Origin: Candidatus Iainarchaeum sp.
GTDB lineage: Archaea > Iainarchaeota > Iainarchaeia > Iainarchaeales > JAZDFD01
Direction of reading: 5' to 3'
NCBI GenBank assembly: GCA_043808155.1
Contig: JAZDFD010000016.1
Coordinates: 1 to 64,000, forward strand
Length of the DNA stretch: 64,000 nt
The first letter of the stretch is position 1. Every line of letters starts with the position of its first letter. The notes under the pieces were generated by a model. That model saw only the letters and a list, made by a program, of their open reading frames with translations, made no database searches and had not been told where the DNA came from. Shown one piece after another: positions 1 through 64,000 of this stretch. Position numbers and translations under genes: made by a program.

Positions 1-480
1 GCAGAAACTGCACTGGAAGTTTGTATGGGTGACCGAGGAGAATATTACGCACGGGCTTTGAGTTTGTTGGCAGAACACAGAAAACAACTGCGCGAAGGAA
101 TAGAACTAATGCATGACAAAGGTGTTGAGGAAATGGAAACATTTTATTTTTTTGATGCGGGTTCTGAAATAAAAGATTCAATTGTAGGGATTGTTGCAGG
201 TATGCTTTACGGAAGCGGTGCTATTCAGGGGAATAAACCAATTGTTGCATTTGCAATGCATGAAGATAATACTGTAAAAATAAGCACCCGAGGCACTTCT
301 GAACTGATAAGAAAAGGTCTTAATCTGGGTCTTGCGCTTAAAGAAACCTGTGCAAAGTTAGGTGACAATGCACAGGGCGGTGGACATAAAATTGCAGCAG
401 GCGCAAAAATAAATGAAAATCAGAAAGAAGATTTTCTGAAAATTTTCAATGAAAGTCTTAAAAATCAGATTACTGACTAA
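1..480 (+). CDS. DHH/DHHA1-family phosphoesterase (RecJ-like), C-terminal fragment, 5'-truncated by the window edge
   Basis: Frame is open from base 1. It carries the DHHA1 signatures 'KISTRG' and 'GGGHKIAAGA', plus 'VGIVAGM'. Confidence 0.85.
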   Translation, partial: AETALEVCMGDRGEYYARALSLLAEHRKQLREGIELMHDKGVEEMETFYFFDAGSEIKDSIVGIVAGMLYGSGAIQGNKPIVAFAMHEDNTVKISTRGTSELIRKGLNLGLALKETCAKLGDNAQGGGHKIAAGAKINENQKEDFLKIFNESLKNQITD

Positions 481-513
481 TCTTTAATAAGTTATGAAAC
501 TAATATTTTAGTG

Positions 514-1581
514 ATGCAAATGAATATAAACGATTTTCTGAAAGAAAAAAAGCCTCTCATTGACGCGGAAATGGAAAAAGTTTTTCCAAGAAAATTAAAT
601 AACAAATGGCTTTCAGAAACTTTGGGAAAAGCAGATTATGCCTGTGATTTTAAAACCATCAATAAATCTCTTTCAGAACCAATATGGGATTTTCTTGATA
701 GGGGTGGCAAAAGATGGCGTCCTGCATTAATGCTTCTTACATGCGATGCTGTTGGCGGAAATTCAAAAAAAATTATGCCTTTTACTGCACTGCCGGAACT
801 TGTTCATACTGGAACAATCATGGTAGATGATGTCGAGGACAATTCAGATCAGAGACGTGGCAAACCCTGCACTCACAAACTTTACGGAACAGATGTTGCA
901 GTCAATGCTGCAAACGCAATGTATTTCTTGCCATTAACATTGCTTTACAACAACCCCCTGAAACTCAAGGAAAGCAAACTCGTAGAAATTTACAATCTTT
1001 ATTCTGAAGAATTAATCAAAGTTTCAGTCGGGCAGGCGATGGATATCCAATGGCACAGAAACTCAAGTTGCGATGTTTCAGAAGAGCAGTATTTGCAGAT
1101 GTGCGTTTACAAAACAGGCGTACTTGCAAGGTTTTCTGCCAAGCTTGGCGCGATTTTGGGAAATGCTGATGCAAAACAAATTAATGCACTTGGCAAGTTT
1201 GGGGAATCTTTGGGAGTAGCTTTCCAGATTCAGGATGATATTCTTAACATTGCCCCCGTATCAAAAGACTGGGGAAAAGAAATTGGTGATGACATAAATG
1301 AGGGCAAGAAAACACTTCTCGTTATTTATGCACTTAAGAAGCTAAACAAAGCTGATTCCTCAAAACTCAAAGAAATACTGAATATGCACACAAAGGATCA
1401 GAAACTAATTTCAGAAGCAATTGAACTAATCAAAAAGAGCGGCGCAGTCGAATATGCGAAGAAAAAAGCCTCTGAAATCGGTTCTAAAGGCTGGAAACAT
1501 GCAGAGTCTGTTCTGGACGACAGTCCTGCAAAAAACAGACTCCACGAATTCTCAGAATATGTAACTAAAAGAAAGTATTAA
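514..1581 (+). CDS. Polyprenyl diphosphate synthase (GGPP synthase-like, trans-IPPS family)
   Basis: GGKRWRP, first Asp-rich motif DDVED..RRG, GQAMD, KTG, and second motif FQIQDD. Confidence 0.93.
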   Translation: MQMNINDFLKEKKPLIDAEMEKVFPRKLNNKWLSETLGKADYACDFKTINKSLSEPIWDFLDRGGKRWRPALMLLTCDAVGGNSKKIMPFTALPELVHTGTIMVDDVEDNSDQRRGKPCTHKLYGTDVAVNAANAMYFLPLTLLYNNPLKLKESKLVEIYNLYSEELIKVSVGQAMDIQWHRNSSCDVSEEQYLQMCVYKTGVLARFSAKLGAILGNADAKQINALGKFGESLGVAFQIQDDILNIAPVSKDWGKEIGDDINEGKKTLLVIYALKKLNKADSSKLKEILNMHTKDQKLISEAIELIKKSGAVEYAKKKASEIGSKGWKHAESVLDDSPAKNRLHEFSEYVTKRKY

Positions 1582-1646
1582 TTTTCTAATTATTAATTAC
1601 CTGATTTTGAAAACAATTAAATACATGAAAAATCAAATATAACCTC

Positions 1647-2540
1647 ATGTCTTTGAATTTTTTGAACATAATCCGCAGATATGCTGAAAATGAAATGTAT
1701 GCTTTTTTCATTGGGTTTTTCTGCGCACTGATTGGAATAGTTACTGCTTATCTTTTATTTCCTGAAAATGCAGGAATGGTAAGTGTGTTTTTCACTTCTT
1801 TGGCATTACTACCTTTTTGGGATAAAATCATTGGCGCTTGTTCTATCCGCAAGAGTGCGCATGAAAAAATTATTTCACACAGCGGAGTTGAGATGATTGA
1901 GATACGAATGAAGAGCATTAAACATAAAATCAATTTAGCAGAAATTATTTTTGAACATTTACCCATCTTTAAAGCATATATTTTCAGTTTTATTGGTGTG
2001 TTTTTTGTTTACACAATTTTACAGATGATTCTTCCTGTTTTTGATATTCATTCAATTTTTGCTGACCAGCTTTCTCTGTTAAAAGTAAACCCTGCAGTTA
2101 TGAGTAGTGGTGATAAGTTCCTTGCAATTTTAAGCAATAACATAACAGTTCTTTTCATTTGTTTTTTGATTGCATTGGTTTTCAGAAGCGGGGTTTTTAT
2201 TATTGCATGGAATGCATCGGTATGGGGGGTTGTTTTCGGAGCTGTGATGTCTGAATCAGGTGTGCTTTTACGTGAGAATTCGTTTTTGCTTTTCCTGCTT
2301 GTGATGGTCGGTATTGCACCACATATGATTTTAGAGGCATTTTCATATATTTGTGGTGCAATTTCAGGGAGTCTGCTGTTTGAAAGTATTTATAAAAAAA
2401 TGAAACCCTCGATGTTCAATCTTTATGTTAATGATGCTTTGCTTGTTTTAATTTTCGGATTAGCAATTTTAGTTATTGCTGCAGCAATAGAACTTTATTT
2501 TGCTTTTCCAATTGTGCAGAGTGTTTTAGGAATTGGTTGA
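1647..2540 (+). CDS. Stage II sporulation protein M (SpoIIM/DUF95)-like integral membrane protein
   Basis: Several hydrophobic helices, with 'ILSNN', 'WNASVWG', 'PHMILE' and 'AAAIE' motifs typical of the family. Confidence 0.75.
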   Translation: MSLNFLNIIRRYAENEMYAFFIGFFCALIGIVTAYLLFPENAGMVSVFFTSLALLPFWDKIIGACSIRKSAHEKIISHSGVEMIEIRMKSIKHKINLAEIIFEHLPIFKAYIFSFIGVFFVYTILQMILPVFDIHSIFADQLSLLKVNPAVMSSGDKFLAILSNNITVLFICFLIALVFRSGVFIIAWNASVWGVVFGAVMSESGVLLRENSFLLFLLVMVGIAPHMILEAFSYICGAISGSLLFESIYKKMKPSMFNLYVNDALLVLIFGLAILVIAAAIELYFAFPIVQSVLGIG

Positions 2541-2580
2541 TTACTTTTAATTGCGTAAATTTTTTTGCATCAATCAAAAT

Positions 2581-5211
2581 TTACTTCTTTTGTTTCTCTT
2601 TCAAAGCTGCCTGTGCTGCTGCTAATCTTGCAATTGGAACTCTGTAGGGCGAACAGGAAACATCATTCAGACCTATTTTGTGGCAGAACTCAACAGAACT
2701 TGGTTCTCCGCCATGTTCTCCGCAGATTCCAATTCCCACGTTGGGTTTAACGCTTTTTGCTTTCTCAACGCAGATTTTCATTAACTCACCAACACCTTCC
2801 TGATCAAGTTTCTGGAATGGATCCTGTTTCAAAATTCCCTTTTCAACATAGTTTGGTACGAATTTTCCCACATCGTCTCTTGAGTAACCATAGGTTGTCT
2901 GTGTTAAATCATTTGTACCGAAAGAAAGGAAATCCGCATGCTTTACAATTTCATCTGCAGTTATGCATGCACGAGGCAGTTCAATCATAGTTCCTATTTG
3001 GTATTTTACTTTGTTGTCTTTATTGAATTTTTTAACAGTTGCTTCAATTATTTCTCTTGATTTTTTTAATTCATTTGATTCTCCAACTAAAGGCACTTCA
3101 ATATATGGTAAAGCTGTGATTCCTTCTTTCTGAACTTCTAGTGCTGCTTCAATTATTGCCTGCACCTGCATTTCAGTTATTTCAGGAAAGCTTAACCCGA
3201 GTCTGCAACCTCTGAAACCAAGCATTGGATTAAGTTCCATTAATGAATTAACTTTTGCTTTTATTTTTTCTGCATCAACACCCAAATCTTTTGCAACAAC
3301 TTCTATTTCGTCATTTTCTTTTGGCAAAAATTCATGTAATGGGGGGTCCAGTAATCTGATTACAACTGGCAAGTCATTCATGACTTTGTAAATTGCTTTG
3401 AAATCTTCTTTTTGCATTGGAAGGATTTTTGCAAGTGCTTTTTTCCTGTCTTCTAGATTTTCTGCAATTATCATTTCACGCACTGCAGTAATTCTTTCGC
3501 CTTCAAAAAACATGTGTTCTGTTCTGCACAAACCAATCCCTTCTGCTCCGAATTCAAGTGCCTTTGCAGCATCTTTAGGTGTATCTGCATTTGCAAGAAT
3601 TTTCATTGTTCTGAATTCATCTGCCCATGACATTAATTCTTCAAAATCTTTGTCGAGTTTTGGTTCAGTTACCGGCAGCTGGCCTTTCATAACTTCGCCT
3701 GTGCTTCCGTCAAGTGTTATCCATTCACCTTCTTTTATTGTGGCTTCTTTTGTTTTGAATTCTTTGTCATTATGAACTGCGATATCATTACAGCCTGCTA
3801 CACAGCATTTACCCATTGCTCTTGCGACAACTGCTGCATGGGATGTCATTCCCCCGCGTGCTGTTAAAATCCCCTGTGCAACATTCATTCCGCCAATGTC
3901 TTCCGGAGATGTTTCCGTTCTTACTAAAATCAGTTTTTCATCGTGATTTTTTTCATGAAGTTCAATTGCTTTTTCTGCAGTGAACACAACTTTCCCTACT
4001 GCAGCACCAGGTGATGCTGGCAAACCTTTTGCAATAACTTCTGCAGTTTTTTTTGCTTCTTGGTCCAGTTGTTTGTGCAGTAGCTGATCTAACTGACCTG
4101 CTTTTACCTGCAGAATTGCATCTTCTTTGGAAATTAAACCTTCCTTGTGCATGTCAACTGCAATTTTCACTGCAGCGTGTGCAGTTCTTTTACCATTTCT
4201 GGTTTGTAAAACATACAACTTTCCCTGTTCAATTGTAAATTCAAAATCCTGAACATCCTTGTAATGCTTTTCCAATGTGTCATATACTTTCAGCAATTCT
4301 TCATATTGCTTTGGCATCGTATTTTTCAGTTCATCAACTGGTAATGGTGTTCTTATTCCTGCAACAACATCTTCACCCTGTGCATTAACTAAAAATTCAC
4401 CATAATGTTCATTTTCACCTGTTGCAGGATTTCTTGTGAAAGAAACTCCTGTTGCAGAATCATCACCTGCGTTTCCGAAAACCATTGCCTGAACATTTAC
4501 ACCTGTTCCTGCGTCCATTTTCAAATGATTTATTTTTCTGTAGGTTACTGCTCTTGGAATATTCCATGAATTGAAAACAGCATCAATTGCTAATCTTAAT
4601 TGTTCCCATGGTTCGTCAGGGAACGGCTTTCCTGTTTCTGATTTGATTAATTCTTTGTATTTAACAACTAAATCATTCAAATCGTCAATACTTAAGTCAG
4701 TATCTTTTTCAGTATTGGTTTTTTTCTTTTTTGCAGTAAGAATTGTTTCAAAATCATGGTGCGCCACACCTAAAACAACATCTCCAAACATCTGCAACAA
4801 TCGTCTGTAAGAATCCCATGCGCCTCTTTCTGAGTTAATAAATTTTGCAAGACCTAGTACAGTTTCATCATTTAATCCAATATTCAAAACAGTGTCCATC
4901 ATTCCAGGCATTGAGACATAAGAACCAGAGCGAACAGAGACTAAGAGTGGTTTTTTAGTGCCTCCGAATGATTTACCGGTTTTCTTTTCAACAGATTTAA
5001 TATTCTGTTTTATTTCATTTTCCAAACCCTCAGGCCATTTTTTGCCTAAGTCATAAAACCCATTGCATGCTTCTGTGCTGATAGTGAATCCGTAAGGAAC
5101 GGGCAGACCAATTTTAGTCATTTCTGCAAGCTGAGCTCCCTTGTTTCCCAAAACAAAAGTTGATTTTGCACCTGTTTTAGGGTCGTCAAATAAGTATACA
5201 TATTTTTTCAT
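2581..5211 (-). CDS. ppdK: Pyruvate, phosphate dikinase
   Basis: GNKGA, LLVSVRSG..SMPGMMDT, GEDVVAG, phospho-His motif GGMTSHAAVVAR, GLCRTEHMF, SFGTNDLTQ, CGEHGG. GGTGA RBS lies upstream of the ATG at 5211. Confidence 0.97.
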   Translation of the reverse strand: MKKYVYLFDDPKTGAKSTFVLGNKGAQLAEMTKIGLPVPYGFTISTEACNGFYDLGKKWPEGLENEIKQNIKSVEKKTGKSFGGTKKPLLVSVRSGSYVSMPGMMDTVLNIGLNDETVLGLAKFINSERGAWDSYRRLLQMFGDVVLGVAHHDFETILTAKKKKTNTEKDTDLSIDDLNDLVVKYKELIKSETGKPFPDEPWEQLRLAIDAVFNSWNIPRAVTYRKINHLKMDAGTGVNVQAMVFGNAGDDSATGVSFTRNPATGENEHYGEFLVNAQGEDVVAGIRTPLPVDELKNTMPKQYEELLKVYDTLEKHYKDVQDFEFTIEQGKLYVLQTRNGKRTAHAAVKIAVDMHKEGLISKEDAILQVKAGQLDQLLHKQLDQEAKKTAEVIAKGLPASPGAAVGKVVFTAEKAIELHEKNHDEKLILVRTETSPEDIGGMNVAQGILTARGGMTSHAAVVARAMGKCCVAGCNDIAVHNDKEFKTKEATIKEGEWITLDGSTGEVMKGQLPVTEPKLDKDFEELMSWADEFRTMKILANADTPKDAAKALEFGAEGIGLCRTEHMFFEGERITAVREMIIAENLEDRKKALAKILPMQKEDFKAIYKVMNDLPVVIRLLDPPLHEFLPKENDEIEVVAKDLGVDAEKIKAKVNSLMELNPMLGFRGCRLGLSFPEITEMQVQAIIEAALEVQKEGITALPYIEVPLVGESNELKKSREIIEATVKKFNKDNKVKYQIGTMIELPRACITADEIVKHADFLSFGTNDLTQTTYGYSRDDVGKFVPNYVEKGILKQDPFQKLDQEGVGELMKICVEKAKSVKPNVGIGICGEHGGEPSSVEFCHKIGLNDVSCSPYRVPIARLAAAQAALKEKQKK

Positions 5212-5263
5212 TAAATCACCCACTAAGTCTCTTAGTTAATAATCTAAAATAAGTAATTTAAAG

Positions 5264-6997
5264 CTATTTACTGATTACATCCTTCTTCAATGCTTTTCTT
5301 CCGCATGATTTATTTTCCGGGCAGTATCCTAGCGAATCGCATTTCGGACCAATGTGATTGAAAAGAGAGGGGGCAACTTTTTTCACTTCTTTCAGCATTT
5401 CATTTGCCATTGCTCGGATTTCCCATTGCGCACGCGTGCATAATCTATGTTCAAAGAAATTGTAAAGTGAACGTGTGTTCATTGTAATTATAATTCTTGT
5501 TTCTGCTGCATTTGGAAGAACAAATCTTGCATCTTCCTTTGGAACTTTTTCTGAAAATTCTTCATATAGTTCACGTGCGTTTTCCATGAAGTTCTCAAAC
5601 TTTTTATTCATTTCAGAATCTGCTTTTATTTTTGGAGGAATTATATATGCAAATTCCTTTTCATTAACGTAACGCTGTGATTGCTGTGAATTATGAACCA
5701 CAAAACCATTTGCTACAAAATTATGGTGCGGATCCTCCATCGTTACATCATATGTGTCTGCAATTCCACAAGGCTCAATACTTTTTATTTCAGCCCATTT
5801 TATAGTGCGGTAGCAACCGCTAGACTTTGAATGATAGGGAATTGTTTTTGTTCCAAATATATTGCTGTATTCGTGCTCATAGCCGTTGATTTTTCGATGG
5901 CATGATTCGCATAGTGTCACTAAATTTTCTGAATCTGTGATTTTTGTTTTATCGACATATATAGGTATTTTATGGTGCAAAGTTAATTTTCCCCCAATTT
6001 TATTACAAAACTGGCATTTATAGCCATCGCGTGCATAAACACTTTTTCTTAATTCTGAGGAAATTTGTTTCCTAAGCAAAACTGCTTCAGGAGTTATTCC
6101 ACCGCGCCACATTGGGTTGTTTGATCCTTTCATTCTTTCCGAAACTTTTTGTTTTTCTTCTTCTGTTCGTTCGCGACCTAGCTTCCAGTAATAGCCCTTA
6201 TGGGGCGTATGTCCATGAAGACCGCCGATTTCTTTCTGAAGGCAATGTTTTCTTACCCAAGCTCGGACAGTGTGTTTGGAACAGCCTATTTTTTTGGCAA
6301 TATCTTCTTGGGTATAATTTAAATTGTTGTAAAATTTATTTAGCCAATCTTTATCTCTTAGCAAAGCTAATTTCGGAGATTGACAGCTTATTCCGTTAAC
6401 CGCCAATTCTGGCTTGTTTTGAATAATTTCTTTAAGACGGGACCAGCCATTTTTAGTAAGAAAGCGATGATTGAGAGTAGCTTTTATGCTTTGGCCGTTT
6501 TCAAGCTCTAATTTCCAAACTTCATGTTTGCCTGTATAAATAATATTTTTAATTTTGCCAGCGCCGAATTGTTTTTTTTCTTCATCATAGTTATTTAACT
6601 TTATCAATTTTAAGCGCGATCTGCTATGTGGAGTTAGGGTTCTTTCATATAATGATTTTAATGAAAATTTTTTGTAGTTTCTTGATTTTTGACGCGCCCC
6701 CTTTATTATAGTATCGCCTGTCAAGCAATAGCTTGCAATACGGTGTCTTACAAGTTGGTGTGTCAAAGCGCGTGATACTCCTTCAACACCAAAAGTAAAA
6801 GATGCATGTTCCAGAACAGAATGATGTCCAGATTCAATCAGATTCTTAATTAGTTTCTCTGCATAAGCAGAATCCATTTTTTTCTGCAGTTCATCAATGT
6901 CTGAATTAGCATAGCATAAATGTGCTGCAGTTGCCACTGTAAGTTCAGGATTTTCAGTATATTCCAGAAGTTTGACATTTAGCTTTGTTTCAGGCAT
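5264..6997 (-). CDS. thyX: FAD-dependent thymidylate synthase ThyX precursor containing an intein
   Basis: GHHSVLEHASFTF; the ThyX motif RHRIASY/SQQSQRY is split by an insert; DARFVLPNA and RLCTRAQWEIR follow. Confidence 0.95.
   Translation of the reverse strand: MPETKLNVKLLEYTENPELTVATAAHLCYANSDIDELQKKMDSAYAEKLIKNLIESGHHSVLEHASFTFGVEGVSRALTHQLVRHRIASYCLTGDTIIKGARQKSRNYKKFSLKSLYERTLTPHSRSRLKLIKLNNYDEEKKQFGAGKIKNIIYTGKHEVWKLELENGQSIKATLNHRFLTKNGWSRLKEIIQNKPELAVNGISCQSPKLALLRDKDWLNKFYNNLNYTQEDIAKKIGCSKHTVRAWVRKHCLQKEIGGLHGHTPHKGYYWKLGRERTEEEKQKVSERMKGSNNPMWRGGITPEAVLLRKQISSELRKSVYARDGYKCQFCNKIGGKLTLHHKIPIYVDKTKITDSENLVTLCESCHRKINGYEHEYSNIFGTKTIPYHSKSSGCYRTIKWAEIKSIEPCGIADTYDVTMEDPHHNFVANGFVVHNSQQSQRYVNEKEFAYIIPPKIKADSEMNKKFENFMENARELYEEFSEKVPKEDARFVLPNAAETRIIITMNTRSLYNFFEHRLCTRAQWEIRAMANEMLKEVKKVAPSLFNHIGPKCDSLGYCPENKSCGRKALKKDVISK
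5690..6727 (-). mobile_element. Intein (346 aa) with an HNH homing endonuclease, in thyX
   Basis: Starts CLTGDT (block A), has ATLNHRF (block B) and TYDVTM...HNFVANGFVVHN followed by Ser (blocks F/G). The internal CQFC...HHKIP...NLVTLCESCH is an HNH motif. Confidence 0.95.
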
Positions 6998-7054
6998 TTT
7001 GAATCCTATGCATTGAGGCTGAAAAGGATTAAATAGATATTTGAGGTTTGTTCT

Positions 7055-7990
7055 ATGATGAATAAAACTGTTGCAATCGTGGGTTCAGGTCCTTCTGGGC
7101 TGCAGGCTGCAAAAGTCCTAGTGGATGCAGGTCTAAAAGTGACTATTTTTGAGAAAGAAGAACTGCTCGGTGGTGTTCTCAGATATGGTATTCCTGCATT
7201 CAGGATGAAAAGAGACCCCACAGACCAGAAGATTGAGAAATTAAGAAACGCGGGAGTTGAGCTGAAAAATAATACTGAAGTAGGAAAAGATATTTTTCTT
7301 AAGGAACTGGTTGAACAATTTGATTTTGTTGTTTTAGCAATTGGTGCCTGTGAGCACAGAACTCTGCAAGTAGAGGGCATTGAAAAAAAAGGAGTTTATT
7401 ATGCTCTTGATTTTTTAAGAAAATATAATACTGGGCAAGAAATTGACATGGGACAAAAAGCAGTTGTTATTGGTGGAGGCTATGTTGCAATTGATGCTGT
7501 TCTTGTTTTGAGAAAGTTAGCTGTTGATGCAACACTTGTTTACAGACGAAGATGTGAGGACTGCGGAATTTCAGAAGATGATATCAAAAATGCAAAAGAC
7601 CAAGGAGTTAAATTTGAATTTTGTTTAAGCCCAGTTGCAATTATGGGTGATAAAAAAGTTGAAAAAGTAAAATTCCAAAAAAATAAAGTTTGTGAAGTTC
7701 CTGGTTTGTCAAAACCTGAAATTAAACCAATTGATGAGTTTGTTGAATTTGGGGCAGATTCAGTTATAATTGCAGTTGGGGAAAAACCCAGTATGACCTG
7801 CTGGCAGGATGTGATGTTAAAATTCAGTGAAAAAGGACTGCTTATTGTAAATAGTGAAATGCAAACCAATGTAAGGACTGTTTATGCCTGCGGAGATTTA
7901 GTCACAGGACCTATAAACATTGGGTCTGCAGTTAAAACTGGGATGCAGGCAGCGCAAAGTATAATCAAAAAAGCCTCAGAATCTAATTAA
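7055..7990 (+). CDS. FAD/NAD(P)-dependent oxidoreductase, GltD/SudA/NfnB-like, lacking the N-terminal Fe-S domain
   Basis: GSGPSG, GGVLRYGIPAFR, VVIGGG..AID, YRR, and VYACGD motifs. Confidence 0.85.
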   Translation: MMNKTVAIVGSGPSGLQAAKVLVDAGLKVTIFEKEELLGGVLRYGIPAFRMKRDPTDQKIEKLRNAGVELKNNTEVGKDIFLKELVEQFDFVVLAIGACEHRTLQVEGIEKKGVYYALDFLRKYNTGQEIDMGQKAVVIGGGYVAIDAVLVLRKLAVDATLVYRRRCEDCGISEDDIKNAKDQGVKFEFCLSPVAIMGDKKVEKVKFQKNKVCEVPGLSKPEIKPIDEFVEFGADSVIIAVGEKPSMTCWQDVMLKFSEKGLLIVNSEMQTNVRTVYACGDLVTGPINIGSAVKTGMQAAQSIIKKASESN

Positions 7991-8088
7991 TGTCGTTGAT
8001 TGCCGTTATAACTCCGTACAAATAACGAAATATTTATAAAGGTTTGAATGCAAAAGTTATAGGATATCGCAGTCGGAGATGCGTGATT

Positions 8089-9375
8089 ATGCAAAGTGAA
8101 AAAACCTCAGAATTGGAAAAATTTTATTCTAAAAGTCTAGATGAAAGAATGAAAACTGTTTCCGAATTTGCAGAATTAAGTGAAAATGAAATTGCAGAAT
8201 TGAAAACCTGCATTCAAAACACTGAAAAAGCAGATAAAATGTCTGAAAATGTTATTTCATCAACTTTTTTTCCTTTGTCAGTTGCAACTAATTTCAAAAT
8301 CAATGGAAATGATTATCTCGTTCCAATGGCAATCGAGGAAGCCTCAGTTGTTGCTGCAGCGTCAAATGCTGCAAAACTTTGCAGAACATCTGGGGGATTT
8401 GAAGCAAAAGCATCTGAACAAATAATGATCGGACAGGTTCAGATTGTGAATGTTAAAAACACTGCACAGGCAAAAACCAAAATTATGACAAACCAAAAAG
8501 AAATTCTGAAACTTGCAAATGCACAGGATAAAACATTAGTGAGTTTTGGCGGCGGTGCTAAAAAAATCGACGTGAAAGTTTTCAGAAAGCACAAAATGAT
8601 TGTGGTTTATTTGTATGTTGACGCTAAGGATGCAATGGGTGCAAACGCAGTAAATACAATGGCAGAAGCAGTTGCACCAAAACTTGAAGAATTAAGTAAA
8701 GGAGAAGCGAGATTAAGAATCCTGAGTAATTTAGCGACTGAAAGAATTGTAAAAGCAAAAGCAGTTTGGACAAAAGAAATTCTTGAAAAGAATTCAAAAA
8801 ATGAGCTAAGCGGACCTGAGATTATTGAAAGAATTTTAGACGCGCATAAATTTGCAGAATTAGATGTTTATAGAGCATGCACTCACAATAAGGGAATTAT
8901 GAATGGAATTGATGCAGTTGCAATTGCAACTGGGAATGATTTCCGAGCGCTTGAGGCAGGTGCGCATTGTTATGCTTCATTGGAAGGAAATTATAAACCA
9001 CTAACTAAATTCCATAAAAATAAAACTGGTGATTTAGTTGGTGAAATTGAAATTCCATTAGCAGTTGGAATTGTTGGTGGTGCAACCAAAACACACCCAA
9101 TTGCGAAAATTGCAATGAAAATTTTAGGAATTCAAAGTGCAAAAGAACTTGGATGTGTTATGGCGTGTGTTGGTTTAGCACAAAATTTTTCTGCATTGCG
9201 TGCATTAGCAAATGACGGAATCCAAAAAGGACATATGAGTTTGCATGCGAGGAATATTGCGATAATGGCAGGTGCAACTGAACAGGAAGCAGATAGTGTT
9301 GCAGAAAGAATGATTAATGAGAATAACGTTAAAGTTGACTCTGCAAAAGAAATATTAATGGAAATTAGAAGGTGA
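8089..9375 (+). CDS. mvaA: HMG-CoA reductase, class II (bacterial/degradative type)
   Basis: [52 protein letters not shown] and GIQKGHM.LH are class II signatures. Confidence 0.93.
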
Positions 9376-9379
9376 AAAT

Positions 9380-10423
9380 ATGGCTGGTATTGTTGGTTAT
9401 GGTGCGTATATTCCGATTTTGAGAATTAAAGTTGAAGATATTGCAAACGTCTGGGGCAAAGACGGAAAGAAAATTGCTGAAGGCCTCGGAGTTAAGGAAA
9501 AAGCAGTTGCTTCAATGGATGAAGATGCCTGTACAATTTCAGTTGAAGCTGCGAGAAAGGCACTGGAAGTTTCAGGAATTGATGCACAGAGTATAGGTGC
9601 AATTTACGTTGGTTCAGAATCACACCCCTATGCAGTAAAACCTACTGCTTCAATAGTTGCAGATTCAATTAATGCAGGTCCGGATTTAACTGCTGCAGAT
9701 TTGGAATTTGCATGCAAAGCAGGAACTGCAGGAATTCAAATGTGCATGGGTCTTGTTGATTCAGGAATGATTGATTATGGTTTGGCAATTGGTTCAGACA
9801 CTGCTCAGGGAAGACCAGGTGATGCATTAGAATACACTGCAGGTTCTGGCGGAGCTGCTTTCATCATCGGAAATAAAAAAGAAGAAGTAATTGCAGAAAT
9901 TGATTTAACTTACTCATTTACAACTGACACTCCTGATTTTTGGAGAAGACAACATGCGGAATTTCCAAGACATGCCGGAAGATTCACTGGAAAACCTGCT
10001 TACTTCAAACATGTTTCAAGTGCTGCAAAAAAGTTAATGGAAAAAGCAGGAACAACACCTGATGATTACAAATATGCGGTTTTCCATCAGCCAAATGCAA
10101 AGTTCCCGCAGACAGTTGCGAAAATGCTTGGTTTTAAAGAAGAAAAAATCAAACAGGGTTTATTAGTGCCCTTTATTGGAAACACATATTCAGGTGCTGC
10201 AATGATTGGTTTAGCATCAGTTCTTGATGTTGCAAAACCAAATGATAAAATCTTAGTTGTGAGTTATGGCAGCGGTGCAGGAAGTGACGCATTCAGTTTA
10301 ACAGTAACTAAAAATATTGAAAATAAACGAGCAGAAGTTCCTTTGTTTGAAATGATTAAAGAAAAGAAATATCTGGATTATGCAAACTATGCAAAACATA
10401 GGGGAAAATTAAAATCTTTGTAG
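9380..10423 (+). CDS. Hydroxymethylglutaryl-CoA synthase (archaeal type)
   Basis: [21 protein letters not shown], catalytic [28 protein letters not shown]. Confidence 0.96.
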
Positions 10424-10431
10424 GTGTTGTG

Positions 10432-11517
10432 ATGAGAAGTGTATCGATAATTGGTGTTGGATTCGATAATTGTTTCACACCAAAAAGTTCATCGGAAATT
10501 AGGTCACCAACTCATTTATATGCTGAAAATTATTCAAATTATAATATGCAAATTTCTAAATTTCGTTTGATTAGAGCTACGCAGAAATTGCCAAACGATG
10601 CATCTTCTAGAGAAATTGCAACAGCAGCAGGATATAAATCACACAAAATAATTAATATTTATTTTGAATCTTTAGAGCAACTCAAGACACAAGCTGGAAC
10701 TCTGGAATCAAATAAAGATGAAGTTAATCAAGTTTTTCCACAAATTGAATTTAGTTTGCAGGACATTTCGAGAGGAATTCAAATTCCTCTTGATATAACA
10801 CCACTTTTAGCAGAGGAAATTGGATGGCATATAGGTGATGGTTGTATTCCAAATAACAAAAATGGGAATGCAATATACCAACTTGGTGGAGATCCAAATG
10901 AAGAAAGAGAATTCTACGAAAATTATATCAAAAAGACTTTCAAAGCATTATACAACTATAATGCGAAACCTAACTTTTTGGCAAAGGGTAATCTATTTGG
11001 GATAACTTTTGCATCAAAAGCAATTTTTGATTTCAAAACAAAAATTTTAGGATTCCCAATCGGTAAAAAATCTCATATTATAAGGATTCCTGACGCAATA
11101 ATGTTTGGTGATGATGAAAACAAAAAAGCAGTTATTCGCGGAATTGCAGACACTGACTTTTCAGTCACATTTCAAAAAAAACATAAAAATTTCCATTATT
11201 ATCCTGCAATTATAGGCAGCACCGTCTCTAAGACATTAGCCACTCAATTAAAGTCACTTTTAATTCAATTAGGTTTTAAACCAAAAGTACAAGTCTATTT
11301 TAGAAAAAGAACACAACATAACGAATATTTGATTAGACTAATGGGTAAAAATCAATTAGAAAAATGGTTTGATATTATTGGTAGTAATAATCCAAAACAC
11401 ATAACAAAATACAATGTATGGGCAAAAGTCGGATTTTGTCCTCCTTATACGAAAATTGTTCAAAGACAGAAGATTATAGAAGGGCATCTAAATCCGAAAA
11501 AATTTTATGGTGGTTAA
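10432..11517 (+). mobile_element. Free-standing LAGLIDADG (DOD-type) homing endonuclease whose first 10 residues mimic the thiolase N-terminus
   Basis: Two LAGLIDADG-like helices, LLAEEIGWHIGDG and AVIRGIADTDFS. No intein splicing blocks are present. N-terminus MRSVSIIGVG matches thiolase MRSVSVIGAA. Confidence 0.85.
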
Positions 11518-11518
11518 T

Positions 11519-12679
11519 ATGCGTAGTGTATCTGTAATAGGGGCAGCTGTAACAAAATTTGGCGAACACTGGGACAAAAGTTTCCGTGAGTTAATTGCAG
11601 AAGCAGGAATTAAAGCAGTTGCAGATTCCGGTGTTGAAGGAAATAAAATTGAAGCAATTTATGGCGGGTGTATGGCATCTGGAAGATTCATTGGTCAGGA
11701 ACACATAGGTGCACTAATTGCAGACCAGCTTGGTTTGAATCCAATCCCCTCTACAAGATTAGAAGCGGCATGTGCGTCTGGTGGTGTAGCACTAAGAACT
11801 GCATATCTGTCAATTGCAGCTGGCGTTTATGATATTGTTGCAGTTGGCGGAATTGAAAAAATGACTGAAGTAAGTACGGAAGAAGCAAGTTTTGCATTAG
11901 GCGGTGCAGGTGATGAAGAAACAGAATTGTTTCATGGTGCAACATTTCCTTCGTTGTATGCACTTCTTGCACGTTCACACATGAAAAAATTCGGAACAAC
12001 TGAAGAACAAATGGCAATGTGTGCAGTTAAGAATCATAAAAATGCAACAAAGAATCCTTATGCACAATTTCAAAGAGAAATTACTGTTGATGATGTAATG
12101 AATTCAGGTTATGTTTCCACACCACTTAAACTTCTGGACTGCTCACCAATAACTGATGGTGCTGCTGCATTAATTTTGTGTGAAACAGAAAAAGCAAAAC
12201 AGATTACTCATAAAGCAGTTGAACTTGTTGGTTCAGGACAAGCGTCGGATTCACTTGCACTTGCCGGCAGAAAAAGTTTGACAGAATTAAGCGCAACAAA
12301 AATTGCTGCTGAGCAGGCATATAAACAATCTGGTTTGAATGTAAAAGATATTGATTTTGCAGAAGTACATGATTGTTTTACAATTGCAGAAATTCTTGCA
12401 ATTGAAGATCTTGGATTTTTCAAAAAAGGAGAAGGCGGAAAAGCAACTGAAAAAGGTAAAACTCAGCTGGATGGTGAAATACCAATCAACACTTCTGGTG
12501 GATTGAAAGGTAAAGGCCACCCTGTTGGTGCAACTGGTGTTGCACAGGCAGTTGAGGTTTTTTGGCAATTAAATAATGAAGCGAATCAAAGACAAATTAA
12601 AGATGCAAAAGTTGGTTTAACACACAATGTTGGTGGTTCAGGAGCAACAGCTGTTGTTCATATATTTAAAAAAGCATAA
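11519..12679 (+). CDS. Acetoacetyl-CoA thiolase (archaeal acetyl-CoA acetyltransferase)
   Basis: TKFGE, catalytic EAACASGG, DCSPITDG, EVHDCF, KGHPVGATG, HNVGGSG. GGTGG RBS precedes the ATG at 11519. Confidence 0.96.
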   Translation: MRSVSVIGAAVTKFGEHWDKSFRELIAEAGIKAVADSGVEGNKIEAIYGGCMASGRFIGQEHIGALIADQLGLNPIPSTRLEAACASGGVALRTAYLSIAAGVYDIVAVGGIEKMTEVSTEEASFALGGAGDEETELFHGATFPSLYALLARSHMKKFGTTEEQMAMCAVKNHKNATKNPYAQFQREITVDDVMNSGYVSTPLKLLDCSPITDGAAALILCETEKAKQITHKAVELVGSGQASDSLALAGRKSLTELSATKIAAEQAYKQSGLNVKDIDFAEVHDCFTIAEILAIEDLGFFKKGEGGKATEKGKTQLDGEIPINTSGGLKGKGHPVGATGVAQAVEVFWQLNNEANQRQIKDAKVGLTHNVGGSGATAVVHIFKKA

Positions 12680-12687
12680 GTGATTTT

Positions 12688-13866
12688 ATGAACTACGAAG
12701 AAGAATCTCTGAAGATTCATGAACAAGATAAAGGAAAAATGGAATTAGTTCCCAAAAGAAGAATTACAAATATTGATGAACTTTCAGTTTTGTACACTCC
12801 GGGAGTTGCAGAACCTTCACGTAAAATTGCAGAAAACAAAGAAGATGTTTACAAATATACAATGAAAGGAAATGCAATTGCAATAGTAACAGATGGTTCA
12901 GCTGTTTTGGGTTTGGGAAACATAGGTCCTGAAGCAGCGCTTCCTGTAATGGAAGGGAAATCATTACTGTTCAAACAGTTTGCAAATATAGATGCATTTC
13001 CAATTTGTGTAAAAACACAGGATGCAGATGAGATTGCAATGATTGTGAGAAATATTTCACCTGCATTTGGTGCAATCAATCTGGAAGACATTTCTGCACC
13101 GCGTTGTTTTGAAGTAGAAGAAAAACTTGCAGATTTGGGAATACCTGTTTTTCATGATGATCAACATGGAACTGCAATCATAACACTTGCAGCACTTATC
13201 AATGCTGCAAAACTTTCAGACAGAAAGTTAGGTGAATTAGAAATTGCAATTAATGGTGCAGGTGCTGCCGGGACTGCAATTACAAAACTTCTGAAGAATG
13301 AAAAACTGCGTGAATTTGGTCTGGAACCGGTAAAAGAAATCATACTTTGTGATTCAAAAGGAATTATCTATTCAGGGAGAGAGGGGCTGAATAAGTACAA
13401 ACAGGAAATTGCGGAATTCACAAACACAAAAAATTTACAGAGCACGTTAGCAGATGCAATGCTGAACAAAGATGTTTTTATTGGGGTTTCAAAAGCAAAT
13501 CTTGTGGATGAAGAAATGATTAAATCAATGAATGAAAATCCCATTGTTTTTGCAATGGCAAATCCAATACCTGAAATCATGCCTGAAAAAGCAAGACATG
13601 CAGGTGCGAAAATAATTGCAACAGGGCGAAGTGATTATGCAAATCAGGCAAATAATGTTCTTGCTTTCCCTGGTGTGTTAAGAGGTGCATTAGATGCGCG
13701 TGCTACTAAAATTACTGAGGAAATGAAAATCGCTGCTGCAATCGCATTAGCAGATTACGTAGAAAATCCGAGTGTTGAAATGTTTATTCCAAATCCATTG
13801 GATGAGAAAGTTGCTTACTTAGTTGCTGAACGCGTAGCAGAAACCTGGAGGAGATTCAATGAGTGA
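12688..13866 (+). CDS. NAD(P)-dependent malic enzyme (small prokaryotic type)
   Basis: YTPGVA, TDGSAVLGLGNIG, PVMEGK, INLEDI, FHDDQHGTA, GAGAAG, AMANP, NNVLAFPG. Confidence 0.95.
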   Translation: MNYEEESLKIHEQDKGKMELVPKRRITNIDELSVLYTPGVAEPSRKIAENKEDVYKYTMKGNAIAIVTDGSAVLGLGNIGPEAALPVMEGKSLLFKQFANIDAFPICVKTQDADEIAMIVRNISPAFGAINLEDISAPRCFEVEEKLADLGIPVFHDDQHGTAIITLAALINAAKLSDRKLGELEIAINGAGAAGTAITKLLKNEKLREFGLEPVKEIILCDSKGIIYSGREGLNKYKQEIAEFTNTKNLQSTLADAMLNKDVFIGVSKANLVDEEMIKSMNENPIVFAMANPIPEIMPEKARHAGAKIIATGRSDYANQANNVLAFPGVLRGALDARATKITEEMKIAAAIALADYVENPSVEMFIPNPLDEKVAYLVAERVAETWRRFNE

Positions 13867-14260
13867 TAATTTACCCCTGCATTGGAGACGATATCCTGAA
13901 AGATATTATCTGAAAGGAACATTGTGTGAAATATGTAATACTGCATATTTTCCGCCAAGACAAGTGTGTCCAAAATGCAGACGAAAAGGAAAAATAAGAG
14001 ATGAAATAATGCCAAAAACTGGAAAAATAATTACTTATACTGAGTTAAGCGTAGGGCCAATGGGATTTGAGCATGAAACACCTTACTTCTTGGCATTGAT
14101 TGAACTGGATAATGGTGCAAAACTTCTAAGTCAGGTTGTAGATTCAAAAAAAGAAAAAATAAAAGAAGATGCAAGAGTAAAAAAAGTCTTCAGAAAAATC
14201 GCAGACAACGATGCAGAAGGTGCAATCTCATATGGTTTTAAGTTTAAAGTTGTTGAATAA
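13859..14260 (+). CDS. DUF35 Zn-ribbon/OB-fold protein (thiolase/HMG-CoA synthase scaffold)
   Basis: WRR..ERY.L.G, CEIC...FPPR..CPKC and YGFKF motifs; located in the thiolase operon. Confidence 0.93.
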   Translation: MSDNLPLHWRRYPERYYLKGTLCEICNTAYFPPRQVCPKCRRKGKIRDEIMPKTGKIITYTELSVGPMGFEHETPYFLALIELDNGAKLLSQVVDSKKEKIKEDARVKKVFRKIADNDAEGAISYGFKFKVVE

Positions 14261-14275
14261 TAACTAGGTGATAAA

Positions 14276-15211
14276 GTGGGTTCTGGAAAAGGATATGGCA
14301 AATCAATTTTGTTCGGGGAACACTTTGTTGTTTATGGTTTGCCTGCGATTGCAAGTGCACTTGGAGATTATACTGAAGCAAAAGTTGAATTAACTGAAGG
14401 CACTGGCTGGGAATTACAAGATGAACGTCTAGCAACCCCTGGCTATAAAAAAGAAAAATATGATGAACAGGTAGATTCAATCAACCGCGTTATTGACGCT
14501 GCGGGAATTGATTTGAGTGATAAGAAACTCAAAATTTGGTTTGGCGGAAATTTAAAAGCTGCTTCTGGCGTTGGTGCAAGTGCTGCAAGCTGTGCTGCAT
14601 TAGCACGTGCATTAAATGAAGAATTTTGTCTAGGATTTGATGATGATAAAATAAATGAATTAGCTTATGAAGGTGAAAAAGGTTATCACGGAACCCCTTC
14701 AGGAATTGATAATACTGCCGCAGTATTTGGCGGGCTGATTTGGTTCAAAAAAAATCTAGAAGGCGGAGCAAACACAATGGATAAAATGAAATCAAATGCT
14801 TTCAAAATTGTAATTGGAAACACGGGTAAAACGTCATCAACAATTAAAGTTGTCGGGGATGTTAAAAAACTCAAAGAAACTGATGAAGAAAAATTCGCGC
14901 GTATTCTTGGACAGTATGACGAAGTTGCAAATCGTGCAAAGAAAGCTCTTCTTGCAAATGATTTGGAAAAAGTCGGAGTACTGATGAATAAAAACCATGA
15001 ACTGCTTCAAAAAATTAATGTGTCTTGTGATGAGTTAGATTTAATGGTTAAAACTGCAAGAACTGCAGGTGCATTGGGTGCAAAACTGACTGGCACTGGC
15101 AGAGGCGGATTAATGATTGCACTTGTTACAGATTCAAAAACTCAGACTAAAGTTGCAGAAGCAATTGAAGCTTTGGGTTTTGACACAATGAAAATGGATG
15201 TAGGTATCTGA
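14276..15211 (+). CDS. mvk: Mevalonate kinase
   Basis: GKSILFGEHFVVYG, GHMP loop GVGASAA, HGTPSGID, KLTGTGRGG. Confidence 0.95.
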   Translation: MGSGKGYGKSILFGEHFVVYGLPAIASALGDYTEAKVELTEGTGWELQDERLATPGYKKEKYDEQVDSINRVIDAAGIDLSDKKLKIWFGGNLKAASGVGASAASCAALARALNEEFCLGFDDDKINELAYEGEKGYHGTPSGIDNTAAVFGGLIWFKKNLEGGANTMDKMKSNAFKIVIGNTGKTSSTIKVVGDVKKLKETDEEKFARILGQYDEVANRAKKALLANDLEKVGVLMNKNHELLQKINVSCDELDLMVKTARTAGALGAKLTGTGRGGLMIALVTDSKTQTKVAEAIEALGFDTMKMDVGI

Positions 15212-15762
15212 TGAAATTAATTATTGGAATTTCAGGAGCTAGCGGAGCTCATTATGGTGTTGAATTACTTAAAGCACTTAAGGAAAAGAAAATTGAAACA
15301 CATTTAATTCTTAGTGAATGGGCTGAGAAAATTCTTGAAATTGAAACTGATTATAAAATTGAAGATGTGAAAAAACTGGCAACTAAAGTTTATGACAACA
15401 AAGATATGAGTGCAAGAATTTCAAGTTCTTCATTTTTAGTTGACGGGATGATTGTAATGCCATGCTCAATAAAAACAGTTTCAGAAATTGCTAACGGAAG
15501 CTGTTCAACTTTAATCACCAGATCGGCAGATAATGTAATGAAAATGAAAAAAACACTTCTTGTTGGTGTAAGAGAAACGCCTTTGAGCACTGCTGTGCTT
15601 GAGAATCTGAAGAATATTTCTCTCTATGGGGGTATTGTGATGCCTTTAAGCCCTGGATTTTATCATAAGCCGAAGGAAATAAAAGACTTAAATTCCTTTA
15701 TTGTAGGGAAAGCATTAGATGTTTTTGGAATTGAAAACAACAACTTCAAAAGGTGGGATTAA
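15211..15762 (+). CDS. ubiX: Flavin prenyltransferase UbiX (prFMN synthase)
   Basis: IGISGASG, PCS.KT, RSAD, RETP and PGFYH.P motifs. Confidence 0.93.
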   Translation: MKLIIGISGASGAHYGVELLKALKEKKIETHLILSEWAEKILEIETDYKIEDVKKLATKVYDNKDMSARISSSSFLVDGMIVMPCSIKTVSEIANGSCSTLITRSADNVMKMKKTLLVGVRETPLSTAVLENLKNISLYGGIVMPLSPGFYHKPKEIKDLNSFIVGKALDVFGIENNNFKRWD

Positions 15763-17063
15763 TGGGCTTGCAGGAATTTATTCAGAAATTAAAAGATGAA
15801 AATAAAATCACAGAAATTAATACGTCTGTTTCTAAAAATCTTGAAATAGCCGGAGTTCTGAAAGAACTTGAACCAATGCCGGTTTTATTTAATTCTGTAA
15901 AAGAATCTGATTTCAAAGTTGTCGGAAATTTATTTTCTTCAAAACAGCTTATTGCAGATTATCTCGGTGTCGAAGTAAAAAATATAACACAAAAAGTTCT
16001 AAACGCAATTGAAAATCCATCAAAACCTGCTGAAGTTAAACACGGAAGCTGTCAGGATGTTGTAATTGATGATGTTAATTTGGATAAACTTCCAATACTG
16101 AAGCACTGTGCAAAAGACGGTGGAAATTACATCAGTTCAGGAGTTTTTTTTGCAAGAGATTCTGAATTAGGTGAAAATTTATCATTTCATAGGTGTATGC
16201 AGATTTCAAAAAATGAATTTACAGTAAGAATTTTGCAGAGGCATCTGGATCATTTCATTACTAAAAATAGCGGAAATTTGGATGTTGCAATTGCGGTTGG
16301 ACTAACCCCAAATTTACTTTTAGCGGGTGCAACTTCGATTGGGTTAGGCTGTGATGAATCCGAAGTTGCAAACACTCTTGAAAAAGTTAAGCTTGTGAAA
16401 GCAAAAACTTGTGATGTGATGGTTCCTGCAGATGCGGAATTTATTTTGGAAGGAACACTAACAAGTGAAATGAAAGATGAAGGTAAATTTGTTGATTTAA
16501 CTGCGACTTATGATTTTGTAAGAAAACAAAGAGTTTTCAAAATTAAGAAAATAACACATAGAAAAAATGCACTATGGCATGCACTGCTCCCAGGGGGAAT
16601 GGAACACAGAGTTTTAATGGGTATGCCCAAAGAACCAACAATTTTCAGAGAAGTAAATAAAGTCTGCAAATGTGTTGATGTTAATGTCAATCCCGGCGGA
16701 TGCAGCTGGCTTCATGCAATTGTAAAAATTAAAAAAGAAAAAGAAGATGACGGAAGAAAAGCAATTGAAGCTGCGTTTGCAGGCCATAATTCTTTGAAGC
16801 ACGCATTTGTTGTTGATGATGATATTGACATTAACGACCCTTATGATGTTGAATGGGCAATGTCCACGAGATTTCAAGCTGGAAAAGATTTCATTGACAT
16901 GGGTCGAAAAAAAGGATCAAGTCTGGATCCGAGTTCAGATGAGAAAACAAGAGAAACAGACAAGCGCGGTTTTGATTTAACAAAACCTGTGAATGCAGAT
17001 CCTGATAAATTTGACAAAGTTGAATTCCCGAAAATCAATCTGAAGAAGATAATGGGTGATTAA
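15762..17063 (+). CDS. UbiD-family prFMN decarboxylase, likely trans-anhydromevalonate 5-phosphate decarboxylase
   Basis: DLxKLPI...DGG.YI, EFILEG, EGKFVD, VVDDDI, WAMSTRFQ, SSLDPS. Overlaps the ubiX stop (TAATG) and lies within the MVA operon. Confidence 0.9.
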   Translation: MGLQEFIQKLKDENKITEINTSVSKNLEIAGVLKELEPMPVLFNSVKESDFKVVGNLFSSKQLIADYLGVEVKNITQKVLNAIENPSKPAEVKHGSCQDVVIDDVNLDKLPILKHCAKDGGNYISSGVFFARDSELGENLSFHRCMQISKNEFTVRILQRHLDHFITKNSGNLDVAIAVGLTPNLLLAGATSIGLGCDESEVANTLEKVKLVKAKTCDVMVPADAEFILEGTLTSEMKDEGKFVDLTATYDFVRKQRVFKIKKITHRKNALWHALLPGGMEHRVLMGMPKEPTIFREVNKVCKCVDVNVNPGGCSWLHAIVKIKKEKEDDGRKAIEAAFAGHNSLKHAFVVDDDIDINDPYDVEWAMSTRFQAGKDFIDMGRKKGSSLDPSSDEKTRETDKRGFDLTKPVNADPDKFDKVEFPKINLKKIMGD

Positions 17064-17066
17064 AAA

Positions 17067-18251
17067 ATGAAATTGACTTCTGAAGAAAAAGAAATGCTTG
17101 AAGGACAACACGGGAATGCAGTAAAAAAGAGCATGGAAATTATAGTTGCACTTGGTGAAATCTTCGGTGCAGAAAAATTAATTCCCGTAACATCAGTTCA
17201 GATTGCAGGAGTTTCCTACAGCAATTTAGGTGAAGCTGGTTTAGAGTTTTTAGATGAAATGGCAAAAGATGGGAAAGTAAAAGTTTTCACAACATTAAAT
17301 CCTGCCGGCATGGACATGGAAAACTGGGAAGCTCTTGGAATTTCACCAGAGTTTGCGAAAAATCAGAAAAGAGTTATTGATGTTTTTGCAAAAATGGGTG
17401 TTGTTACAACCTGCACTTGTACACCTTATTTGATTGGAAATTTGCCGCATTTTGGCCAGCATATTTCATGGAGTGAAAGTTCAGCAGTGGCTTTTTCAAA
17501 TTCGGTTTTGGGAGCACGTACAAACCGAGAAGGGGGACCAAGTGCATTGGCAGCTGCAATAACTGGCAGAACAGCAGAATTTGGCTATCATCTGGATGAG
17601 AACAGAAAACCAGTGATTACAGTTGATGTTAATGCCGAAATGAAAGAAATTACTGATTTTGGTGCACTGGGTTTAGTAATTGGAAAAAAGATTGGAAACA
17701 AAGTTGCATACATCAGAGGAATTAAAGAAGTGTCAATTGAACAGCTTAAAAGTTTCTCTGCGTCAATTGCAACTTATGGCGGAACTGCTTTATATCATAT
17801 TGAAGGAATTACTCCTGAAAAATATAAAGCTCCGAGCAAAAAAATTGAAGTAACTAAAAATGATATTGATGACGCAAAAAAATCAATGACTGATAAAGGC
17901 GAAGAAGTTGATTTAATTTCAATTGGTTGTCCGCACTGTACGCTTTCAGAAATTCAGAAAGTTGCAGAACTTTTAAACGGTAAAAAAGTTAAGAAAGAAC
18001 TTTGGATTTGCGTTGCACGCCCAATTAAAAAAATGGCAGACCAGATGGGATACTCAAAAATTATTGAAGATTCGGGTGCGAAGTTTGCGTGTGATACCTG
18101 TATGGTAGTTGCACCGTTGAAAAGCAGATTTAAAACACTCGCAACTGATTCTGCAAAAGGTTGCTATTATGGCAGGGGAAAAAATAATTTCAAAACAAGA
18201 TTTGCAAAAATTGAAGATTTAGTTAAAATTGCAACGGGTGAACTTAGATGA
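17067..18251 (+). CDS. Aconitase X large subunit (DUF521), likely phosphomevalonate dehydratase large subunit
   Basis: TTLNP, TCTCTPY, WSESSA, GARTNREGG, IGCPH, DTCMVVAP. Confidence 0.92.
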   Translation: MKLTSEEKEMLEGQHGNAVKKSMEIIVALGEIFGAEKLIPVTSVQIAGVSYSNLGEAGLEFLDEMAKDGKVKVFTTLNPAGMDMENWEALGISPEFAKNQKRVIDVFAKMGVVTTCTCTPYLIGNLPHFGQHISWSESSAVAFSNSVLGARTNREGGPSALAAAITGRTAEFGYHLDENRKPVITVDVNAEMKEITDFGALGLVIGKKIGNKVAYIRGIKEVSIEQLKSFSASIATYGGTALYHIEGITPEKYKAPSKKIEVTKNDIDDAKKSMTDKGEEVDLISIGCPHCTLSEIQKVAELLNGKKVKKELWICVARPIKKMADQMGYSKIIEDSGAKFACDTCMVVAPLKSRFKTLATDSAKGCYYGRGKNNFKTRFAKIEDLVKIATGELR

Positions 18252-18640
18252 AACTCAAAGGAAGAAAAATCTCCGCAGGCAGTGCAGAAGGAATTGCATT
18301 AGTTTCCGTAAAACCAATCTCATTTTACGGCGGAGTTGATCCTGATACGGGAAAAGTTACTGAAAAAGATCATGATTTGGAAGGCAAAAGCATCACGGGA
18401 AAGATTTTAATATTTCCGCGAGGTGCTGGTTCAACTGTTGGTTCTTATACAATGTACAGATTAAAAAAACAGGGTACTGCGCCTTTGGCAATTATTCTTG
18501 GCGAATGCGAGCCAATAGTTGCAGTTGGTGCAATAATTTCTGAAATTCCGTGTGTCGATAAAATTGATATTTCAAAAATAAAAAACGGAATGAAATTAAA
18601 AGTTGATGCAACAAACGGAATTGTTGAAGTTTTAGAATAA
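18248..18640 (+). CDS. Aconitase X swivel subunit (DUF126), likely phosphomevalonate dehydratase small subunit
   Basis: ISFYGGVDP.TG, GSTVGSY and VAVGAII..IP motifs; overlaps the large-subunit stop. Confidence 0.92.
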   Translation: MKLKGRKISAGSAEGIALVSVKPISFYGGVDPDTGKVTEKDHDLEGKSITGKILIFPRGAGSTVGSYTMYRLKKQGTAPLAIILGECEPIVAVGAIISEIPCVDKIDISKIKNGMKLKVDATNGIVEVLE

Positions 18641-18658
18641 TTTCACACTTTTAAAAAG

Positions 18659-19309
18659 GTGTTTTTTTTGGAAAATGTAAAAGCAATTATTTTTGATTGG
18701 GATGGCACTATTGTTGACAGCATGCCCACACATATCGAAGCATATCTGAAAGCTTTGGCAAAGTTTGGAATTAAAGCTAACGCACAGGATATTTTGGATT
18801 TGGTCGGGACACCTACTGAACTGCTTGCAGAAGAAGTTGCAAATAAATATGGTGTTAAAACTAAAGGCAAAGAAATTGCAAAAGAGAAAATTAAAAATTA
18901 TATTGAGTTTTCTAAAAGTAAAAATTTGATTTTTGATGGGGCACTGGAAATATTGCTTGCATTAAAACCACACTATAAACTTGCCTTGCTAAGTGGTTCC
19001 ACGAGAAAACAACTTGATAATTATAAAGAAATTCTTGAACTTTTTGAAATTACAGTCGCAGGAAAGGAAGCATCAAAACCAAAGCCAAATCCTGATGCTT
19101 TGTGGGATATTGCAGATAAGCTTGATTTGGTGCCTAGTGAATGTGCATATATTGGTGATTTTTGGCAGGATATGATGGCTGCAGAGAAGGCTGGCATGTG
19201 GGCAATCGGTATCCGAAACAGATATGTTTCAGATAAAGAGCTAACTGATGCAGGGGCAGATATAATTATTAATAACCTAAATGAACTTCTTACTACAGGG
19301 CTTTTATGA
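18659..19309 (+). CDS. HAD-superfamily hydrolase (beta-PGM/phosphoglycolate phosphatase-like)
   Basis: Motif I FDWDGT, motif III KPNP, motif IV YIGD...D. Confidence 0.88.
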   Translation: MFFLENVKAIIFDWDGTIVDSMPTHIEAYLKALAKFGIKANAQDILDLVGTPTELLAEEVANKYGVKTKGKEIAKEKIKNYIEFSKSKNLIFDGALEILLALKPHYKLALLSGSTRKQLDNYKEILELFEITVAGKEASKPKPNPDALWDIADKLDLVPSECAYIGDFWQDMMAAEKAGMWAIGIRNRYVSDKELTDAGADIIINNLNELLTTGLL

Positions 19310-20112
19310 AACTAATTATTTTGAAATCGGGTGGCAGTGTCTGCACTGAAAAGGACAGAAATAAAGTAAAAGCAAAAATTCCAGTAATAAAACGAGTTGC
19401 GAGTGAAATTAAAGCTGCTCAAAGAAAACAAAAATTCAAACTTGTTTTAGTGCATGGTGCAGGACCTTTTGGACATCAATTTGTTCATAATTATGGAGTG
19501 AAAAACGGGGTAAAAAAAACAAACAAAAAACAAATTGAAGGTTTTGTCAGAACTCACAATTCAATGGAAGATTTGAATAAGATTTTTATGGATGTTTTTC
19601 GAAAAGAGGGTTTGCTTGGTTTCCCAATACAAACTAGTGCATGTGTTGTTCAAAAAAATAAAACAATTTCCAAATTTGACACAGCAATAATAAAAGAACT
19701 TCTGAAATTTGAAAATGTGATTCCCATCATGTACGGCGACATGGTAATCGATACTGCCAAAGGTGCGACAGTTGTTAGCGGAGATGCTTTAATTTCATTT
19801 CTTGCAAAAAAACTCAATGCAGATTTAGTTTTGCTTGGTGCTGATTTGGATGGCATATTCACTGCAGACCCCAAGAAAAACAAAAAAGCAAAGCTTATTG
19901 AAAAAATCAATTCAAAAAACTTTAAGGAAGTGCTGAGTTATGTGAAAGAAGCATCAACTATTGATGTAACCCGCGGTATGAAAGGAAAACTTCTTGAAAT
20001 TAAAAAAATTGCAAATAAAAGAAAAGTAATTGTTTTCAATCTGAACAAAAAGAATTATTTGTATAATTTGCTCATTGGAAAAAAAGTCATTTCAACTGAA
20101 ATAAAATTGTAG
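19306..20112 (+). CDS. ipk: Isopentenyl phosphate kinase
   Basis: Amino-acid-kinase fold: KSGGS..T.K, VHGAGPFGH, YGD, SGD, DVTRGMKGK. Confidence 0.92.
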   Translation: MKLIILKSGGSVCTEKDRNKVKAKIPVIKRVASEIKAAQRKQKFKLVLVHGAGPFGHQFVHNYGVKNGVKKTNKKQIEGFVRTHNSMEDLNKIFMDVFRKEGLLGFPIQTSACVVQKNKTISKFDTAIIKELLKFENVIPIMYGDMVIDTAKGATVVSGDALISFLAKKLNADLVLLGADLDGIFTADPKKNKKAKLIEKINSKNFKEVLSYVKEASTIDVTRGMKGKLLEIKKIANKRKVIVFNLNKKNYLYNLLIGKKVISTEIKL

Positions 20113-20119
20113 TGATATT

Positions 20120-21163
20120 ATGAGAAAAACAAAAAGTGTGAAAAAAACAAAAAGCAGGAAATTGGAACATATTAAAATTTGCTTAAATCAGAATGTTCAG
20201 TTCAGAGAAAAAACAACTGGTTTCGAAAGAATGGATTTTGCAGCAGTTGATTTGACATACAAAGCACTCCCTGAAATTAACAAAAAAGAAATTAATACTG
20301 AAACTAAATTTTTGGGAAAAAAGTTTTCTGCTCCTTTAATGGTTACTGCAATAACTGGCGGAGTACCAGAAGCAAAAACAATTAATCTCGACATTGCAAA
20401 AGCATGTCAGGCACTTGGTTTGGGCATGGGTCTCGGAAGTCAGAGAGCAATGCTTGAGGATAAAAAAGTTTCAAATACTTACAAAGTCAGAGATATTGCA
20501 CCTGATATTTTTATTGCAGGAAATATTGGTGTTTTGCAAATTCAGGAATATTCTGTTTCAGATATTAAATGGATGTTGGATGAGGTTGAGGCTGATGCTT
20601 TAGCAATTCACATTAATGCAGCCCAAGAAGCTCTTCAGAAAGATGGCGCAACAACCTTTAAAGGGGGGTTACGCGGAATTAAAAAACTTGCAAAAAATCT
20701 GAAAAAACCAGTTTATGTTAAGGAAGTAGGTCATGGAATTTCAGCAGATGTTGCTAAGCTCCTCTCAGACACTGGAATTAAAGCAATTGATGTTGCAGGT
20801 GCAGGCGGAACTTCATGGATTGGAGTCGATTCTTTACGTGGAAATAAGGAAAGCGGAGAAGTATTTTGGGATTTCGGAATCCCTACCCTGGAGAGTCTGA
20901 TTCAGGTTAAAGAGAGTTTCAAAGGCCAGATAGTCGCATCTGGGGGCATAAGAAATGGCTTGGAAATGGCAAAAGCATTGGTTTTAGGTGCGGATATGTG
21001 CGGAATTGCATTGCCTGTTTTGAAGGCTCAGAACGCAGGTGGTAGTGCAGGTGTTGAGAAATATTTGAGAATGCGGATTGAAGAATTGAAAACAGCAATG
21101 TTTCTCACTGGTGCTAAAAATATCAAAGAATTAAAGCAACAGAAAGTTGTATCTTATACATAA
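20120..21163 (+). CDS. fni: Type 2 isopentenyl-diphosphate delta-isomerase
   Basis: RKLEH, TGG, GSQRA, HINAAQE, KEVGHG, DVAGAGGTSW, ASGGIR. Confidence 0.96.
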   Translation: MRKTKSVKKTKSRKLEHIKICLNQNVQFREKTTGFERMDFAAVDLTYKALPEINKKEINTETKFLGKKFSAPLMVTAITGGVPEAKTINLDIAKACQALGLGMGLGSQRAMLEDKKVSNTYKVRDIAPDIFIAGNIGVLQIQEYSVSDIKWMLDEVEADALAIHINAAQEALQKDGATTFKGGLRGIKKLAKNLKKPVYVKEVGHGISADVAKLLSDTGIKAIDVAGAGGTSWIGVDSLRGNKESGEVFWDFGIPTLESLIQVKESFKGQIVASGGIRNGLEMAKALVLGADMCGIALPVLKAQNAGGSAGVEKYLRMRIEELKTAMFLTGAKNIKELKQQKVVSYT

Positions 21164-21199
21164 CTTGATTAATAAAAAAAGAAAATAAAAGGGCAAAAA

Positions 21200-21463
21200 T
21201 TACCCTGAGAATTCTGCTAATTCATTTTCCAAGTCAGAACCTAAATCGTCATATTCTGCTAATTCATTTTCTAATGCAGCATATGCTTCGGCTTCTGTTC
21301 CGTAATCCTGAATTTCCAGTCCGCCAGTGTCACCATCATCCACTGTTGTACCATGTTCTGAATCATTGTCATTTGTTGGCGTAATTGGTTCTGTTGGCTG
21401 TGTACATCCAAAAGAAATCAACACAACAAGAATCAAAACTGAAATGATTATTTTTGTTTTCAT
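21200..21463 (-). CDS. Small acidic lipoprotein-like protein
   Basis: Basic N-terminus, hydrophobic stretch and lipobox-like SFGC; LENELAE occurs twice; GGAGTGA RBS. Confidence 0.7.
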   Translation of the reverse strand: MKTKIIISVLILVVLISFGCTQPTEPITPTNDNDSEHGTTVDDGDTGGLEIQDYGTEAEAYAALENELAEYDDLGSDLENELAEFSG

Positions 21464-21467
21464 CTAA

Positions 21468-22427
21468 TCACTCCGTATCCTGCCCTTCTTGGTTTTGTTC
21501 CTGATTCTGTTCTTGGTTTTCATTTCCTTCGGTGTTTTCTGTGTCCTCTGTTTCAGTATGCTCAACTTCTTCGATGTTTCCATTTGCATTGACTCTGACG
21601 GCTTTGAGTTCTTTTGCTGATTTTACTTACATTATTTGTTTCCCGTTTACTGTTCTTATTCTGCAGTGTGCTAACTGTGGATTTGCCTCACACAAACCTT
21701 TCAAATATTCCTCACATCTGCTATCCTGTGAGTTTCTCAAACAATATTCTTTTTGCAATGCTTTACATTTTGCATCTTCTGAATTGTTTTCGCAGAAATC
21801 CGAAACTCTTGCTTTGCATTCTTCTGCATTTCCGCAGTCAACAACTTTTTTGCATAATACATTGTCTGAATTTTCTCCGCAGTATTCTCCTACTTTCTGT
21901 GCAACTTCAACTGGCTTCAATGTTCTTGCTATTCCAAGGAAATATGCATTATATTCTGCGTCACTCAAGGTTAATGAACCCGCCCAAACATTTCTTCCGG
22001 GTCTTTCGTATTTATTTAAAGTGAAATCGCCAACTTGGTTTTCACCTGTGTTGTCATAAATGTCTGCTGTTAATTTTCCATCTTCAAGCATAACATTTTT
22101 CAGTCTGTATTTATTGTCGTCAAGTGTTAGAACACCTAAACTTATTTCTTCTACGCTCCTTGAATTTCTTACTCTGACAATTCCCGCAGCTACTTGTGCA
22201 CTCATAAACTCCATTGGGTCAGCTGTGTTTATTACTAAACCATGGCCAACTAAATGTAATTTTTTTACTGGCATTTTTACAACGTTTGCTGAAATTAAAG
22301 CAGGTGTTGCAGTTGTAATTGTGTCTGCTGTTGCAACAGTTGTTTCAACTGCATCTGTTTCTTCTGCTACTGCAAAAGCTGAAAATGCAATCAAAACAAC
22401 AGCTAAAAGCAAGTACATTTTCTTCAT
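21468..22427 (-). pseudogene. Secreted Cys-rich protein with an in-frame TAA at 21629-21627; the frame stays open for 52 more codons
   Basis: Signal peptide present. After ...GKQIM-TAA the same frame reads VKSAKELKAVRV...NQEQNQEGQDTE-TGA, ending at the RBS of the next gene. Confidence 0.65.
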
Positions 22428-22509
22428 ATTTCATCTCCTCCAAAAGATTTATTTGAATAATAAGGTAATATATGATTAGTTTAATTAAAAACTTTAATAG
22501 TTTGGAAAA

Positions 22510-24256
22510 CTAACATGTGTTTAGAACAATATTTACGTTTTCACAGGATTTTTTAATTACAATAAACAAATCCCCGTTTTTATTGAAAAACTCAGCCAAG
22601 CCTCTATCAGCATTTAAAATCTGCCAGTTTTTTATTTTTTTATTAGTCTTAATCTGCAAAGTTAAACCTTCAAGCTCAGTATCAGAACTAATCTCTAACT
22701 GATATCCTTTAGGTGTTTTTCTCAGGTTTATTTGTGCATTGTTTCTGTTATTCCACCATTCCGAAATCTCTGTTCCAGATGCAAACCATGCTTTTCCTTC
22801 TTTCTTAGCAAATTCTAAAAGGTCCCAGAACAGGTCTGAGCCTCTAAGCAGACCCCTATCAAATTTTGACTCAAATAATTTCTTGGTTTTCTTATTCTCA
22901 AATGACAGAGGGTGCCATAAAAGTCCAATCATTCCATTTTTGGAAATAACTTCGAAAATGAGTTTTTTTGATTCCGTGAGGGCTTCTTTATAATTGAAAT
23001 CATTATTTTGAGAAAGCGGGAGTGAAACATCCATTAAAGTTACAGGCAATTCTAACAGCTCAATGCATTCATTTTTTTCATAATCAAATGTTTCAAAAGG
23101 CATACATGTTCCATTACTGAATCCTGCTAAATCATTAAACAAACAGGTTGAATCATAAGTCAATCCTGACTTTTTTTGAATCTGCCATGTGCTGGGATAT
23201 GTGCATTTTAATCTGTGCTGTCTGGCTCCTGTGATTTTAATGCCTGCTACTTTCTCAAGATTTGTCTTTTGAAGTTTCATCTGCTCAGTATTTTCTGAAG
23301 TTTGAAAACCAGAATGCAGTGCAATTTCAAAATCCATTTCTTTTAATTCATCAATTATCTGTTTCGTAAATTTACTTTTGAGTGAGTATGAACTGTCTCG
23401 TAGTGAGCAGTTATCTAAAAAGAAAAAGCTTGGTTTTATTCCTGCAATTTCCTCAGCTTTTGCAAGCTCAATTATTGTGAACCACGGATCTGTCTGCAAT
23501 TTTTCATATTTTACATTGTTTAAAAATTCAGTAAAATCAATTTTGCCTGAAACAACTGATTTTAATGCAGAAAATGAATAGCGAAAACAGAGTTCTGTTT
23601 TGTTCAAAAATTCTTTAATGTTTAAATATGCCAAATCTCCCAATGCACGCATGAAAAGTAAATGGGGGGGCATTACTAATGCATCCACATCATGGGAAAC
23701 AAAAACTGAAAAATCATTAGCATTTGGCCATAACCATTTCCGCACTAATAAATTATTTGTTTTTTTTTGCAGAATTTTCATGGAGTGTGAAAATTTTTTC
23801 AGCAATAATGTCAAACTGCGGTTTGGAATGCATTTTTGTTTTAAAAAGTAAAGATTCTTTTCCGATAACTCTGCCTAATTTATCTTTTTTCCCAAGAAGT
23901 TTTGAATTTTTTTGGTATGGGAACAAAAAGTCTCCACACTGCAAAAACAGATTTTCTTCAATATATTCTATGTGTCCTTTTCCGGAATTAAATTCATTTC
24001 TTAAAAGTTCATTTAATTCATTATTATTGGATTTTCCAATTTTAATTAATGTGCCGCCTTTCCCAATGAAATTTTTTAGTACTGAAAAATTGATATCCGC
24101 ATCTGTGTTTTCAGGAATTACAACTGAAGATATATTTTGAAGATTAGATTTAGAGTTTAAACTATCCGTGAATTCAAAACAAAATCCGATTTGTTTGTAG
24201 ACCTGGGCAATTACGTGTTTAGCAAGCCCTTGTGTTTTGCACAATATTAAAATCAT
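22510..24256 (-). pseudogene. Polysaccharide deacetylase-like protein split by a 1-base frameshift in an A9 tract (ORFs 23753-24256 and 22510-23814)
   Basis: The downstream part has WP...F.VFVSHDVD, IALH, GARQH.L, YDST, ELP..LMD and LWHP. Removing one A at 23760-23768 fuses the ORFs as ENSAKKTNNLLVRKW. Confidence 0.7.
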
Positions 24257-24265
24257 AAAAATAAT

Positions 24266-24724
24266 TTATTTTTTTGAGAGTGCGTCTCTCTTGCCTATGA
24301 CTTTTGCAGGATTTCCGGCAACAACTGAATTTGCAGGGACATCTTTCGTAACAACTGCACCTGCACCAATAAGTGAATTTTTTCCAATTTTTACCGGGAG
24401 TAAAGTTACGTTAGAGCCTATTGAAACATTTTCTTCTATAAGTGTTTCTTTCCAGTCTCCTCCGGAAGGTGGATTTAAATCATTGATAAACATTACACCA
24501 TGGCCGATGAAGACATTGTCTTTAATTTTAACTTTACTGCAAATGAAAGTATGTGACTGAATTCTGCAGTTGTCACCAATTTCAACATCTGACTGAATCT
24601 CAACAAAAGAACCAATCATGCAGTTCTTTCCTATTTTGCAGCCGTAAATATTTACGCAGTGCCATATTTTTGTGTTTTCCCCAATTTCTGCATCTTTTAT
24701 AATCTGGTACTGACCGCTAGCCAT
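24266..24724 (-). CDS. Hexapeptide-repeat sugar N-acetyltransferase (WbpD/WlbB-like)
   Basis: Left-handed beta-helix repeats, KIWH, FIND and GAGAVVTKDVP..VVAGNPA. Confidence 0.88.
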   Translation of the reverse strand: MASGQYQIIKDAEIGENTKIWHCVNIYGCKIGKNCMIGSFVEIQSDVEIGDNCRIQSHTFICSKVKIKDNVFIGHGVMFINDLNPPSGGDWKETLIEENVSIGSNVTLLPVKIGKNSLIGAGAVVTKDVPANSVVAGNPAKVIGKRDALSKK

Positions 24725-24728
24725 TCAA

Positions 24729-25826
24729 TCACCTCTTTGTTGCATCCAAAAGCGTATCGCAAACAAATTCAATTTCTTCTTTTTTAAGTTCAGGGAACAT
24801 TGGCAAAGAAACAATCTCACTGCATATTTTTTCTGCAACTGGAAATTTCTGTTTTGTGTCAATTAAATATTTTAATGCATTTTGCGTGTGTAATGGTTCT
24901 GGATAATGAATTCCTGCGCCAATTCCCTGTTCTTTAAGTTTGTTTATTATTCTGTCTCTGTTTTTAACACGCACAACATACAAATGGAAAACAGATTTGC
25001 AATTTGCGTCACTTGCAGGAACAACTACTTCTGAATCCTGAAGAAGTTCTGTGTATATTTTTGCATTTTTAATTCTCATGTCTGTCCATTCTTCAAGATG
25101 TTTAAGTTTGACATCTAATATTGCTGCTTGTAAAGCATCAAGTCTTGAGTTATATCCTATAAAATCAGACTGGAATTTATTTGATCTTCCGTGATTTCTG
25201 AGCATTTTAGCTTTGTCATAAATTTCAGAATCATTTGTTACTATTGCACCACCGTCTCCAAAAGCACCTATATTTTTTCCCGGGAAGAAACTGAATGCAC
25301 CTGCTGTGCTTATTGGAACTCGTTTTCCTTTGTATTCTGCGCCGTGTGACTGACAGCAGTCTTCAAGAACTAAAAGATTGTGTTTTTCAGCAATTTCATT
25401 TATTACCTGCATTTCTGCAGGTCTGCCATATATATGCACAGGAATAATTGCCTTTGTTTTGGGCGTGATTTTTTTTTCAATTTGGTTTACATCAATATTA
25501 AACGTTTCATCAGCATCAACAAGCACTGGTTTTGCCCCAAGCTGTACAACTGGCTCCACTGTTGCGAAAAAAGTATGTGTAGGTGCAAGTACTTCGTCAC
25601 CTTTTGAAAGGCCCATGCATTCTAATGCGAGTTTTAATGCATCTGTTCCGTTTCCAACACCAACTGCATATTTTGCATTACAGAATTTTGCAAAGTTTTG
25701 TTCAAATTCTTCAACTGGCTTTCCAAGAATAAAAGATGTGTTTTCTATTATCTCGCTCATTGCAGAATCAATTTCTTCTTTTATGCTTTGATACTGTCTT
25801 TTCAGATCAACTAATGGGATTTTCAT
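24729..25826 (-). CDS. DegT/DnrJ/EryC1/StrS PLP aminotransferase (WbpE/WlbC-like)
   Basis: NGTDAL, PVHIYG, EDCCQSHG, SFFPGKNIGAFGDGG, NSRLDALQAA, SLPMFP. Confidence 0.93.
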   Translation of the reverse strand: MKIPLVDLKRQYQSIKEEIDSAMSEIIENTSFILGKPVEEFEQNFAKFCNAKYAVGVGNGTDALKLALECMGLSKGDEVLAPTHTFFATVEPVVQLGAKPVLVDADETFNIDVNQIEKKITPKTKAIIPVHIYGRPAEMQVINEIAEKHNLLVLEDCCQSHGAEYKGKRVPISTAGAFSFFPGKNIGAFGDGGAIVTNDSEIYDKAKMLRNHGRSNKFQSDFIGYNSRLDALQAAILDVKLKHLEEWTDMRIKNAKIYTELLQDSEVVVPASDANCKSVFHLYVVRVKNRDRIINKLKEQGIGAGIHYPEPLHTQNALKYLIDTKQKFPVAEKICSEIVSLPMFPELKKEEIEFVCDTLLDATKR

Positions 25827-26872
25827 TTTCCACCACCCAATTTACTATGTTTTGGTTCAAATTTAAGAAAAATTTCTCTGCCTGATGCTGCAGATTCGTA
25901 AAGTGCATTTATCAGTTCAATTGATTTTCTTGCCTCATTGCCGTCAATAACTGCTTTTTTATCATGCAAAATGCAGTCTACAACATTTTCAAAGAACTTT
26001 GCGTGATTGTATGCAAAAACATTTGGATTTTGTTTAAAATCTTCGTCAATTTTATATGCTCCGTCTTCAAATTGCCAGATATCTAATTTATCTGCTGAAA
26101 ACCCCCCGACAATAACTGTTCCGCCTTCGCCCAAGACGCTTATTGAACCCTCCAGATCTTTTGGACGTGTTGCAGTTGTGGCTTCTATTATTCCCAGTGC
26201 GCCATTTGAAAATTTTATTATTGCAACTGCAGTGTCGTCTGCTTCGATGTCTGCTAAGCGCGTTGCAGTTTTGCACATAACACTTTCTATGTCACCCATT
26301 AACCACTGAAGTAAATCAATGTGATGATTTGCCTGATTTGAAATAACTCCGCCATCCATTGCCCATGTCCCACGCCAGTCAACTGCATCATAATAATCCT
26401 GTTTTCTTGTCCATCTCATTCTTGCAGTCGCAATTACAAATTTTTTGAATTTACCCGAATCTATTGCTTCTTTAAGTTTTACAATTGGTTTGTTAAATCT
26501 GTTTTGTTTAACTTCAAAAAGTTTGACATTATTTTTTTTACAGGCCGCTATTACTTTGTCTGCATCTTTTAATGTCAGGGCCATTGGTTTTTCAACAACA
26601 ACGTGTTTTCCTGCATTTGCAGAGTCTACTGCAGGTTCCCAGTGCAGTCCGCTTGGTGTAATTATACTTACTGCATCAATATCTGCTTTTTCCAGCATTT
26701 CTTTGTATGATGCAAACCATGGTACATTGTTCTCTTTTCCTGTTTTTTCTGCCAGTTCTTTTTTCAGGTCGCAAACTGCTGTGAGTTCCGCATTTTGAGT
26801 ATTTTTTATGGCTGTAATGTGCTTTTTGCTGATTTTTCCGCAGCCAATCAATCCAAATCTTACTGTTTTCAT
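25823..26872 (-). CDS. Gfo/Idh/MocA oxidoreductase (WbpB/WlbA-like UDP-GlcNAcA 3-dehydrogenase)
   Basis: GCGKI, TPSGLH, EKPMA, VKQNRFN, W.R.Q.YY...WRGTW..DGG...NQA.H.IDLL. Confidence 0.9.
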   Translation of the reverse strand: MKTVRFGLIGCGKISKKHITAIKNTQNAELTAVCDLKKELAEKTGKENNVPWFASYKEMLEKADIDAVSIITPSGLHWEPAVDSANAGKHVVVEKPMALTLKDADKVIAACKKNNVKLFEVKQNRFNKPIVKLKEAIDSGKFKKFVIATARMRWTRKQDYYDAVDWRGTWAMDGGVISNQANHHIDLLQWLMGDIESVMCKTATRLADIEADDTAVAIIKFSNGALGIIEATTATRPKDLEGSISVLGEGGTVIVGGFSADKLDIWQFEDGAYKIDEDFKQNPNVFAYNHAKFFENVVDCILHDKKAVIDGNEARKSIELINALYESAASGREIFLKFEPKHSKLGGGK

Positions 26873-26914
26873 GCTAACAACTCAAATGTGCTATAAACCT
26901 CTTTTAAATGTTTT

Positions 26915-28141
26915 TTAGGCTTTAGAAGCTATTTTATAGGCTTCTAAAAAATCATCTGCTACTTTTGCATATGTGAATTTTTCAGTTATTGTTTTTCTGG
27001 CATTCTGTTCTAATTTCTTTCTAAAATCGTCTTTTGTTAGTATTTTCTCAAGCGCTGCTGAAAGTTCCTTCACATCTCCTGTTTTGTAAATTATTCCATT
27101 TTCATTGTTTTTTATGGCTTCAAATGCACCTGGAATATCTGAAGATATGACTGCTTTTCCTGAAGCCATTGCCTCAAGAACTATATTTGAAATCCCTAAA
27201 TTTGGGGCTGAAGCTGACACAAAAACATCTGAGTCTGACATCATTTTGGAAAGTTTTTCATGTGAAACATTTCCTTCAAAATGTACTTTTTTTTCAAGGC
27301 CTAGTTTTTTTGCAAGTTTTTTCAGGTTTTTTTCTTCTGCACCATCACCTGCCAGTGAAAATTCTGTATCAATTCCTTTTTTCTGTAAAATACTCATTGC
27401 ATTGATTATATCATCAAACTTTTTCCATTTCTCAAATCTTCCACCGCTTACAATTTGTTTAATCTGCTTTTGTTTTTTTGTAGTGGGTTTGAATTTTTCT
27501 GCGTCAACCCCGTAATGTGTTTTGAATATTTTTTTTTCATTTACTTTTTGTTTTATTAGTAATGATTTACCGTGTTTTGTTGTTGGAAGAATTAAATGGA
27601 AAATTTTAAAGTAAAGTTTTTGAATTTTGAGTGCTAGTTTTATACTTGCAGAATTTAATTTCCAGCTTTCTTCAATTCCCTGCTCTGCTGAAAAACCTTT
27701 TATTTTTGACCGTGTTGCAATTTCATATGCTAAGTCTCCGCAGTAACGTAAAAGAAATTTTTTTCTTAGTAATAATGGTCGGGATAATAAACATGTGACT
27801 GCACCAAAAGAAAGATCCATTGCATGCACAATTTTTACTTTGTGTTTAAATGAAACATAACTGAGAGTTAGTGCTCCTAAAATGCCTGCGATTACCCATG
27901 TAATAACATTGTTTTTATGAGGATTGAAAAAAGGTGCATTTGCTCTGTAAACATTCATTCCGTCTATTACCTCAAAAGATTTGCTTTTTGTAGTGTTTAA
28001 TGTGACAACAGATATGTTGTGTCCGCGTTTAACAAGTTCCTTACCTGTGTAAAAAACTACTGAGGGTACGCCTCCAACTTCAGGAGGAAAACCACGTGTA
28101 ACAAAACATATATTCAAAAAAGCACACCTTTCAAAACTCAA
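26915..28141 (-). CDS. GT4-family glycosyltransferase
   Basis: FPPEVGG, GRF..WK, AGDG and N..LEAMASGK.VI motifs. Confidence 0.9.
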   Translation of the reverse strand: MSFERCAFLNICFVTRGFPPEVGGVPSVVFYTGKELVKRGHNISVVTLNTTKSKSFEVIDGMNVYRANAPFFNPHKNNVITWVIAGILGALTLSYVSFKHKVKIVHAMDLSFGAVTCLLSRPLLLRKKFLLRYCGDLAYEIATRSKIKGFSAEQGIEESWKLNSASIKLALKIQKLYFKIFHLILPTTKHGKSLLIKQKVNEKKIFKTHYGVDAEKFKPTTKKQKQIKQIVSGGRFEKWKKFDDIINAMSILQKKGIDTEFSLAGDGAEEKNLKKLAKKLGLEKKVHFEGNVSHEKLSKMMSDSDVFVSASAPNLGISNIVLEAMASGKAVISSDIPGAFEAIKNNENGIIYKTGDVKELSAALEKILTKDDFRKKLEQNARKTITEKFTYAKVADDFLEAYKIASKA

Positions 28142-28252
28142 ACAAGCAATTTATTTGCCACTTAATATATATTATATATTCGGATTATTAAAAGAAGTTT
28201 GGTACAATTCTCAAAATTGCTGCATTCTCTATAAGTGGTGCAAATCTCAAAA

Positions 28253-28993
28253 TCATTCAAATCGATATACTCTGAGCAGATTTTTTGCATTTCTCAGCAT
28301 TATTGGCAGAATAAGGTTGATTTTGTATTTCCATCTGAGATGAAGTTTTCTGTCTTTTTTTTCAATAAATTTTGCACCAATGCCTGAAAGCATTTCTTCA
28401 AGTTCTTTTTCTGTTAGGAATGATACAATTATATATTTGTGCACATAAAGGAAAGGAATACTTATGTTCCATTTGAAACAGATTTTTGTTACGTTGAAGA
28501 TTAATTTTGAAGTGAATTTTGAACCCATTACTTCCTCATAAAACATCAAATACGCTTTTGGTTTAGCAACGCGTTTAATTTCTTTTAGTGCTTTAACTGC
28601 AACCTTCTTTGAGTCCTCTTGCGTGTCTCTTACAATGTGATGCAGAAGGTCTTTGAAAATCACGACATCAAAAGAATTATTTTCAAATGGCAGATTCAAC
28701 ACATCGCCCTTCTGAAAATTAATCTCCGGGTTTTGTCTTTTTTTTGCTTCATTTATTAATTTTTCAGTTAAATCAATTCCGTAAAGTTTTGTTTTGGGAT
28801 ATCTTTTTTTTATACTTCCTAAAAGATAGCCTGAGCCACAGCCTACGTCAAGCACGCGTTCATTTCCTTTAAATGCAGTTTCTAAAAAGGGCAGAAACGG
28901 ATTAAGTTTCTCTTCATTTAATTCTGCTTCACGTTTTGAATAATGATTACTTCTGTGTTCAAAATGCTTCTCAACTGAGTCCTTAACTTTCAA
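28253..28993 (-). CDS. Class I SAM-dependent methyltransferase
   Basis: VLDVGCGSG, GIDL, GD..NLPFENNSFDVV, LHH, RVAKP. Confidence 0.9.
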   Translation of the reverse strand: MKVKDSVEKHFEHRSNHYSKREAELNEEKLNPFLPFLETAFKGNERVLDVGCGSGYLLGSIKKRYPKTKLYGIDLTEKLINEAKKRQNPEINFQKGDVLNLPFENNSFDVVIFKDLLHHIVRDTQEDSKKVAVKALKEIKRVAKPKAYLMFYEEVMGSKFTSKLIFNVTKICFKWNISIPFLYVHKYIIVSFLTEKELEEMLSGIGAKFIEKKDRKLHLRWKYKINLILPIMLRNAKNLLRVYRFE

Positions 28994-29086
28994 TTAAACC
29001 ACAATATACTTTTGAGTCATCATCTTTTATATTTGCTCTTTAATGGGTCTGAGGGTATTCTTTTTAACGGAAGTCACACCATTCCA

Positions 29087-29929
29087 CTATTCAGATATTT
29101 GACGTATTCTTTTTACCGGAAGTTTGCATTCTTCCACTATTCGCATAATTCTTTCTTTTTCAGTTCCTAAGCCTTTGTAATCCAACACGATTTCCTGGAC
29201 AGGCTCTAAACTAGACTTGATTGCTTTTTGTAACATCACTTCATCAAAATTTTCAAGTGCATATTTTGGGCAAATATGTCCTATCGCATAATTTGTTTTC
29301 AGCATTAGTTTTGTAAATTCTTTATGGTAATGCGGTCCGCCAATCCCAATTGCAGTTTTGTAATTTCCTATTTTTGTTTCGTGAATATTAGTTTCAAGTA
29401 TATTAGTTTCATGCATAATTGTTTCTGCAATTGCAAGTGCTGCGTTTTCATCTGTCCACTCGGTTTCAGAACTCCCCACCTCAATGTAAATTGATGGTTT
29501 TGTAAGAAATGCTCCGTGGTGTGTTACCTCTGCAATCACTTCGTAATTAAGTGAATTTTTTTCTTTTTGTTTCTGCAATCCCACTAAATAATTTTTCACA
29601 AGAGAAGGCACTGCGGGAACTAATGTTCTTGGTTTCCCGCCCATTTCAGCAGTATTTCCCCAGTTACCAATGCAGTGTGTAGTTAATGATGGTGTACCTT
29701 TCTCAGAAGAATGGCGCGATGCGAAAATTAAAATTTCTTCTCCCAATTCATCCAAATAGTCTGCGTAAATCTGCAAATCATTTATTGTGTAAAGGTTGAA
29801 ATTTTCAAAAGTGTAAATTTCATTATTCTTGTACTGTTTGTCAGTTTCTTTAAAATCAAAGTTGCCCAAAAGCTGTTTTTTTATTGCAAGACCTGCAGTA
29901 TCTACTGTGGAAACAATTATCGCATACAC
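29087..29929 (-). CDS. dtdA: D-aminoacyl-tRNA deacylase (DTD2, archaeal)
   Basis: FASRHSS, SLTTHCIGN, EVTHHG, IEVGS.E.EW, GIGGPHY, GHICPKY. Confidence 0.92.
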   Translation of the reverse strand: MYAIIVSTVDTAGLAIKKQLLGNFDFKETDKQYKNNEIYTFENFNLYTINDLQIYADYLDELGEEILIFASRHSSEKGTPSLTTHCIGNWGNTAEMGGKPRTLVPAVPSLVKNYLVGLQKQKEKNSLNYEVIAEVTHHGAFLTKPSIYIEVGSSETEWTDENAALAIAETIMHETNILETNIHETKIGNYKTAIGIGGPHYHKEFTKLMLKTNYAIGHICPKYALENFDEVMLQKAIKSSLEPVQEIVLDYKGLGTEKERIMRIVEECKLPVKRIRQISE

Positions 29930-29938
29930 GTTAATCAG

Positions 29939-30427
29939 CTATGCTTCTCTTTGTTTATAGTTTTCTGAAAGTTTAATCATCACTTCTTCAATTGAATTGA
30001 GTGATTCATTAATCGGTGTTTTAACCCAGTGGGAAAAACTTTCTTTCAAATTATTTGGTTCTGTTGTTGGGTTGTTGTTCAGGTAGTATCTGTTCCTTTT
30101 TCTTAGAATCAGATTCACATTCATCAGTCTGTTCAAATGATAGCGTGTGAGTTTTTCTGAGATATTTTTGTTGGTTTTATCAAGCACAAATGTCTGGATT
30201 TCCTTAGTTGTGGGATTGTGCTGTTTTGTAAGCAAGAAATAAAATAAACCATCAAGTACGTCCAGCACAGTTGCTCTTGATTCCTGTTCCGAAATAAGCC
30301 CAAACGAAAGCGCAAACCATCTCAGCATTGAACGCTTAGTCATCTGTACAGAGGGGGGAAGATCCATTTTTCTAATAGTAAATGTATTTCTTACAAGTTC
30401 TGATTCTGGAAATGAAACTTTTGGCAT
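29939..30427 (-). CDS. Conserved hypothetical protein, probable winged-helix DNA-binding protein
   Basis: RWFALSFGLISE.ESR and a wHTH-like segment 'ISEKLTRYHLNRL..VNLI....NRYYL'. Confidence 0.6.
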   Translation of the reverse strand: MPKVSFPESELVRNTFTIRKMDLPPSVQMTKRSMLRWFALSFGLISEQESRATVLDVLDGLFYFLLTKQHNPTTKEIQTFVLDKTNKNISEKLTRYHLNRLMNVNLILRKRNRYYLNNNPTTEPNNLKESFSHWVKTPINESLNSIEEVMIKLSENYKQREA

Positions 30428-30641
30428 TTGATCATCTCTTCTACATAATACTTCTACTAATATTTAGGAAACACTTTTTTTCCTTTGGACATATATTATT
30501 TGCAAAGTAGTATATAATTGTTTTTAGTGTCCATTAGGTTTTGATTAATTAGTTATGTTTGCTTAAATTTCAGGAAAGGTTTTTAGAAACAATTGCATGA
30601 AAATAAATATTACGAAATAAATTTCGGGGAGCGTGGATAAT

Positions 30642-30998
30642 ATGGTCAAGGTTATGTCAAATTTCACACCTTTAAGAATGAAACTTTCAAGAAGGACACC
30701 AGTACAGTTATATGTTGAGGTTTCAAATGACGAAGCTGAAAACAAAATGGTTTCATTGTACATTAATTTAAGCAAAGATATCAGTTTTGAAAAGGGCGGG
30801 TTCAAAACAGATACTGTTGAAAGACTGTCTTCATTAAAGCCAGGTGAAACCAAACGATTCTATTATGAGTTACACCCCAAACCACATCTTAATTATGGTG
30901 AACACAATGTGAAAGTTACTCTTTTAGATCATTATATTTCGTTTGATAACGTTAAAAATGAAAAAATAAGAAATATGTCTTTAATGGTTGAGGAATAA
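30642..30998 (+). CDS. Hypothetical beta-sandwich (CARDB/Ig-like) protein
   Basis: Alternating beta-strand pattern, with V.N and LKPGETK motifs. Confidence 0.55.
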   Translation: MVKVMSNFTPLRMKLSRRTPVQLYVEVSNDEAENKMVSLYINLSKDISFEKGGFKTDTVERLSSLKPGETKRFYYELHPKPHLNYGEHNVKVTLLDHYISFDNVKNEKIRNMSLMVEE

Positions 30999-31003
30999 TT
31001 CAT

Positions 31004-31885
31004 TTATTTCTCTTCCAAATAAAGCTCTGCTTTGTCAATTAGTACATTCCATAATCGTACTGTAAAGTTTCCCCGTTCCCAGTCGTCTTTTAATGGAATT
31101 TCAAGCCAGCCTTCAAAATCTTTTTCAATTTCCTCTGCAGATTTGCATTCAGAAGGTATGGTTGTGTCTTTGCAGATTGAATTGTCTTTATAGAAATAAT
31201 ACAAATCATAGTGATATCTGTTGTCCTTTCTGTATGCGCCTTGTTTTACAAATAATCTGAGAGTTGCATCATAATTATCCGAATCATACTCTGAAGTATC
31301 AAATTCAAGTGCTAATGAATCAAAATATTTGCCTGATGTTGACGTTAAGAAATATTCTCTTGGGACGGTTCCGCATGGTTCTTTGCTTGAGCAGTTTGGT
31401 GCGAAAATGTCATCTAATTCAGAAACATCATCTAAAACATCAAATTCTTTAGTTCCTGTTCCGTCCTGATCCTGGATTGCTTCTGCTTTTACGGGTTCTA
31501 ATGTGATTTTATTATTTGTGATATTTTGGTTTCCAGTATTTTCTGAATTTTTATTTGAAGCAAAATTGTCAATAGAAAGATATTCTCCAGAAAATAATCC
31601 TGTTATTTGTGAATCATTTGCCTGCGCATTCAAATTAAGAGCAAACACAAGAACCCCAATCATGGTCAATGCGAGTGCGAGAAGTAAAAATGATGAAACA
31701 AGTCCTTGTCCTGAATCAATGGACTCTTTTTTCTTATCTATTTGACCTTTTGAACCTGCAATTTGACCCTTAGATGAATCAATGGATCCTTTAGAAGAAT
31801 TAATCTGTCCGTCTGAACCTGCAATTTGACCCTTAGATGAATCAATCTGTCCTTTAAATTTACTAGGTTTAGTTCCTTCTCCCAT
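31004..31885 (-). CDS. Membrane-anchored protein with N-terminal heptad KGQI repeats
   Basis: Six KGQIxxS-type units precede SGQG plus a hydrophobic helix; the predicted extracellular domain contains Cys pairs. Confidence 0.7.
   Translation of the reverse strand: MGEGTKPSKFKGQIDSSKGQIAGSDGQINSSKGSIDSSKGQIAGSKGQIDKKKESIDSGQGLVSSFLLLALALTMIGVLVFALNLNAQANDSQITGLFSGEYLSIDNFASNKNSENTGNQNITNNKITLEPVKAEAIQDQDGTGTKEFDVLDDVSELDDIFAPNCSSKEPCGTVPREYFLTSTSGKYFDSLALEFDTSEYDSDNYDATLRLFVKQGAYRKDNRYHYDLYYFYKDNSICKDTTIPSECKSAEEIEKDFEGWLEIPLKDDWERGNFTVRLWNVLIDKAELYLEEK
31730..31855 (-). repeat. Tandem 21-bp coding repeat, 6 degenerate units
   Basis: Encodes KGQIDSS-KGQIAGS-DGQINSS-KGSIDSS-KGQIAGS-KGQIDKK. 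The 33-bp block ATTGATTCATCTAAGGGTCAAATTGCAGGTTCA occurs twice, 63 bp apart. Confidence 0.85.
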
Positions 31886-32043
31886 ATCAAATTTGCATCT
31901 AACCAGTATATATATGTTATGTATACCTTATTTTCACACGCTTTCTTGGACGGATTCAAATTCCATTACAAAATTACATTTTTTTCACATGTCTGTCAAT
32001 AGAATTTTAAGGATACCTCCTAATGATTATTTAGTGATTTTTT

Positions 32044-33456
32044 TTGAATCAAAGAGTATTGCTAATTTATCCAACTTATAAAATTTTGATGGTTGCAGAT
32101 GATGTTGTAAGTGCACCTGTAGTCGCACCTAATCTTGGTTTAGCATATGTAGCTGCATCTCTGGAACAGAATAACATTCCTGTGGACCTTCTTGATGCAA
32201 ATTCTTTACAATCTACATTACCTGAAATACTTGACAAAGTTCGGGAATTTAACCCTACTATTATCGGTCTGGGATGTATAACACCTACTGCAAAAATTTG
32301 TGTAGAACTTACAAAAAGACTGAAAGAATCCTTTCCAAACATAAAAATTGTTATTGGCGGGGTTCATGCTTATTTTAAAGCAGATGAACTTATTCAGGAA
32401 AAAACTATTGATTTTGTTATTAGAGGAGAAGGGGAGTACGTTTTCCCTCAACTAGTAAACGCTCTTGATAAAAAAATGCCACTTGGCGGTGTTAAAGGAC
32501 TTGTTTACAAATCCGGGGGTAAAGTGTTTGATAATGGTTTTGCAGATAGAATAATCGATTTGGATAAATTACCATTTCCAGCGAGACATTTACTACCAAA
32601 TGAACTTTACAGTTCTCCTGGTTTGATAAAAGTCGGAGGAAAACCATTTGGGAGTATGATAACTTCAAGGGGCTGCCCCTTTTCATGTAATTATTGTGCT
32701 TCAGCAGAATTATGGAAAAGAAAAGTAACATTTCATTCTGCAGATTACGTGTTAAAAGAATTAGATCAAATGGTTGAAACTCTCAAAATAAAATATTTGC
32801 ATTTTTATGATGACACATTTAGTGTTAGACCTGACCGTGTTATGGACATCTGTAATGGGATGATTGACAGAGATTATAATTTGAAATGGGCAATTGAATT
32901 GAGAGTAAAAGGCGTAGATGAAAAAATGCTTGAAAAGTTAAAAGAAGCTGGCTGCGTAGGACTTTACTTTGGAATTGAGTTTGGTTCACAAAGAATTCTT
33001 GATCTTACAGAAAAAGGAATTACTATTGAAGATATTAAAAAAATGATGACATTAGTTGACAAAGTTGGCGGTTTTAATGTACAGGGATTTTTTATGATGG
33101 GTTATCCAACTGAAACAAAAGAAGAAATATTGCAAAGTATTGAACTTGCAAAGAGTTTGAATTTCCACAGTATTGGATTTTCTATAGTGACTCCTTTTCC
33201 TGGTACACATCTTTATGATTATTGTGAAAAAAATAATTTGCTTGTTTCAAAAGATTGGAATAAATATAATCTTAAAGTCCCCAGAATGCTTATTAAAAAT
33301 CCAAATTATACTGAAGAAGAACTAAAAGCCCTTTTTTCAAAAGGTTATCATGATTTTTATATAAGACCATCTTACATTGCCAAAATGATTGCATCAATCA
33401 GAACAATAGATGAAGCAAAATACTATTTCTCACAGGGCATGAGAATGATAAAATAA
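32044..33456 (+). CDS. Cobalamin-binding-domain radical SAM protein (class B methyltransferase-like)
   Basis: PNLGLAYVAA, IGGVH, RGEGE, TSRGCPFSCNYC (CxxxCxxC), DDTF, GIEFG, TPFPGT. Confidence 0.92.
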   Translation: MNQRVLLIYPTYKILMVADDVVSAPVVAPNLGLAYVAASLEQNNIPVDLLDANSLQSTLPEILDKVREFNPTIIGLGCITPTAKICVELTKRLKESFPNIKIVIGGVHAYFKADELIQEKTIDFVIRGEGEYVFPQLVNALDKKMPLGGVKGLVYKSGGKVFDNGFADRIIDLDKLPFPARHLLPNELYSSPGLIKVGGKPFGSMITSRGCPFSCNYCASAELWKRKVTFHSADYVLKELDQMVETLKIKYLHFYDDTFSVRPDRVMDICNGMIDRDYNLKWAIELRVKGVDEKMLEKLKEAGCVGLYFGIEFGSQRILDLTEKGITIEDIKKMMTLVDKVGGFNVQGFFMMGYPTETKEEILQSIELAKSLNFHSIGFSIVTPFPGTHLYDYCEKNNLLVSKDWNKYNLKVPRMLIKNPNYTEEELKALFSKGYHDFYIRPSYIAKMIASIRTIDEAKYYFSQGMRMIK

Positions 33457-33465
33457 ATACACAAA

Positions 33466-34053
33466 TTATTGGACACTATTTTTCCATTCCTTAATTTTAT
33501 GTTCCAATTCCAGTTGTTTAGCTGCAAGTTTATCAATTTTGCTTTCCATAGGTTTTTCAGAGTATTCTGCAGCTTTTCCTAAATACTGTTTAATTTTTTC
33601 AAAATTGTCCTCAAAAGGAAAATTGCAAGCTTTTTGTGCTATTGCAAGATCTGCTAAAGTTTCCGCAACTTCAATGTGCAACTCATACATCCTATCTTTT
33701 TTTGCTTTTGGACTTTCATACAATAAAATATGATGTTCTGCCATTTCTGAACTGTTTCTAAACATTTTCAAAGCTGATGGGTAATCCCCTATTTTCATGT
33801 AATGCAAACCTGATTTTCTAAAATGTTCAGCAGACTCTTTAAGCAACTCTAAATTAGTCTGATGACCCCCTCTTGCAAACCAAACATCATGTAGCAATTC
33901 GCCACTTGCCCTGTAATGTATTGCAGCACTATGAGAATCATTATGTTGAGGCAGTTCTGCAATGTGCGCTTTGCTTGCATATTCTGTTGCATGATTTAGT
34001 GCAAGTTTACAGTGTTTAGCGGACCTTTCCATCGGACATCTACTTATTATCAT
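33466..34053 (-). CDS. Hypothetical all-alpha (TPR/SNAP-like) protein
   Basis: 195-aa ORF with a helical A..Y..A/S pattern; GGTGA RBS upstream. Confidence 0.55.
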   Translation of the reverse strand: MIISRCPMERSAKHCKLALNHATEYASKAHIAELPQHNDSHSAAIHYRASGELLHDVWFARGGHQTNLELLKESAEHFRKSGLHYMKIGDYPSALKMFRNSSEMAEHHILLYESPKAKKDRMYELHIEVAETLADLAIAQKACNFPFEDNFEKIKQYLGKAAEYSEKPMESKIDKLAAKQLELEHKIKEWKNSVQ

Positions 34054-34105
34054 AAAATCACCATTACAATTATTGCACTACTCTTAATTTAATTATGGTT
34101 CGATA

Positions 34106-34132
34106 GTTATGTATACTAATCTTATACATAAC
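34106..34132. promoter_or_regulatory. Perfect inverted repeat GTTATGTATA-N7-TATACATAAC between divergent genes; putative DNA-binding site
   Basis: Read directly from the sequence; the half-site recurs in several other intergenic regions. Confidence 0.65.
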
Positions 34133-34178
34133 AAACACCTCAAATAACCTTAAATTCCTTCTGTTTTATGATATTTTA

Positions 34179-34532
34179 ATGGATATTGACGGTACTGTGA
34201 ATGAGCTCTGGAAAAAGGGCTATAACTGCGCTGAATGCGTATTTATGGTACTTTCAAATGAGCTTAATTTTGAGCTATCTCCGCAAATACTGAAAATGGC
34301 TAAAATCATGGGTTCTGGCTACTATTCAGGCTGTATCTGCGGCAGCCTTTCTGCCTCAATTTCCTTCTGTGCGATTTACAAAGAACCAGATTCAAAATTG
34401 GCAAAAACATTGTATGGCAAGTTCACGGAAAAGTTTGGCGCGAGTTGCTGTCGTGTGATTAGAAAGCAATGTTCGTGCACTGACAAAATCACATTCTCAA
34501 TAAACTCTGTTTTGGAAGAACTGCAGAAATAG
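34179..34532 (+). CDS. C-GCAxxG-C-C family putative redox protein
   Basis: GYNCAE, GCICGSLS and FGASCC..I motifs. Confidence 0.85.
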   Translation: MDIDGTVNELWKKGYNCAECVFMVLSNELNFELSPQILKMAKIMGSGYYSGCICGSLSASISFCAIYKEPDSKLAKTLYGKFTEKFGASCCRVIRKQCSCTDKITFSINSVLEELQK

Positions 34533-34898
34533 CACAATTCCTCTGTCTTCTACATAACATTATTCTCGCCATTTCACGCCACTTTTGATTATTCCACACC
34601 ACTTCTCAAAATGTCCAGAATACGCCTCTAGGGGCTGTTTTAGAAAAAGTGCATTTTTTAAGGTTTTGTGAAAATCCACGAAGGAATTTTGCGGTATAAG
34701 ATAGATTATATCGCATTTGGGCTGTTTTTTGAAGCATTTTTATGCCAATACTGCCATTTCAAGTGGATGCGTGGGGGTTAGTTGGTCAGATGACTGAGTG
34801 CGATATTTGAAGAGAAGTAGAGTTGTTTGTTATGTATATTCTTTATCGCATTTTGAAGGTTTTTAACTTTTTTATATCCTTTTTACAGATTTAATAAA

Positions 34899-35408
34899 TC
34901 AATTGCTTTTTTCAGGTCTGGCTCTAGCAGATTCGATTCTGTCTTTGCCTAAAGGTTTTTTATGAACATCTGAGGATGTTGCATCCTTTCTTCTTTCTCT
35001 AAATAGAATATGCCCAGGCTCGCTAAGCTCATCTTGATCACGGATAAAATTACCTATATTTTTGTGTATTTCATTTGGCTTTAAAAATCTCTTTTCTTTA
35101 TGTAACTCATAATGTTCTTTTGTAAGATCCGATTTTAATAAAAATTCCATATTTTTAGTAAGTTCGTGCCTTGATCTCGTCTCTAATATCTTAAGCTCAT
35201 TTTTCTTCTTAAGTATTTCCTTTCGCATGTCTTCTCCGCTAGCTTGTCTTTTTTGTAAACTACTAAGTCCATTTACCACACGTTTAAGTGGTTCCACGTG
35301 TTCAAACCATCTAAAATCTCCCCAAGGTATCAAAATTCCTTTGCCACCATTTCTAAGTTCGACAATAGTGCCGCGTTGTCTACAACGTCTATTTATAAAA
35401 CGAGTCAT
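34899..35408 (-). CDS. Hypothetical basic protein
   Basis: 169-aa ORF with an upstream TTTAAA TATA-like box; no recognisable motif. Confidence 0.5.
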   Translation of the reverse strand: MTRFINRRCRQRGTIVELRNGGKGILIPWGDFRWFEHVEPLKRVVNGLSSLQKRQASGEDMRKEILKKKNELKILETRSRHELTKNMEFLLKSDLTKEHYELHKEKRFLKPNEIHKNIGNFIRDQDELSEPGHILFRERRKDATSSDVHKKPLGKDRIESARARPEKSN

Positions 35409-35625
35409 TTATCTTCACAATATTAATGTGTTTTAGAACTTTAAATATGTTTTGTTATTCGTTCTAAACGTGTTATTATTGTGAATTTTTGTCCAACAAT
35501 TTGTGTGTTTGATAAAAAAGTGTCCAACAAATTGTGAGTTTATTTGCAATAACTTAATAATGGAAAAATACATTATTCTTTAATGGTAATTAAACGAATA
35601 AAAGACTTTTTTGATTTGGAAAATC

Positions 35626-36375
35626 TTATTCCACAATCAACCCAGTGCATCGCCAGTTAATTTCTGCGGTTCCTGTTTCTTCACTTACAACACAAGCAGG
35701 GTTACAGCCTTCTTTTTCCAGATTTAAATTAATCCACCATGTTTTTGTGACTTCATTATATGAAATTTCATCTGTTAAAGTTCCCTCTGCTATGCATTCG
35801 CTGGCTTCCGCAATTTCTATCGCGCTAGATTCACTTAAATGTTCAATTTCATGCATTTCACCCGCTGGAACACAATATCCCAAAGCATCTGCTATTCCTG
35901 AAGGCATTTTACAAGTATATCCTCCGGGGCATCCAAAGCCTGCAATTCCGCCGCATTCGCAAAGTTCTGCGCAAACAGTTGGGCATGCAATATCAAATCT
36001 TCCCTGATTATCAATTCCGCATTTACTTGAACATTCATTCCAATGTCCGCCAAAACCATTGCAGAATTCTTCTGACATTTCAATTACTTCTGTAAATGAA
36101 TTTCCAGAAACAGGATCTCTGCACTGCCGTGGATAACTCTCCATTACAGGGTTTCCTGCTGCAGCGCATTCATCAAAATTTGTTATTTCCTGAGTTTCAC
36201 ATGGTTCTTCCCATGTTCTCAGACATTTCTGCTTAGCTTCGCACCAAGAATAACCCGCGCTTCCAATGCAACCATGTTCATCCTTGTCTCCGCCAACTAT
36301 TTGGTTATCCGGTGTCTGAACACAGCCACTGAAAATCAATGCAAATGCTAATATTCCAATTATTAGTGCCTTCAT
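35626..36375 (-). CDS. Cys-rich modular lipoprotein
   Basis: Lipobox FSGC; modules GGDKDEHGCIGSAGYSWC, ITNFDECAAAGNPVMESYPRQC, CGGIAGFGCP and GCNPACVV...AEINWRCTG; GGAGGTG RBS. Confidence 0.8.
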   Translation of the reverse strand: MKALIIGILAFALIFSGCVQTPDNQIVGGDKDEHGCIGSAGYSWCEAKQKCLRTWEEPCETQEITNFDECAAAGNPVMESYPRQCRDPVSGNSFTEVIEMSEEFCNGFGGHWNECSSKCGIDNQGRFDIACPTVCAELCECGGIAGFGCPGGYTCKMPSGIADALGYCVPAGEMHEIEHLSESSAIEIAEASECIAEGTLTDEISYNEVTKTWWINLNLEKEGCNPACVVSEETGTAEINWRCTGLIVE

Positions 36376-36486
36376 TTTTGCACCTCCCTTTGTGGATGAA
36401 ATAATAATCAGATTAAGTATATTTAAAGAAATTCTTATTATTTGGAAATTTCCTAAGCAATAATTCCCTAATCTGTAGTTGTCTAA

Positions 36487-36843
36487 TCAGCGATATTTTT
36501 CTGCTTCACTAACTCTGATTGTTGCATAACCAAAGTCAGAATCCGGGTTAGGTCTGGTTCTCTTTCTTCTGAATTTGAAAATCATTTTTCCCATGAAACT
36601 CCCAAAGAACAACCCGAAAAGAATGCTCAGAACAACCACTAATATTGTCAGAATAATCTTCACTGGATCAAGTCCAAAAAAGCCAGAAAGCACAAAAGCA
36701 GCAGCTACTGTCCCAATAATAAAGAAAACAAATCCGCTTATAACTGCCCAGAAACTGGACATGAAAATATTCCCAAATTCTCTAACTACGCCCATAGCTT
36801 TAATGTGACTCAAAACATTATTTATTGTTTCGCTTGTTATCAT
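36487..36843 (-). CDS. Small membrane protein (2 TM helices)
   Basis: Two hydrophobic helices followed by a basic KFRRKR segment; start placed at the ATG at 36843. Confidence 0.55.
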   Translation of the reverse strand: MITSETINNVLSHIKAMGVVREFGNIFMSSFWAVISGFVFFIIGTVAAAFVLSGFFGLDPVKIILTILVVVLSILFGLFFGSFMGKMIFKFRRKRTRPNPDSDFGYATIRVSEAEKYR

Positions 36844-36847
36844 CTGA

Positions 36848-37384
36848 ATGCCAGCACTAGTTAAACAAAAAAAAGTGAAAAGACCAAAGCTAGTACGAAT
36901 TGATTTGGATAAACCAATTGCAGAGCTTGTGAGCAAAAGTGACCACAAAACATTAGGTATCTGGGCAGCTGACTGTGCTGAGCGAGTATTACATTATTTT
37001 GAAGAAAAATATCCCGAAGATAATCGCCCACGAAAAGCCATAGACGCACTCTGCACATGGGTCCAGGATGGTGTGTTTAAAATGGCAGATATACGTGGAG
37101 CGTCACTTTCAGCTCATGCAGCAGCCCGTGAAGTGAAAGAAAATGATGATGCAGCTCGCTCTGCTGCCCGTGCTACTGGTCAGGCTTTGGCGACTGCACA
37201 TGTGCCTACTCATGCCATCGGCGCTGCTGTTTACGCAGCCACTGCTGTTCGTGATGCAACCGACTCCAGTGATGCCACTAGCAAGGAACGAGATTGGCAA
37301 TATCAACACTTGCTCAATATGAACAAAACAGCTGGTGCAACCAATCCTGAAAAGCGAACGCTCTGGAGAGGCAGGAAAAAATAA
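36848..37384 (+). CDS. Imm-5-like (putative immunity) domain protein
   Basis: WAADCAERVL..FE...P.D.RPR.AI, AHAAAR, AARATGQA.ATAHV..HA and ER.WQ motifs. Confidence 0.8.
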   Translation: MPALVKQKKVKRPKLVRIDLDKPIAELVSKSDHKTLGIWAADCAERVLHYFEEKYPEDNRPRKAIDALCTWVQDGVFKMADIRGASLSAHAAAREVKENDDAARSAARATGQALATAHVPTHAIGAAVYAATAVRDATDSSDATSKERDWQYQHLLNMNKTAGATNPEKRTLWRGRKK

Positions 37385-37483
37385 AACAAGATGATTTTAG
37401 AGGAAATCTACTCTGCAAGCATTTTAAAGAGTTTAGTATGATAGTATAATAAATAATCTATTAATTATGAAAAAGGTGATTTA

Positions 37484-37768
37484 TTGAAGGTAAAAGATTT
37501 AAAGGCACGAGCCGAAGTTGATGAAATTACTTTGGAAATTGTTTCAAAGGCAGAACCAAGAGAATTTACAAATGACAGAGGGTCAGGAAGAGTTTGCAGC
37601 GCAGCTGGTAAAGATAGTACTGGCGAAGTTAGCATAACACTCTGGAACGAGCAGATTGACCAGGTTGAAGAAGGAAATAAAATAAAGATTGAAGGTGGCT
37701 GGTGTTCTGACTATCAGGGCAATTTGCAGGTTAGTACTGGTAGAAAGGGCAATCTGACTGTTTTGTAA
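37484..37768 (+). CDS. Single OB-fold ssDNA-binding protein (SSB/RPA-like)
   Basis: MKVKDL, PREF...G.V, D.TG...ITLWNE, I.GGW...YQG.LQV..GR.G; TTG start with AGGTGA RBS. Confidence 0.88.
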   Translation: MKVKDLKARAEVDEITLEIVSKAEPREFTNDRGSGRVCSAAGKDSTGEVSITLWNEQIDQVEEGNKIKIEGGWCSDYQGNLQVSTGRKGNLTVL

Positions 37769-37807
37769 TTCCAAACTGTTTTATTCTTGTTAGGCACTTA
37801 CATTAGT

Positions 37808-38023
37808 ATGTGCCTTGCTCTTACTTGTGAAGTTATTGCAGTAACTGAAAAAGAACTAATTGTGGATTTCGCAGGGGAAAAGAAAAAAGCCCTGAATTTA
37901 ACTAATGCTAAACCAGGCGACTTTGTAATTGTACAGCAGGGAATTGCAATTGAGAAAGTAAACAAAAAAGAAGCAAAAGAAAGAAAAAAAATCCTTGCAA
38001 AAGCTAAGAAACGAATTAATTAA
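37808..38023 (+). CDS. hypC: HypC/HupF hydrogenase maturation chaperone
   Basis: N-terminal MCLA, VDFAG and PGDFVIVQQGIAI motifs. Confidence 0.85.
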   Translation: MCLALTCEVIAVTEKELIVDFAGEKKKALNLTNAKPGDFVIVQQGIAIEKVNKKEAKERKKILAKAKKRIN

Positions 38024-38085
38024 GTGCTAAAAGAAAACTAATTATTGCTATAATCTAATTAATTGCTATAATTGCTAAAAGAGAA

Positions 38086-38793
38086 TTAATTAATCGCTTC
38101 TAAATTGTTTATTGTGACTTTTTTCAGAGTTTCTAATTTTTTTGTGTTTAATTTCTCGCAAAATGACTCCCAGTGAAAAGAAATCATATCTCCCTGAACA
38201 ATTTCATCACCAAAATAGTTGCGAATTTGCTTTTTAGTATCATTTCCAAACACAAATTTTTCATTTTCTAAAACTATTGGAGTGTATGAAATTTCTAGTG
38301 TGTTTGCTCTACCCCTCAAAACCTCACCCCATGAGATTTTGCATTTGTCCAGATTTTCTATTACAGTCGGTACCTTTTTTGTTAATGAGTTAATGTTAAA
38401 CACATGAAATGAATGGTGTGCCGTTACATTTTCAGGAACTTTTTCAACTAATTTTGCTGAAATCTCAGATCCTAAAAATTCAGGTTTTGAAAACTTATTT
38501 AAAATCAAATTTCTAATATCTTTCGCATAAACATTTTCCAATAATTCATTCCCAATCCAGTAAGCTTCTGCAACTCTGTAATCAAACCAATGCATTTCAT
38601 TCTTTTCAGCAATCAATCTCAGATATGCGCCCAATGCTTCAAACTTTGAAAGTGAATTTAAAATCTGCTCACCAACAAAAGAATCTTTTCCTGAAATGTA
38701 CTCCTGAATCAAATCACTTATATTTGAGGGTCCGCAGTAACCAAGTTTATTTGGCATGAATGAATAGCGGGACAAAAACTCAATATTATCCAT
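38086..38793 (-). CDS. DUF6390-like protein (hydrogenase-cluster associated)
   Basis: RYSFMPNKLGYCGP, FEA..AYL.LIA, VAEAYWIGN.LL, HHSFHV, C.ISWG and HW...C motifs. Confidence 0.75.
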   Translation of the reverse strand: MDNIEFLSRYSFMPNKLGYCGPSNISDLIQEYISGKDSFVGEQILNSLSKFEALGAYLRLIAEKNEMHWFDYRVAEAYWIGNELLENVYAKDIRNLILNKFSKPEFLGSEISAKLVEKVPENVTAHHSFHVFNINSLTKKVPTVIENLDKCKISWGEVLRGRANTLEISYTPIVLENEKFVFGNDTKKQIRNYFGDEIVQGDMISFHWESFCEKLNTKKLETLKKVTINNLEAIN

Positions 38794-39707
38794 TATTTTT
38801 CACGTGCAAGTAATTTCACTGGCATTTTTATCAATGAAATAAATTGTGAAATTCCCAGAACTAAAAGAACACCAACTAAAAGAAGTAAAAATCCAGCTGC
38901 CTGTATTATTGTAATTCCAGTTCCCAAAAATGCAAAAGAAAGTAATGCAGTAATTGGTTGCCCTAAAAGTAAAATTACTGCTGCTTTTGAAACATCAATA
39001 TATTTCAAACCTGAATACCATGAAATAACATACAAAAACAGCAAAGCAGATGTTAAAAGAACCCACTGAATCTGCATAGTTCCTAATTCAAAAATCAAAT
39101 TAAACTGATTTGTAACAATCAAAAAACCAATCATAAACAAAGAGCCAAAAAACATCCTTCCAAATGCAACTTGTGTTGCTTTAAGCTCCGTCAATACATG
39201 CTTACTCAGAACATTTTCCCCTGCCCAGAATAAAATTGCAATAAAAATTAAAATCTCTGCAAAACCAAATTCAGAAATATCTGAAAATAAAATTAAATTC
39301 CCTGCAAATAGCAAACACGCACCAATTAAGAAATTCTTACCCATTTTCTCTTTCAAAAGTACAAATGCGAACAACCCGATGAAGAGAAACATTGACTTGT
39401 GAATGAATCCCGCATTTATTGCAGACGTCATATTCAAAGCATAAAAGTAAAGCAAAAAGGGAATGCTCCCGCCAATTAATCCAATCGCCATTAGTTTAAT
39501 CCATTGAGCCTTGCTCATGGCTACCAACTTACGCCATTCTTTCAGAAGAAAAATTAATGAAATTAAAAATACACCCACAACTAGATTTTTCATTGTAGCA
39601 AAAACAAAAGGATTCATCTCTGAAACCCCGAATTTATTAATGAAAATAGACATTCCTGAAACTAAGGCAGTTATTAAAACTAAAATAAGCCCCTTATTTT
39701 GACTCAT
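38793..39707 (-). CDS. DMT/EamA-family transporter
   Basis: About 10 hydrophobic helices arranged in two repeats, with an LLKEK motif. Confidence 0.88.
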   Translation of the reverse strand: MSQNKGLILVLITALVSGMSIFINKFGVSEMNPFVFATMKNLVVGVFLISLIFLLKEWRKLVAMSKAQWIKLMAIGLIGGSIPFLLYFYALNMTSAINAGFIHKSMFLFIGLFAFVLLKEKMGKNFLIGACLLFAGNLILFSDISEFGFAEILIFIAILFWAGENVLSKHVLTELKATQVAFGRMFFGSLFMIGFLIVTNQFNLIFELGTMQIQWVLLTSALLFLYVISWYSGLKYIDVSKAAVILLLGQPITALLSFAFLGTGITIIQAAGFLLLLVGVLLVLGISQFISLIKMPVKLLAREK

Positions 39708-39758
39708 GCAAACAAATAGAAGTGAACTTTATTAAAAGCTTTAGCCAATGTTTTAGCA

Positions 39759-40145
39759 ATGAAAACCATACTAGTTTTTGGAAATCCTTTAGTAACTGAA
39801 GATGCACTGGCTCTGAAAATCGCAGACAAACTCAGCACACGTCCTGAAGTAAATGAAAAATTCAGATTTATAAAAACAGATTCTTTGGACAATTTAGAAG
39901 AATACGGTGAAAATCTTCTGATTTTAGATGTTGCAGCAAATATAAAAAAAGTTGAAATAATAACTGATTTGAAGATGCTGGAGCAGAATAAAATTTACTC
40001 AATGCACGATTTTGACCTGGGTTTTAATTTGAAACTTCTGAAGAAATTAGGGAAAATAAAATCCGTGAAAATAATCGCAATTCCAATGAATTATTCTGAA
40101 AAACAAGCACTCACTGAAATAAAAGAAAAACTCAACTCCATTTGA
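39759..40145 (+). CDS. Degenerate hydrogenase maturation protease (HycI/HybD-like)
   Basis: VFGNPL..ED, LILD and SMHDF motifs; adjacent to the hydrogenase genes. Confidence 0.75.
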   Translation: MKTILVFGNPLVTEDALALKIADKLSTRPEVNEKFRFIKTDSLDNLEEYGENLLILDVAANIKKVEIITDLKMLEQNKIYSMHDFDLGFNLKLLKKLGKIKSVKIIAIPMNYSEKQALTEIKEKLNSI

Positions 40146-40179
40146 AACTTAAAATCTTCAAATCGTTCTGAAACGAAAT

Positions 40180-41451
40180 TTAACTCCATTTAACTTTCAA
40201 AAAGTGTGTTGCACAGCTCATACAGGGATCATAAGCCCTAATAAGCTTTTCAAGTTCTAAATTGATTTCTTTTTTCTTTTTATGCAGTATTGTTGGAATT
40301 AATTGTCTAATGTCCTGTTCAATATTGAAAACATTTTGTGCTGTTGGAATAACAACAATCTCTTTTGTTACATTCCCGTTGTTATCAAAATGCATTTCAT
40401 GGTATAATGTACCGCGCGGCGCTTCTGTTACACCATACCCAACCTCATCTTTAATTTCTAATTTAGGGATTGATTCATTCACAAATCCTGCATTCAATAA
40501 ATCAATTGAATAATCAATACAATGCAAAATCTCAATTGCCTGCGCTAAATTGTTTCTAAACGGTGAAATTGAAGGGAATAATTTTAATGCATTTGTGGAG
40601 TCTTTCTGAGTTTTTTTGTGCAAATTTTTCATATTCAAATTAATTCTTGCGAGTGCACCAACCATGTATTCTCTGTCATTGTGTTTAAACCCGTTTGCAG
40701 TGGAGTATGAGACACCGAATTTTCTAAAGTGTGAACCATAGGTTGTTTCCGGAACGCACATTCCGCAAGTATCTCTGATTTCCCCGTCTAAGAAATTATA
40801 ATCCTCATTAACCATCCCCACAAAACAAGTTGGGCGTTCAAAAGGTTCTTTGTATGATGCAAACAAATTAATTGTTTCCACAGCCACAGGCCGTATCTGC
40901 TTCAAATATATTAACATTTCTTTAACTTTTTTATCCTCTGGAAATCTCAGAAAGCCACCAACACTTACAAATGCAGGATGTACTGAACCCCCGCCTATCA
41001 AAGTGCATAAATCATTCCCTGCTTTTTTCAAATCCAGTGCATTATGAAGGTGTTTGTGGTATTTTCCTTTGAAATCAAGTGCACTTTCAACTCCCAAATA
41101 ATCCGGCAAAGAGAAAAAATACAAATGTAATGCATGATCTCTTATTTGCATTGCGTTTTGCAGTAATTTTCGCATTCTGATTGTTTGTTCAGATGCTTTA
41201 AAATGTGCAGCGCGTTCAACTGCTTCTATTGCTGTTAAAAGATGTGCAACACTGCAGGTACCGCAAATCCTTGAAAGAATACTCGGAGCAATCATGAATG
41301 ACTTCCCAACCACAATATCCTGAAAATACCGCTTACTTTCTGAAATTTGCAGTTTAACAGTCTCAACCTTTTTGTTTCTGATTTTAATATTCAGGTTTGC
41401 ATGCCCTTCTATTTTTGAAATATTCTCAAGTGTTATGTCTCCTGAATGCAT
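40180..41451 (-). CDS. NiFe hydrogenase large subunit, group 3b-like
   Basis: KIEGH, L1 motif RICGTCSVAH, VGALAR, EAPRGTLYH, PTAQN, and L2 motif YDPCMSCATH plus a short cleavable tail. Confidence 0.92.
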   Translation of the reverse strand: MHSGDITLENISKIEGHANLNIKIRNKKVETVKLQISESKRYFQDIVVGKSFMIAPSILSRICGTCSVAHLLTAIEAVERAAHFKASEQTIRMRKLLQNAMQIRDHALHLYFFSLPDYLGVESALDFKGKYHKHLHNALDLKKAGNDLCTLIGGGSVHPAFVSVGGFLRFPEDKKVKEMLIYLKQIRPVAVETINLFASYKEPFERPTCFVGMVNEDYNFLDGEIRDTCGMCVPETTYGSHFRKFGVSYSTANGFKHNDREYMVGALARINLNMKNLHKKTQKDSTNALKLFPSISPFRNNLAQAIEILHCIDYSIDLLNAGFVNESIPKLEIKDEVGYGVTEAPRGTLYHEMHFDNNGNVTKEIVVIPTAQNVFNIEQDIRQLIPTILHKKKKEINLELEKLIRAYDPCMSCATHFLKVKWS

Positions 41452-42036
41452 TCAATCACCTAATGATTCGTTATTTACGAGTTTTCTTACAAGTTTAATG
41501 AATTCTTCTCCTTTTGGAGGGCAGCCATGCAATAAATGTTCAACTTTGATGTGCTCATGAATTGGTTTTACATCAATTTGTTTAAATTTTTCAATCATTG
41601 GCTTAATTTTTTCTTTGAGTTGCGGGGAAATATCATTTCTCATTTTTGGATAGCCGCCAGTTGTTGCACAGCTCCCTATTGAAATCACTTTTTTTGCCTG
41701 TTTTCTGATTTCCTTCAGTTTGGGGAGTTCTTTTTTGCTTGAAATTGCACCCTCTACAAATGCAACATCCATTTTAGGGCTTTTTTTAGTGCTTTTAAGC
41801 AATCTCATTGAAACAATCTCAATATCATCAAGAAGTTTAAAGAATTCGTAATTCTGTGCAAGAATCTCGATTTGACAGCCTTCACAGCCTGTAAAATCAA
41901 AAAATCCAATCTTTAATTTCTTCTTCAAGCCACTCTTTACTTTCTTTTTCACGGCTTGCTTCTTCTGGTTCTTCTCTAAGCTCTTTTTCACAGCTTTCTT
42001 CTTTACGTTCTTCTTCACTTGCTTCTTTACGCTCAT
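41452..42036 (-). CDS. NiFe hydrogenase small (delta) subunit, short form, with a Lys-rich N-terminal extension
   Basis: TGCEGC, AFVEG, GSCATTGG and GCPP; ends soon after GCPP, so there is no C-terminal Fe-S domain. Confidence 0.88.
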   Translation of the reverse strand: MSVKKQVKKNVKKKAVKKSLEKNQKKQAVKKKVKSGLKKKLKIGFFDFTGCEGCQIEILAQNYEFFKLLDDIEIVSMRLLKSTKKSPKMDVAFVEGAISSKKELPKLKEIRKQAKKVISIGSCATTGGYPKMRNDISPQLKEKIKPMIEKFKQIDVKPIHEHIKVEHLLHGCPPKGEEFIKLVRKLVNNESLGD

Positions 42037-42089
42037 TCCAATTAATAAGAGCGTTGAAATTAATAAATAATGACTCACAATACTGCTTT

Positions 42090-42281
42090 TCAATATCTCT
42101 TTTTTCTAACTTCGTCACTTGCAAGTTTAGGGAGTATGAAGAATGAAAAAACACCAGTGACACCCATTATCACTGCAAAAGAAAGCCAGTCAATCCACAT
42201 AAATAGAAATAGTATGAATGAAATAACAAGCACAATAACAAGAAGAGTAGCTATTGCTTTCAAAATAGTAAAATAATCCAT
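42090..42281 (-). CDS. Small membrane protein
   Basis: Two hydrophobic helices and a basic C-terminus. Confidence 0.55.
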   Translation of the reverse strand: MDYFTILKAIATLLVIVLVISFILFLFMWIDWLSFAVIMGVTGVFSFFILPKLASDEVRKKRY

Positions 42282-42306
42282 GCTATAAGCAATGTGCAAC
42301 CAATTA

Positions 42307-42564
42307 TTAAATAATTCCTGGGAAAACCCATGGGAGTATCAGCACTAAGATGAATAACAGGATTCCCTGATCCAAGTCACGCCACATCACAGGGATTGCA
42401 AGCCCCATAAGCAAAAAGTAAAAAACACTTGTTTGAGTCATAGATAGATAATATCCAAATAAGGCCCCAATAAAGAAGAACATAATCAGAACTGAACCAA
42501 TCTTCCTCAACAGAACAGGGATGCCATCAATAATTCCTTTGAAAAAATTATAAAATAGACTCAT
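42307..42564 (-). CDS. Small membrane protein
   Basis: Three hydrophobic segments. Confidence 0.55.
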   Translation of the reverse strand: MSLFYNFFKGIIDGIPVLLRKIGSVLIMFFFIGALFGYYLSMTQTSVFYFLLMGLAIPVMWRDLDQGILLFILVLILPWVFPGII

Positions 42565-43584
42565 ATAGACATAATCTTAGTTCATGAGCTTTAAGTACTT
42601 TTTGGTTAGCGAGTTTTTCTTTTGCTAGTGGGCAGTTAAGTGGCGGGCAGTAGTTGTTGATTGGTTTATTGTTATGTATATTCATTATTTGGCTGATTTT
42701 TAATTATGTAGTAGGTTATGTATACGTATTTAGGCATATTATGTATAAGTTGAATTTTGAAATTACCCACCAATATAGTAATTATGTTTCTTACCATTTG
42801 TGAAATCTAGTAATTTTCTGAAATTTTGTCCAAAAAAGTGTGAATTCGCTCATACTCCCAAGTATCCCCAAAAACCCCTATGCAACAGATCTTCTCCTCC
42901 CTAGCCCTATTCAAAATATGGCCTTCTGGAGTCATCTTCTCCAAAAAAATAGTGTGATTTGAAAAATTCTGTCCAAGAAAATGTGTGTTTTAAAATTTAA
43001 ATTGCTAATTTTGCCTGTTTTGGAAACTTAGGGCTTAATTTAGACCCAAAATGAAAAATAAACCAAAAATAGGGTTTTTAGTTGATAAATTGAACCTTTT
43101 TTATGGATTTTATTAGTAAATCCAAACCATTTTCACGTTTTTTTGATTTTTTACTGTCTAGGGTAGGGGTTTATAGGCAAAAAACCCTCAAAAAAGCAAT
43201 TTTTTCTGGGAAAAACAATTAGTTTTTAAGAAATAAATTCATTCCTAATGTGTTATGTATATAAAATCCACATTATTTGACCTAGTCTAGGTCTATTTTG
43301 GCAATTATATTATAAGGAAAAACTTTTTTTCTTTAAGCAATAAACTATTCCTTGTGTTATTTAAAACCTAATTAATAGGTGTTTTAAGCTCTTAATTTGG
43401 CATCTAATCATGGTCAGACCCACAATCCCCACTCCAAATTACCAATTCTAATTTAAAATTTACCACGCCCTAGCCAATTCAAGGTAAATTCAGTAGTGTC
43501 AAAACACTAAAAAACTGTTATGTAGACAGCCTTTTTTGTGCCTTACCCAAAAGAATTTAAACATCTTAGAACAAATATTAACTC
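42565..43584. other. ~1 kb non-coding, motif-rich region; candidate replication origin or regulatory hub
   Basis: No ORF >=60 aa. Contains multiple GTTATGTA(T/G)A, TGTCCAA..GTGTG and CCCTA/TAGGG motifs, and the palindrome GACCTAGTCTAGGTC at 43279-43293. Confidence 0.4.
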
Positions 43585-44214
43585 ATGAAAAGTAAATTCA
43601 AATTAAGACCACAACTCTTTGGCCCCTCACTGTTTATGAAAATCCTCATAGTTGCAGTTCTGGTGGTTGCGATTCTTGGAATGAGTTATTACTTCCCAAA
43701 CACACTGGCAGATGTTTCATTAGTGTCCAAAAATCTGGGTGAATTCACTGGTCTAACCCCAAAACCGGTGGCTGTCCAAATCCAGACAGAAACAGTCTAT
43801 TTATGCCCTGAGGATGCCTGCGCTAATGAGCTCGAAGCACTGATAGATTCTGCAGATTCGCAAATCCATGCCGCAGTATATTCATTCACACTGGATTCTT
43901 TGGGAGATGCACTTGTAAGAGCCCATGAACGCGGGGTAAAAGTCTCAATAGTGCTTGAGAAAGACCAGATTTCTCAATATTCTGAGTTCGACAAGCTGGT
44001 AAATGCCGGAATTGACGCAAGAATTGATTCAAATCCTGCTTCAATGCACAATAAATTCGCAATAATTGATTCTGAAATCGTGGCAACAGGCAGTTTTAAC
44101 TGGAGCCAGAATGCAGACACAAAAAATGATGAAAATCTCTTGATTTTAAGAAGTAAAGAGCTCTCTGCTCAATATGAATTAGAATTTCAGGAAATTTTTG
44201 GAGAAACAGCCTAA
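43585..44214 (+). CDS. Membrane-anchored phospholipase D-family (Nuc-like) nuclease, single HKD motif
   Basis: N-terminal TM helix; AVYSFT, A..RGV.V, MHNKFAIID...TGSFNWS..A...NDEN. Confidence 0.9.
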   Translation: MKSKFKLRPQLFGPSLFMKILIVAVLVVAILGMSYYFPNTLADVSLVSKNLGEFTGLTPKPVAVQIQTETVYLCPEDACANELEALIDSADSQIHAAVYSFTLDSLGDALVRAHERGVKVSIVLEKDQISQYSEFDKLVNAGIDARIDSNPASMHNKFAIIDSEIVATGSFNWSQNADTKNDENLLILRSKELSAQYELEFQEIFGETA

Positions 44215-44813
44215 TTTTTACTAATTCTTTTCCAAATAAAGAAACCAATTACCGTAAGCACACCCACAATAATCACAATATCAATTACTGAAAACCAATC
44301 GCTAACCAACACCCAGTTCTCTTTCAGCAAAACTCCTGAATACGCAAGAGTCAAATTCCACAAAAAAGCACCCGCAAGAGTAAAAGTAACGAACTTTCTT
44401 TTCTGCATGCCTGCAAAACCCGCGGGAATGGAAATCACATGTCTAATTGCTGGCACAAATCTGCAAACAAAGATTGTAACACTGCCATGTTTCTCAAACC
44501 AGTTGTTTGCAATCTCAAAATCATGCTTACTAATGAATAAAAACTTCCCAATTTTCATTATTGTTTCCTGCTCAATTACTTTTCCGATCCAATATGAAAG
44601 TAATGATCCCCCCATACTCCCTAAAGTCGCAATCACAACAACTAACCAAAAATCAAATACCCCCTCCGCAGCTAAAAAACCCGCAAATGGCATAATTAAC
44701 TCAGAAGGAACAGGCGCCATAGTGCTTTCCAGAAACATCAGCACAAAAACACCGGCATAACCCAATGTGCCTATTACTCCCAAAACAAAATCAAGCATAA
44801 ATTCAACAAGCAT
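44211..44813 (-). CDS. DedA-family membrane protein
   Basis: LES...PVPSELIMPFAGF, WFEKHG and CRFVPAIRHVISIPAG motifs. Confidence 0.93.
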   Translation of the reverse strand: MLVEFMLDFVLGVIGTLGYAGVFVLMFLESTMAPVPSELIMPFAGFLAAEGVFDFWLVVVIATLGSMGGSLLSYWIGKVIEQETIMKIGKFLFISKHDFEIANNWFEKHGSVTIFVCRFVPAIRHVISIPAGFAGMQKRKFVTFTLAGAFLWNLTLAYSGVLLKENWVLVSDWFSVIDIVIIVGVLTVIGFFIWKRISKN

Positions 44814-44815
44814 AG

Positions 44816-45412
44816 TTACTCTTCCTCAATTTCCCCATTAGGTTTAACTTCATGGAATATCTGCGCCTGAAATTTAAAAATCTGTGTGTCGTCATCTTTC
44901 CATGCCTCGGATTTCAAACCTGCTTTTTGGCAGGTATGCTGAAGAAACTCTTCGGGTGTCCAATTATATTCAAACCCCACTTGCGGAAGCAACAACCCCG
45001 ACTGATAACCCTTTCTAATAATCAATCCGTCTTTTCCAATTTCAATATGTTTTGCAATCCTGCCTTTACTAACTGTAATCTCTTCGGGAACTGTAAGAAC
45101 TGAAATTTCAATCGTGATTTCATCCAGCTCATGCGTATCAATTTGCTGAAATCGAGTATCTGAAAAAGCAGCACTACTCGCAGCTTCAATAACGCCTAAC
45201 CACAAAGGCATTACAGGTTCAGGAAAACCAATGCAACCTCTTAACTCCCCAGAAGGGAATTTCTCCAAAGTAACAAAAACACCACGTTTGTCCAAGAATT
45301 TGCGAGGAATATCATCCTTATATTTCTGCCCAGTTGCCAGTGTATATTCAATTGATTTCCTTGCAACTTTCACTAGTTTCTGAGCATCTTCCAAGGAAAA
45401 TTTTTTAGACAT
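44816..45412 (-). CDS. AMMECR1-domain protein (TIGR00296)
   Basis: GVFVTL, LRGCIG, AAF.D.RF, EISVLT, GLLLPQV, CQKAGL. Confidence 0.93.
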   Translation of the reverse strand: MSKKFSLEDAQKLVKVARKSIEYTLATGQKYKDDIPRKFLDKRGVFVTLEKFPSGELRGCIGFPEPVMPLWLGVIEAASSAAFSDTRFQQIDTHELDEITIEISVLTVPEEITVSKGRIAKHIEIGKDGLIIRKGYQSGLLLPQVGFEYNWTPEEFLQHTCQKAGLKSEAWKDDDTQIFKFQAQIFHEVKPNGEIEEE

Positions 45413-45502
45413 ACTTAAATTACCTACAAACAATCTTTATATTTGAGTGATTTATCATCCCTAAAATATATTAACTTAAAAAGCTCAATCTTAATGATTT
45501 GA

Positions 45503-45961
45503 ATGACTGAATTTAAGTTTGGGCACAAGTGGGGTGATCACAACACAATGGAATTGATTCGTAATGGGAAATCTATAGGATATATCTCATGGACTGAAAA
45601 AAAGAGTTGGCTAAGCGGAAAAAAAACATGGAATGTAATGTGGCTAAAGGGCCCCCGACGTAGTTCAATTGAAATGATTGTAAAATTATTATCTCTTGCT
45701 AAAGACCAAAAAATAGATTATATCAAACCATTTTCTGCAGGGGATGAAGTGAAAGCATTAATGAAGTCTTTGGAAAAGAAGAAGCTGATAAAAATCGCTC
45801 CTTTCAGAGGCATCGTTGTGAATTCGATTAAGTTAGATATGATGCTTTCTCCAAATAAAAAAAGACGCCCAAATTCGAGGAAGTCAATACCGCCAAAGGT
45901 TCATGTTACCCCTCACAACCCACACAATATAGACCCCGTCTTGGGAAGACGTATTCACTAA
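45503..45961 (+). CDS. Hypothetical basic protein
   Basis: 152-aa ORF with an Arg/Pro/His-rich tail; no family motif recognised. Confidence 0.5.
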   Translation: MTEFKFGHKWGDHNTMELIRNGKSIGYISWTEKKSWLSGKKTWNVMWLKGPRRSSIEMIVKLLSLAKDQKIDYIKPFSAGDEVKALMKSLEKKKLIKIAPFRGIVVNSIKLDMMLSPNKKRRPNSRKSIPPKVHVTPHNPHNIDPVLGRRIH

Positions 45962-46052
45962 AAATCCTAATTTAAAAACATTTAAAGTATAATATAACAC
46001 TTCCAACCACAAACATATTTAAGAATTTCCAGTTCACATATTACTGGTTGGA

Positions 46053-49000
46053 ATGCGGAGAGTTGGACTAGCGTTAGCAGCCTTAGTCATATTTGTGATT
46101 TTGGTTTCCGGATGCATTGACAAATTAAGTACTGAAGAAAGATTGCTTTGCATAGACCTCACTTCGAAAAGCTATGCATACATTCCAAAATGCACCACTC
46201 AAAATGATTGTTTTTCCAAAGTAGAAGAATCATTCTTTCATTTCAACACAGAAAACATTCCCTCTTCAACAGCACAAGAATTATATTACTTCAAAAACCA
46301 TGTTGCACTTTCATGGTTATACTATAACAAATCTCTGAATAACATTTCAAAAATAAATGAAATCTGCTCATCAAACTCAAATCACGAACAAATTTTAACA
46401 CAACTTAATGAACTTAATTTCAATTTAACAAAAGCATTCGAAGAATCTGATAACGTGCATAAAAAAAGTTTCTCAATACTTCTCCTCGAAAAAATAAATC
46501 TAGAAAACGAATCAATAGAAGAAATCAAAGAAGAACCATTGTATGATTATTACATTTTACTCAACACAAACACAAATGAACTTTCAACTCTCGAAACTGA
46601 AAAAACAAATTCATATGTGTCATTCTATTTCCAGCAAATTGAAAAATTTGAAACACTAACACAAACAACAGGGTTTCAGAAAATAACTGCGTCTTCATAT
46701 ACTCCAATTGATTTCATTGAAACATACAACAAATCAGTACTTGACCAAATTCCCGACACTGTCTTCTACATTCCTTTGATTAAAACTGCAATAAGTTCTT
46801 CATTTTCATTCCTTAGTGATGCAACAAAAACAAGAACCGCGGTTTCACTTCTTTCAGCATATCCTTCCTTTGAATTCATCCAAAGTTATAATGATTTTAT
46901 GGGAACCGAAAATTCATCTGTTAAAAAATTTGCAGAACTAATTTCTAAAGGGCAATCCTACAGACAAAATTTGACTGAATCTAACACACAAATTCATTCT
47001 AAAATAGAAAAAAATCTCGGAGAAATAGAAATAAAAGTAAATTCTCTTTCCGAAATGCAAGATTTTGATGCTGATTTCTTTTCTGAAATTTATGCATTAC
47101 TTGGTCAGAACAGCGAAATATCAACTCAAAAATATTCCATTTCAGACTTCTCAGACGCCAAATCTCTAGCATATGATGAATACCTGCGTCTCAGTTCAAA
47201 ACATGCAGAACTGCAGAATGCAAAGAATCTAAATTCAATAACTCTTGGTGAAGAAACTCTTGAACTAAAATCCCTTCTAACAGGCACAAGCTCCCTGATT
47301 GAAAATTTGAATTATTTGGATTCAGAAATTCTAGATGGCCTCCACATCCTATGTAATGAGAGAATCACTCTTATTGAATCAGAATTATCTTCCACACAAA
47401 TTCCAGCAAACTTAATTTTAAAAATAACTGATCTAAAAACAAGATTAAATTATAAAATAAATCTTTTCAAAAAACAAACTAAAAATGAAAAACTAAAAAA
47501 CTGCAAATCAATTTCTGAAGATTATGAAAACTTCAAAATTGCATTATTAAATTTTGAAGACTACGAAACAAACACGGAATTAAAACTCACTGAATGCACA
47601 ACTTATCTTGACTCAGTTTTTGAAAGTTACAAACTCCTAATTTCAGAAGATTTTGATTTAGATGATCTTTACACACAATACAAAAAATTTAAGTCAATTC
47701 CACAACCATATTCTCATATTGATTCTGTAACAGCAAGCTGTGAATCAATCAAAAATTCGCTAAACTCATCTTTAAATTCAAATCAAAAACTTAAATCATT
47801 AACTGAAAATTACTCTATTGCGAATCAAAATCTCTTAAAATTAACCTCGCTTTATTCGCATTACTCTGAGTTTTCAAATACCACGTCTCTAAAACAACTA
47901 CAAAAACAATTCGATTCTATTGAAAGTTATTTTCCGGAAAGTGCACCTAACTTCTCAAAAATCCTGCCTGTTATTAATGAACTTAATGAAAATATTTTTT
48001 CATTAATTTCAGATTGTGAATCCAATTTGAAAACCTTCACAATTTCATATATCCAAAAAAATTTCCAATTAGAAACCTTTTCAGACTCAATTCCAAATGC
48101 AAATGAATTATTCGAAACAAGAACAAAAATCATACTGCAAAATCCGTTCTTTGAAATTAATTCGCCTGTTGAATTCCAATTGCCCACCACACTTGAATTC
48201 TCAGAACTGATTTCAAAATCAACCAATGTTCTGAATGTAAAATCTGAAAAGAGCAAAATCACATTGGATTTACAAAAAATCCCGAAAGGAATCACTTTTT
48301 TCGAAGTTCTGTCAAAATCACTAATTCAAACCTCTGAAAAAACAGAATTACTTGTGGTTTCAGAACAGACTGCAATAATTCAAAAAACAATCTCCCTTGA
48401 AACAACCTCAAATCACCCAAAAATCAAAATCACCTCAAATTTAATGCCTGACGTATTCAAGATTTCCGATATTTTTGTCACCTCTTCTGAAAAAGAAGTC
48501 AATTTCTGGATGGAAAAAAATAATGTCTTCTTTTTCCTTGAAAATCCCTTAAAAAAAGCACAAATTTATTTCAGTGTTGCAGATCCGATTCAAAAAGAAG
48601 TCAAACTAATTTCAAAATCCCAAAAAAATGATTTGTCTTCACTTTATGAATATGAAATAAAAGTGAAAAATCAGCTGCCATTTGAAATTTCTAAAATCAC
48701 ACTTAGTTTTCCAGTAAATACTGACTCAAAACTGCTCCAAAATGCAGATTTAAGCACTCTGGAGGGCAAGCACATTGATTTTAAGACCCTGCCTAATGGA
48801 AATATTGAAGCAACAATCCAAGCCATAAAACCAGGCCAATTAGGCATACTCCACTTAACCATTATTGTTGAAGACAGTTCACAATACTGGACTGATTTTT
48901 TAGAAAAAATAAAAAATGCTCTGTCACTTTTAAAAAATTCCGAAAACCAAGAACTTTCCAGTGAGATTAATTCGCTTTTGAATGAACTTTCCAATTTTGA

Positions 49001-50258
49001 AGAAAATTTTTTTCAGGACAAAACCAAAATTGAAAGATTAACTCAAATTTCAGAAAAACTCTCTTTGTTGAAATCAAAAAACCAAGAATCCGCACAAAAA
49101 ATCTTCCAATACACCTCTCTAAAAAATTCAATTAGCTTGGAAATTGAAACTCTCAAAAACTATGTCTCAAAATTTAATGAATTTGGCTTTACAGACTATG
49201 CAAACACTTTGTCCCAAACCCAACAAACCATTTATTCAAAATTAAATACTGCTGAACAACTATTTTCCGAATCAAAATACGATTCTGCAATAACAATTCT
49301 TTTTGAGATAAGGTCACTGCTTTCCGAGTCATCACCTCCTGAACTACCCGCTATTCTCCTTTCTGAAAAGTCAGAATTATTCCAAAAATATTCTCTTTTA
49401 TCTGAACTTGCTGAAAAATATCAGTTATCTGACTTAACTAATTCAAAAAAAGACCAACTATCACTTTCTGATTCTAAAATTTCTGAACTAATTTCATCTG
49501 AAAATTACATTGGAGCGAAACAGGAACTGGCTTTATTAAATACTGAGCTTTCAGATTTTGAAACCGAAGTTTCATCAGGTCTAAAATCAAAATCTGAACT
49601 AATAAAATCAAATATTGATGCACTTTCTTTGGCATCATTTTCTGAATTAAAAACCAAAATTGAAATTTTAAGTTCTTTTTTTGAAGATGTTTCCGAGGAA
49701 GAATTAATTTCTGCACAGTATATCCCGCCAATAAATCAAAAAAGATTAGAAAAACTTTCACTAAAATTAGATTCGCTAATCTCAACTGATTTAAGAGCTA
49801 AGTTTGATAATTTTTCAAGTTTGCATAATCAGCAAAAATATAGTGAAGCACTTTCACAAGCAGAATTGTTTTCTGATGTTCTTGATGCAAAGCTTTCAGA
49901 AAGAACTGCACTTTCGTCTGAAATAACCAATGCTTATGATTCAATCAAAGAACAGGCTGTTGTTTCTTTCAATTCCGCAGTAAAACTTTTCGAAGACTCA
50001 GATTTCAATCTCGAAGCTCAACAGAAATTAGAACTCGCAGAGTCGTCTCTTGAAAACAACCAGTTTCTGAAATCAATAGTTCTTTCGAGTTCTGCAACTG
50101 GTTTAATTTCAGCTTCAAAATTTCAAATTCCCGAAATACCGGTTGCAGTTTATCCTATAATTCTCGCAGCAGTCATCATTCTCACACTCAGGTTTCGCAA
50201 AAAGAAACAGTCTGAAAATCAGAAAATACGCACACAGAAAGTACTCCGCAACTGGTAA
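46053..50258 (+). CDS. Large (1401 aa) cell-surface protein: lipobox-like N-terminus, long helical regions, central beta region, C-terminal TM anchor
   Basis: MRRVG...LVSGC signal; spaced Cys in the helical segments; C-terminal YPIILAAVIILTL followed by RFRKKK. Confidence 0.8.
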   Translation: MRRVGLALAALVIFVILVSGCIDKLSTEERLLCIDLTSKSYAYIPKCTTQNDCFSKVEESFFHFNTENIPSSTAQELYYFKNHVALSWLYYNKSLNNISKINEICSSNSNHEQILTQLNELNFNLTKAFEESDNVHKKSFSILLLEKINLENESIEEIKEEPLYDYYILLNTNTNELSTLETEKTNSYVSFYFQQIEKFETLTQTTGFQKITASSYTPIDFIETYNKSVLDQIPDTVFYIPLIKTAISSSFSFLSDATKTRTAVSLLSAYPSFEFIQSYNDFMGTENSSVKKFAELISKGQSYRQNLTESNTQIHSKIEKNLGEIEIKVNSLSEMQDFDADFFSEIYALLGQNSEISTQKYSISDFSDAKSLAYDEYLRLSSKHAELQNAKNLNSITLGEETLELKSLLTGTSSLIENLNYLDSEILDGLHILCNERITLIESELSSTQIPANLILKITDLKTRLNYKINLFKKQTKNEKLKNCKSISEDYENFKIALLNFEDYETNTELKLTECTTYLDSVFESYKLLISEDFDLDDLYTQYKKFKSIPQPYSHIDSVTASCESIKNSLNSSLNSNQKLKSLTENYSIANQNLLKLTSLYSHYSEFSNTTSLKQLQKQFDSIESYFPESAPNFSKILPVINELNENIFSLISDCESNLKTFTISYIQKNFQLETFSDSIPNANELFETRTKIILQNPFFEINSPVEFQLPTTLEFSELISKSTNVLNVKSEKSKITLDLQKIPKGITFFEVLSKSLIQTSEKTELLVVSEQTAIIQKTISLETTSNHPKIKITSNLMPDVFKISDIFVTSSEKEVNFWMEKNNVFFFLENPLKKAQIYFSVADPIQKEVKLISKSQKNDLSSLYEYEIKVKNQLPFEISKITLSFPVNTDSKLLQNADLSTLEGKHIDFKTLPNGNIEATIQAIKPGQLGILHLTIIVEDSSQYWTDFLEKIKNALSLLKNSENQELSSEINSLLNELSNFEENFFQDKTKIERLTQISEKLSLLKSKNQESAQKIFQYTSLKNSISLEIETLKNYVSKFNEFGFTDYANTLSQTQQTIYSKLNTAEQLFSESKYDSAITILFEIRSLLSESSPPELPAILLSEKSELFQKYSLLSELAEKYQLSDLTNSKKDQLSLSDSKISELISSENYIGAKQELALLNTELSDFETEVSSGLKSKSELIKSNIDALSLASFSELKTKIEILSSFFEDVSEEELISAQYIPPINQKRLEKLSLKLDSLISTDLRAKFDNFSSLHNQQKYSEALSQAELFSDVLDAKLSERTALSSEITNAYDSIKEQAVVSFNSAVKLFEDSDFNLEAQQKLELAESSLENNQFLKSIVLSSSATGLISASKFQIPEIPVAVYPIILAAVIILTLRFRKKKQSENQKIRTQKVLRNW

Positions 50259-50398
50259 GCTCTAAAAAATCCAAAAAACAGCCCATTATCTTTTTTCATT
50301 CTTATATAGAAACTATTATAAAATTAGAACTAATATTAATACGGGGGATGAGGAGCTAATGCTTCAAAATCCACTTACATAAATAGTTAGTGGTGTTG

Positions 50399-53257
50399 AT
50401 GAAAAAGGTATTGTTAGCCGTATTTGTACTGTTTTTACTTATTGCATTCACTTCATCCGCATTCGCAATCCAGCAGTTAATGGCACTTCACGGACAGGTT
50501 ACTGATACTGGAAACCCAATAGTGAGCGGAAATTTAAGAGTTTACATTTATGATGATCCCACTGCAGGAAACCTAATTTATGATTCAGCTTCAGATTATG
50601 ATGGGTCAATTGTAAATGGAATTTTTGATGTAATGCTTGGAGATAATACAACACTTGACCTTAACTACGGAACTCATTACTACATGGATTTAGCTGTTGA
50701 TGGAACTGATTTAGATTTTGGTGCAAATGAAAGACAAAGATTTGAATCATCACACGGACTAGTACGAACAAATTCAATTATGGATGGTACAATTGCAAAT
50801 GCAGACATTGCATCAGATGCTGCAATTGCCTGGTCAAAAGTTTCAAAAACTGGTTCAAATCTTTCTGACATTGGCTGGGATTCTGATTTTAATACTGCAT
50901 TTGTTACAGAAGCAGATGGAAATAATTTATATGTTCTTCAAACAGATGGAAACACTTGGTATTACAATAGAACAGATGTGAATTCACTTTTTGTTAAACA
51001 AGCAGATGGAAATGTATGGTATCCGCGCTTAACAGAAAGTGAAACAATAACTGGAACTTGGGACTTTACAAACTCAACAACTTTTTCAGGTGGCTTTGGA
51101 AGTAATGGTGCAACAATCCAAGATGGAATTCTTTACGTACAATCAATTGTAATTGTAAATGATTTCAATGCTGCAACTGTTCAGGGAATTGACATTAACG
51201 GACATCACACTCCTTCAATTGACAACACATGGGATTTAGGTTCTGATACAAAAACTTGGAGAACAATTTACGGAACAGATGCAAACTTCACAACAATTTC
51301 AGTTCCTGCAGATGCAATCACTTGGACATTTGTAAATAAATCAGGGAGTAACTTAACTGACATCGAAACCCGAAACCATAATGATTTGCAGAGCATGGAT
51401 GGCGGAACAACTGCAGAATATTATCACTTAACAAACACGCAACACTCTAACTTAACTGCATTAAATGGTGTATGGGTTACAATAAATTCCAATTCAGGGT
51501 CAACTTCTGCAAACGCATTCCCTGACACATTAAACATTTATGGTTCTGACGACATTAATGTTTCAATTTCAGGAGACACAGTCACAATTGATTACAATGG
51601 TTCTGTTGCTGGTTCAATAACTGACACAAATTGGTCAACCTCATGGTCAGTATTTGATACAAATTTAAGTAATTATTACTGGAAACAATCTGATTTGAAT
51701 GCATATCTCCCACTAACTTATTACACTCAAACAGATGCAAACAATGTATTTGTAAAGATTTCAGATACTAACAACACAGGCAGATTAACCTACACAGTAA
51801 TCGCAGACGCACCATGGACTACATCTGACACAACAGGAATCCTGTGGGCAGAACTGGATGCACTGACACCATGGGCAGATGGAAACGTAGCAGATGACAT
51901 TACATTAACAAATCTGACACAAATAACAACAAGAGCATACAGCGATTTACAAGGAACGCCATACATTCCAACAGAAGCAGCAATAGATGCAAACGCACAA
52001 GCACTAATTAACGCATCTGACACAAACGCAGCAACAGCATGTGATAATCAGGAAGTACTCCTAGGTGACGGAACATGCCTGAGCAGATTCACATTAGACA
52101 CAAACATCGCTGCAGGCGCAACAGGAATCCTGTGGGCAGAACTGGATGCACTGACACCATGGGCAGATGGAAACGTAGCAGATGACATTACATTAACAAA
52201 CATTTCACAAATCACAACAAAACCAATCTGGTCATTAGGCAATGTAGCAGATCTAAACCTCGTATTTGTAAAACAAAGTGATGGAAATACATGGTACATA
52301 AAAACCGCAGACGCAAACACAGCAGGAAGATTAACATACACAGTAATCGCAGACGCACCATGGACTACATCTGACACAACAGGAATCCTGTGGGCAGAAC
52401 TGGATGCACTGACACCATGGGCAGATGGAAACGTAGCAGATGACATTACATTAACAAACGTAACCCAAATAACAAACAGAAACATATGGGACATGACAAA
52501 TGTCAGCGATTTAGCAATTGACACAAACGCAGCAACAGCATGTGATAATCAGGAAGTATTGCTGGGTGACGGAACATGCCTGAGCAGATTTGTACTGGAC
52601 ACTAATATAGCGGGGGGTAGCTCAACCGATAGTAATGTTTGGACAGATAAATTCTTAGATGATACAAATAAATTAGTTGCAGATTGGAATGCAGGAAATG
52701 TGGAACTTGAGGTTAGAGATATAAGTGTAGGAACTAATATAACTGTAAGAGGAAACATTAGTGCAGTTGGAGATCTAGATGTTATAGGAGATGCAAATAT
52801 TGGAACTTACTCTGCACCAAACCAACCAATGTTTAGAGCGTTTATGACTTCTGCAATGTCGGATCTAACTAATAATGTATGGACCGAAGTGAATATTGAT
52901 GATGACAGTGGTACTGTTGGATTTGACCCCAAAAATAAGTTTAACACTACAACTCATGCTTATACTCCTGTAGAAGAGGGATATTATTTAGTTTATGGTC
53001 AGGCTTATTGGAGCACTAATATTACAACTAACAAAAGATACAATTGTTCCATCTATAAAAATGGTGCATCTGTATCATTGGATAGTGTACATTCAAGTGA
53101 TGCTGCTGCTTATCTTATGTGCAGAGTTACAGATTTAATTTATTTAGATAGTAACGATTACATTGAATTCTATGTTAGATCATTATCTGGAGACAATACT
53201 GCGGATATTGCAGGCGGAACAACAGCAACATATTTCTTTGCCCACAAGATTTCATAA
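50399..53257 (+). CDS. Secreted fibre/adhesin-like protein with shuffled internal repeats and a C1q-like C-terminal domain
   Basis: Signal peptide; exact DNA repeats; C-terminal FRA...FNTTT..YTP..EGYYLV...IYKNG...LIYL...DYIEFYV...YFFAHKI. Confidence 0.78.
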   Translation: MKKVLLAVFVLFLLIAFTSSAFAIQQLMALHGQVTDTGNPIVSGNLRVYIYDDPTAGNLIYDSASDYDGSIVNGIFDVMLGDNTTLDLNYGTHYYMDLAVDGTDLDFGANERQRFESSHGLVRTNSIMDGTIANADIASDAAIAWSKVSKTGSNLSDIGWDSDFNTAFVTEADGNNLYVLQTDGNTWYYNRTDVNSLFVKQADGNVWYPRLTESETITGTWDFTNSTTFSGGFGSNGATIQDGILYVQSIVIVNDFNAATVQGIDINGHHTPSIDNTWDLGSDTKTWRTIYGTDANFTTISVPADAITWTFVNKSGSNLTDIETRNHNDLQSMDGGTTAEYYHLTNTQHSNLTALNGVWVTINSNSGSTSANAFPDTLNIYGSDDINVSISGDTVTIDYNGSVAGSITDTNWSTSWSVFDTNLSNYYWKQSDLNAYLPLTYYTQTDANNVFVKISDTNNTGRLTYTVIADAPWTTSDTTGILWAELDALTPWADGNVADDITLTNLTQITTRAYSDLQGTPYIPTEAAIDANAQALINASDTNAATACDNQEVLLGDGTCLSRFTLDTNIAAGATGILWAELDALTPWADGNVADDITLTNISQITTKPIWSLGNVADLNLVFVKQSDGNTWYIKTADANTAGRLTYTVIADAPWTTSDTTGILWAELDALTPWADGNVADDITLTNVTQITNRNIWDMTNVSDLAIDTNAATACDNQEVLLGDGTCLSRFVLDTNIAGGSSTDSNVWTDKFLDDTNKLVADWNAGNVELEVRDISVGTNITVRGNISAVGDLDVIGDANIGTYSAPNQPMFRAFMTSAMSDLTNNVWTEVNIDDDSGTVGFDPKNKFNTTTHAYTPVEEGYYLVYGQAYWSTNITTNKRYNCSIYKNGASVSLDSVHSSDAAAYLMCRVTDLIYLDSNDYIEFYVRSLSGDNTADIAGGTTATYFFAHKIS
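51791..52590 (+). repeat. Near-exact intragenic direct repeats
   Basis: An 82-bp unit occurs at 51831-51912, 52119-52200 and 52377-52458. Copies 1 and 3 extend to 122 bp (51791-51912 vs 52337-52458). A second unit (DTNAATACDNQEVLLGDGTCLSRF) starts at ~52019 and ~52520. Confidence 0.92.
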
Positions 53258-53274
53258 TTACTGAAGGTGATAAA

Positions 53275-53679
53275 ATGAGTGATGAATTAAAAGTTTCAAA
53301 AAAGAAAATAACATTAGCATTAGTGATTTTAGGAGCGTTAGTAATTGGTTTTGTTGCAGGAACATTTTTTGCACCAACTGCACCCGTTTCTGAAATTCAA
53401 TCGCAAACATACAACTTAACAGAAGAAGATAAACAATTCCTTCGGAATTTAGCAAATACAGAAGTTTCAGCAATTATCTCCCAATCCGCTCAAACTGATT
53501 GGTGCACAGTAAATGGCGGAATATGGAATCAAAGCACAGACGAAGGTTTCTTTGAGATAAATAAAGAAATTTCAGATGAATTAAAATCACAAGGTGTTAC
53601 AATCACAGAAACCGAAGGCAAATATTTTGCACCAGTAAGTTTTGTAAAAAGAGACGGATGTATCATTCCAAAAAAGTGA
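53275..53679 (+). CDS. Hypothetical membrane-anchored protein
   Basis: N-terminal TM helix, WC..NGG.W motif, AGGTGA RBS. Confidence 0.65.
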   Translation: MSDELKVSKKKITLALVILGALVIGFVAGTFFAPTAPVSEIQSQTYNLTEEDKQFLRNLANTEVSAIISQSAQTDWCTVNGGIWNQSTDEGFFEINKEISDELKSQGVTITETEGKYFAPVSFVKRDGCIIPKK

Positions 53680-53683
53680 TTGA

Positions 53684-54460
53684 ATGAAAAAAATACTCCT
53701 GATATTTGGATTGCTTATTGTAATGAACTTTGCATTAACTGATGATTCAAATTCAGGAGGTACTAATTCACTCCCTGACTTTAATGTAGAGGATTACAAC
53801 ATCCCGGATTTCAATATCCCCGACTTAAATGTGTCCAATACAAACATCATTGACTTCAACATTCCAGATTTAAACATCATTAATCCAATCCTTGACTTAA
53901 ATGCAATTGATTTCAATTCAATGTCTTTTGAATGCGAGTCACTTTCAATTTGTGATGAAAACACAATAATTTACTTCAATTGCTCTGATTTGAATATTTC
54001 AGACTTAAACTGCATTTGGATAAATCAGTTAGATGATTTGAATTACACGCATTACCTTGCTCAAGATGCATGTATTGAAGACCAAGGTTATGAAATTGAA
54101 GAAATTTCTGAAGATGGAAATGAAGAAGACACAAATGAATTGGAAGATGCAGCAACAACTGAAGACAAAACAGACAATTTAGAAAATGAAACATTAGACA
54201 TTGAAGAAACAGCTGACAAAACTATAGATGATACGAACACATTAAACTGGCTATTAAACGGGATTTTAGAAATTATTGAAGAAACAATTGATACTTTTGT
54301 TGACGAATTAATAACGCCCATTGTTGAAGCAATTTCAGGAGTTCCAGCACCAAAAGAATTCAAACTTGCAGAAAAAGACGTTCAGGTTGATGGAAAGTCT
54401 GCAAAATGCTTTGGAGTTGCATGTGATAGAATTCCAAAAAATTTAGGTGGTTCTGAATGA
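53684..54460 (+). CDS. Secreted acidic protein with (I/V)xD(F/L)N pentapeptide repeats
   Basis: Signal peptide followed by LPDFN-VEDYN-IPDFN-IPDLN-VSNTN-IIDFN-IPDLN. Confidence 0.7.
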   Translation: MKKILLIFGLLIVMNFALTDDSNSGGTNSLPDFNVEDYNIPDFNIPDLNVSNTNIIDFNIPDLNIINPILDLNAIDFNSMSFECESLSICDENTIIYFNCSDLNISDLNCIWINQLDDLNYTHYLAQDACIEDQGYEIEEISEDGNEEDTNELEDAATTEDKTDNLENETLDIEETADKTIDDTNTLNWLLNGILEIIEETIDTFVDELITPIVEAISGVPAPKEFKLAEKDVQVDGKSAKCFGVACDRIPKNLGGSE

Positions 54461-54774
54461 GGAAAGGACTAATAGTGTTGACATTGTTAGGTTTTCTTCT
54501 GTTTGGATGCTTACAAAATGCTCCTGAAAAATCAACTGATGAAAAAATATCAGAAGTCTTTAAAATAATGAGTGAAAAATATCCGAAGGATGAAATTCCG
54601 CAAATCACATTAATTGAAAATGCAGATGAATTAAAATCACAACAGCAAGTAATTTACAAAAATGCAGAAAACGGAATGTTCATTGTGCAGTGGCCTGACT
54701 TGTTAGTAATTTATGATTATGAAAATCAAGAAGTTGTGCAAGAACTTGCAATAACAAATGTAAATTTAGGTTAG
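54457..54774 (+). CDS. Small lipoprotein-like protein
   Basis: MRKG + hydrophobic stretch + FGC; E.P.I..I.NADELK.QQ..YKNAENG motif. Confidence 0.7.
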   Translation: MRKGLIVLTLLGFLLFGCLQNAPEKSTDEKISEVFKIMSEKYPKDEIPQITLIENADELKSQQQVIYKNAENGMFIVQWPDLLVIYDYENQEVVQELAITNVNLG

Positions 54775-54814
54775 TGTTTATTGAGTTGAATTAATGATTT
54801 TTGAGTTGAGTTTA

Positions 54815-56923
54815 ATGAGAAAATTTTTTTTAGTGTGTGTATTATTGCTGTTTGCATCTAATTGTTTAGCTTACACTGGTTCTGGTGGATCAATTGACCT
54901 GAACTTTGGACATGAATCTGACATTGGTTATTATGATGCTAATGGTGGAAATATTGACACTAATTTTATTGCAGGAGATGCACCAACAGGTATTTGGGTG
55001 GATGAAAATATTACTGCACGAGTGGGTGTTTATTTCGGTGCAAATGCTGCACCAACGGTAACAATAACTGCACCTGATGCAAATTATAGCACCACTAACA
55101 CCACTGTAACAATGACTTATGTTGGAACTGACAGTGACAGTTCAATTGCAAAATATTGGGTGAAATTAGATTCTTCTGACTGGGTTAGCAATGGAACTAA
55201 TTTGAGTTATGATTTCATTGCATTAATAGTGGGTGATCACACACTCTATGTAAAAGCAACTGACACTACCGATATCAATTCCTCTGAAGCAAGCGTAGAT
55301 ATAACAATCACTGAAGAACTCTGTGGCAATGGAACTTGCGATACAGGAGAAGACAGCACTTCATGCCCTGCTGATTGTGACGCTGGTGATGGAGGCGGCG
55401 GAGGCGGCGGAGGCGGCGGCGGCGGAGGAATCCCAAACCTCACTTTAAATGTCACAGGAGTTTGTGCAGGCTACCCAATAACTGCACTTGTGCTTGACAG
55501 AAAACAACTGCCAGTTGAAGGTGCAGAAGTAATTTTAAGAATAAACATTGGTGAACTAATAACAAAACTCACTGATGAAGAAGGAAAAGCATATTTCACA
55601 TTAGATTCCGGAACATACACGATTTGGGCTAAAAACGGATCTCAAACTACGCCCCCACAAAATCTAACAATTATTGATTGTGAAAGCGGTGCTAAGCCTA
55701 CAACTTTTGCAGTTCGACCTGAAAATATTAATGTTAGATTAAGACAGGGCGAAAGAAAAAGTGATTTTATTTATGTAAAAAATATAAGTGATGATACTCT
55801 TGAAATGACAATTGATTTATCTGATTTGCAAGGGTTTGTTCGTTTCATTGGCGGATTAAGTGAATACGATTTTCAAATTGATGTAAATCAGGAAAAAATA
55901 TTCGAATTAGAATTTAATATTTCCCAGGAAACAACACCAGGAAACTATGTAAAACAAATTATAATATCTAATGGAACAACTATCCAAGTAATTCCTGTTG
56001 CAATGAATATAAGTTCAGGCGGGGCATTATTTGATGTCTCAGTAGAGATTCCAGGAAAATACAAAACAATTTCTGCAGGTGAAGAACTTCTGGTGCAAGT
56101 TGAATTGTACAATTTAGGAAAAACAGGAAGAATAGATGCATTAATTGATTATGAATTAAAAGACATTTTTGGAAACACGCATTTGATTTCTCAGGAGATG
56201 CTTGCTGTTGAAACTAAGATGGCATTCACAAAATTTTTAATAATTCCATTTGATTCTGCACCAGGTGACTATTTCATTGTAATCACAGTTTCATATGATG
56301 ATGAGTTAGCAGTTGCAAGTGATAGTTTTTCAGTTACTGAGCCAATAGACGAAGAATTTGACATAATGCCTACTGTAACATTTGTTGGTTTAGCCATCGG
56401 AGTATTTATGATCTTGCTCTTCTTTTGGAGAAAAAGAACAAGCATCATAGACTTTATTTCTGAAAACATCAAAAAATTAAAAACAATAAAACACAGAAAA
56501 TCAATTGAGAAAAAAATTGAGAAAAAAGCAATTATAAAATCCATGTCTGCAAAACCACCAGTTGCAGAACCCATGCCAGAAACAAAACCAAAAGAAATTA
56601 ATCTGGAAAACATTTCAGAAAATCTGAGCATAGTTCATGATGCATATACTCACAACTTAATAACCCATGAAAACTATCTAAAAGATATCAATAACATAAT
56701 CTCTGATTTGGAAAGAGTAATAATGTTAAACTTCATGGAACAGGTAGACTTAAAGAAAACAAAATACGAATCTGAACATCCAGAGTATGAATTACAACTC
56801 ATGAAGCTTCTCCAAATGCAAAGAAGTCTTGTTGCAATTAGAGATGCATATGATTTACATCTAATAACTCTTGATTCATTTGAACCACACATAGCTGAGC
56901 TTATTGAGGAATTAAGCAGTTAA
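54815..56923 (+). CDS. Surface protein with Ig-like domains, Cys module, poly-Gly linker, TM helix and cytoplasmic helical tail
   Basis: Signal peptide; NAAPTVTIT; CGNGTCDTGEDSTSCPADC; 13-Gly tract encoded at 55391-55429; TM FVGLAIGVFMILLFFW followed by RKR. Confidence 0.8.
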   Translation: MRKFFLVCVLLLFASNCLAYTGSGGSIDLNFGHESDIGYYDANGGNIDTNFIAGDAPTGIWVDENITARVGVYFGANAAPTVTITAPDANYSTTNTTVTMTYVGTDSDSSIAKYWVKLDSSDWVSNGTNLSYDFIALIVGDHTLYVKATDTTDINSSEASVDITITEELCGNGTCDTGEDSTSCPADCDAGDGGGGGGGGGGGGGIPNLTLNVTGVCAGYPITALVLDRKQLPVEGAEVILRINIGELITKLTDEEGKAYFTLDSGTYTIWAKNGSQTTPPQNLTIIDCESGAKPTTFAVRPENINVRLRQGERKSDFIYVKNISDDTLEMTIDLSDLQGFVRFIGGLSEYDFQIDVNQEKIFELEFNISQETTPGNYVKQIIISNGTTIQVIPVAMNISSGGALFDVSVEIPGKYKTISAGEELLVQVELYNLGKTGRIDALIDYELKDIFGNTHLISQEMLAVETKMAFTKFLIIPFDSAPGDYFIVITVSYDDELAVASDSFSVTEPIDEEFDIMPTVTFVGLAIGVFMILLFFWRKRTSIIDFISENIKKLKTIKHRKSIEKKIEKKAIIKSMSAKPPVAEPMPETKPKEINLENISENLSIVHDAYTHNLITHENYLKDINNIISDLERVIMLNFMEQVDLKKTKYESEHPEYELQLMKLLQMQRSLVAIRDAYDLHLITLDSFEPHIAELIEELSS

Positions 56924-56972
56924 TTATAAACTGAAAAGCATGTGTAATTTTTCAAAAATTCTGTATTTCCAA

Positions 56973-57614
56973 TCAATATTTCAATTTAAAATTAACAACT
57001 GACGCTACCAGCAGCAATAATCCGAAAATTAAGAAATAAAAATTTCCTAATCCCGTATCTTCAAAGTAATCTAATTGATAACTCATTACATTGGATTCTT
57101 TATTAAAAGCAAGATTGTAGGCGCCTATGGGTGCATTGATTGTGGTCGTGATTATTTTGTTATATCCTGCAGCGAAATCCGTGTAAGTAAAAACCAAACT
57201 TTCCGCAGTTTCAGCAGACAAAGTCACTTTCTGTCCGACTGGTGCAACTGCCACTCCCCAAAGACTGTCTCCGTTGTTAACTGCAACTCCCTTAACAGTA
57301 TAAGATGCGATTATCTCATTATTGAATTCGTCAACATCCACATCCAAATCTTCAATTTGAATTGGTTGATTTTCCGGTTTAAAAATTCTCGCATAAGTAT
57401 TTAGGTTGGGGTACTGTTGCTTAAAAAGATTAAATGCGCTTGTAGTGAACGAAATTTGTTCATTAACTCTAGCGTCACCGTTTGACAAAATATTTATAGT
57501 GGATTTTTCATTCATTTCAAGCGAAACAGGATTTTCAGTTTCCAAAGCAAAAACACTGCTGGATAATAAAATCAAACTAACTGAAAGCAAAAGTGCTCTG
57601 TTCATTGTCATCAC
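56973..57614 (-). CDS. Hypothetical secreted protein with C-terminal membrane anchor
   Basis: Signal peptide ...VFA, an I.ILSNGDA.V strand and a C-terminal hydrophobic helix. Confidence 0.7.
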   Translation of the reverse strand: MMTMNRALLLSVSLILLSSSVFALETENPVSLEMNEKSTINILSNGDARVNEQISFTTSAFNLFKQQYPNLNTYARIFKPENQPIQIEDLDVDVDEFNNEIIASYTVKGVAVNNGDSLWGVAVAPVGQKVTLSAETAESLVFTYTDFAAGYNKIITTTINAPIGAYNLAFNKESNVMSYQLDYFEDTGLGNFYFLIFGLLLLVASVVNFKLKY

Positions 57615-59233
57615 GCTCCCACCACAAATGTTACAGCAATATCTTCCAACTCATTCATTGCAGTTTGTGTATTTGGATTCAATGTATCATACAGAAATGC
57701 AAATCCATAATTCCCTGCTTCAAAATATTTACCCACACCTTTACCTGTTTCTCCAGTAAAAGCCTGAAAGTTATAAGTTACGACAACTCCGTTATAATAA
57801 TTGGAAATATTTTCCTGACTGACCGATGTTGATTGCACATAACCAACAGTTGATAAAGCTGCTTCAACATAAGTACGCATGTTTTCTTTTGTTTCATTTG
57901 GTTCCCAACTAACTAAAAACTCACTTTTAGTGTCAGGAGACTGAACAAGAACTTCCCCCTCAACAGCGTGGTGAATTACCCAGTCAGAAGGATAAGTAAT
58001 AGCCCATTCAGGATTAGCATTTTGGTAAACCCGCATATTTTCTCCAACAATATCCGAAGCACCATCTGTATTAGATTGCCCTCCTGAAGTTGAATGTGTC
58101 TGAGTAAGTGTGTCTTTTACATTCCATTGCTCAAAAACATTTTCCGGTAATGTCTCCAATTGCGGAGGTGTGATTCCTGCTATTTGCAGAGACTTAATGT
58201 CCACTAAAATATTTGGACCCTGCATTGCATTATTGAATACTTGTTCCCCAACTTCAAGTGCTGTCTGAAAACTGGCGTGCTCATTTAACTGAGTAGATTC
58301 AATTATAACGATGTTTCCGCTTTCAGGAAGTCTTACTACAGGAAATGCGTGGCCTGGCATTAAAATAACATATGCGTCAAGACCCTGCGAAAGTGCAAGA
58401 GATGCAAAAAACAATGCAGTGTCAATGCACGTGCCTGATTTTTCTTTTAATACGTCCCTCGGATATTTAATAAATTGAGAGAATTTACCAGTCCAAAAAG
58501 CTTCGGGTTCGGTTTTATAAGCAATGTCATTTGCAACCGATAATGTCCACATTCCTTCAAGACTTCTAATCGCATCTTCATCAGACAATCTCGCTGCTGT
58601 ACCACCTGCAAGAGCATTACCCGCGTCAGCAAATTTCATTATTACTGGGTCTGAAGGAGTTGCCCATGCAGCCAGCAAGGGATAGTTACTTGCAACATCA
58701 TAAAATGAACCAGTACTTTCTTCCGGAGGAATGCTTGAGAAAATAAAATCATGAACTCCTAAAATGGAAACTGATTTACTGCCGGTTAATTCTTTTTCTT
58801 CACCATCTTTGTTTTTAGAATATGTAAATTTTACATTAATCTTTGAAGGAGTCGGACTTGTTAAATTTGTTAAGTCACTGGACAAAATAGGATAATACAA
58901 ATCCACAACCGTGCTACCGGGTAATAACATAGGATAAGTCTGTGTTTCACTCCAATCAGAATAGCCTGCTACATTATACTGCGGTTTCACGTTGTACAAT
59001 GGCCTGTCACCAGTATTTGAAATAATTGTTTTCGCAACCCACTGACCAAGCTTTTCATTGCTATAAATTTTATATGTGGCAGAAACAATATGTTCAGGAG
59101 TCAACATTTCATAAGAAAGTTTTCCTTCCCCCATAGGTTCGGAAGGTAAAAATGCAAAAATCAAAAAACAGAAAAGCGCAAGCAAAACCAAAAAACCAGA
59201 CACAATATTTCTAAGGTCAATTTTATGAATCAA
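57611..59233 (-). CDS. Membrane-anchored transglutaminase-like (Cys-His) domain protein with a C-terminal PsbP-like domain
   Basis: YPRDVL...SGTCIDTALFFAS, PGHAFP, IEST; C-terminal Y.N...WAITYPSDW. Confidence 0.75.
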   Translation of the reverse strand: MIHKIDLRNIVSGFLVLLALFCFLIFAFLPSEPMGEGKLSYEMLTPEHIVSATYKIYSNEKLGQWVAKTIISNTGDRPLYNVKPQYNVAGYSDWSETQTYPMLLPGSTVVDLYYPILSSDLTNLTSPTPSKINVKFTYSKNKDGEEKELTGSKSVSILGVHDFIFSSIPPEESTGSFYDVASNYPLLAAWATPSDPVIMKFADAGNALAGGTAARLSDEDAIRSLEGMWTLSVANDIAYKTEPEAFWTGKFSQFIKYPRDVLKEKSGTCIDTALFFASLALSQGLDAYVILMPGHAFPVVRLPESGNIVIIESTQLNEHASFQTALEVGEQVFNNAMQGPNILVDIKSLQIAGITPPQLETLPENVFEQWNVKDTLTQTHSTSGGQSNTDGASDIVGENMRVYQNANPEWAITYPSDWVIHHAVEGEVLVQSPDTKSEFLVSWEPNETKENMRTYVEAALSTVGYVQSTSVSQENISNYYNGVVVTYNFQAFTGETGKGVGKYFEAGNYGFAFLYDTLNPNTQTAMNELEDIAVTFVVGA

Positions 59234-59419
59234 ATAATCGCCATCTTAACAAGTTCTTTTTTAAATTATTAAAGTTATTTTTTAATTTGATATTTAATTC
59301 AATAAACTATTAACTGGTTAATAAAACTTGCTATTATCTAAAACTTGCTATTATATTATGTCCAATTGGACATCTGGCTGAAATTCATTATTATGAAATT
59401 CATTATTAAAATTACACAA

Positions 59420-60571
59420 CTAATTCATAAAAAATATGTATGCATAAATCCCTACTGCTGCAAGAATTAAAACAAAGCCAGCAATCACTTCCAGCTCAAT
59501 TTTGGCGACCTCAAATGTCAATTTCGTGCCCTCACAATCAAAAGCACCATTATTTGATTCAATCTGGCATGCCAAATCAAAATTTCCTGCAACATCTGAA
59601 AAAACCTGATAGTCAAAATAAACAACTTCATTGGGTCTCAAAACACCAATTTCCGTTGTTTCTTCACCAATTAAACCCAATGCAGAAGGTACCTTAAGAA
59701 TCAATTTAACATCTGAAATTGCTTCAGAACCGCTGTTTTTGACAATTGCACGTATTTTTGCATAATCTCCTACTTTTTTTATTGCTGATTCTTTGAAAAT
59801 ATATGCGTCTATTGGATTTTCAGATGATTTAACTGTTATCTCGGGATAATTTGAAAGGATTTCAACTCTGCCGCCAAATTCATTCTCAAAATGCACTACT
59901 GCAGATGGCAAAGTAAAATGTGCAGCAATTGTTGGTTTTATAGTGTATTCCAGTGTGATTGACTCGCCTGCTGCAAGAACACCTTCCCAGTCACTCTCTC
60001 CTTTCAAAACATTAAAACTAGTCACTCCGATTTGTTCTTCAACAACAGGTCGGATGTGTTTTATCTGAATTTCTGCATCTTTGCTTCCTGAATTTTCCGC
60101 AGTTATTGTTATGTTTAATTCCTCACCTAGCATCAATTCAGTTTTTTCAACTTCTTTTATGAATTTTTCTTTTGGCAAATAGGCTGTTTCATAAAATCCA
60201 AAATTACTTTCGTTATGTATAAGAACGTTACCGTAGTTGCAAATCTCAAGTTTATTATTTTCTTCTAAAAATTCCTGAAAATCAGAAATATACAAATGTT
60301 TAACACAAATCCCGTTATCACAAACAAAATCTCTTTCATAAAACTGACCAATTACATGATTATTAAGTGTAACAGGCGTAAACCAATCCTCACCTATGGC
60401 TTCTACTTTCAGTTCTAAAACACCAATATTCTTAGAATCTTCAAAATCTGTGTCTGGGAGCACTAAAAATACAAAATTAGAGCATTTCTGCAATTCCTCC
60501 TGTGTACTAACTGAATTTATCAGTAAAATCATTAAAAACGTTGTAAACATAACTTTGGCTATGCTGTTCAT
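59420..60571 (-). CDS. Surface protein with BatD/CARDB-like Ig domains and C-terminal TM helix
   Basis: ITITAENSG, LAAGES..LEY.I, LPSA.V, VKNSG; C-terminal TM helix. Confidence 0.7.
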   Translation of the reverse strand: MNSIAKVMFTTFLMILLINSVSTQEELQKCSNFVFLVLPDTDFEDSKNIGVLELKVEAIGEDWFTPVTLNNHVIGQFYERDFVCDNGICVKHLYISDFQEFLEENNKLEICNYGNVLIHNESNFGFYETAYLPKEKFIKEVEKTELMLGEELNITITAENSGSKDAEIQIKHIRPVVEEQIGVTSFNVLKGESDWEGVLAAGESITLEYTIKPTIAAHFTLPSAVVHFENEFGGRVEILSNYPEITVKSSENPIDAYIFKESAIKKVGDYAKIRAIVKNSGSEAISDVKLILKVPSALGLIGEETTEIGVLRPNEVVYFDYQVFSDVAGNFDLACQIESNNGAFDCEGTKLTFEVAKIELEVIAGFVLILAAVGIYAYIFFMN

Positions 60572-61062
60572 TTCAAAATCCCCCGCTCTTTAAACTCCTT
60601 TAATATTACATACATTGTTTCTTTTATACTTTTCTGGGATTGCACCTCAATTATCTTATTTTTTGGGTATTTTCTCGACATATGCTTTTTGCAATAGTCA
60701 ATTCCTTCACAGAAAACATTATCCTGAATTTTGATAGTATCATACTGCTTAGATCCAAGCCTTTCTTCAAGTAACTCAGGATCAAGCCGTATAAGCACTA
60801 TAAAATCAACATCTAACGCAATTTCGCACAGCATATGGCCCTCTATAATCACACTTTCTTCTGTTTTTAGCATCGTATTTAATGCTGTCTTAAGCTTTCC
60901 AAGAGGCACAACTAATTCATTCTCTTTAGAATCCCACTGCCCAATTCCCTGTTCCAGAGCGAATTCTTTCTCATTTAAAACCCTGGATTTTAGTTTCTTT
61001 CCAAGTTCCTTAGAAACAGATGTTTTTCCAACTCCTGGGCTCCCAGTAATCGCCAATTTCAT
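60568..61062 (-). CDS. Adenylate kinase, AK6/Fap7 (hCINAP) family
   Basis: ITGSPGVGKT P-loop, IIEGH motif, and LEERL..K.Y...KI.DN. Confidence 0.88.
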   Translation of the reverse strand: MKLAITGSPGVGKTSVSKELGKKLKSRVLNEKEFALEQGIGQWDSKENELVVPLGKLKTALNTMLKTEESVIIEGHMLCEIALDVDFIVLIRLDPELLEERLGSKQYDTIKIQDNVFCEGIDYCKKHMSRKYPKNKIIEVQSQKSIKETMYVILKEFKERGILK

Positions 61063-61152
61063 GTTATTAAATTGCCACAAACTGAATATAAAACCATTAT
61101 TTGCTTAGAACAAGCGTTTTAGGGAGAAGGGGTGGGAGGGAAACAAAACATG

Positions 61153-61293
61153 TTATCTCTTGGCTTTTTTTTGAAAAGCAGCCACGTAATCAGGTAGAGC
61201 TAGCCCCCCCCTATTTAGAGCCTTGCATAGCTCGAGTGCATGCTCTATGTTCAGATGATTATTCGTCATTTTGTCATGGAGCATTATAGACAT
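61153..61293 (-). CDS. Small 46-aa ORF missed by the ORF track (MSIMLHDKMTNNHLNIEHALELCKALNRGGLALPDYVAAFQKKAKR)
   Basis: GGTGA RBS 6 nt upstream of the ATG; BRE/TATA-like CGAAACATATATAAA further upstream; pyrimidine tract downstream. Confidence 0.6.
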   Translation of the reverse strand: MSIMLHDKMTNNHLNIEHALELCKALNRGGLALPDYVAAFQKKAKR

Positions 61294-61518
61294 TTTCAAT
61301 CACCGAACGTTACTAGTATAACCAAACCCCTTTATATATGTTTCGCTGAAGAACGCCAATTTGGGCTTATTTCGTTTTAATTCCAAATCTGCGCCTTTTA
61401 TATCCAAAAAGAACGCTAATTTGAGCTTTATTTTTATGTATATGTAAAAATAATTATGTAGAAAAAAAGCATTTTAAAAAATCGTAAAATTTCGGTTATG
61501 TATATGACCTTTATTTTC

Positions 61519-61543
61519 AATGCTCAGCCTATTTCTGAGCATT
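61519..61543. terminator. Hairpin AATGCTCAG-N7-CTGAGCATT downstream of the aCPSF1 gene
   Basis: Perfect 9-bp stem about 60 nt past the stop codon, beside a T-rich tract on the minus strand. Confidence 0.4.
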
Positions 61544-61604
61544 TTAAGAAAAGAAAAAAAGTTTTTCCTAACGACCAATACTATTAGCCAAACATCATGC
61601 AGGC

Positions 61605-63497
61605 CTATCTTAGCCTGATTGCATCAAGATTTCGTAAAGCAGAACTATTAATCTTGAATTTGTTTGCCAAATATTTTGAAAGCTCAACTGTGTTGTGCTT
61701 GTCACCATGGTCTGTAATTATTCTTTTAGGCTTTGGTCTCAAATTACCAACATAAGCAACTAATTGATTCCTGTCACTGTGACCTGAAAAACCCTCTATG
61801 GTTTCAATTCTCATATTGATATTCAGAGCCTTTGTTTTACCATTGCCGGCATGTATCGGTGTTGATAATGCACCAGTTTGGATTCTCCGTCCCAATGAAC
61901 CTTCACCCTGGTAACCAACAAATATCAAAGTATTATTTGGATTTTCAGCCATCTTATGCAAATAATGTACAGATGCACCACCTGTTAGCATACCTGAAGA
62001 CGCCATAATAATCGAACTTCCTTCCTCAAGTATTTCATCTCTGTTAGTATGATCTACCTGATGGAATAACTCTGAAGTAAAAGGAGAATCATTCTGCAAA
62101 ATTCTTCTCTGCACACCCTTTCTCAAATATTCAGGATAAGCAGTGTGAATTGCAGATGCCTCCTTTGTCATACCATCTACATAACATTTCGCATCAATCA
62201 AACCATTCCTGTAAAAATTTTCAAGCACTAACATAATTTCCTGTGAACGCCCAACTGCAAAAACAGGAATTAAAATGCTTCCGTCTTTTTGAATTGTTTC
62301 TTTTATTATCTGCAATAATCTATCTTCAGAACCTTGTCTTTGTGGTTGTATTGATTCTTTTCCACCATATGTACTTTCTAAAATCAAAGTTTCTAATCTT
62401 GGATATTTAATATCAACGTGATTAAACAATCTCGTGAATCCGTATTTCATATCCCCACTATAAACCAAATTATGTGCACCTTCTCCAATATGCAAATGAA
62501 CAGACGCACTTCCTAAAATATGTGCTGCATTATGCAATGTTAGTCTCATATCTGGTGCAATATCTGTAACTTTTCTATAGTCACGCGGAATACATTGTGA
62601 AACGCATTTCTTAACATCTCTTTCACTGTATGGGGGCTCCTTTCCCTCTTTTACAAGAACATCAATATAATCAAACTGCAATAATGTCATCAAATCTCGT
62701 GTAGGTGCTGTGCAGTACACAGGTCCCTCATAACCAAGTTTAAACAAATAAGGCACAAATCCTGAGTGATCAAGATGTGCGTGGCTTACAACAACGGCAT
62801 CTAATTCAGTTAATGGAAAATTTAATGCACTCAAATAAGGATAGGGGTCATCATTATTTGCTACATTCACACCGCAATCAAGAATCACTTTTGTGTTAGG
62901 TGTTTCAATCAACATTGAACTTCTTCCAACTTCCTGGAAACCGCCCAAAGCAATTAATCTAACCCAGTTATCCTTTATTTCTGGAACATCTCTGTAAATT
63001 TTCTCAGCAGTTAATTTCAGAAATTTCTTTCTGTCAGCTGCGTGTGTTTGTAAATGACTTCTTATACCTGCAAGGATTTCAGATTTTGAAGTTGGTGCTC
63101 TTATAATATCAGGAGTCCATCCTGTCTGAAGTATAATTTCTTTTGAGGTTTCCCCGCCTTTGCCAATTACTACCCCTGGTTTTAAAGCTTCAATAACAAC
63201 TTCTGAAAACGCATCTATAAATGCAATATGTTTAACTCCTGCATCTTCAGGAATTATTTTTTCAATTTTCTTCAGAGCTTCTTCTTTTGGCATTAAAATG
63301 CTTTTATCGCCACGGACATTTACAACTTTCTTCAATTCATAAGCCGTTTTTGCAACGTAATTGTCATTTTCAAAAAAAGCTTTTGGATTCTTTGTGTAAA
63401 TTGATACCTCTGGCCCCTCTAACTCTACTTTGCTTACTTGTGCTTCAGCAGGCAGTATTTTGTTTACTGTAGCTTTTACTTCATCTAGAACTTTCAT
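61605..63497 (-). CDS. fttA: Beta-CASP ribonuclease aCPSF1 / transcription termination factor FttA
   Basis: N-terminal KH domains (KPGVVIGKGG), LGGFQEVGRS, SHAHLDH, HILGS, ESTYG, GFSGHSD. Confidence 0.96.
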   Translation of the reverse strand: MKVLDEVKATVNKILPAEAQVSKVELEGPEVSIYTKNPKAFFENDNYVAKTAYELKKVVNVRGDKSILMPKEEALKKIEKIIPEDAGVKHIAFIDAFSEVVIEALKPGVVIGKGGETSKEIILQTGWTPDIIRAPTSKSEILAGIRSHLQTHAADRKKFLKLTAEKIYRDVPEIKDNWVRLIALGGFQEVGRSSMLIETPNTKVILDCGVNVANNDDPYPYLSALNFPLTELDAVVVSHAHLDHSGFVPYLFKLGYEGPVYCTAPTRDLMTLLQFDYIDVLVKEGKEPPYSERDVKKCVSQCIPRDYRKVTDIAPDMRLTLHNAAHILGSASVHLHIGEGAHNLVYSGDMKYGFTRLFNHVDIKYPRLETLILESTYGGKESIQPQRQGSEDRLLQIIKETIQKDGSILIPVFAVGRSQEIMLVLENFYRNGLIDAKCYVDGMTKEASAIHTAYPEYLRKGVQRRILQNDSPFTSELFHQVDHTNRDEILEEGSSIIMASSGMLTGGASVHYLHKMAENPNNTLIFVGYQGEGSLGRRIQTGALSTPIHAGNGKTKALNINMRIETIEGFSGHSDRNQLVAYVGNLRPKPKRIITDHGDKHNTVELSKYLANKFKINSSALRNLDAIRLR

Positions 63498-63571
63498 TAT
63501 GTTTCACTCATCTCTGTTCATTAATGTGGATTTAAAATTAAAGGCAAAATAAAACAAGGAATGAATCCGCC

Positions 63572-64000
63572 TTATTTACTGGTGGCCTTGCTTTCAATGT
63601 ATTTTTCAACTTCATTTCTTTTTAATTCTTCAATGCCATTTTTTCTTACAATCATAACGGAGATTGAAACTCCGCCTGTGTAAAGATCTCTTTTCTTTGC
63701 AGCTGAGACTGCTTTAACTGCTAATTTTATTGCTTCTTCTTCGCTCATGTCTTTTTTATATCCGCCATCAATTGTGGCAAGTGCAAGCTCACTTCCGGAA
63801 CCTGTAACAGCATATTTATCTCTTTTTAAAACTCCGCCATAAGGAGTAACTTCGTAAATGTCAGCAGTATCATTGAAACCCGCAATCAAAAACTGAACAA
63901 TATAAGGATAGTATCTGTGCGAATTCAAAATGTTTGATAGATAACTTGAAACTGCCTTTGCAGACATTCTAGTTTCTCTTTCAATCTCATACAAATATGC
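63572..64000 (-). CDS. psmB: Proteasome beta subunit, C-terminal part (5'-truncated by the window edge)
   Basis: YYPYIVQFLIAG, TGSGS..A and A.KRD..TGG motifs; conserved psmB-aCPSF1 adjacency. Confidence 0.92.
   Translation of the reverse strand, partial: AYLYEIERETRMSAKAVSSYLSNILNSHRYYPYIVQFLIAGFNDTADIYEVTPYGGVLKRDKYAVTGSGSELALATIDGGYKKDMSEEEAIKLAVKAVSAAKKRDLYTGGVSISVMIVRKNGIEELKRNEVEKYIESKATSK

Follow-up and report, generated by a model that had tools for sequence, protein, structure and literature searches.

Two questions are raised by the gene row at positions 8089-21163 of the window, the 64,000-nucleotide stretch of Candidatus Iainarchaeum DNA in whose positions all coordinates below are given: does the row encode a complete archaeal mevalonate (MVA) pathway, and is it a resident operon or a travelling cassette? 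The host belongs to the Iainarchaeota/Diapherotrites, in keeping with the DPANN-type genome of the original prediction. A survey of open reading frames (ORFs) in the window found 14 in the row, all on the forward strand and separated by spacers of -10 to +18 nt, exactly the co-oriented genes with overlaps or very short gaps that had been described; judged by spacing alone, they are probably co-transcribed. A scan of the row for sigma-70 style promoters and terminators, a type unsuited to archaea, returned sites at the level of shuffled sequence. Profile searches against Pfam and NCBIfam assigned 11 of the 14 ORFs to mevalonate pathway families; the remaining three, absent from the earlier description, do not encode pathway enzymes and are a LAGLIDADG_3 gene (10432-11517), a malic enzyme gene (12688-13866) and a HAD phosphatase gene (18659-19309). 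The prenyl synthase expected about 6.5 kb upstream is a trans-prenyl diphosphate synthase gene of GGPP synthase-like type (511-1581, forward strand; PF00348, E 1.5e-69; best NCBIfam model IdsA, below cut-off), and such a gene also lies near the mevalonate row in several relatives.

The row is very probably a resident, lineage-standard Iainarchaeota mevalonate operon, present here in its archaeal (anhydromevalonate) form. The activities of its enzymes would be those of characterised homologues, to which the genes are tied by family membership and by site residues read from the sequence. The upper pathway comprises class II HMG-CoA reductase (HMGR; 8089-9375; TIGR00532, 429 bits against a cut-off of 260), whose closest solved structures are class II enzymes (E 4e-127), archaeal HMG-CoA synthase (HMGS; 9380-10423; TIGR00748, 572 against 353), acetoacetyl-CoA thiolase (11519-12679; NF004720 above cut-off; best PDB match 6esq_A, E 3e-123), a DUF35 (ChsH2-like) protein (13859-14260; PF01796 and PF12172), which we take to be the scaffold of a thiolase/HMGS complex, and mevalonate kinase (MVK; 14276-15211; TIGR00549, 226 against 163). 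Thiolase, DUF35 protein and HMGS would together produce HMG-CoA, HMGR would reduce this to mevalonate, and MVK would yield mevalonate 5-phosphate (MVA-5P).

The lower pathway begins with the flavin prenyltransferase UbiX, the prFMN synthase (15211-15762; TIGR00421), followed by a UbiD-family decarboxylase, putatively the anhydromevalonate phosphate decarboxylase (AMPD; 15753-17063; TIGR00148, 352 against 245), the large subunit of a type II AcnX, or phosphomevalonate dehydratase (17067-18251; PF04412), its small (swivel) subunit (18248-18640; NF003046; match to 7cnr_B, E 4.9e-49), isopentenyl phosphate kinase (IPK; 19306-20112; NF040647, 221 against 120, with matches to IPK structures in the PDB) and type 2 IPP isomerase (IDI-2; 20120-21163; TIGR02151, 387 against 281). 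MVK, a two-subunit AcnX, UbiD, UbiX and IPK are thus all encoded, and the archaeal modified gene set is present. The [4Fe-4S] AcnX pair would dehydrate MVA-5P, UbiD would decarboxylate the product to isopentenyl phosphate (IP) using prFMN supplied by UbiX, and IPK and IDI-2 would then provide IPP and DMAPP for GGPP and the side chains of ether lipids. No match to PF18376 or to a GHMP decarboxylase query was found in the source genome (88% complete) in a search for PMK, DMD and PMD, and because it shows no GHMP decarboxylase, no route to IP other than AcnX/UbiD is visible there. Matches to the UbiD and HAD proteins in the ESM Atlas carry generic family names only.

AcnX, UbiD and UbiX might instead serve other chemistry, acting on hydroxyproline or aromatic acids and leaving the mevalonate pathway incomplete, a reading that we consider extremely improbable. 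It draws on the closest solved relative of UbiD, a furandicarboxylate decarboxylase entry (6h6v) that is not an MVA enzyme, and on the sole NCBIfam match of the AcnX large subunit, a hydroxyproline dehydratase model reached at 291 against a cut-off of 700. Direct comparison with hydroxyproline dehydratase nevertheless places the large subunit closer to TkAcnX (7cnr_A, E 6.5e-114, against 2.7e-64), of which it retains 13 of the 13 listed large-subunit site residues. Both subunits together keep 16 of the 17 published MVA5P-site residues of TkAcnX, including S62, T63 and V64 of the small subunit and the three Cys ligands C110, C283 and C342; this heterodimer with three Cys ligands, lacking the C510 of type I, has the features of type II. 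The exception is Leu27 of the small subunit, here Tyr and in the hydroxyproline enzyme Trp, an aromatic residue that could speak for the other chemistry; Tyr or Phe is general at this position across the 64 AcnX-adjacent loci. In UbiD, R147, E243 and D248 are invariant in 64/64 AcnX-adjacent homologues, and an EGxFxDLT motif is invariant as well. The placement of these genes between MVK and IPK, and their near mutual exclusion with a GHMP decarboxylase in the same slot, argue against other chemistry, and the proposal of a complete archaeal modified pathway in one row is supported by the 11 families and the AcnX site residues.

Clustering of this kind had been thought rare. Within the order (196 genomes and 124 loci surveyed) it is the usual layout: AcnX occurs in 75 of the genomes, ten genes stand in the same order at 47 of the 75 AcnX loci, and violations of that order number zero. 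Nor are mevalonate genes in this lineage a novelty, those of Diapherotrites having already been reported (PMC8407392, PMC6107057, PMC11052028). In many relatives the lower half of the row is replaced in place by a PMK/DMD-type module, and a GHMP decarboxylase is found in 53/196 genomes, mostly in the slot after MVK. AcnX and GHMP decarboxylase co-occur in 4/196 genomes against about 20 expected under independence, an expectation that treats kin as independent when they are not. Mapped onto the upper-pathway tree, the lower-module label requires 13-14 changes, at least 9-10 of them forced by strong branches, and of 28 strong splits compared between the lower-module and upper trees 11 conflict and 13 are identical; phyla are intermixed in the tree of named loci. 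All trees were built with FastTree, carry local supports and are unrooted, and we claim no donor or order of events. Inheritance of the operon is not purely vertical, and the series of natural in-place swaps between two lower pathways provides a way to ask what selects each.

Such exchange, with lower-module trees partly in conflict with the upper tree and phyla mixed, is one of the observations that could favor the reading originally proposed for the whole row, an isoprenoid cassette that is self-contained and either mobile or of recent transfer; the others are its tight gene packing and the homing endonuclease within it. Against this very unlikely reading stands the constancy of the locus, whose neighbours are shared by many families of the order: a GltD/SudA-like FAD-NAD(P) oxidoreductase gene, here at 7055-7990 on the forward strand, accompanies 34/124 loci and the Dtd/flank gene 57/124. 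Composition is genome-like, with a GC content of 0.359 against 0.350 for the genome and an unremarkable tetranucleotide distance, equalled or exceeded by 8 of the 69 genome windows. No tRNA occurs within the 64,000-nt window, no clear terminal repeats bound the row, and no integrase or transposase is present among the flanking ORFs examined. On these grounds a mobile cassette or genomic island was rejected. The resident operon would instead be fixed at one chromosomal locus, where its lower half and a PMK/DMD-type module replace one another, and would gather passengers, namely the homing endonuclease at the thiolase start, the phosphatase and the malic enzyme.

The first passenger, a free-standing, two-motif LAGLIDADG gene (PF14528), is a candidate homing element that took over the start of the thiolase gene, its own first codons being the native thiolase start, and supplies a recoded one. 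Its product has the two motifs, catalytic acidic residues (D136 invariant and D242 nearly invariant among relatives) and a predicted fold that Foldseek matches to I-DmoI, I-Tsp061I and endonucleases of inteins (E 2e-9 to 5e-6), the features of a LAGLIDADG homing endonuclease. The element occurs in 5/196 genomes of five families, with empty relatives in the same genus and one frameshifted copy; in empty alleles the flanks meet in register, 10451 with 11550 and 10426 with 11528, and thiolase codon 2 is CGN in 5/5 occupied alleles versus 3/41 empty ones. It is unlikely that the gene instead rides in an intron or intein, has been domesticated as a regulator or arose through misassembly. Cleavage is a prediction, WhiA is among the fold matches, and the source copy is without some 45 N-terminal residues present in relatives, its first 34 residues being poorly modelled. 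Yet Pfam detects no intein domain, both catalytic Asp residues are retained, the downstream thiolase has its own start, and the patchy distribution and in-register empty alleles are those described above; no Rfam match to an intron or structured RNA was found at the ends of the gene, where the junctions fold no better than shuffles. As a homing element, the gene illustrates how a selfish gene can sit within an essential operon without splicing.

The HAD phosphatase belongs to an operon-dedicated subfamily, since of the eight proteins of the order that match it best, 7 are encoded within the row just before IPK, and in two genomes of one genus (G035 and G047) it is fused in frame to the AcnX small subunit, one fusion gene occupying 4967-6022 on the minus strand of locus L138. 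We tentatively raise the possibility that it is a dedicated helper converting DMAPP to dimethylallyl monophosphate (DMAP) for UbiX, as opposed to an uninvolved neighbour or an enzyme with a general task in the IP pool, in repair or as a pyrophosphatase. UbiX F163, aligned with AnUbiX Q203 and O157 H164, occupies a position linked to DMAP/DMAPP use and is Phe in 65/65 homologues of the order, as in the DMAP-specific P. aeruginosa enzyme, and a second HAD family is present in 17/54 complete AcnX rows versus 0/36 GHMP rows; a strand filter removed a member in the inverted GHMP locus of G080, which would make the latter 1/37. That any phosphatase marks the AcnX module was tried as a generalization and is not significant (26/54 complete AcnX rows, or 28 with fusions, versus 11/36 GHMP rows; p 0.13 or 0.053). 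A close match in G107 sits in a row with IPK and without UbiX, and the reverse reaction of IPK could supply DMAP as well. In M. mazei a Nudix hydrolase is the DMAP supplier. Nudix genes after IPK in relatives find IDI as best model, below cut-off, and resemble IDI-1 substitutes, while the Nudix gene behind the GHMP decarboxylase moves together with the GHMP module; neither type is taken as a DMAP supplier, because one is IDI-1-like and the other belongs with the GHMP module. The fused phosphatase is a concrete candidate for DMAP supply and may help to run the ATP-saving route in E. coli. The malic enzyme (PF00390 and PF03949) is a local passenger: its gene is found in 70/196 genomes, yet within the row at 1/124 loci, that of the source genome, where contigs from a near relative span its junctions.

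Lipid autonomy and value as an engineering module had also been suggested. Elsewhere the source genome encodes GGGPS and CarS, both exceeding their cut-offs, together with a DGGGPS-like gene (that model being its best match, below cut-off) and two reductases. Glycerol-1-phosphate dehydrogenase (NF002022) exceeds the cut-off in 0/41 genomes (best 24-48 bits against 413; the match in the source genome is an Fe-ADH), GpsA is likewise found in 0/41, and FGGY glycerol kinase was not found in the source genome. A complete MVA route does not, therefore, imply lipid independence, since the glycerol-1-phosphate source is missing across the order (0/41 genomes). As a module the row offers little that is new, since the pathway of M. 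mazei is in operation in E. coli (PMC12547664).

The operon itself is ordinary for Iainarchaeota; new here are the captured-start endonuclease gene and the phosphatase as a possible pathway helper. A joint reading, in which an often-switched plug-in lower half (oxygen-sensitive AcnX/UbiD or PMK/DMD) on an otherwise fixed operon scaffold is combined with HAD proteins, one family of them fused to the AcnX small subunit, as an undescribed DMAP-supplying step and with splicing-free archaeal homing elements that capture the start of their target and rebuild a cleavage-resistant one, is speculative and rather doubtful as a whole.

Comparison with known systems sets these features in context. Insertions that duplicate the end of their target are exemplified by Allomyces atp6 and Ophiostoma rps3. 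The endonuclease gene resembles free-standing phage homing endonuclease genes, as treated in the accessible part of one account, in its patchy presence, frameshift decay and position beside an essential gene (PMC10448857), and fungal mitochondrial LAGLIDADG insertions are described, again in part of the source, as fused in frame to the host gene with partial duplication (PMC7902536). Unlike either, it lies on an archaeal chromosome with a metabolic target, and it keeps the 5' end while a recoded copy is re-supplied to the target gene. Its predicted two-domain fold is like that of I-DmoI, I-Tsp061I and intein endonucleases; it differs from them in having no surrounding intron or intein and in its extra N-terminal helical region. 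The archaeal modified pathway is, according to the portion of a recent report available, the commonest archaeal route, including in most sampled DPANN (PMC11052028). All families of the Aeropyrum/Methanosarcina-type pathway (type II AcnX as phosphomevalonate dehydratase, PMDh; UbiD as AMPD; prFMN synthase; IPK) are present, the AcnX residues matching TkAcnX, with the difference that a class II HMGR and three passengers accompany them here. As in MVA clusters of bacteria, CPR and archaea, the genes are clustered near a trans-prenyl synthase (Hoshino and Gaucher, 2018; PMC6107057). The available part of that study, which predates the AcnX/UbiD assignment, records MVA enzymes in Diapherotrites with PMK/DMD largely absent, in contrast to the 53 genomes with a GHMP decarboxylase counted here. 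Finally, whereas named loci of other phyla mostly cluster the lower half, and several Micrarchaeota loci consist of two opposed arms, eleven pathway genes here share one strand and one row.

The row at 8089-21163 comprises 14 consecutive plus-strand ORFs separated by spacers of -10 to +18 nt in the ORF list, which bears out the co-oriented, closely packed arrangement originally noted. Family assignment places 11 of the 14 ORFs in mevalonate (MVA)-pathway families: class II HMGR, HMGS, thiolase, DUF35, MVK, UbiX, UbiD, AcnX large, AcnX small, IPK and IDI-2. The claim of a 14-gene MVA operon thus holds for these families and fails for the other three ORFs, namely a LAGLIDADG gene (10432-11517) that separates HMGS from thiolase, a malic enzyme (12688-13866) that separates thiolase from DUF35, and a HAD phosphatase (18659-19309) flanked by AcnX-small and IPK. 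Upstream, at 511-1581, is the prenyl synthase, in the place originally given for it. The row is a real and correctly named archaeal MVA route, yet an ordinary one for its lineage. Elsewhere in the window, translation motifs mark what we take to be a ThyX-like gene split by an intein-like insert that carries an HNH-like motif (5264-6997, minus strand), and Group 3b-like NiFe hydrogenase subunits occupy 40180-42093 (minus strand).

The window is one contig (C16) of a 1.08 Mb genome that is 88% complete, and marker-gene placement with aCPSF1 agrees with the predicted DPANN-type host. Specifically, 16 of 120 listed aCPSF1 relatives are classified below the domain level, as Diapherotrites (13), Iainarchaeum (2) and Micrarchaeota (1); the endonuclease has its closest named relatives in the Diapherotrites, and in the AcnX/UbiD tree the window groups, weakly supported (87), with three rows from Iainarchaeota. 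The host is accordingly placed in the Iainarchaeota (Diapherotrites).

AcnX-large matches TkAcnX (7cnr_A, E 6.5e-114) far better than hydroxyproline dehydratase (E 2.7e-64). When compared with the site residues listed in the available portion of PMC8184944, it retains equivalents of 13 of them (G48, V49, S50, N53, N79, C110, E129, S130, S131, C283, C342, K361, Y365) together with A47, while AcnX-small retains S62, T63 and V64 and carries Tyr for Leu27, a position that is Tyr or Phe in all 64 AcnX-adjacent loci. For UbiD, in a comparison that included no characterized anhydromevalonate phosphate decarboxylase, the closest solved structure is the furandicarboxylate decarboxylase entry 6h6v (E 7e-71); its assignment to the MVA route draws on gene context and on the invariance of R147, E243 and D248 in 64/64 AcnX-adjacent homologues from several phyla. 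No GHMP decarboxylase was found in the host genome, at 88% completeness. From these sequence comparisons we infer that AcnX and UbiD probably act as MVA-pathway enzymes.

Within the order, AcnX-large occurs in 75 of 196 genomes and GHMP decarboxylase in 53; the two co-occur in 4 genomes versus the approximately 20 expected under independence, a figure to which related genomes do not contribute independently. In a survey of one locus from each of 124 genomes, HMGR-HMGS-thiolase-DUF35-MVK-UbiX-UbiD-AcnL-AcnS-IPK was complete and in order in 47 of 75 AcnX loci, the remaining 28 being cut at contig or fetch ends or having a gene out of view, and no violation of this order was found among the 75. 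These counts do not support the supposed rarity of the one-row layout. As for IDI-2, 25 of the 47 complete loci carry it downstream and 9 carry it upstream; an IDI-1-like Nudix gene takes its place in 6, and in the remaining 7 it was not seen. Most non-AcnX loci have a GHMP decarboxylase in the position behind MVK, usually accompanied by a kinase; the one decarboxylase tested exceeds the DMD cut-off, and 3/3 kinases tested exceed the PMK cut-off. When the lower-module label is mapped onto a tree of the three upper enzymes (71 of the 124 loci carry all three), 13-14 changes are needed, at least 9-10 of them forced by strong branches, reflecting either repeated replacement or differential loss of the lower module. 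Among strong lower-module splits (44 genomes), 13/28 match the upper tree and 11/28 conflict with it, which argues against pure vertical descent.

A self-contained, possibly transferable cassette, as first proposed, is at odds with the surroundings of the row. Neighbors are conserved (a GltD-like gene in 34/124 loci; Dtd or its partner in 57/124), GC content is 0.359 against 0.350 for the genome, 8/69 genome windows are at least as atypical in tetranucleotide composition, no tRNA was found in the window, and the row has no clear end repeats. Taken together with the split comparison, these data indicate that the row is resident and that mobility is limited to its lower half, by exchange in place.

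Several further features were observed around these rows. IDI-2 and Dtd, adjacent in most relatives, are here separated by a block of about 8 kb carrying sugar-modification and glycosyltransferase-like genes (22510-28993, minus strand). Fusions in relatives include UbiD-AcnL, MVK-decarboxylase and Nudix-PMK (loci L366:11178-13616; L430:4595-6556; L393, L394, L402), and in several AcnX rows a gene of an HD-domain phosphohydrolase family separates UbiD from AcnL or the two AcnX subunits from each other (L128:7484-8065 and 7 similar). Genes after IPK in 17 AcnX loci (L354:2979-3524 and 16 similar), whose motifs we take to be those of pyruvate:ferredoxin oxidoreductase subunits, could supply acetyl-CoA. 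Several genomes of the order have GGGPS without a match to either lower module or HMGS (family f30, for example: 0/18 AcnX, 0/18 decarboxylase), which suggests uptake of prenyl precursors.

The predicted lipid autonomy is not supported at the glycerol backbone. The host genome encodes GGGPS and CarS, both above cut-off, together with a DGGGPS-like gene (with another HAD gene directly behind it, contig C26:72043-72654, minus strand), a CDP-alcohol transferase and two geranylgeranyl reductases, and GGGPS is present in 36/41 genomes. Nevertheless, G1P dehydrogenase passes its cut-off in 0/41 genomes (3/14 controls pass), GpsA is found in 0/41, and the host genome gave no match to an FGGY kinase. 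Loss of G1P dehydrogenase has been proposed for the ancestor of Iainarchaeota and Micrarchaeota (PMC12892359). The cell can likely make side chains and attach them; for the backbone, no source was found among the enzymes searched.

Several associations suggest that the HAD phosphatase supplies DMAP for UbiX, though this is less likely than not. Of its 8 best matches within the order, seven stand directly ahead of IPK, two of them fused in frame to AcnX-small; a second HAD family occurs in 17/54 complete AcnX rows and 0/36 GHMP rows, one inverted GHMP locus that carries it having been dropped by the strand filter. Moreover, UbiX carries Phe, in 65/65 order homologues, where the DMAP-specific P. 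aeruginosa enzyme also has Phe and DMAPP users have Gln or His (PMC6541611). However, half of the AcnX rows lack any phosphatase, phosphatases also occur in 11/36 GHMP rows, and one close HAD match adjoins IPK without UbiX. The malic enzyme, present in 70/196 genomes, occurs inside the row in this genome alone; both of its junctions are spanned by contigs of a near relative, so an assembly slip is rejected. A role for it in providing pyruvate and NAD(P)H is speculative.

The endonuclease ORF begins MRSVSIIGVG and the following thiolase MRSVSVIGAA, and 9/13 aligned members of the endonuclease family begin MRSV or MRGV, with both catalytic Asp residues kept. Matches to its structural model (pLDDT 86) include intein endonucleases as well as I-Tsp061I and I-DmoI. 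Of 53 genomes matched at 1e-25, 5, from five families, carry the close clade directly before thiolase, as do two more metagenome contigs; one copy is frameshifted, and same-genus relatives (G027, G003) carry empty alleles. Among the 46/96 thiolases beginning M-R-[S/T/N/G]-V, the second codon reads CGN in 5/5 occupied alleles versus AGR in 38/41 empty ones, while codon 2 of the endonuclease is AGA in 5/5 visible cases. Two public runs gave contigs that connect 10451 with 11550 and 10426 with 11528, in register and with an AGA start; their 80% likeness and low depth indicate related organisms rather than this strain. On the simplest reading of these sequences, the element, with presumed cleavage, would keep the host start for itself and carry a recoded start for thiolase. 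LAGLIDADG_3 matches number 14 across the whole host genome; some belong to long frames that bear inteins, several are free-standing (C6, C1, C13, C14, C24), and no neighbor-start repeat was found among the free-standing ones shown. More distant relatives recur just upstream of one gene type (L189, L193-L197, L209, L225, L227, L230), presumably histidyl-tRNA synthetase from its N-terminus, a possible second conserved homing site; in L385 (G047) the region upstream of the operon has two prenyl synthase matches with a LAGLIDADG match between them.

Earlier reports bear on several of these points, in the portions of each available. The MVA pathway has been reported in 39.7% of Diapherotrites (PMC8407392), whose MVA enzymes, and MVA gene clusters more broadly, were also found by others (PMC6107057); the AcnX/AMPD route is described as the commonest, including in most DPANN sampled, with MVA genes usually clustered (PMC11052028), and is noted in Chloroflexota (PMC13001223). 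More complete lipid pathways are ascribed to DPANN cluster 1 (PMC7414124), and the M. mazei route runs in E. coli (PMC12547664). Neither the gene order nor the in-place swap was found in the literature text searched, and either may be in print. Interest centers on the lower-module swap, the HAD phosphatase and the endonuclease. For the last, a literature search found no archaeal element of this start-capturing kind, and the nearest analogues are the endonucleases described in PMC10448857 and PMC7902536.

Follow-up and report, generated by a model that had tools for sequence, protein, structure and literature searches.

Homing endonucleases are thought to persist in essential genes through self-splicing introns or inteins, or to lie between genes. 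The mORF elements of fungal mitochondria, the closest known system to the locus analyzed here, have been described in atp6 of Allomyces macrogynus and in atp6, atp9, cox2 and nad3 of Glomus (PMC3630166). As characterized in that source, a mORF is mostly a LAGLIDADG open reading frame (ORF) inside a protein-coding gene near one of its ends, accompanied by a diverged copy that takes the place of that end. In mORFs this is the 3' end, encoding the C-terminus, and the native C-terminus lies downstream as a remnant that is closer to the empty allele of relatives. The ORF may be read in the same phase as the host gene, and no splicing is needed (PMC3630166). In the parts of the phage literature cited here, intronless homing by free-standing endonucleases (T4 Seg and Mob, mobE) involves genes beside or within essential genes, with a patchy distribution and decayed copies, which are mobilized together with flanking DNA through double-strand-break repair (PMC2790892, PMC2988022, PMC10055350). 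The phage examples are usually intergenic and protected by polymorphisms of the neighboring genes, and are not known to be fused to a duplicated gene start. In the phage Aeh1 example, mobE within nrdA splits the gene into two polypeptides (PMC3045599). A search of the open literature (main texts) for a 5'-end version in archaea found only the 3'-end mORFs, the phage free-standing endonucleases and rRNA insertions in CPR.

The locus lies on the chromosome (1,077,490 bases) of a groundwater archaeon, Candidatus Iainarchaeum sp., within a window of 64,000 nucleotides, the whole stretch of DNA that was analyzed. All features are on the forward strand of the window, and the host operon is the mevalonate operon with the order HMGR-HMGS-thiolase. 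The gene of HMG-CoA synthase (HMGS, 9380..10423; Pfam HMG_CoA_synt_N/C and ACP_syn_III_C) ends with a TAG at 10421-10423, which is overlapped by a Shine-Dalgarno-like AGGTG, the original Shine-Dalgarno-like run of the thiolase. It is followed by an ORF of 361 codons plus TAA (10432..11517), which starts with the ATG at 10432 (MRSVSIIGVG...) and stops at 11515-11517. The last codons of this ORF contain a Shine-Dalgarno-like GGTGG (11509..11513), and one base separates its TAA from the ATG at 11519 (MRSVSVIGAAV...) of an intact acetoacetyl-CoA thiolase of 386 codons (11519..12679; Pfam Thiolase_N and Thiolase_C_1). The thiolase is read in the +1 frame relative to the ORF and can be aligned end to end, from residue 1, with the thiolases of relatives (69-78% identity). 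The two N-termini have 8 of 10 residues in common, with 20 of 30 identical bases. These coordinates and counts agree with the initial annotation, which had placed a LAGLIDADG ORF directly after the HMGS stop and its AGGTG, had let the thiolase restart 1 nt past the endonuclease stop with a GGTGG of its own, and had described the two peptides as near-identical with diverged codons.

The locus probably contains a free-standing LAGLIDADG homing-endonuclease cassette of 1087 bp, inserted at about nt 32 (codon 11) of the thiolase gene. The cassette is composed of a short linker, the endonuclease gene, and then a 3' Shine-Dalgarno run with thiolase codons 1 to ~10 written in other codons. As judged from sequence comparisons, the first 8-10 native thiolase codons are left as a stub, the endonuclease is fused to them in frame, and an intact thiolase restarts downstream. 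As in the mORF elements (PMC3630166, in the part that describes their structure), the locus has a replacement terminus together with a native remnant closer to the empty allele of relatives, an ORF in phase with the host gene, and no need for splicing. However, the replacement concerns the 5' end, with the native start left upstream, and the host is an archaeal chromosome and operon rather than a mitochondrial genome. At the level of sequence organization, the cassette is thus mORF-like in its working and the 5' mirror image of these elements, not a member of them. Because the replaced end is the 5' end, the endonuclease would take the initiation signals of the host gene, which needs a new Shine-Dalgarno run and start. 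The cassette has a free-standing endonuclease gene within an essential gene, a patchy distribution and a decayed copy in common with the phage systems, but the thiolase stays whole where nrdA of Aeh1 is split.

The 361-residue protein matches Pfam LAGLIDADG_3 with 27.1 bits (cut-off 22.5) and is arranged as the stub, the linker, a helical N-terminal module (~residues 36-115), a double LAGLIDADG core and C-terminal helices. The two LAGLIDADG motifs are AEEIGWHIGDG (10810..10842) and IRGIADTDFS (11134..11163). An alignment of 12 clade sequences (alignment A1) showed that G135, D136 and G137 of the first motif and R236 and G237 of the second are invariant, and that D240, D242 and F243 are at least 90% conserved. 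Each motif ends in a conserved acidic residue, and both acidic positions are kept across the clade. Profile comparisons matched the protein to the endonuclease domain of the TliVMA intein (E 1.2e-6), PI-PfuI and I-DmoI. The AF2 model, with the alpha-beta-beta-alpha-beta-beta-alpha fold present twice, has a mean pLDDT of 85.1, with residues 1-34 below 50. Its top Foldseek matches are 7qsu (8.4e-10), I-Tsp061I, PI-SceI and I-DmoI, each with a probability of 1.00, with E-values from 8.4e-10 to 1e-4 and target-normalized TM-scores of up to 0.74 (I-DmoI); WhiA is found at rank 36. I-DmoI and I-Tsp061I are encoded in rRNA introns, and together with the endonuclease domains of the TliVMA, PI-PfuI and PI-SceI inteins they have the monomeric double-LAGLIDADG fold in common with the cassette enzyme. 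However, all these enzymes ride in introns or inteins and their host product is restored by splicing, whereas the cassette enzyme does neither and is extended by a helical module at its N-terminus and by the stub derived from thiolase. By its motifs, profile matches, modeled fold and the polymorphism at a fixed site, the protein is a monomeric double-motif LAGLIDADG homing endonuclease, with site-specific cleavage of the empty allele and gene conversion as its predicted activity.

The stub (10432..10463) consists of the native thiolase start and ~10 codons (old gene nt 1 to ~32), and is followed by a poorly conserved linker (10464..10545) that reaches to a conserved internal Met (codon 39). 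The stub matches the thiolase starts of relatives at up to 26 of 30 nucleotides (locus L024), compared with the 20 of 30 for its own downstream copy, and it is in frame in all ten assessable members of the close endonuclease clade. Past codon 10, no significant likeness to thiolase was found: 85% of 2000 shuffles score as high against the gene of the same locus, and the lowest shuffle share against 24 alleles is 0.02 before multiple-test correction. A stub running beyond codon 10 was therefore rejected, as the similarity there is no better than that of shuffled sequence. When the entire genome is translated in six frames, RSVS[IV]I is found at exactly two places, the starts of the endonuclease and of the thiolase. 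When the initial 150 nt of the two ORFs were aligned locally as DNA, 17 of 23 positions were identical, and 5.6% of 2000 shuffles scored as high. The plain DNA alignment is thus marginal alone, and the significance rests on the position, the protein match and the recurrence in relatives. At 15 other LAGLIDADG loci (13 in relatives and 2 in this genome), no N-terminal match to the downstream ORF was found (best scores of 24 or less, versus 36 at the thiolase locus), so start duplication as a general trait of endonuclease paralogues was rejected. Three tRNA-adjacent paralogues showed no flanking tRNA-fragment repeats of at least 14 nt.

HMGS is directly upstream of the thiolase in all 26 endonuclease-free loci of relatives, and the 19 empty loci with the same N-terminus type read MRSVSIIG-x-G-x-TKFGE. 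A near-isogenic contig from metagenome run X1 joins window position 10451 to 11550 with 11 letters between, which we read as MRSVSIIGTGLTKFGE. Its left side corresponds to 10417-10451 (35 letters, at least 90% identity), through nt 20 of the stub. Its right side rejoins at thiolase nt 32 (11550) with 116 of 122 identities and diverges from 11519..11549, the replacement thiolase 5' end (nt 1-31) that is recoded relative to the empty alleles. A second endonuclease-free contig, from run X2, reads ATG AGA AGC and continues with sequence close to the recoded copy of the window; of its 9 differences, no more than 5 can lie within 11528-11549 by our count. These two contigs are short (168 and 340 nt) and of low depth (2.3 and 6.2). 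They come from related groundwater metagenomes and from relatives that are ~95% identical, and each is exactly 1087 nt shorter than the window. Filled and naive-looking alleles were found together in one run. In comparisons within genera, the stub of genome G172 and the thiolase start of its congener G027 are identical at 23 of 24 nucleotides, and identity is 64% over the restart (nt 1-33) versus 83% across the remaining gene (Fisher p 0.0097). The corresponding values for G173 and its congener G003 are 61% versus 80% (p 0.013). The initial annotation had foretold, for HMGS-thiolase junctions that lack the element, an empty allele almost exactly as run X1 reads, and had proposed an insertion ~10 codons into the thiolase with in-frame fusion; both were recovered. 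The long gaps between HMGS and thiolase in some relatives contain small ORFs, mostly hydrophobic or basic. No endonuclease remnants were detected in such gaps of 11 endonuclease-free relatives (all profile E > 0.4).

Codon usage separates a host-type stub from a cassette-type restart, as had been proposed from the single locus. Arg2 is AGA or AGG in six of six stubs (AGA in the window) and AGA in 15 of 19 empty alleles, whereas it is CGN in six of six working, restarted starts versus 3 of 19 empty alleles (Fisher ~5e-4, with non-independence among kin). At Ser5, the stub has the codon class of its host, with AGC in G172 and its congener G027 and AGT/AGC in G008 and G037, and Ser5 of the restarts is always TCN. 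Purine-rich runs are present 6-10 nt before the restarted start in all six filled loci that were read. A 20-nt restart signature (RTG CGT AGT GTN TCN...) is carried by 6 of the order's 196 genomes, namely the five carriers and G129, and its reversed control in none of the 196. G129 has the cassette-type start with neither an endonuclease nor a stub; together with the run X2 contig, it indicates that recoded-type sequence can exist without the endonuclease. Past the first 12 nt, the restarted 5' ends (nt 13-60) have an identity of 0.65 within the carriers, 0.66 within the non-carriers and 0.63 across the two groups. There is no excess likeness in this stretch, so a shared foreign origin of codons 5-10 cannot be demonstrated, and no co-conversion tract was found in the thiolases of carriers beyond nt 12. 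Substitutions at G8 or G10 occur in 4 of 6 carriers versus 1 of 19 empty alleles, but as immunizing changes they are weak candidates, because S8 of G173 is also present in the endonuclease-free G003.

The close endonuclease clade spans five families of the order but only 5 of its 196 genomes, or 5 of 215 in the phylum. The HMGS/thiolase junction is the site of all seven distinct loci with readable DNA (five genomes, plus L054 and L068 from metagenomes), which flank HMGS, thiolase or both; the same N-terminus in unrelated contexts, which would have spoken against the initial annotation, was not seen among them. On sequence comparison, several families of the order thus have the same cassette family at a single site, which is empty in close relatives. 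The clade members are only 44-56% identical, so no recent transfer is visible between the sampled genomes. The thiolase restarts at, or 1 nt past, the endonuclease stop across the filled loci and often overlaps the stop (ATGCGTAG), and the copy in G173 has three in-frame stops. The carrier thiolases do not form one clade: the distribution implies five changes on the tree, at least three of them forced by well-supported branches, although with 2 of 17 inner branches well supported the tree has almost no resolution and shows only that the carriers are not one clade.

Part of this evidence would also fit an old, immobile insertion, with a single ancestral entry, vertical inheritance and frequent loss between short direct repeats, and with a protein that is nuclease-inactive or domesticated for DNA binding like WhiA. 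The low identity among clade members, the flanking thiolases without excess similarity beyond nt 12 and the presence of WhiA among the structural matches are consistent with such an origin. The duplicated starts would make precise loss easy, deletions could have left the hybrid-looking allele of run X2 and the start of G129 as their footprints, and losses alone could account for the patchiness. However, with carriers so few and scattered over five families, and with endonuclease-free congeners of G172 and G173 and ~95%-identical relatives of the window, pure vertical descent needs very many independent losses. The conservation of both catalytic acidic positions and of the GDG and DTD motifs across the clade also argues against an inactive protein, the decaying G173 copy is at odds with a needed host function, and the restart keeps cassette-type codon classes at Ser5 and Arg2, also in hosts of a different type. 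We consider an immobile insertion unlikely. A cassette that does not hijack the thiolase start is somewhat less probable still: the stub would be a dead relic and the endonuclease would be translated from the internal Met. That Met is conserved 26-38 codons past the stub in all six loci read, one gene caller put the start of P0006 there, and the preceding residues 1-34 are predicted to be disordered. Nevertheless, the fused frame has no stops through the linker in six of six loci, although the linker is poorly conserved, whereas each of the 12 alternative frames is interrupted by 1-5 stops. Ahead of the stub ATG, five of six loci have a purine-rich run resembling a Shine-Dalgarno sequence; ahead of the internal Met, the sequence is AT-rich and lacks one. 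The stub ATG of G008 forms an ATGA overlap with the stop codon of the preceding ORF.

Removal of the insert by splicing, as a group I or II intron, an archaeal bulge-helix-bulge intron or an intein with an incidental duplication, is suggested by the nearest solved relatives of the enzyme, which are intron- and intein-encoded archaeal endonucleases. The complete downstream thiolase ORF, which aligns from residue 1, makes splicing unnecessary, and the endonuclease ends at its own stop, with the thiolase in a different frame behind a separate start and Shine-Dalgarno run. The 361-residue ORF matched no Hint or intein family of Pfam at E up to 0.01, in line with the absence of intein blocks noted at the outset, and an intein was rejected on this ground together with the terminal TAA and the +1 frame and own ATG of the thiolase. 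[quoted passage not shown] Splicing is accordingly very improbable. Least credible of all is an assembly artefact that joined two strain variants of the thiolase start. The genome was assembled from a metagenome, the same runs contain related strains that differ in their alleles, and neither junction of the window (~10462 and 11518) is spanned by any of the metagenome contigs listed. However, the same architecture is found in the independent assemblies G008, G172, G132, G173, L054 and L068, and pieces of the endonuclease gene are present at 100% identity in three metagenome runs.

A homing cassette that replaces the gene start would work as follows. Translation of the endonuclease would use the initiation signals of the thiolase and be coupled to the HMGS stop; that of the thiolase would in turn be coupled to the endonuclease stop. 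The enzyme would cut naive alleles at about codons 7-15, which encode the conserved IIGxGxTKFGE, and double-strand-break repair would then copy the cassette. Filled alleles would be immune, since the site is broken up at the stub and appears in recoded form in the new 5' end. With a replacement start supplied by the cassette itself, neither an intron nor an intein is required.

The cassette represents a different solution in an archaeal chromosome, in which the start of an essential gene is swapped and the gene stays whole without splicing. It provides a natural test system, with a defined 1087-bp element and a defined target, the conserved 5' end of a mevalonate-pathway thiolase. About ten diverged enzyme variants are apparently all aimed at this one site, and the related groundwater metagenomes offer filled, naive-looking and recoded-looking alleles. 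The system could be used to study the co-evolution of LAGLIDADG specificity and target immunity, and translational coupling in DPANN archaea. It is also relevant to annotation, because gene callers yield a chimeric "thiolase-like" N-terminus on the endonuclease. More tentatively, the cassette may be one lineage of a wider, undescribed group of start-replacing homing cassettes in archaea, a third means, next to introns and inteins, of sitting silently within an essential gene, in which the endonuclease takes the ribosome-binding site and first codons of the host, the host gene is restarted from the cassette, and expression of the two is coupled. If so, the naive allele of run X1 and the recoded alleles of run X2 and G129 would represent susceptible and resistant stages of a homing cycle that runs today among groundwater populations. 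Coupling of host-gene expression to translation of the selfish gene would then favor an open endonuclease frame, in an addiction-like manner.

The mevalonate-pathway operon is the setting of the cassette, as judged from the ORFs of the window and their Pfam matches. The genes for HMG-CoA reductase (8044-9375) and HMG-CoA synthase (HMGS, 9380-10423) are followed by a 361-codon ORF (10432-11517) matching Pfam LAGLIDADG_3 above threshold and by the genes for thiolase (11519-12679), malic enzyme (12688-13866), a ChsH2/DUF35-type OB-fold protein (13859-14260) and mevalonate kinase (from 14276). In archaea, the OB-fold protein scaffolds the thiolase/HMGS complex. Its gene is separated from that of thiolase by the malic-enzyme gene, and the malic-enzyme and ChsH2/DUF35-type ORFs overlap by 8 nt. 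The HMGS stop (TAG, 10421-10423) overlaps an AGGTG, and the 361-codon ORF starts eight bases past this stop with ATG AGA AGT, reading MRSVSIIGVG. It ends with TAA at 11515-11517, preceded by GGTGG at 11509-11513, and the thiolase starts one base past the TAA in another frame with ATG CGT AGT, reading MRSVSVIGAAV. Both starts, at 10432 and 11519, and their upstream signals were found as described in the initial annotation. Translated in all six frames, the complete 1.08-Mb genome contains RSVS[IV]I at these two starts and nowhere else. The DNA match between the first start, hereafter the stub (10432-10463), and the second, the restart (11519-11549), is short and marginal alone (17/23 identities; 5.6% of shuffles score at least as high).

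Thiolase is present in 29 of the 41 genomes first searched. Each of the 26 endonuclease-free loci in which both genes are visible has HMGS immediately upstream of thiolase and in the same orientation. The gap between the two genes is 0-33 nt in 15 of these loci and 119-839 nt with small ORFs in 11, and a search for endonuclease remnants in the 11 long gaps found none. The gap ORFs, seen in many relatives (loci L029, L030, L034, L039, L045, L047, L101 and L006/L050) and absent from the window genome, are ~65-260 aa, poorly conserved and mostly hydrophobic or basic. Nineteen empty alleles have an N-terminus of the same type, MRSVSIIG-x-G-x-TKFGE, much as had been predicted. The HMGS stop, spacer and stub of the window look exactly like an empty site, and the best match of the stub is locus L024 (26/30 nt, vs. 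20/30 for its own downstream copy).

Short assembled contigs, the only ones used from four groundwater-metagenome runs (X1-X4), were compared with the window. Runs X1, X3 and X4 contain pieces of the endonuclease gene that are 100% identical. In an X1 contig (168 nt, depth 2.3), 10451 is connected to 11550 through the 11 letters CGGAACAGGAT. The left part of this contig extends through stub nt 20, the codons that come next can be read as I-G-T-G-L, and the contig resumes in the thiolase from nt 32 (116/122 identity). In an X2 contig (340 nt, depth 6.17), AGAAAATGAGAAGC connects 10426 to 11528. The allele thus begins in the host-type manner (ATG AGA AGC) and goes on with sequence near the recoded copy of the window; the contig differs from the window at 9 of 201 nt, and at least 4 of these differences lie after 11628. 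Relative to the window, each of the two contigs lacks exactly 1087 nt, which sets the cassette length at 1087 bp and puts the insertion at about nt 32 of the thiolase, in agreement with the proposed insertion ~10 codons into the gene. These contigs, from relatives ~95% identical and at low depth, show only the existence of such alleles.

Codon comparisons distinguish the two starts. Arg2 of the stub is AGA or AGG in all six loci and that of the restart is CGT in five and CGA in L054; among the 19 empties, the codon is AGA/AGG in 15, AAG in 1 and CGN in 3. The Ser5 codon class of the stub tracks the local host (AGC in the carrier G172 and its endonuclease-free congener G027; AGT/AGC in G008 and G037), and Ser5 of the restarts is always TCN. 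Six of 196 genomes, namely the five carriers and G129, contain the pattern RTGCGTAGTGTNTCNRTNRT, and none of the 196 contains its reversed control pattern. Between G172 and G027, the stub matches at 23/24 nt, and identity is 64% over restart nt 1-33 vs. 83% over the remainder of the gene (p 0.0097; the stretch ranks 9th lowest of 286). The congeners G173 and G003 show 61% vs. 80% in the same comparison (p 0.013; 26th of 275), and the more distant pair G008 and G037 gave no significant difference (p 0.19). Over the first 12 nt of the restarts, identity is 0.92 among carriers, compared with 0.69 for carrier/non-carrier pairs and 0.77 for pairs of non-carriers; past these, carrier restarts are as diverged as any thiolase pair. 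In G129 the thiolase start is of the cassette type and overlaps the stop codon of a small membrane ORF in the gap (ending ...ENA), and the locus contains neither endonuclease nor stub. G129 may represent the donor type or a footprint of loss, and the X2 allele poses the same question. Thus, the recoding is linked to the cassette, yet not exclusive to it, and we infer that it has a role in immunity.

The search for homologues yielded 45 at E <=1e-10, eleven of them close (44-55% identity); of these eleven, seven have MRSV, MRSI or MRGV as their first residues. In homologue P0002 the stub motif lies at residue 13, where the ATG overlaps the upstream ORF stop as ATGA, and in P0006 it precedes the called start within the open frame. 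With P0008 (cut off by a contig end) and P0011 (no stub in the called protein) left out, the in-frame stub is present in all ten assessable members, window included, and in one further member at the partial metagenome locus L068. Whole-genome searches placed the close clade in 5 of the order's 196 genomes and, across the phylum, in 5 of 215; the five carriers represent five families. The HMGS/thiolase junction is the site in all five carrier genomes, in L054 and in L068 (L053 is near-identical to G008), and every readable locus with this N-terminus lies there. The frame from the stub to the conserved internal Met is open in 6/6 loci, and all 12 alternative frames are interrupted by 1-5 stops. 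The stub ATG follows a purine-rich run in five of the six loci, and the internal Met follows AT-rich sequence. In three loci the endonuclease stop is a TAG within the thiolase start ATGCGTAG or GTGCGTAG, an overlap that requires a C-terminal ...A, such as six clade proteins have (alignment A1 of the close clade). The compared loci show an in-frame fusion of stub and endonuclease, a Shine-Dalgarno run and thiolase start supplied by the cassette, and a single site occupied across lineages.

The 361-codon protein is a double-motif LAGLIDADG endonuclease. The GDG of motif 1 is invariant across the close clade and both Asp residues of the DTD of motif 2 are at least 90% conserved (A1). The clade profile matches the TliVMA intein endonuclease domain (E 1.2e-6), PI-PfuI and I-DmoI, and Foldseek matched the AlphaFold model to 7qsu (8.4e-10), I-Tsp061I, PI-SceI and many I-DmoI entries. 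The model, built on 12 sequences, has a mean pLDDT of 85.1, falling below 50 at residues 1-34, which cover the stub and the greater part of the linker to the internal Met. An N-terminal helical, helix-turn-helix-like repeat (...AGYKSHKIINxYF...), a module without a name in Pfam, occurs once in the window enzyme and twice in all 11 homologues (window 10432-10776 vs. A1 columns 50-130).

The ORF matched no intein family in Pfam, which rules out an intein and bears out the claimed absence of intein blocks, and Rfam showed no group I or II intron signature around the cassette. Phage free-standing endonucleases share repair-based mobility with the cassette but have no duplicated start (PMC10055350, PMC2790892, PMC3045599). 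Among described systems, the fungal mitochondrial mORF (Allomyces atp6; Glomus atp6, atp9, cox2, nad3) comes closest: there the endonuclease ORF brings a foreign C-terminus that replaces the native one, which stays behind downstream (PMC3630166). The archaeal cassette acts alike at the opposite gene end and adds a takeover of translation initiation. The literature covered, with most subscription journals outside it, describes neither a 5'-end version nor such cassettes in DPANN protein-coding genes.

A duplicated start was found in 0 of 15 other LAGLIDADG loci. Distant paralogues in G023 and G010 lie directly upstream of same-strand tRNA genes, with the open frame entering the tRNA. Such paralogues adjoin tRNA-His (1401-1475, minus strand) in L011, tRNA-Arg (2145-2219) in L013 and tRNA-Ile (132-205) in L007, and no flanking tRNA-fragment repeats of >=14 nt were found at these loci; in G009 a tRNA-Ile is antisense at the end of the paralogue's frame. 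Two further free-standing paralogues (34-35% identity) lie outside the window in its own genome (G000:C6:33451-34191, minus strand; G000:C13:8588-9355, plus strand), between unrelated genes and without a duplicated gene start.

With 44-56% identity, the close-clade enzymes are old. The thiolase tree is nearly unresolved, with scattered carriers requiring five changes, of which well-supported branches force at least three. The G173 copy (L052, G173:C3:8289-11918) is a pseudogene with three in-frame stops (2 TGA, 1 TAA) that retains both the stub and the restarted thiolase. The genomes compared hold a presence/absence polymorphism and a decaying copy at one site across lineages.

Knowledge of LAGLIDADG homing and of the mORFs suggests how the cassette may work. 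The enzyme would cut naive alleles within the conserved IIGxGxTKFGE-coding stretch and repair would then copy the cassette; the stub, where the site is split, and the restart, where it is recoded, would escape cutting. The endonuclease would be translated from the former signals of the thiolase, and the thiolase by coupling to the endonuclease stop. A one-sided repair origin is plausible but speculative: the right end could derive from a donor with an endonuclease just upstream of a G129-like thiolase start, and the left end from an illegitimate join inside codon 8-11, which would account for an internal Met that is conserved and a linker that is not. Overall, the initial reading of the cassette is supported and the finding is real; the target is defined, empty alleles occur naturally, and about ten diverged enzymes appear to be directed at the one site.
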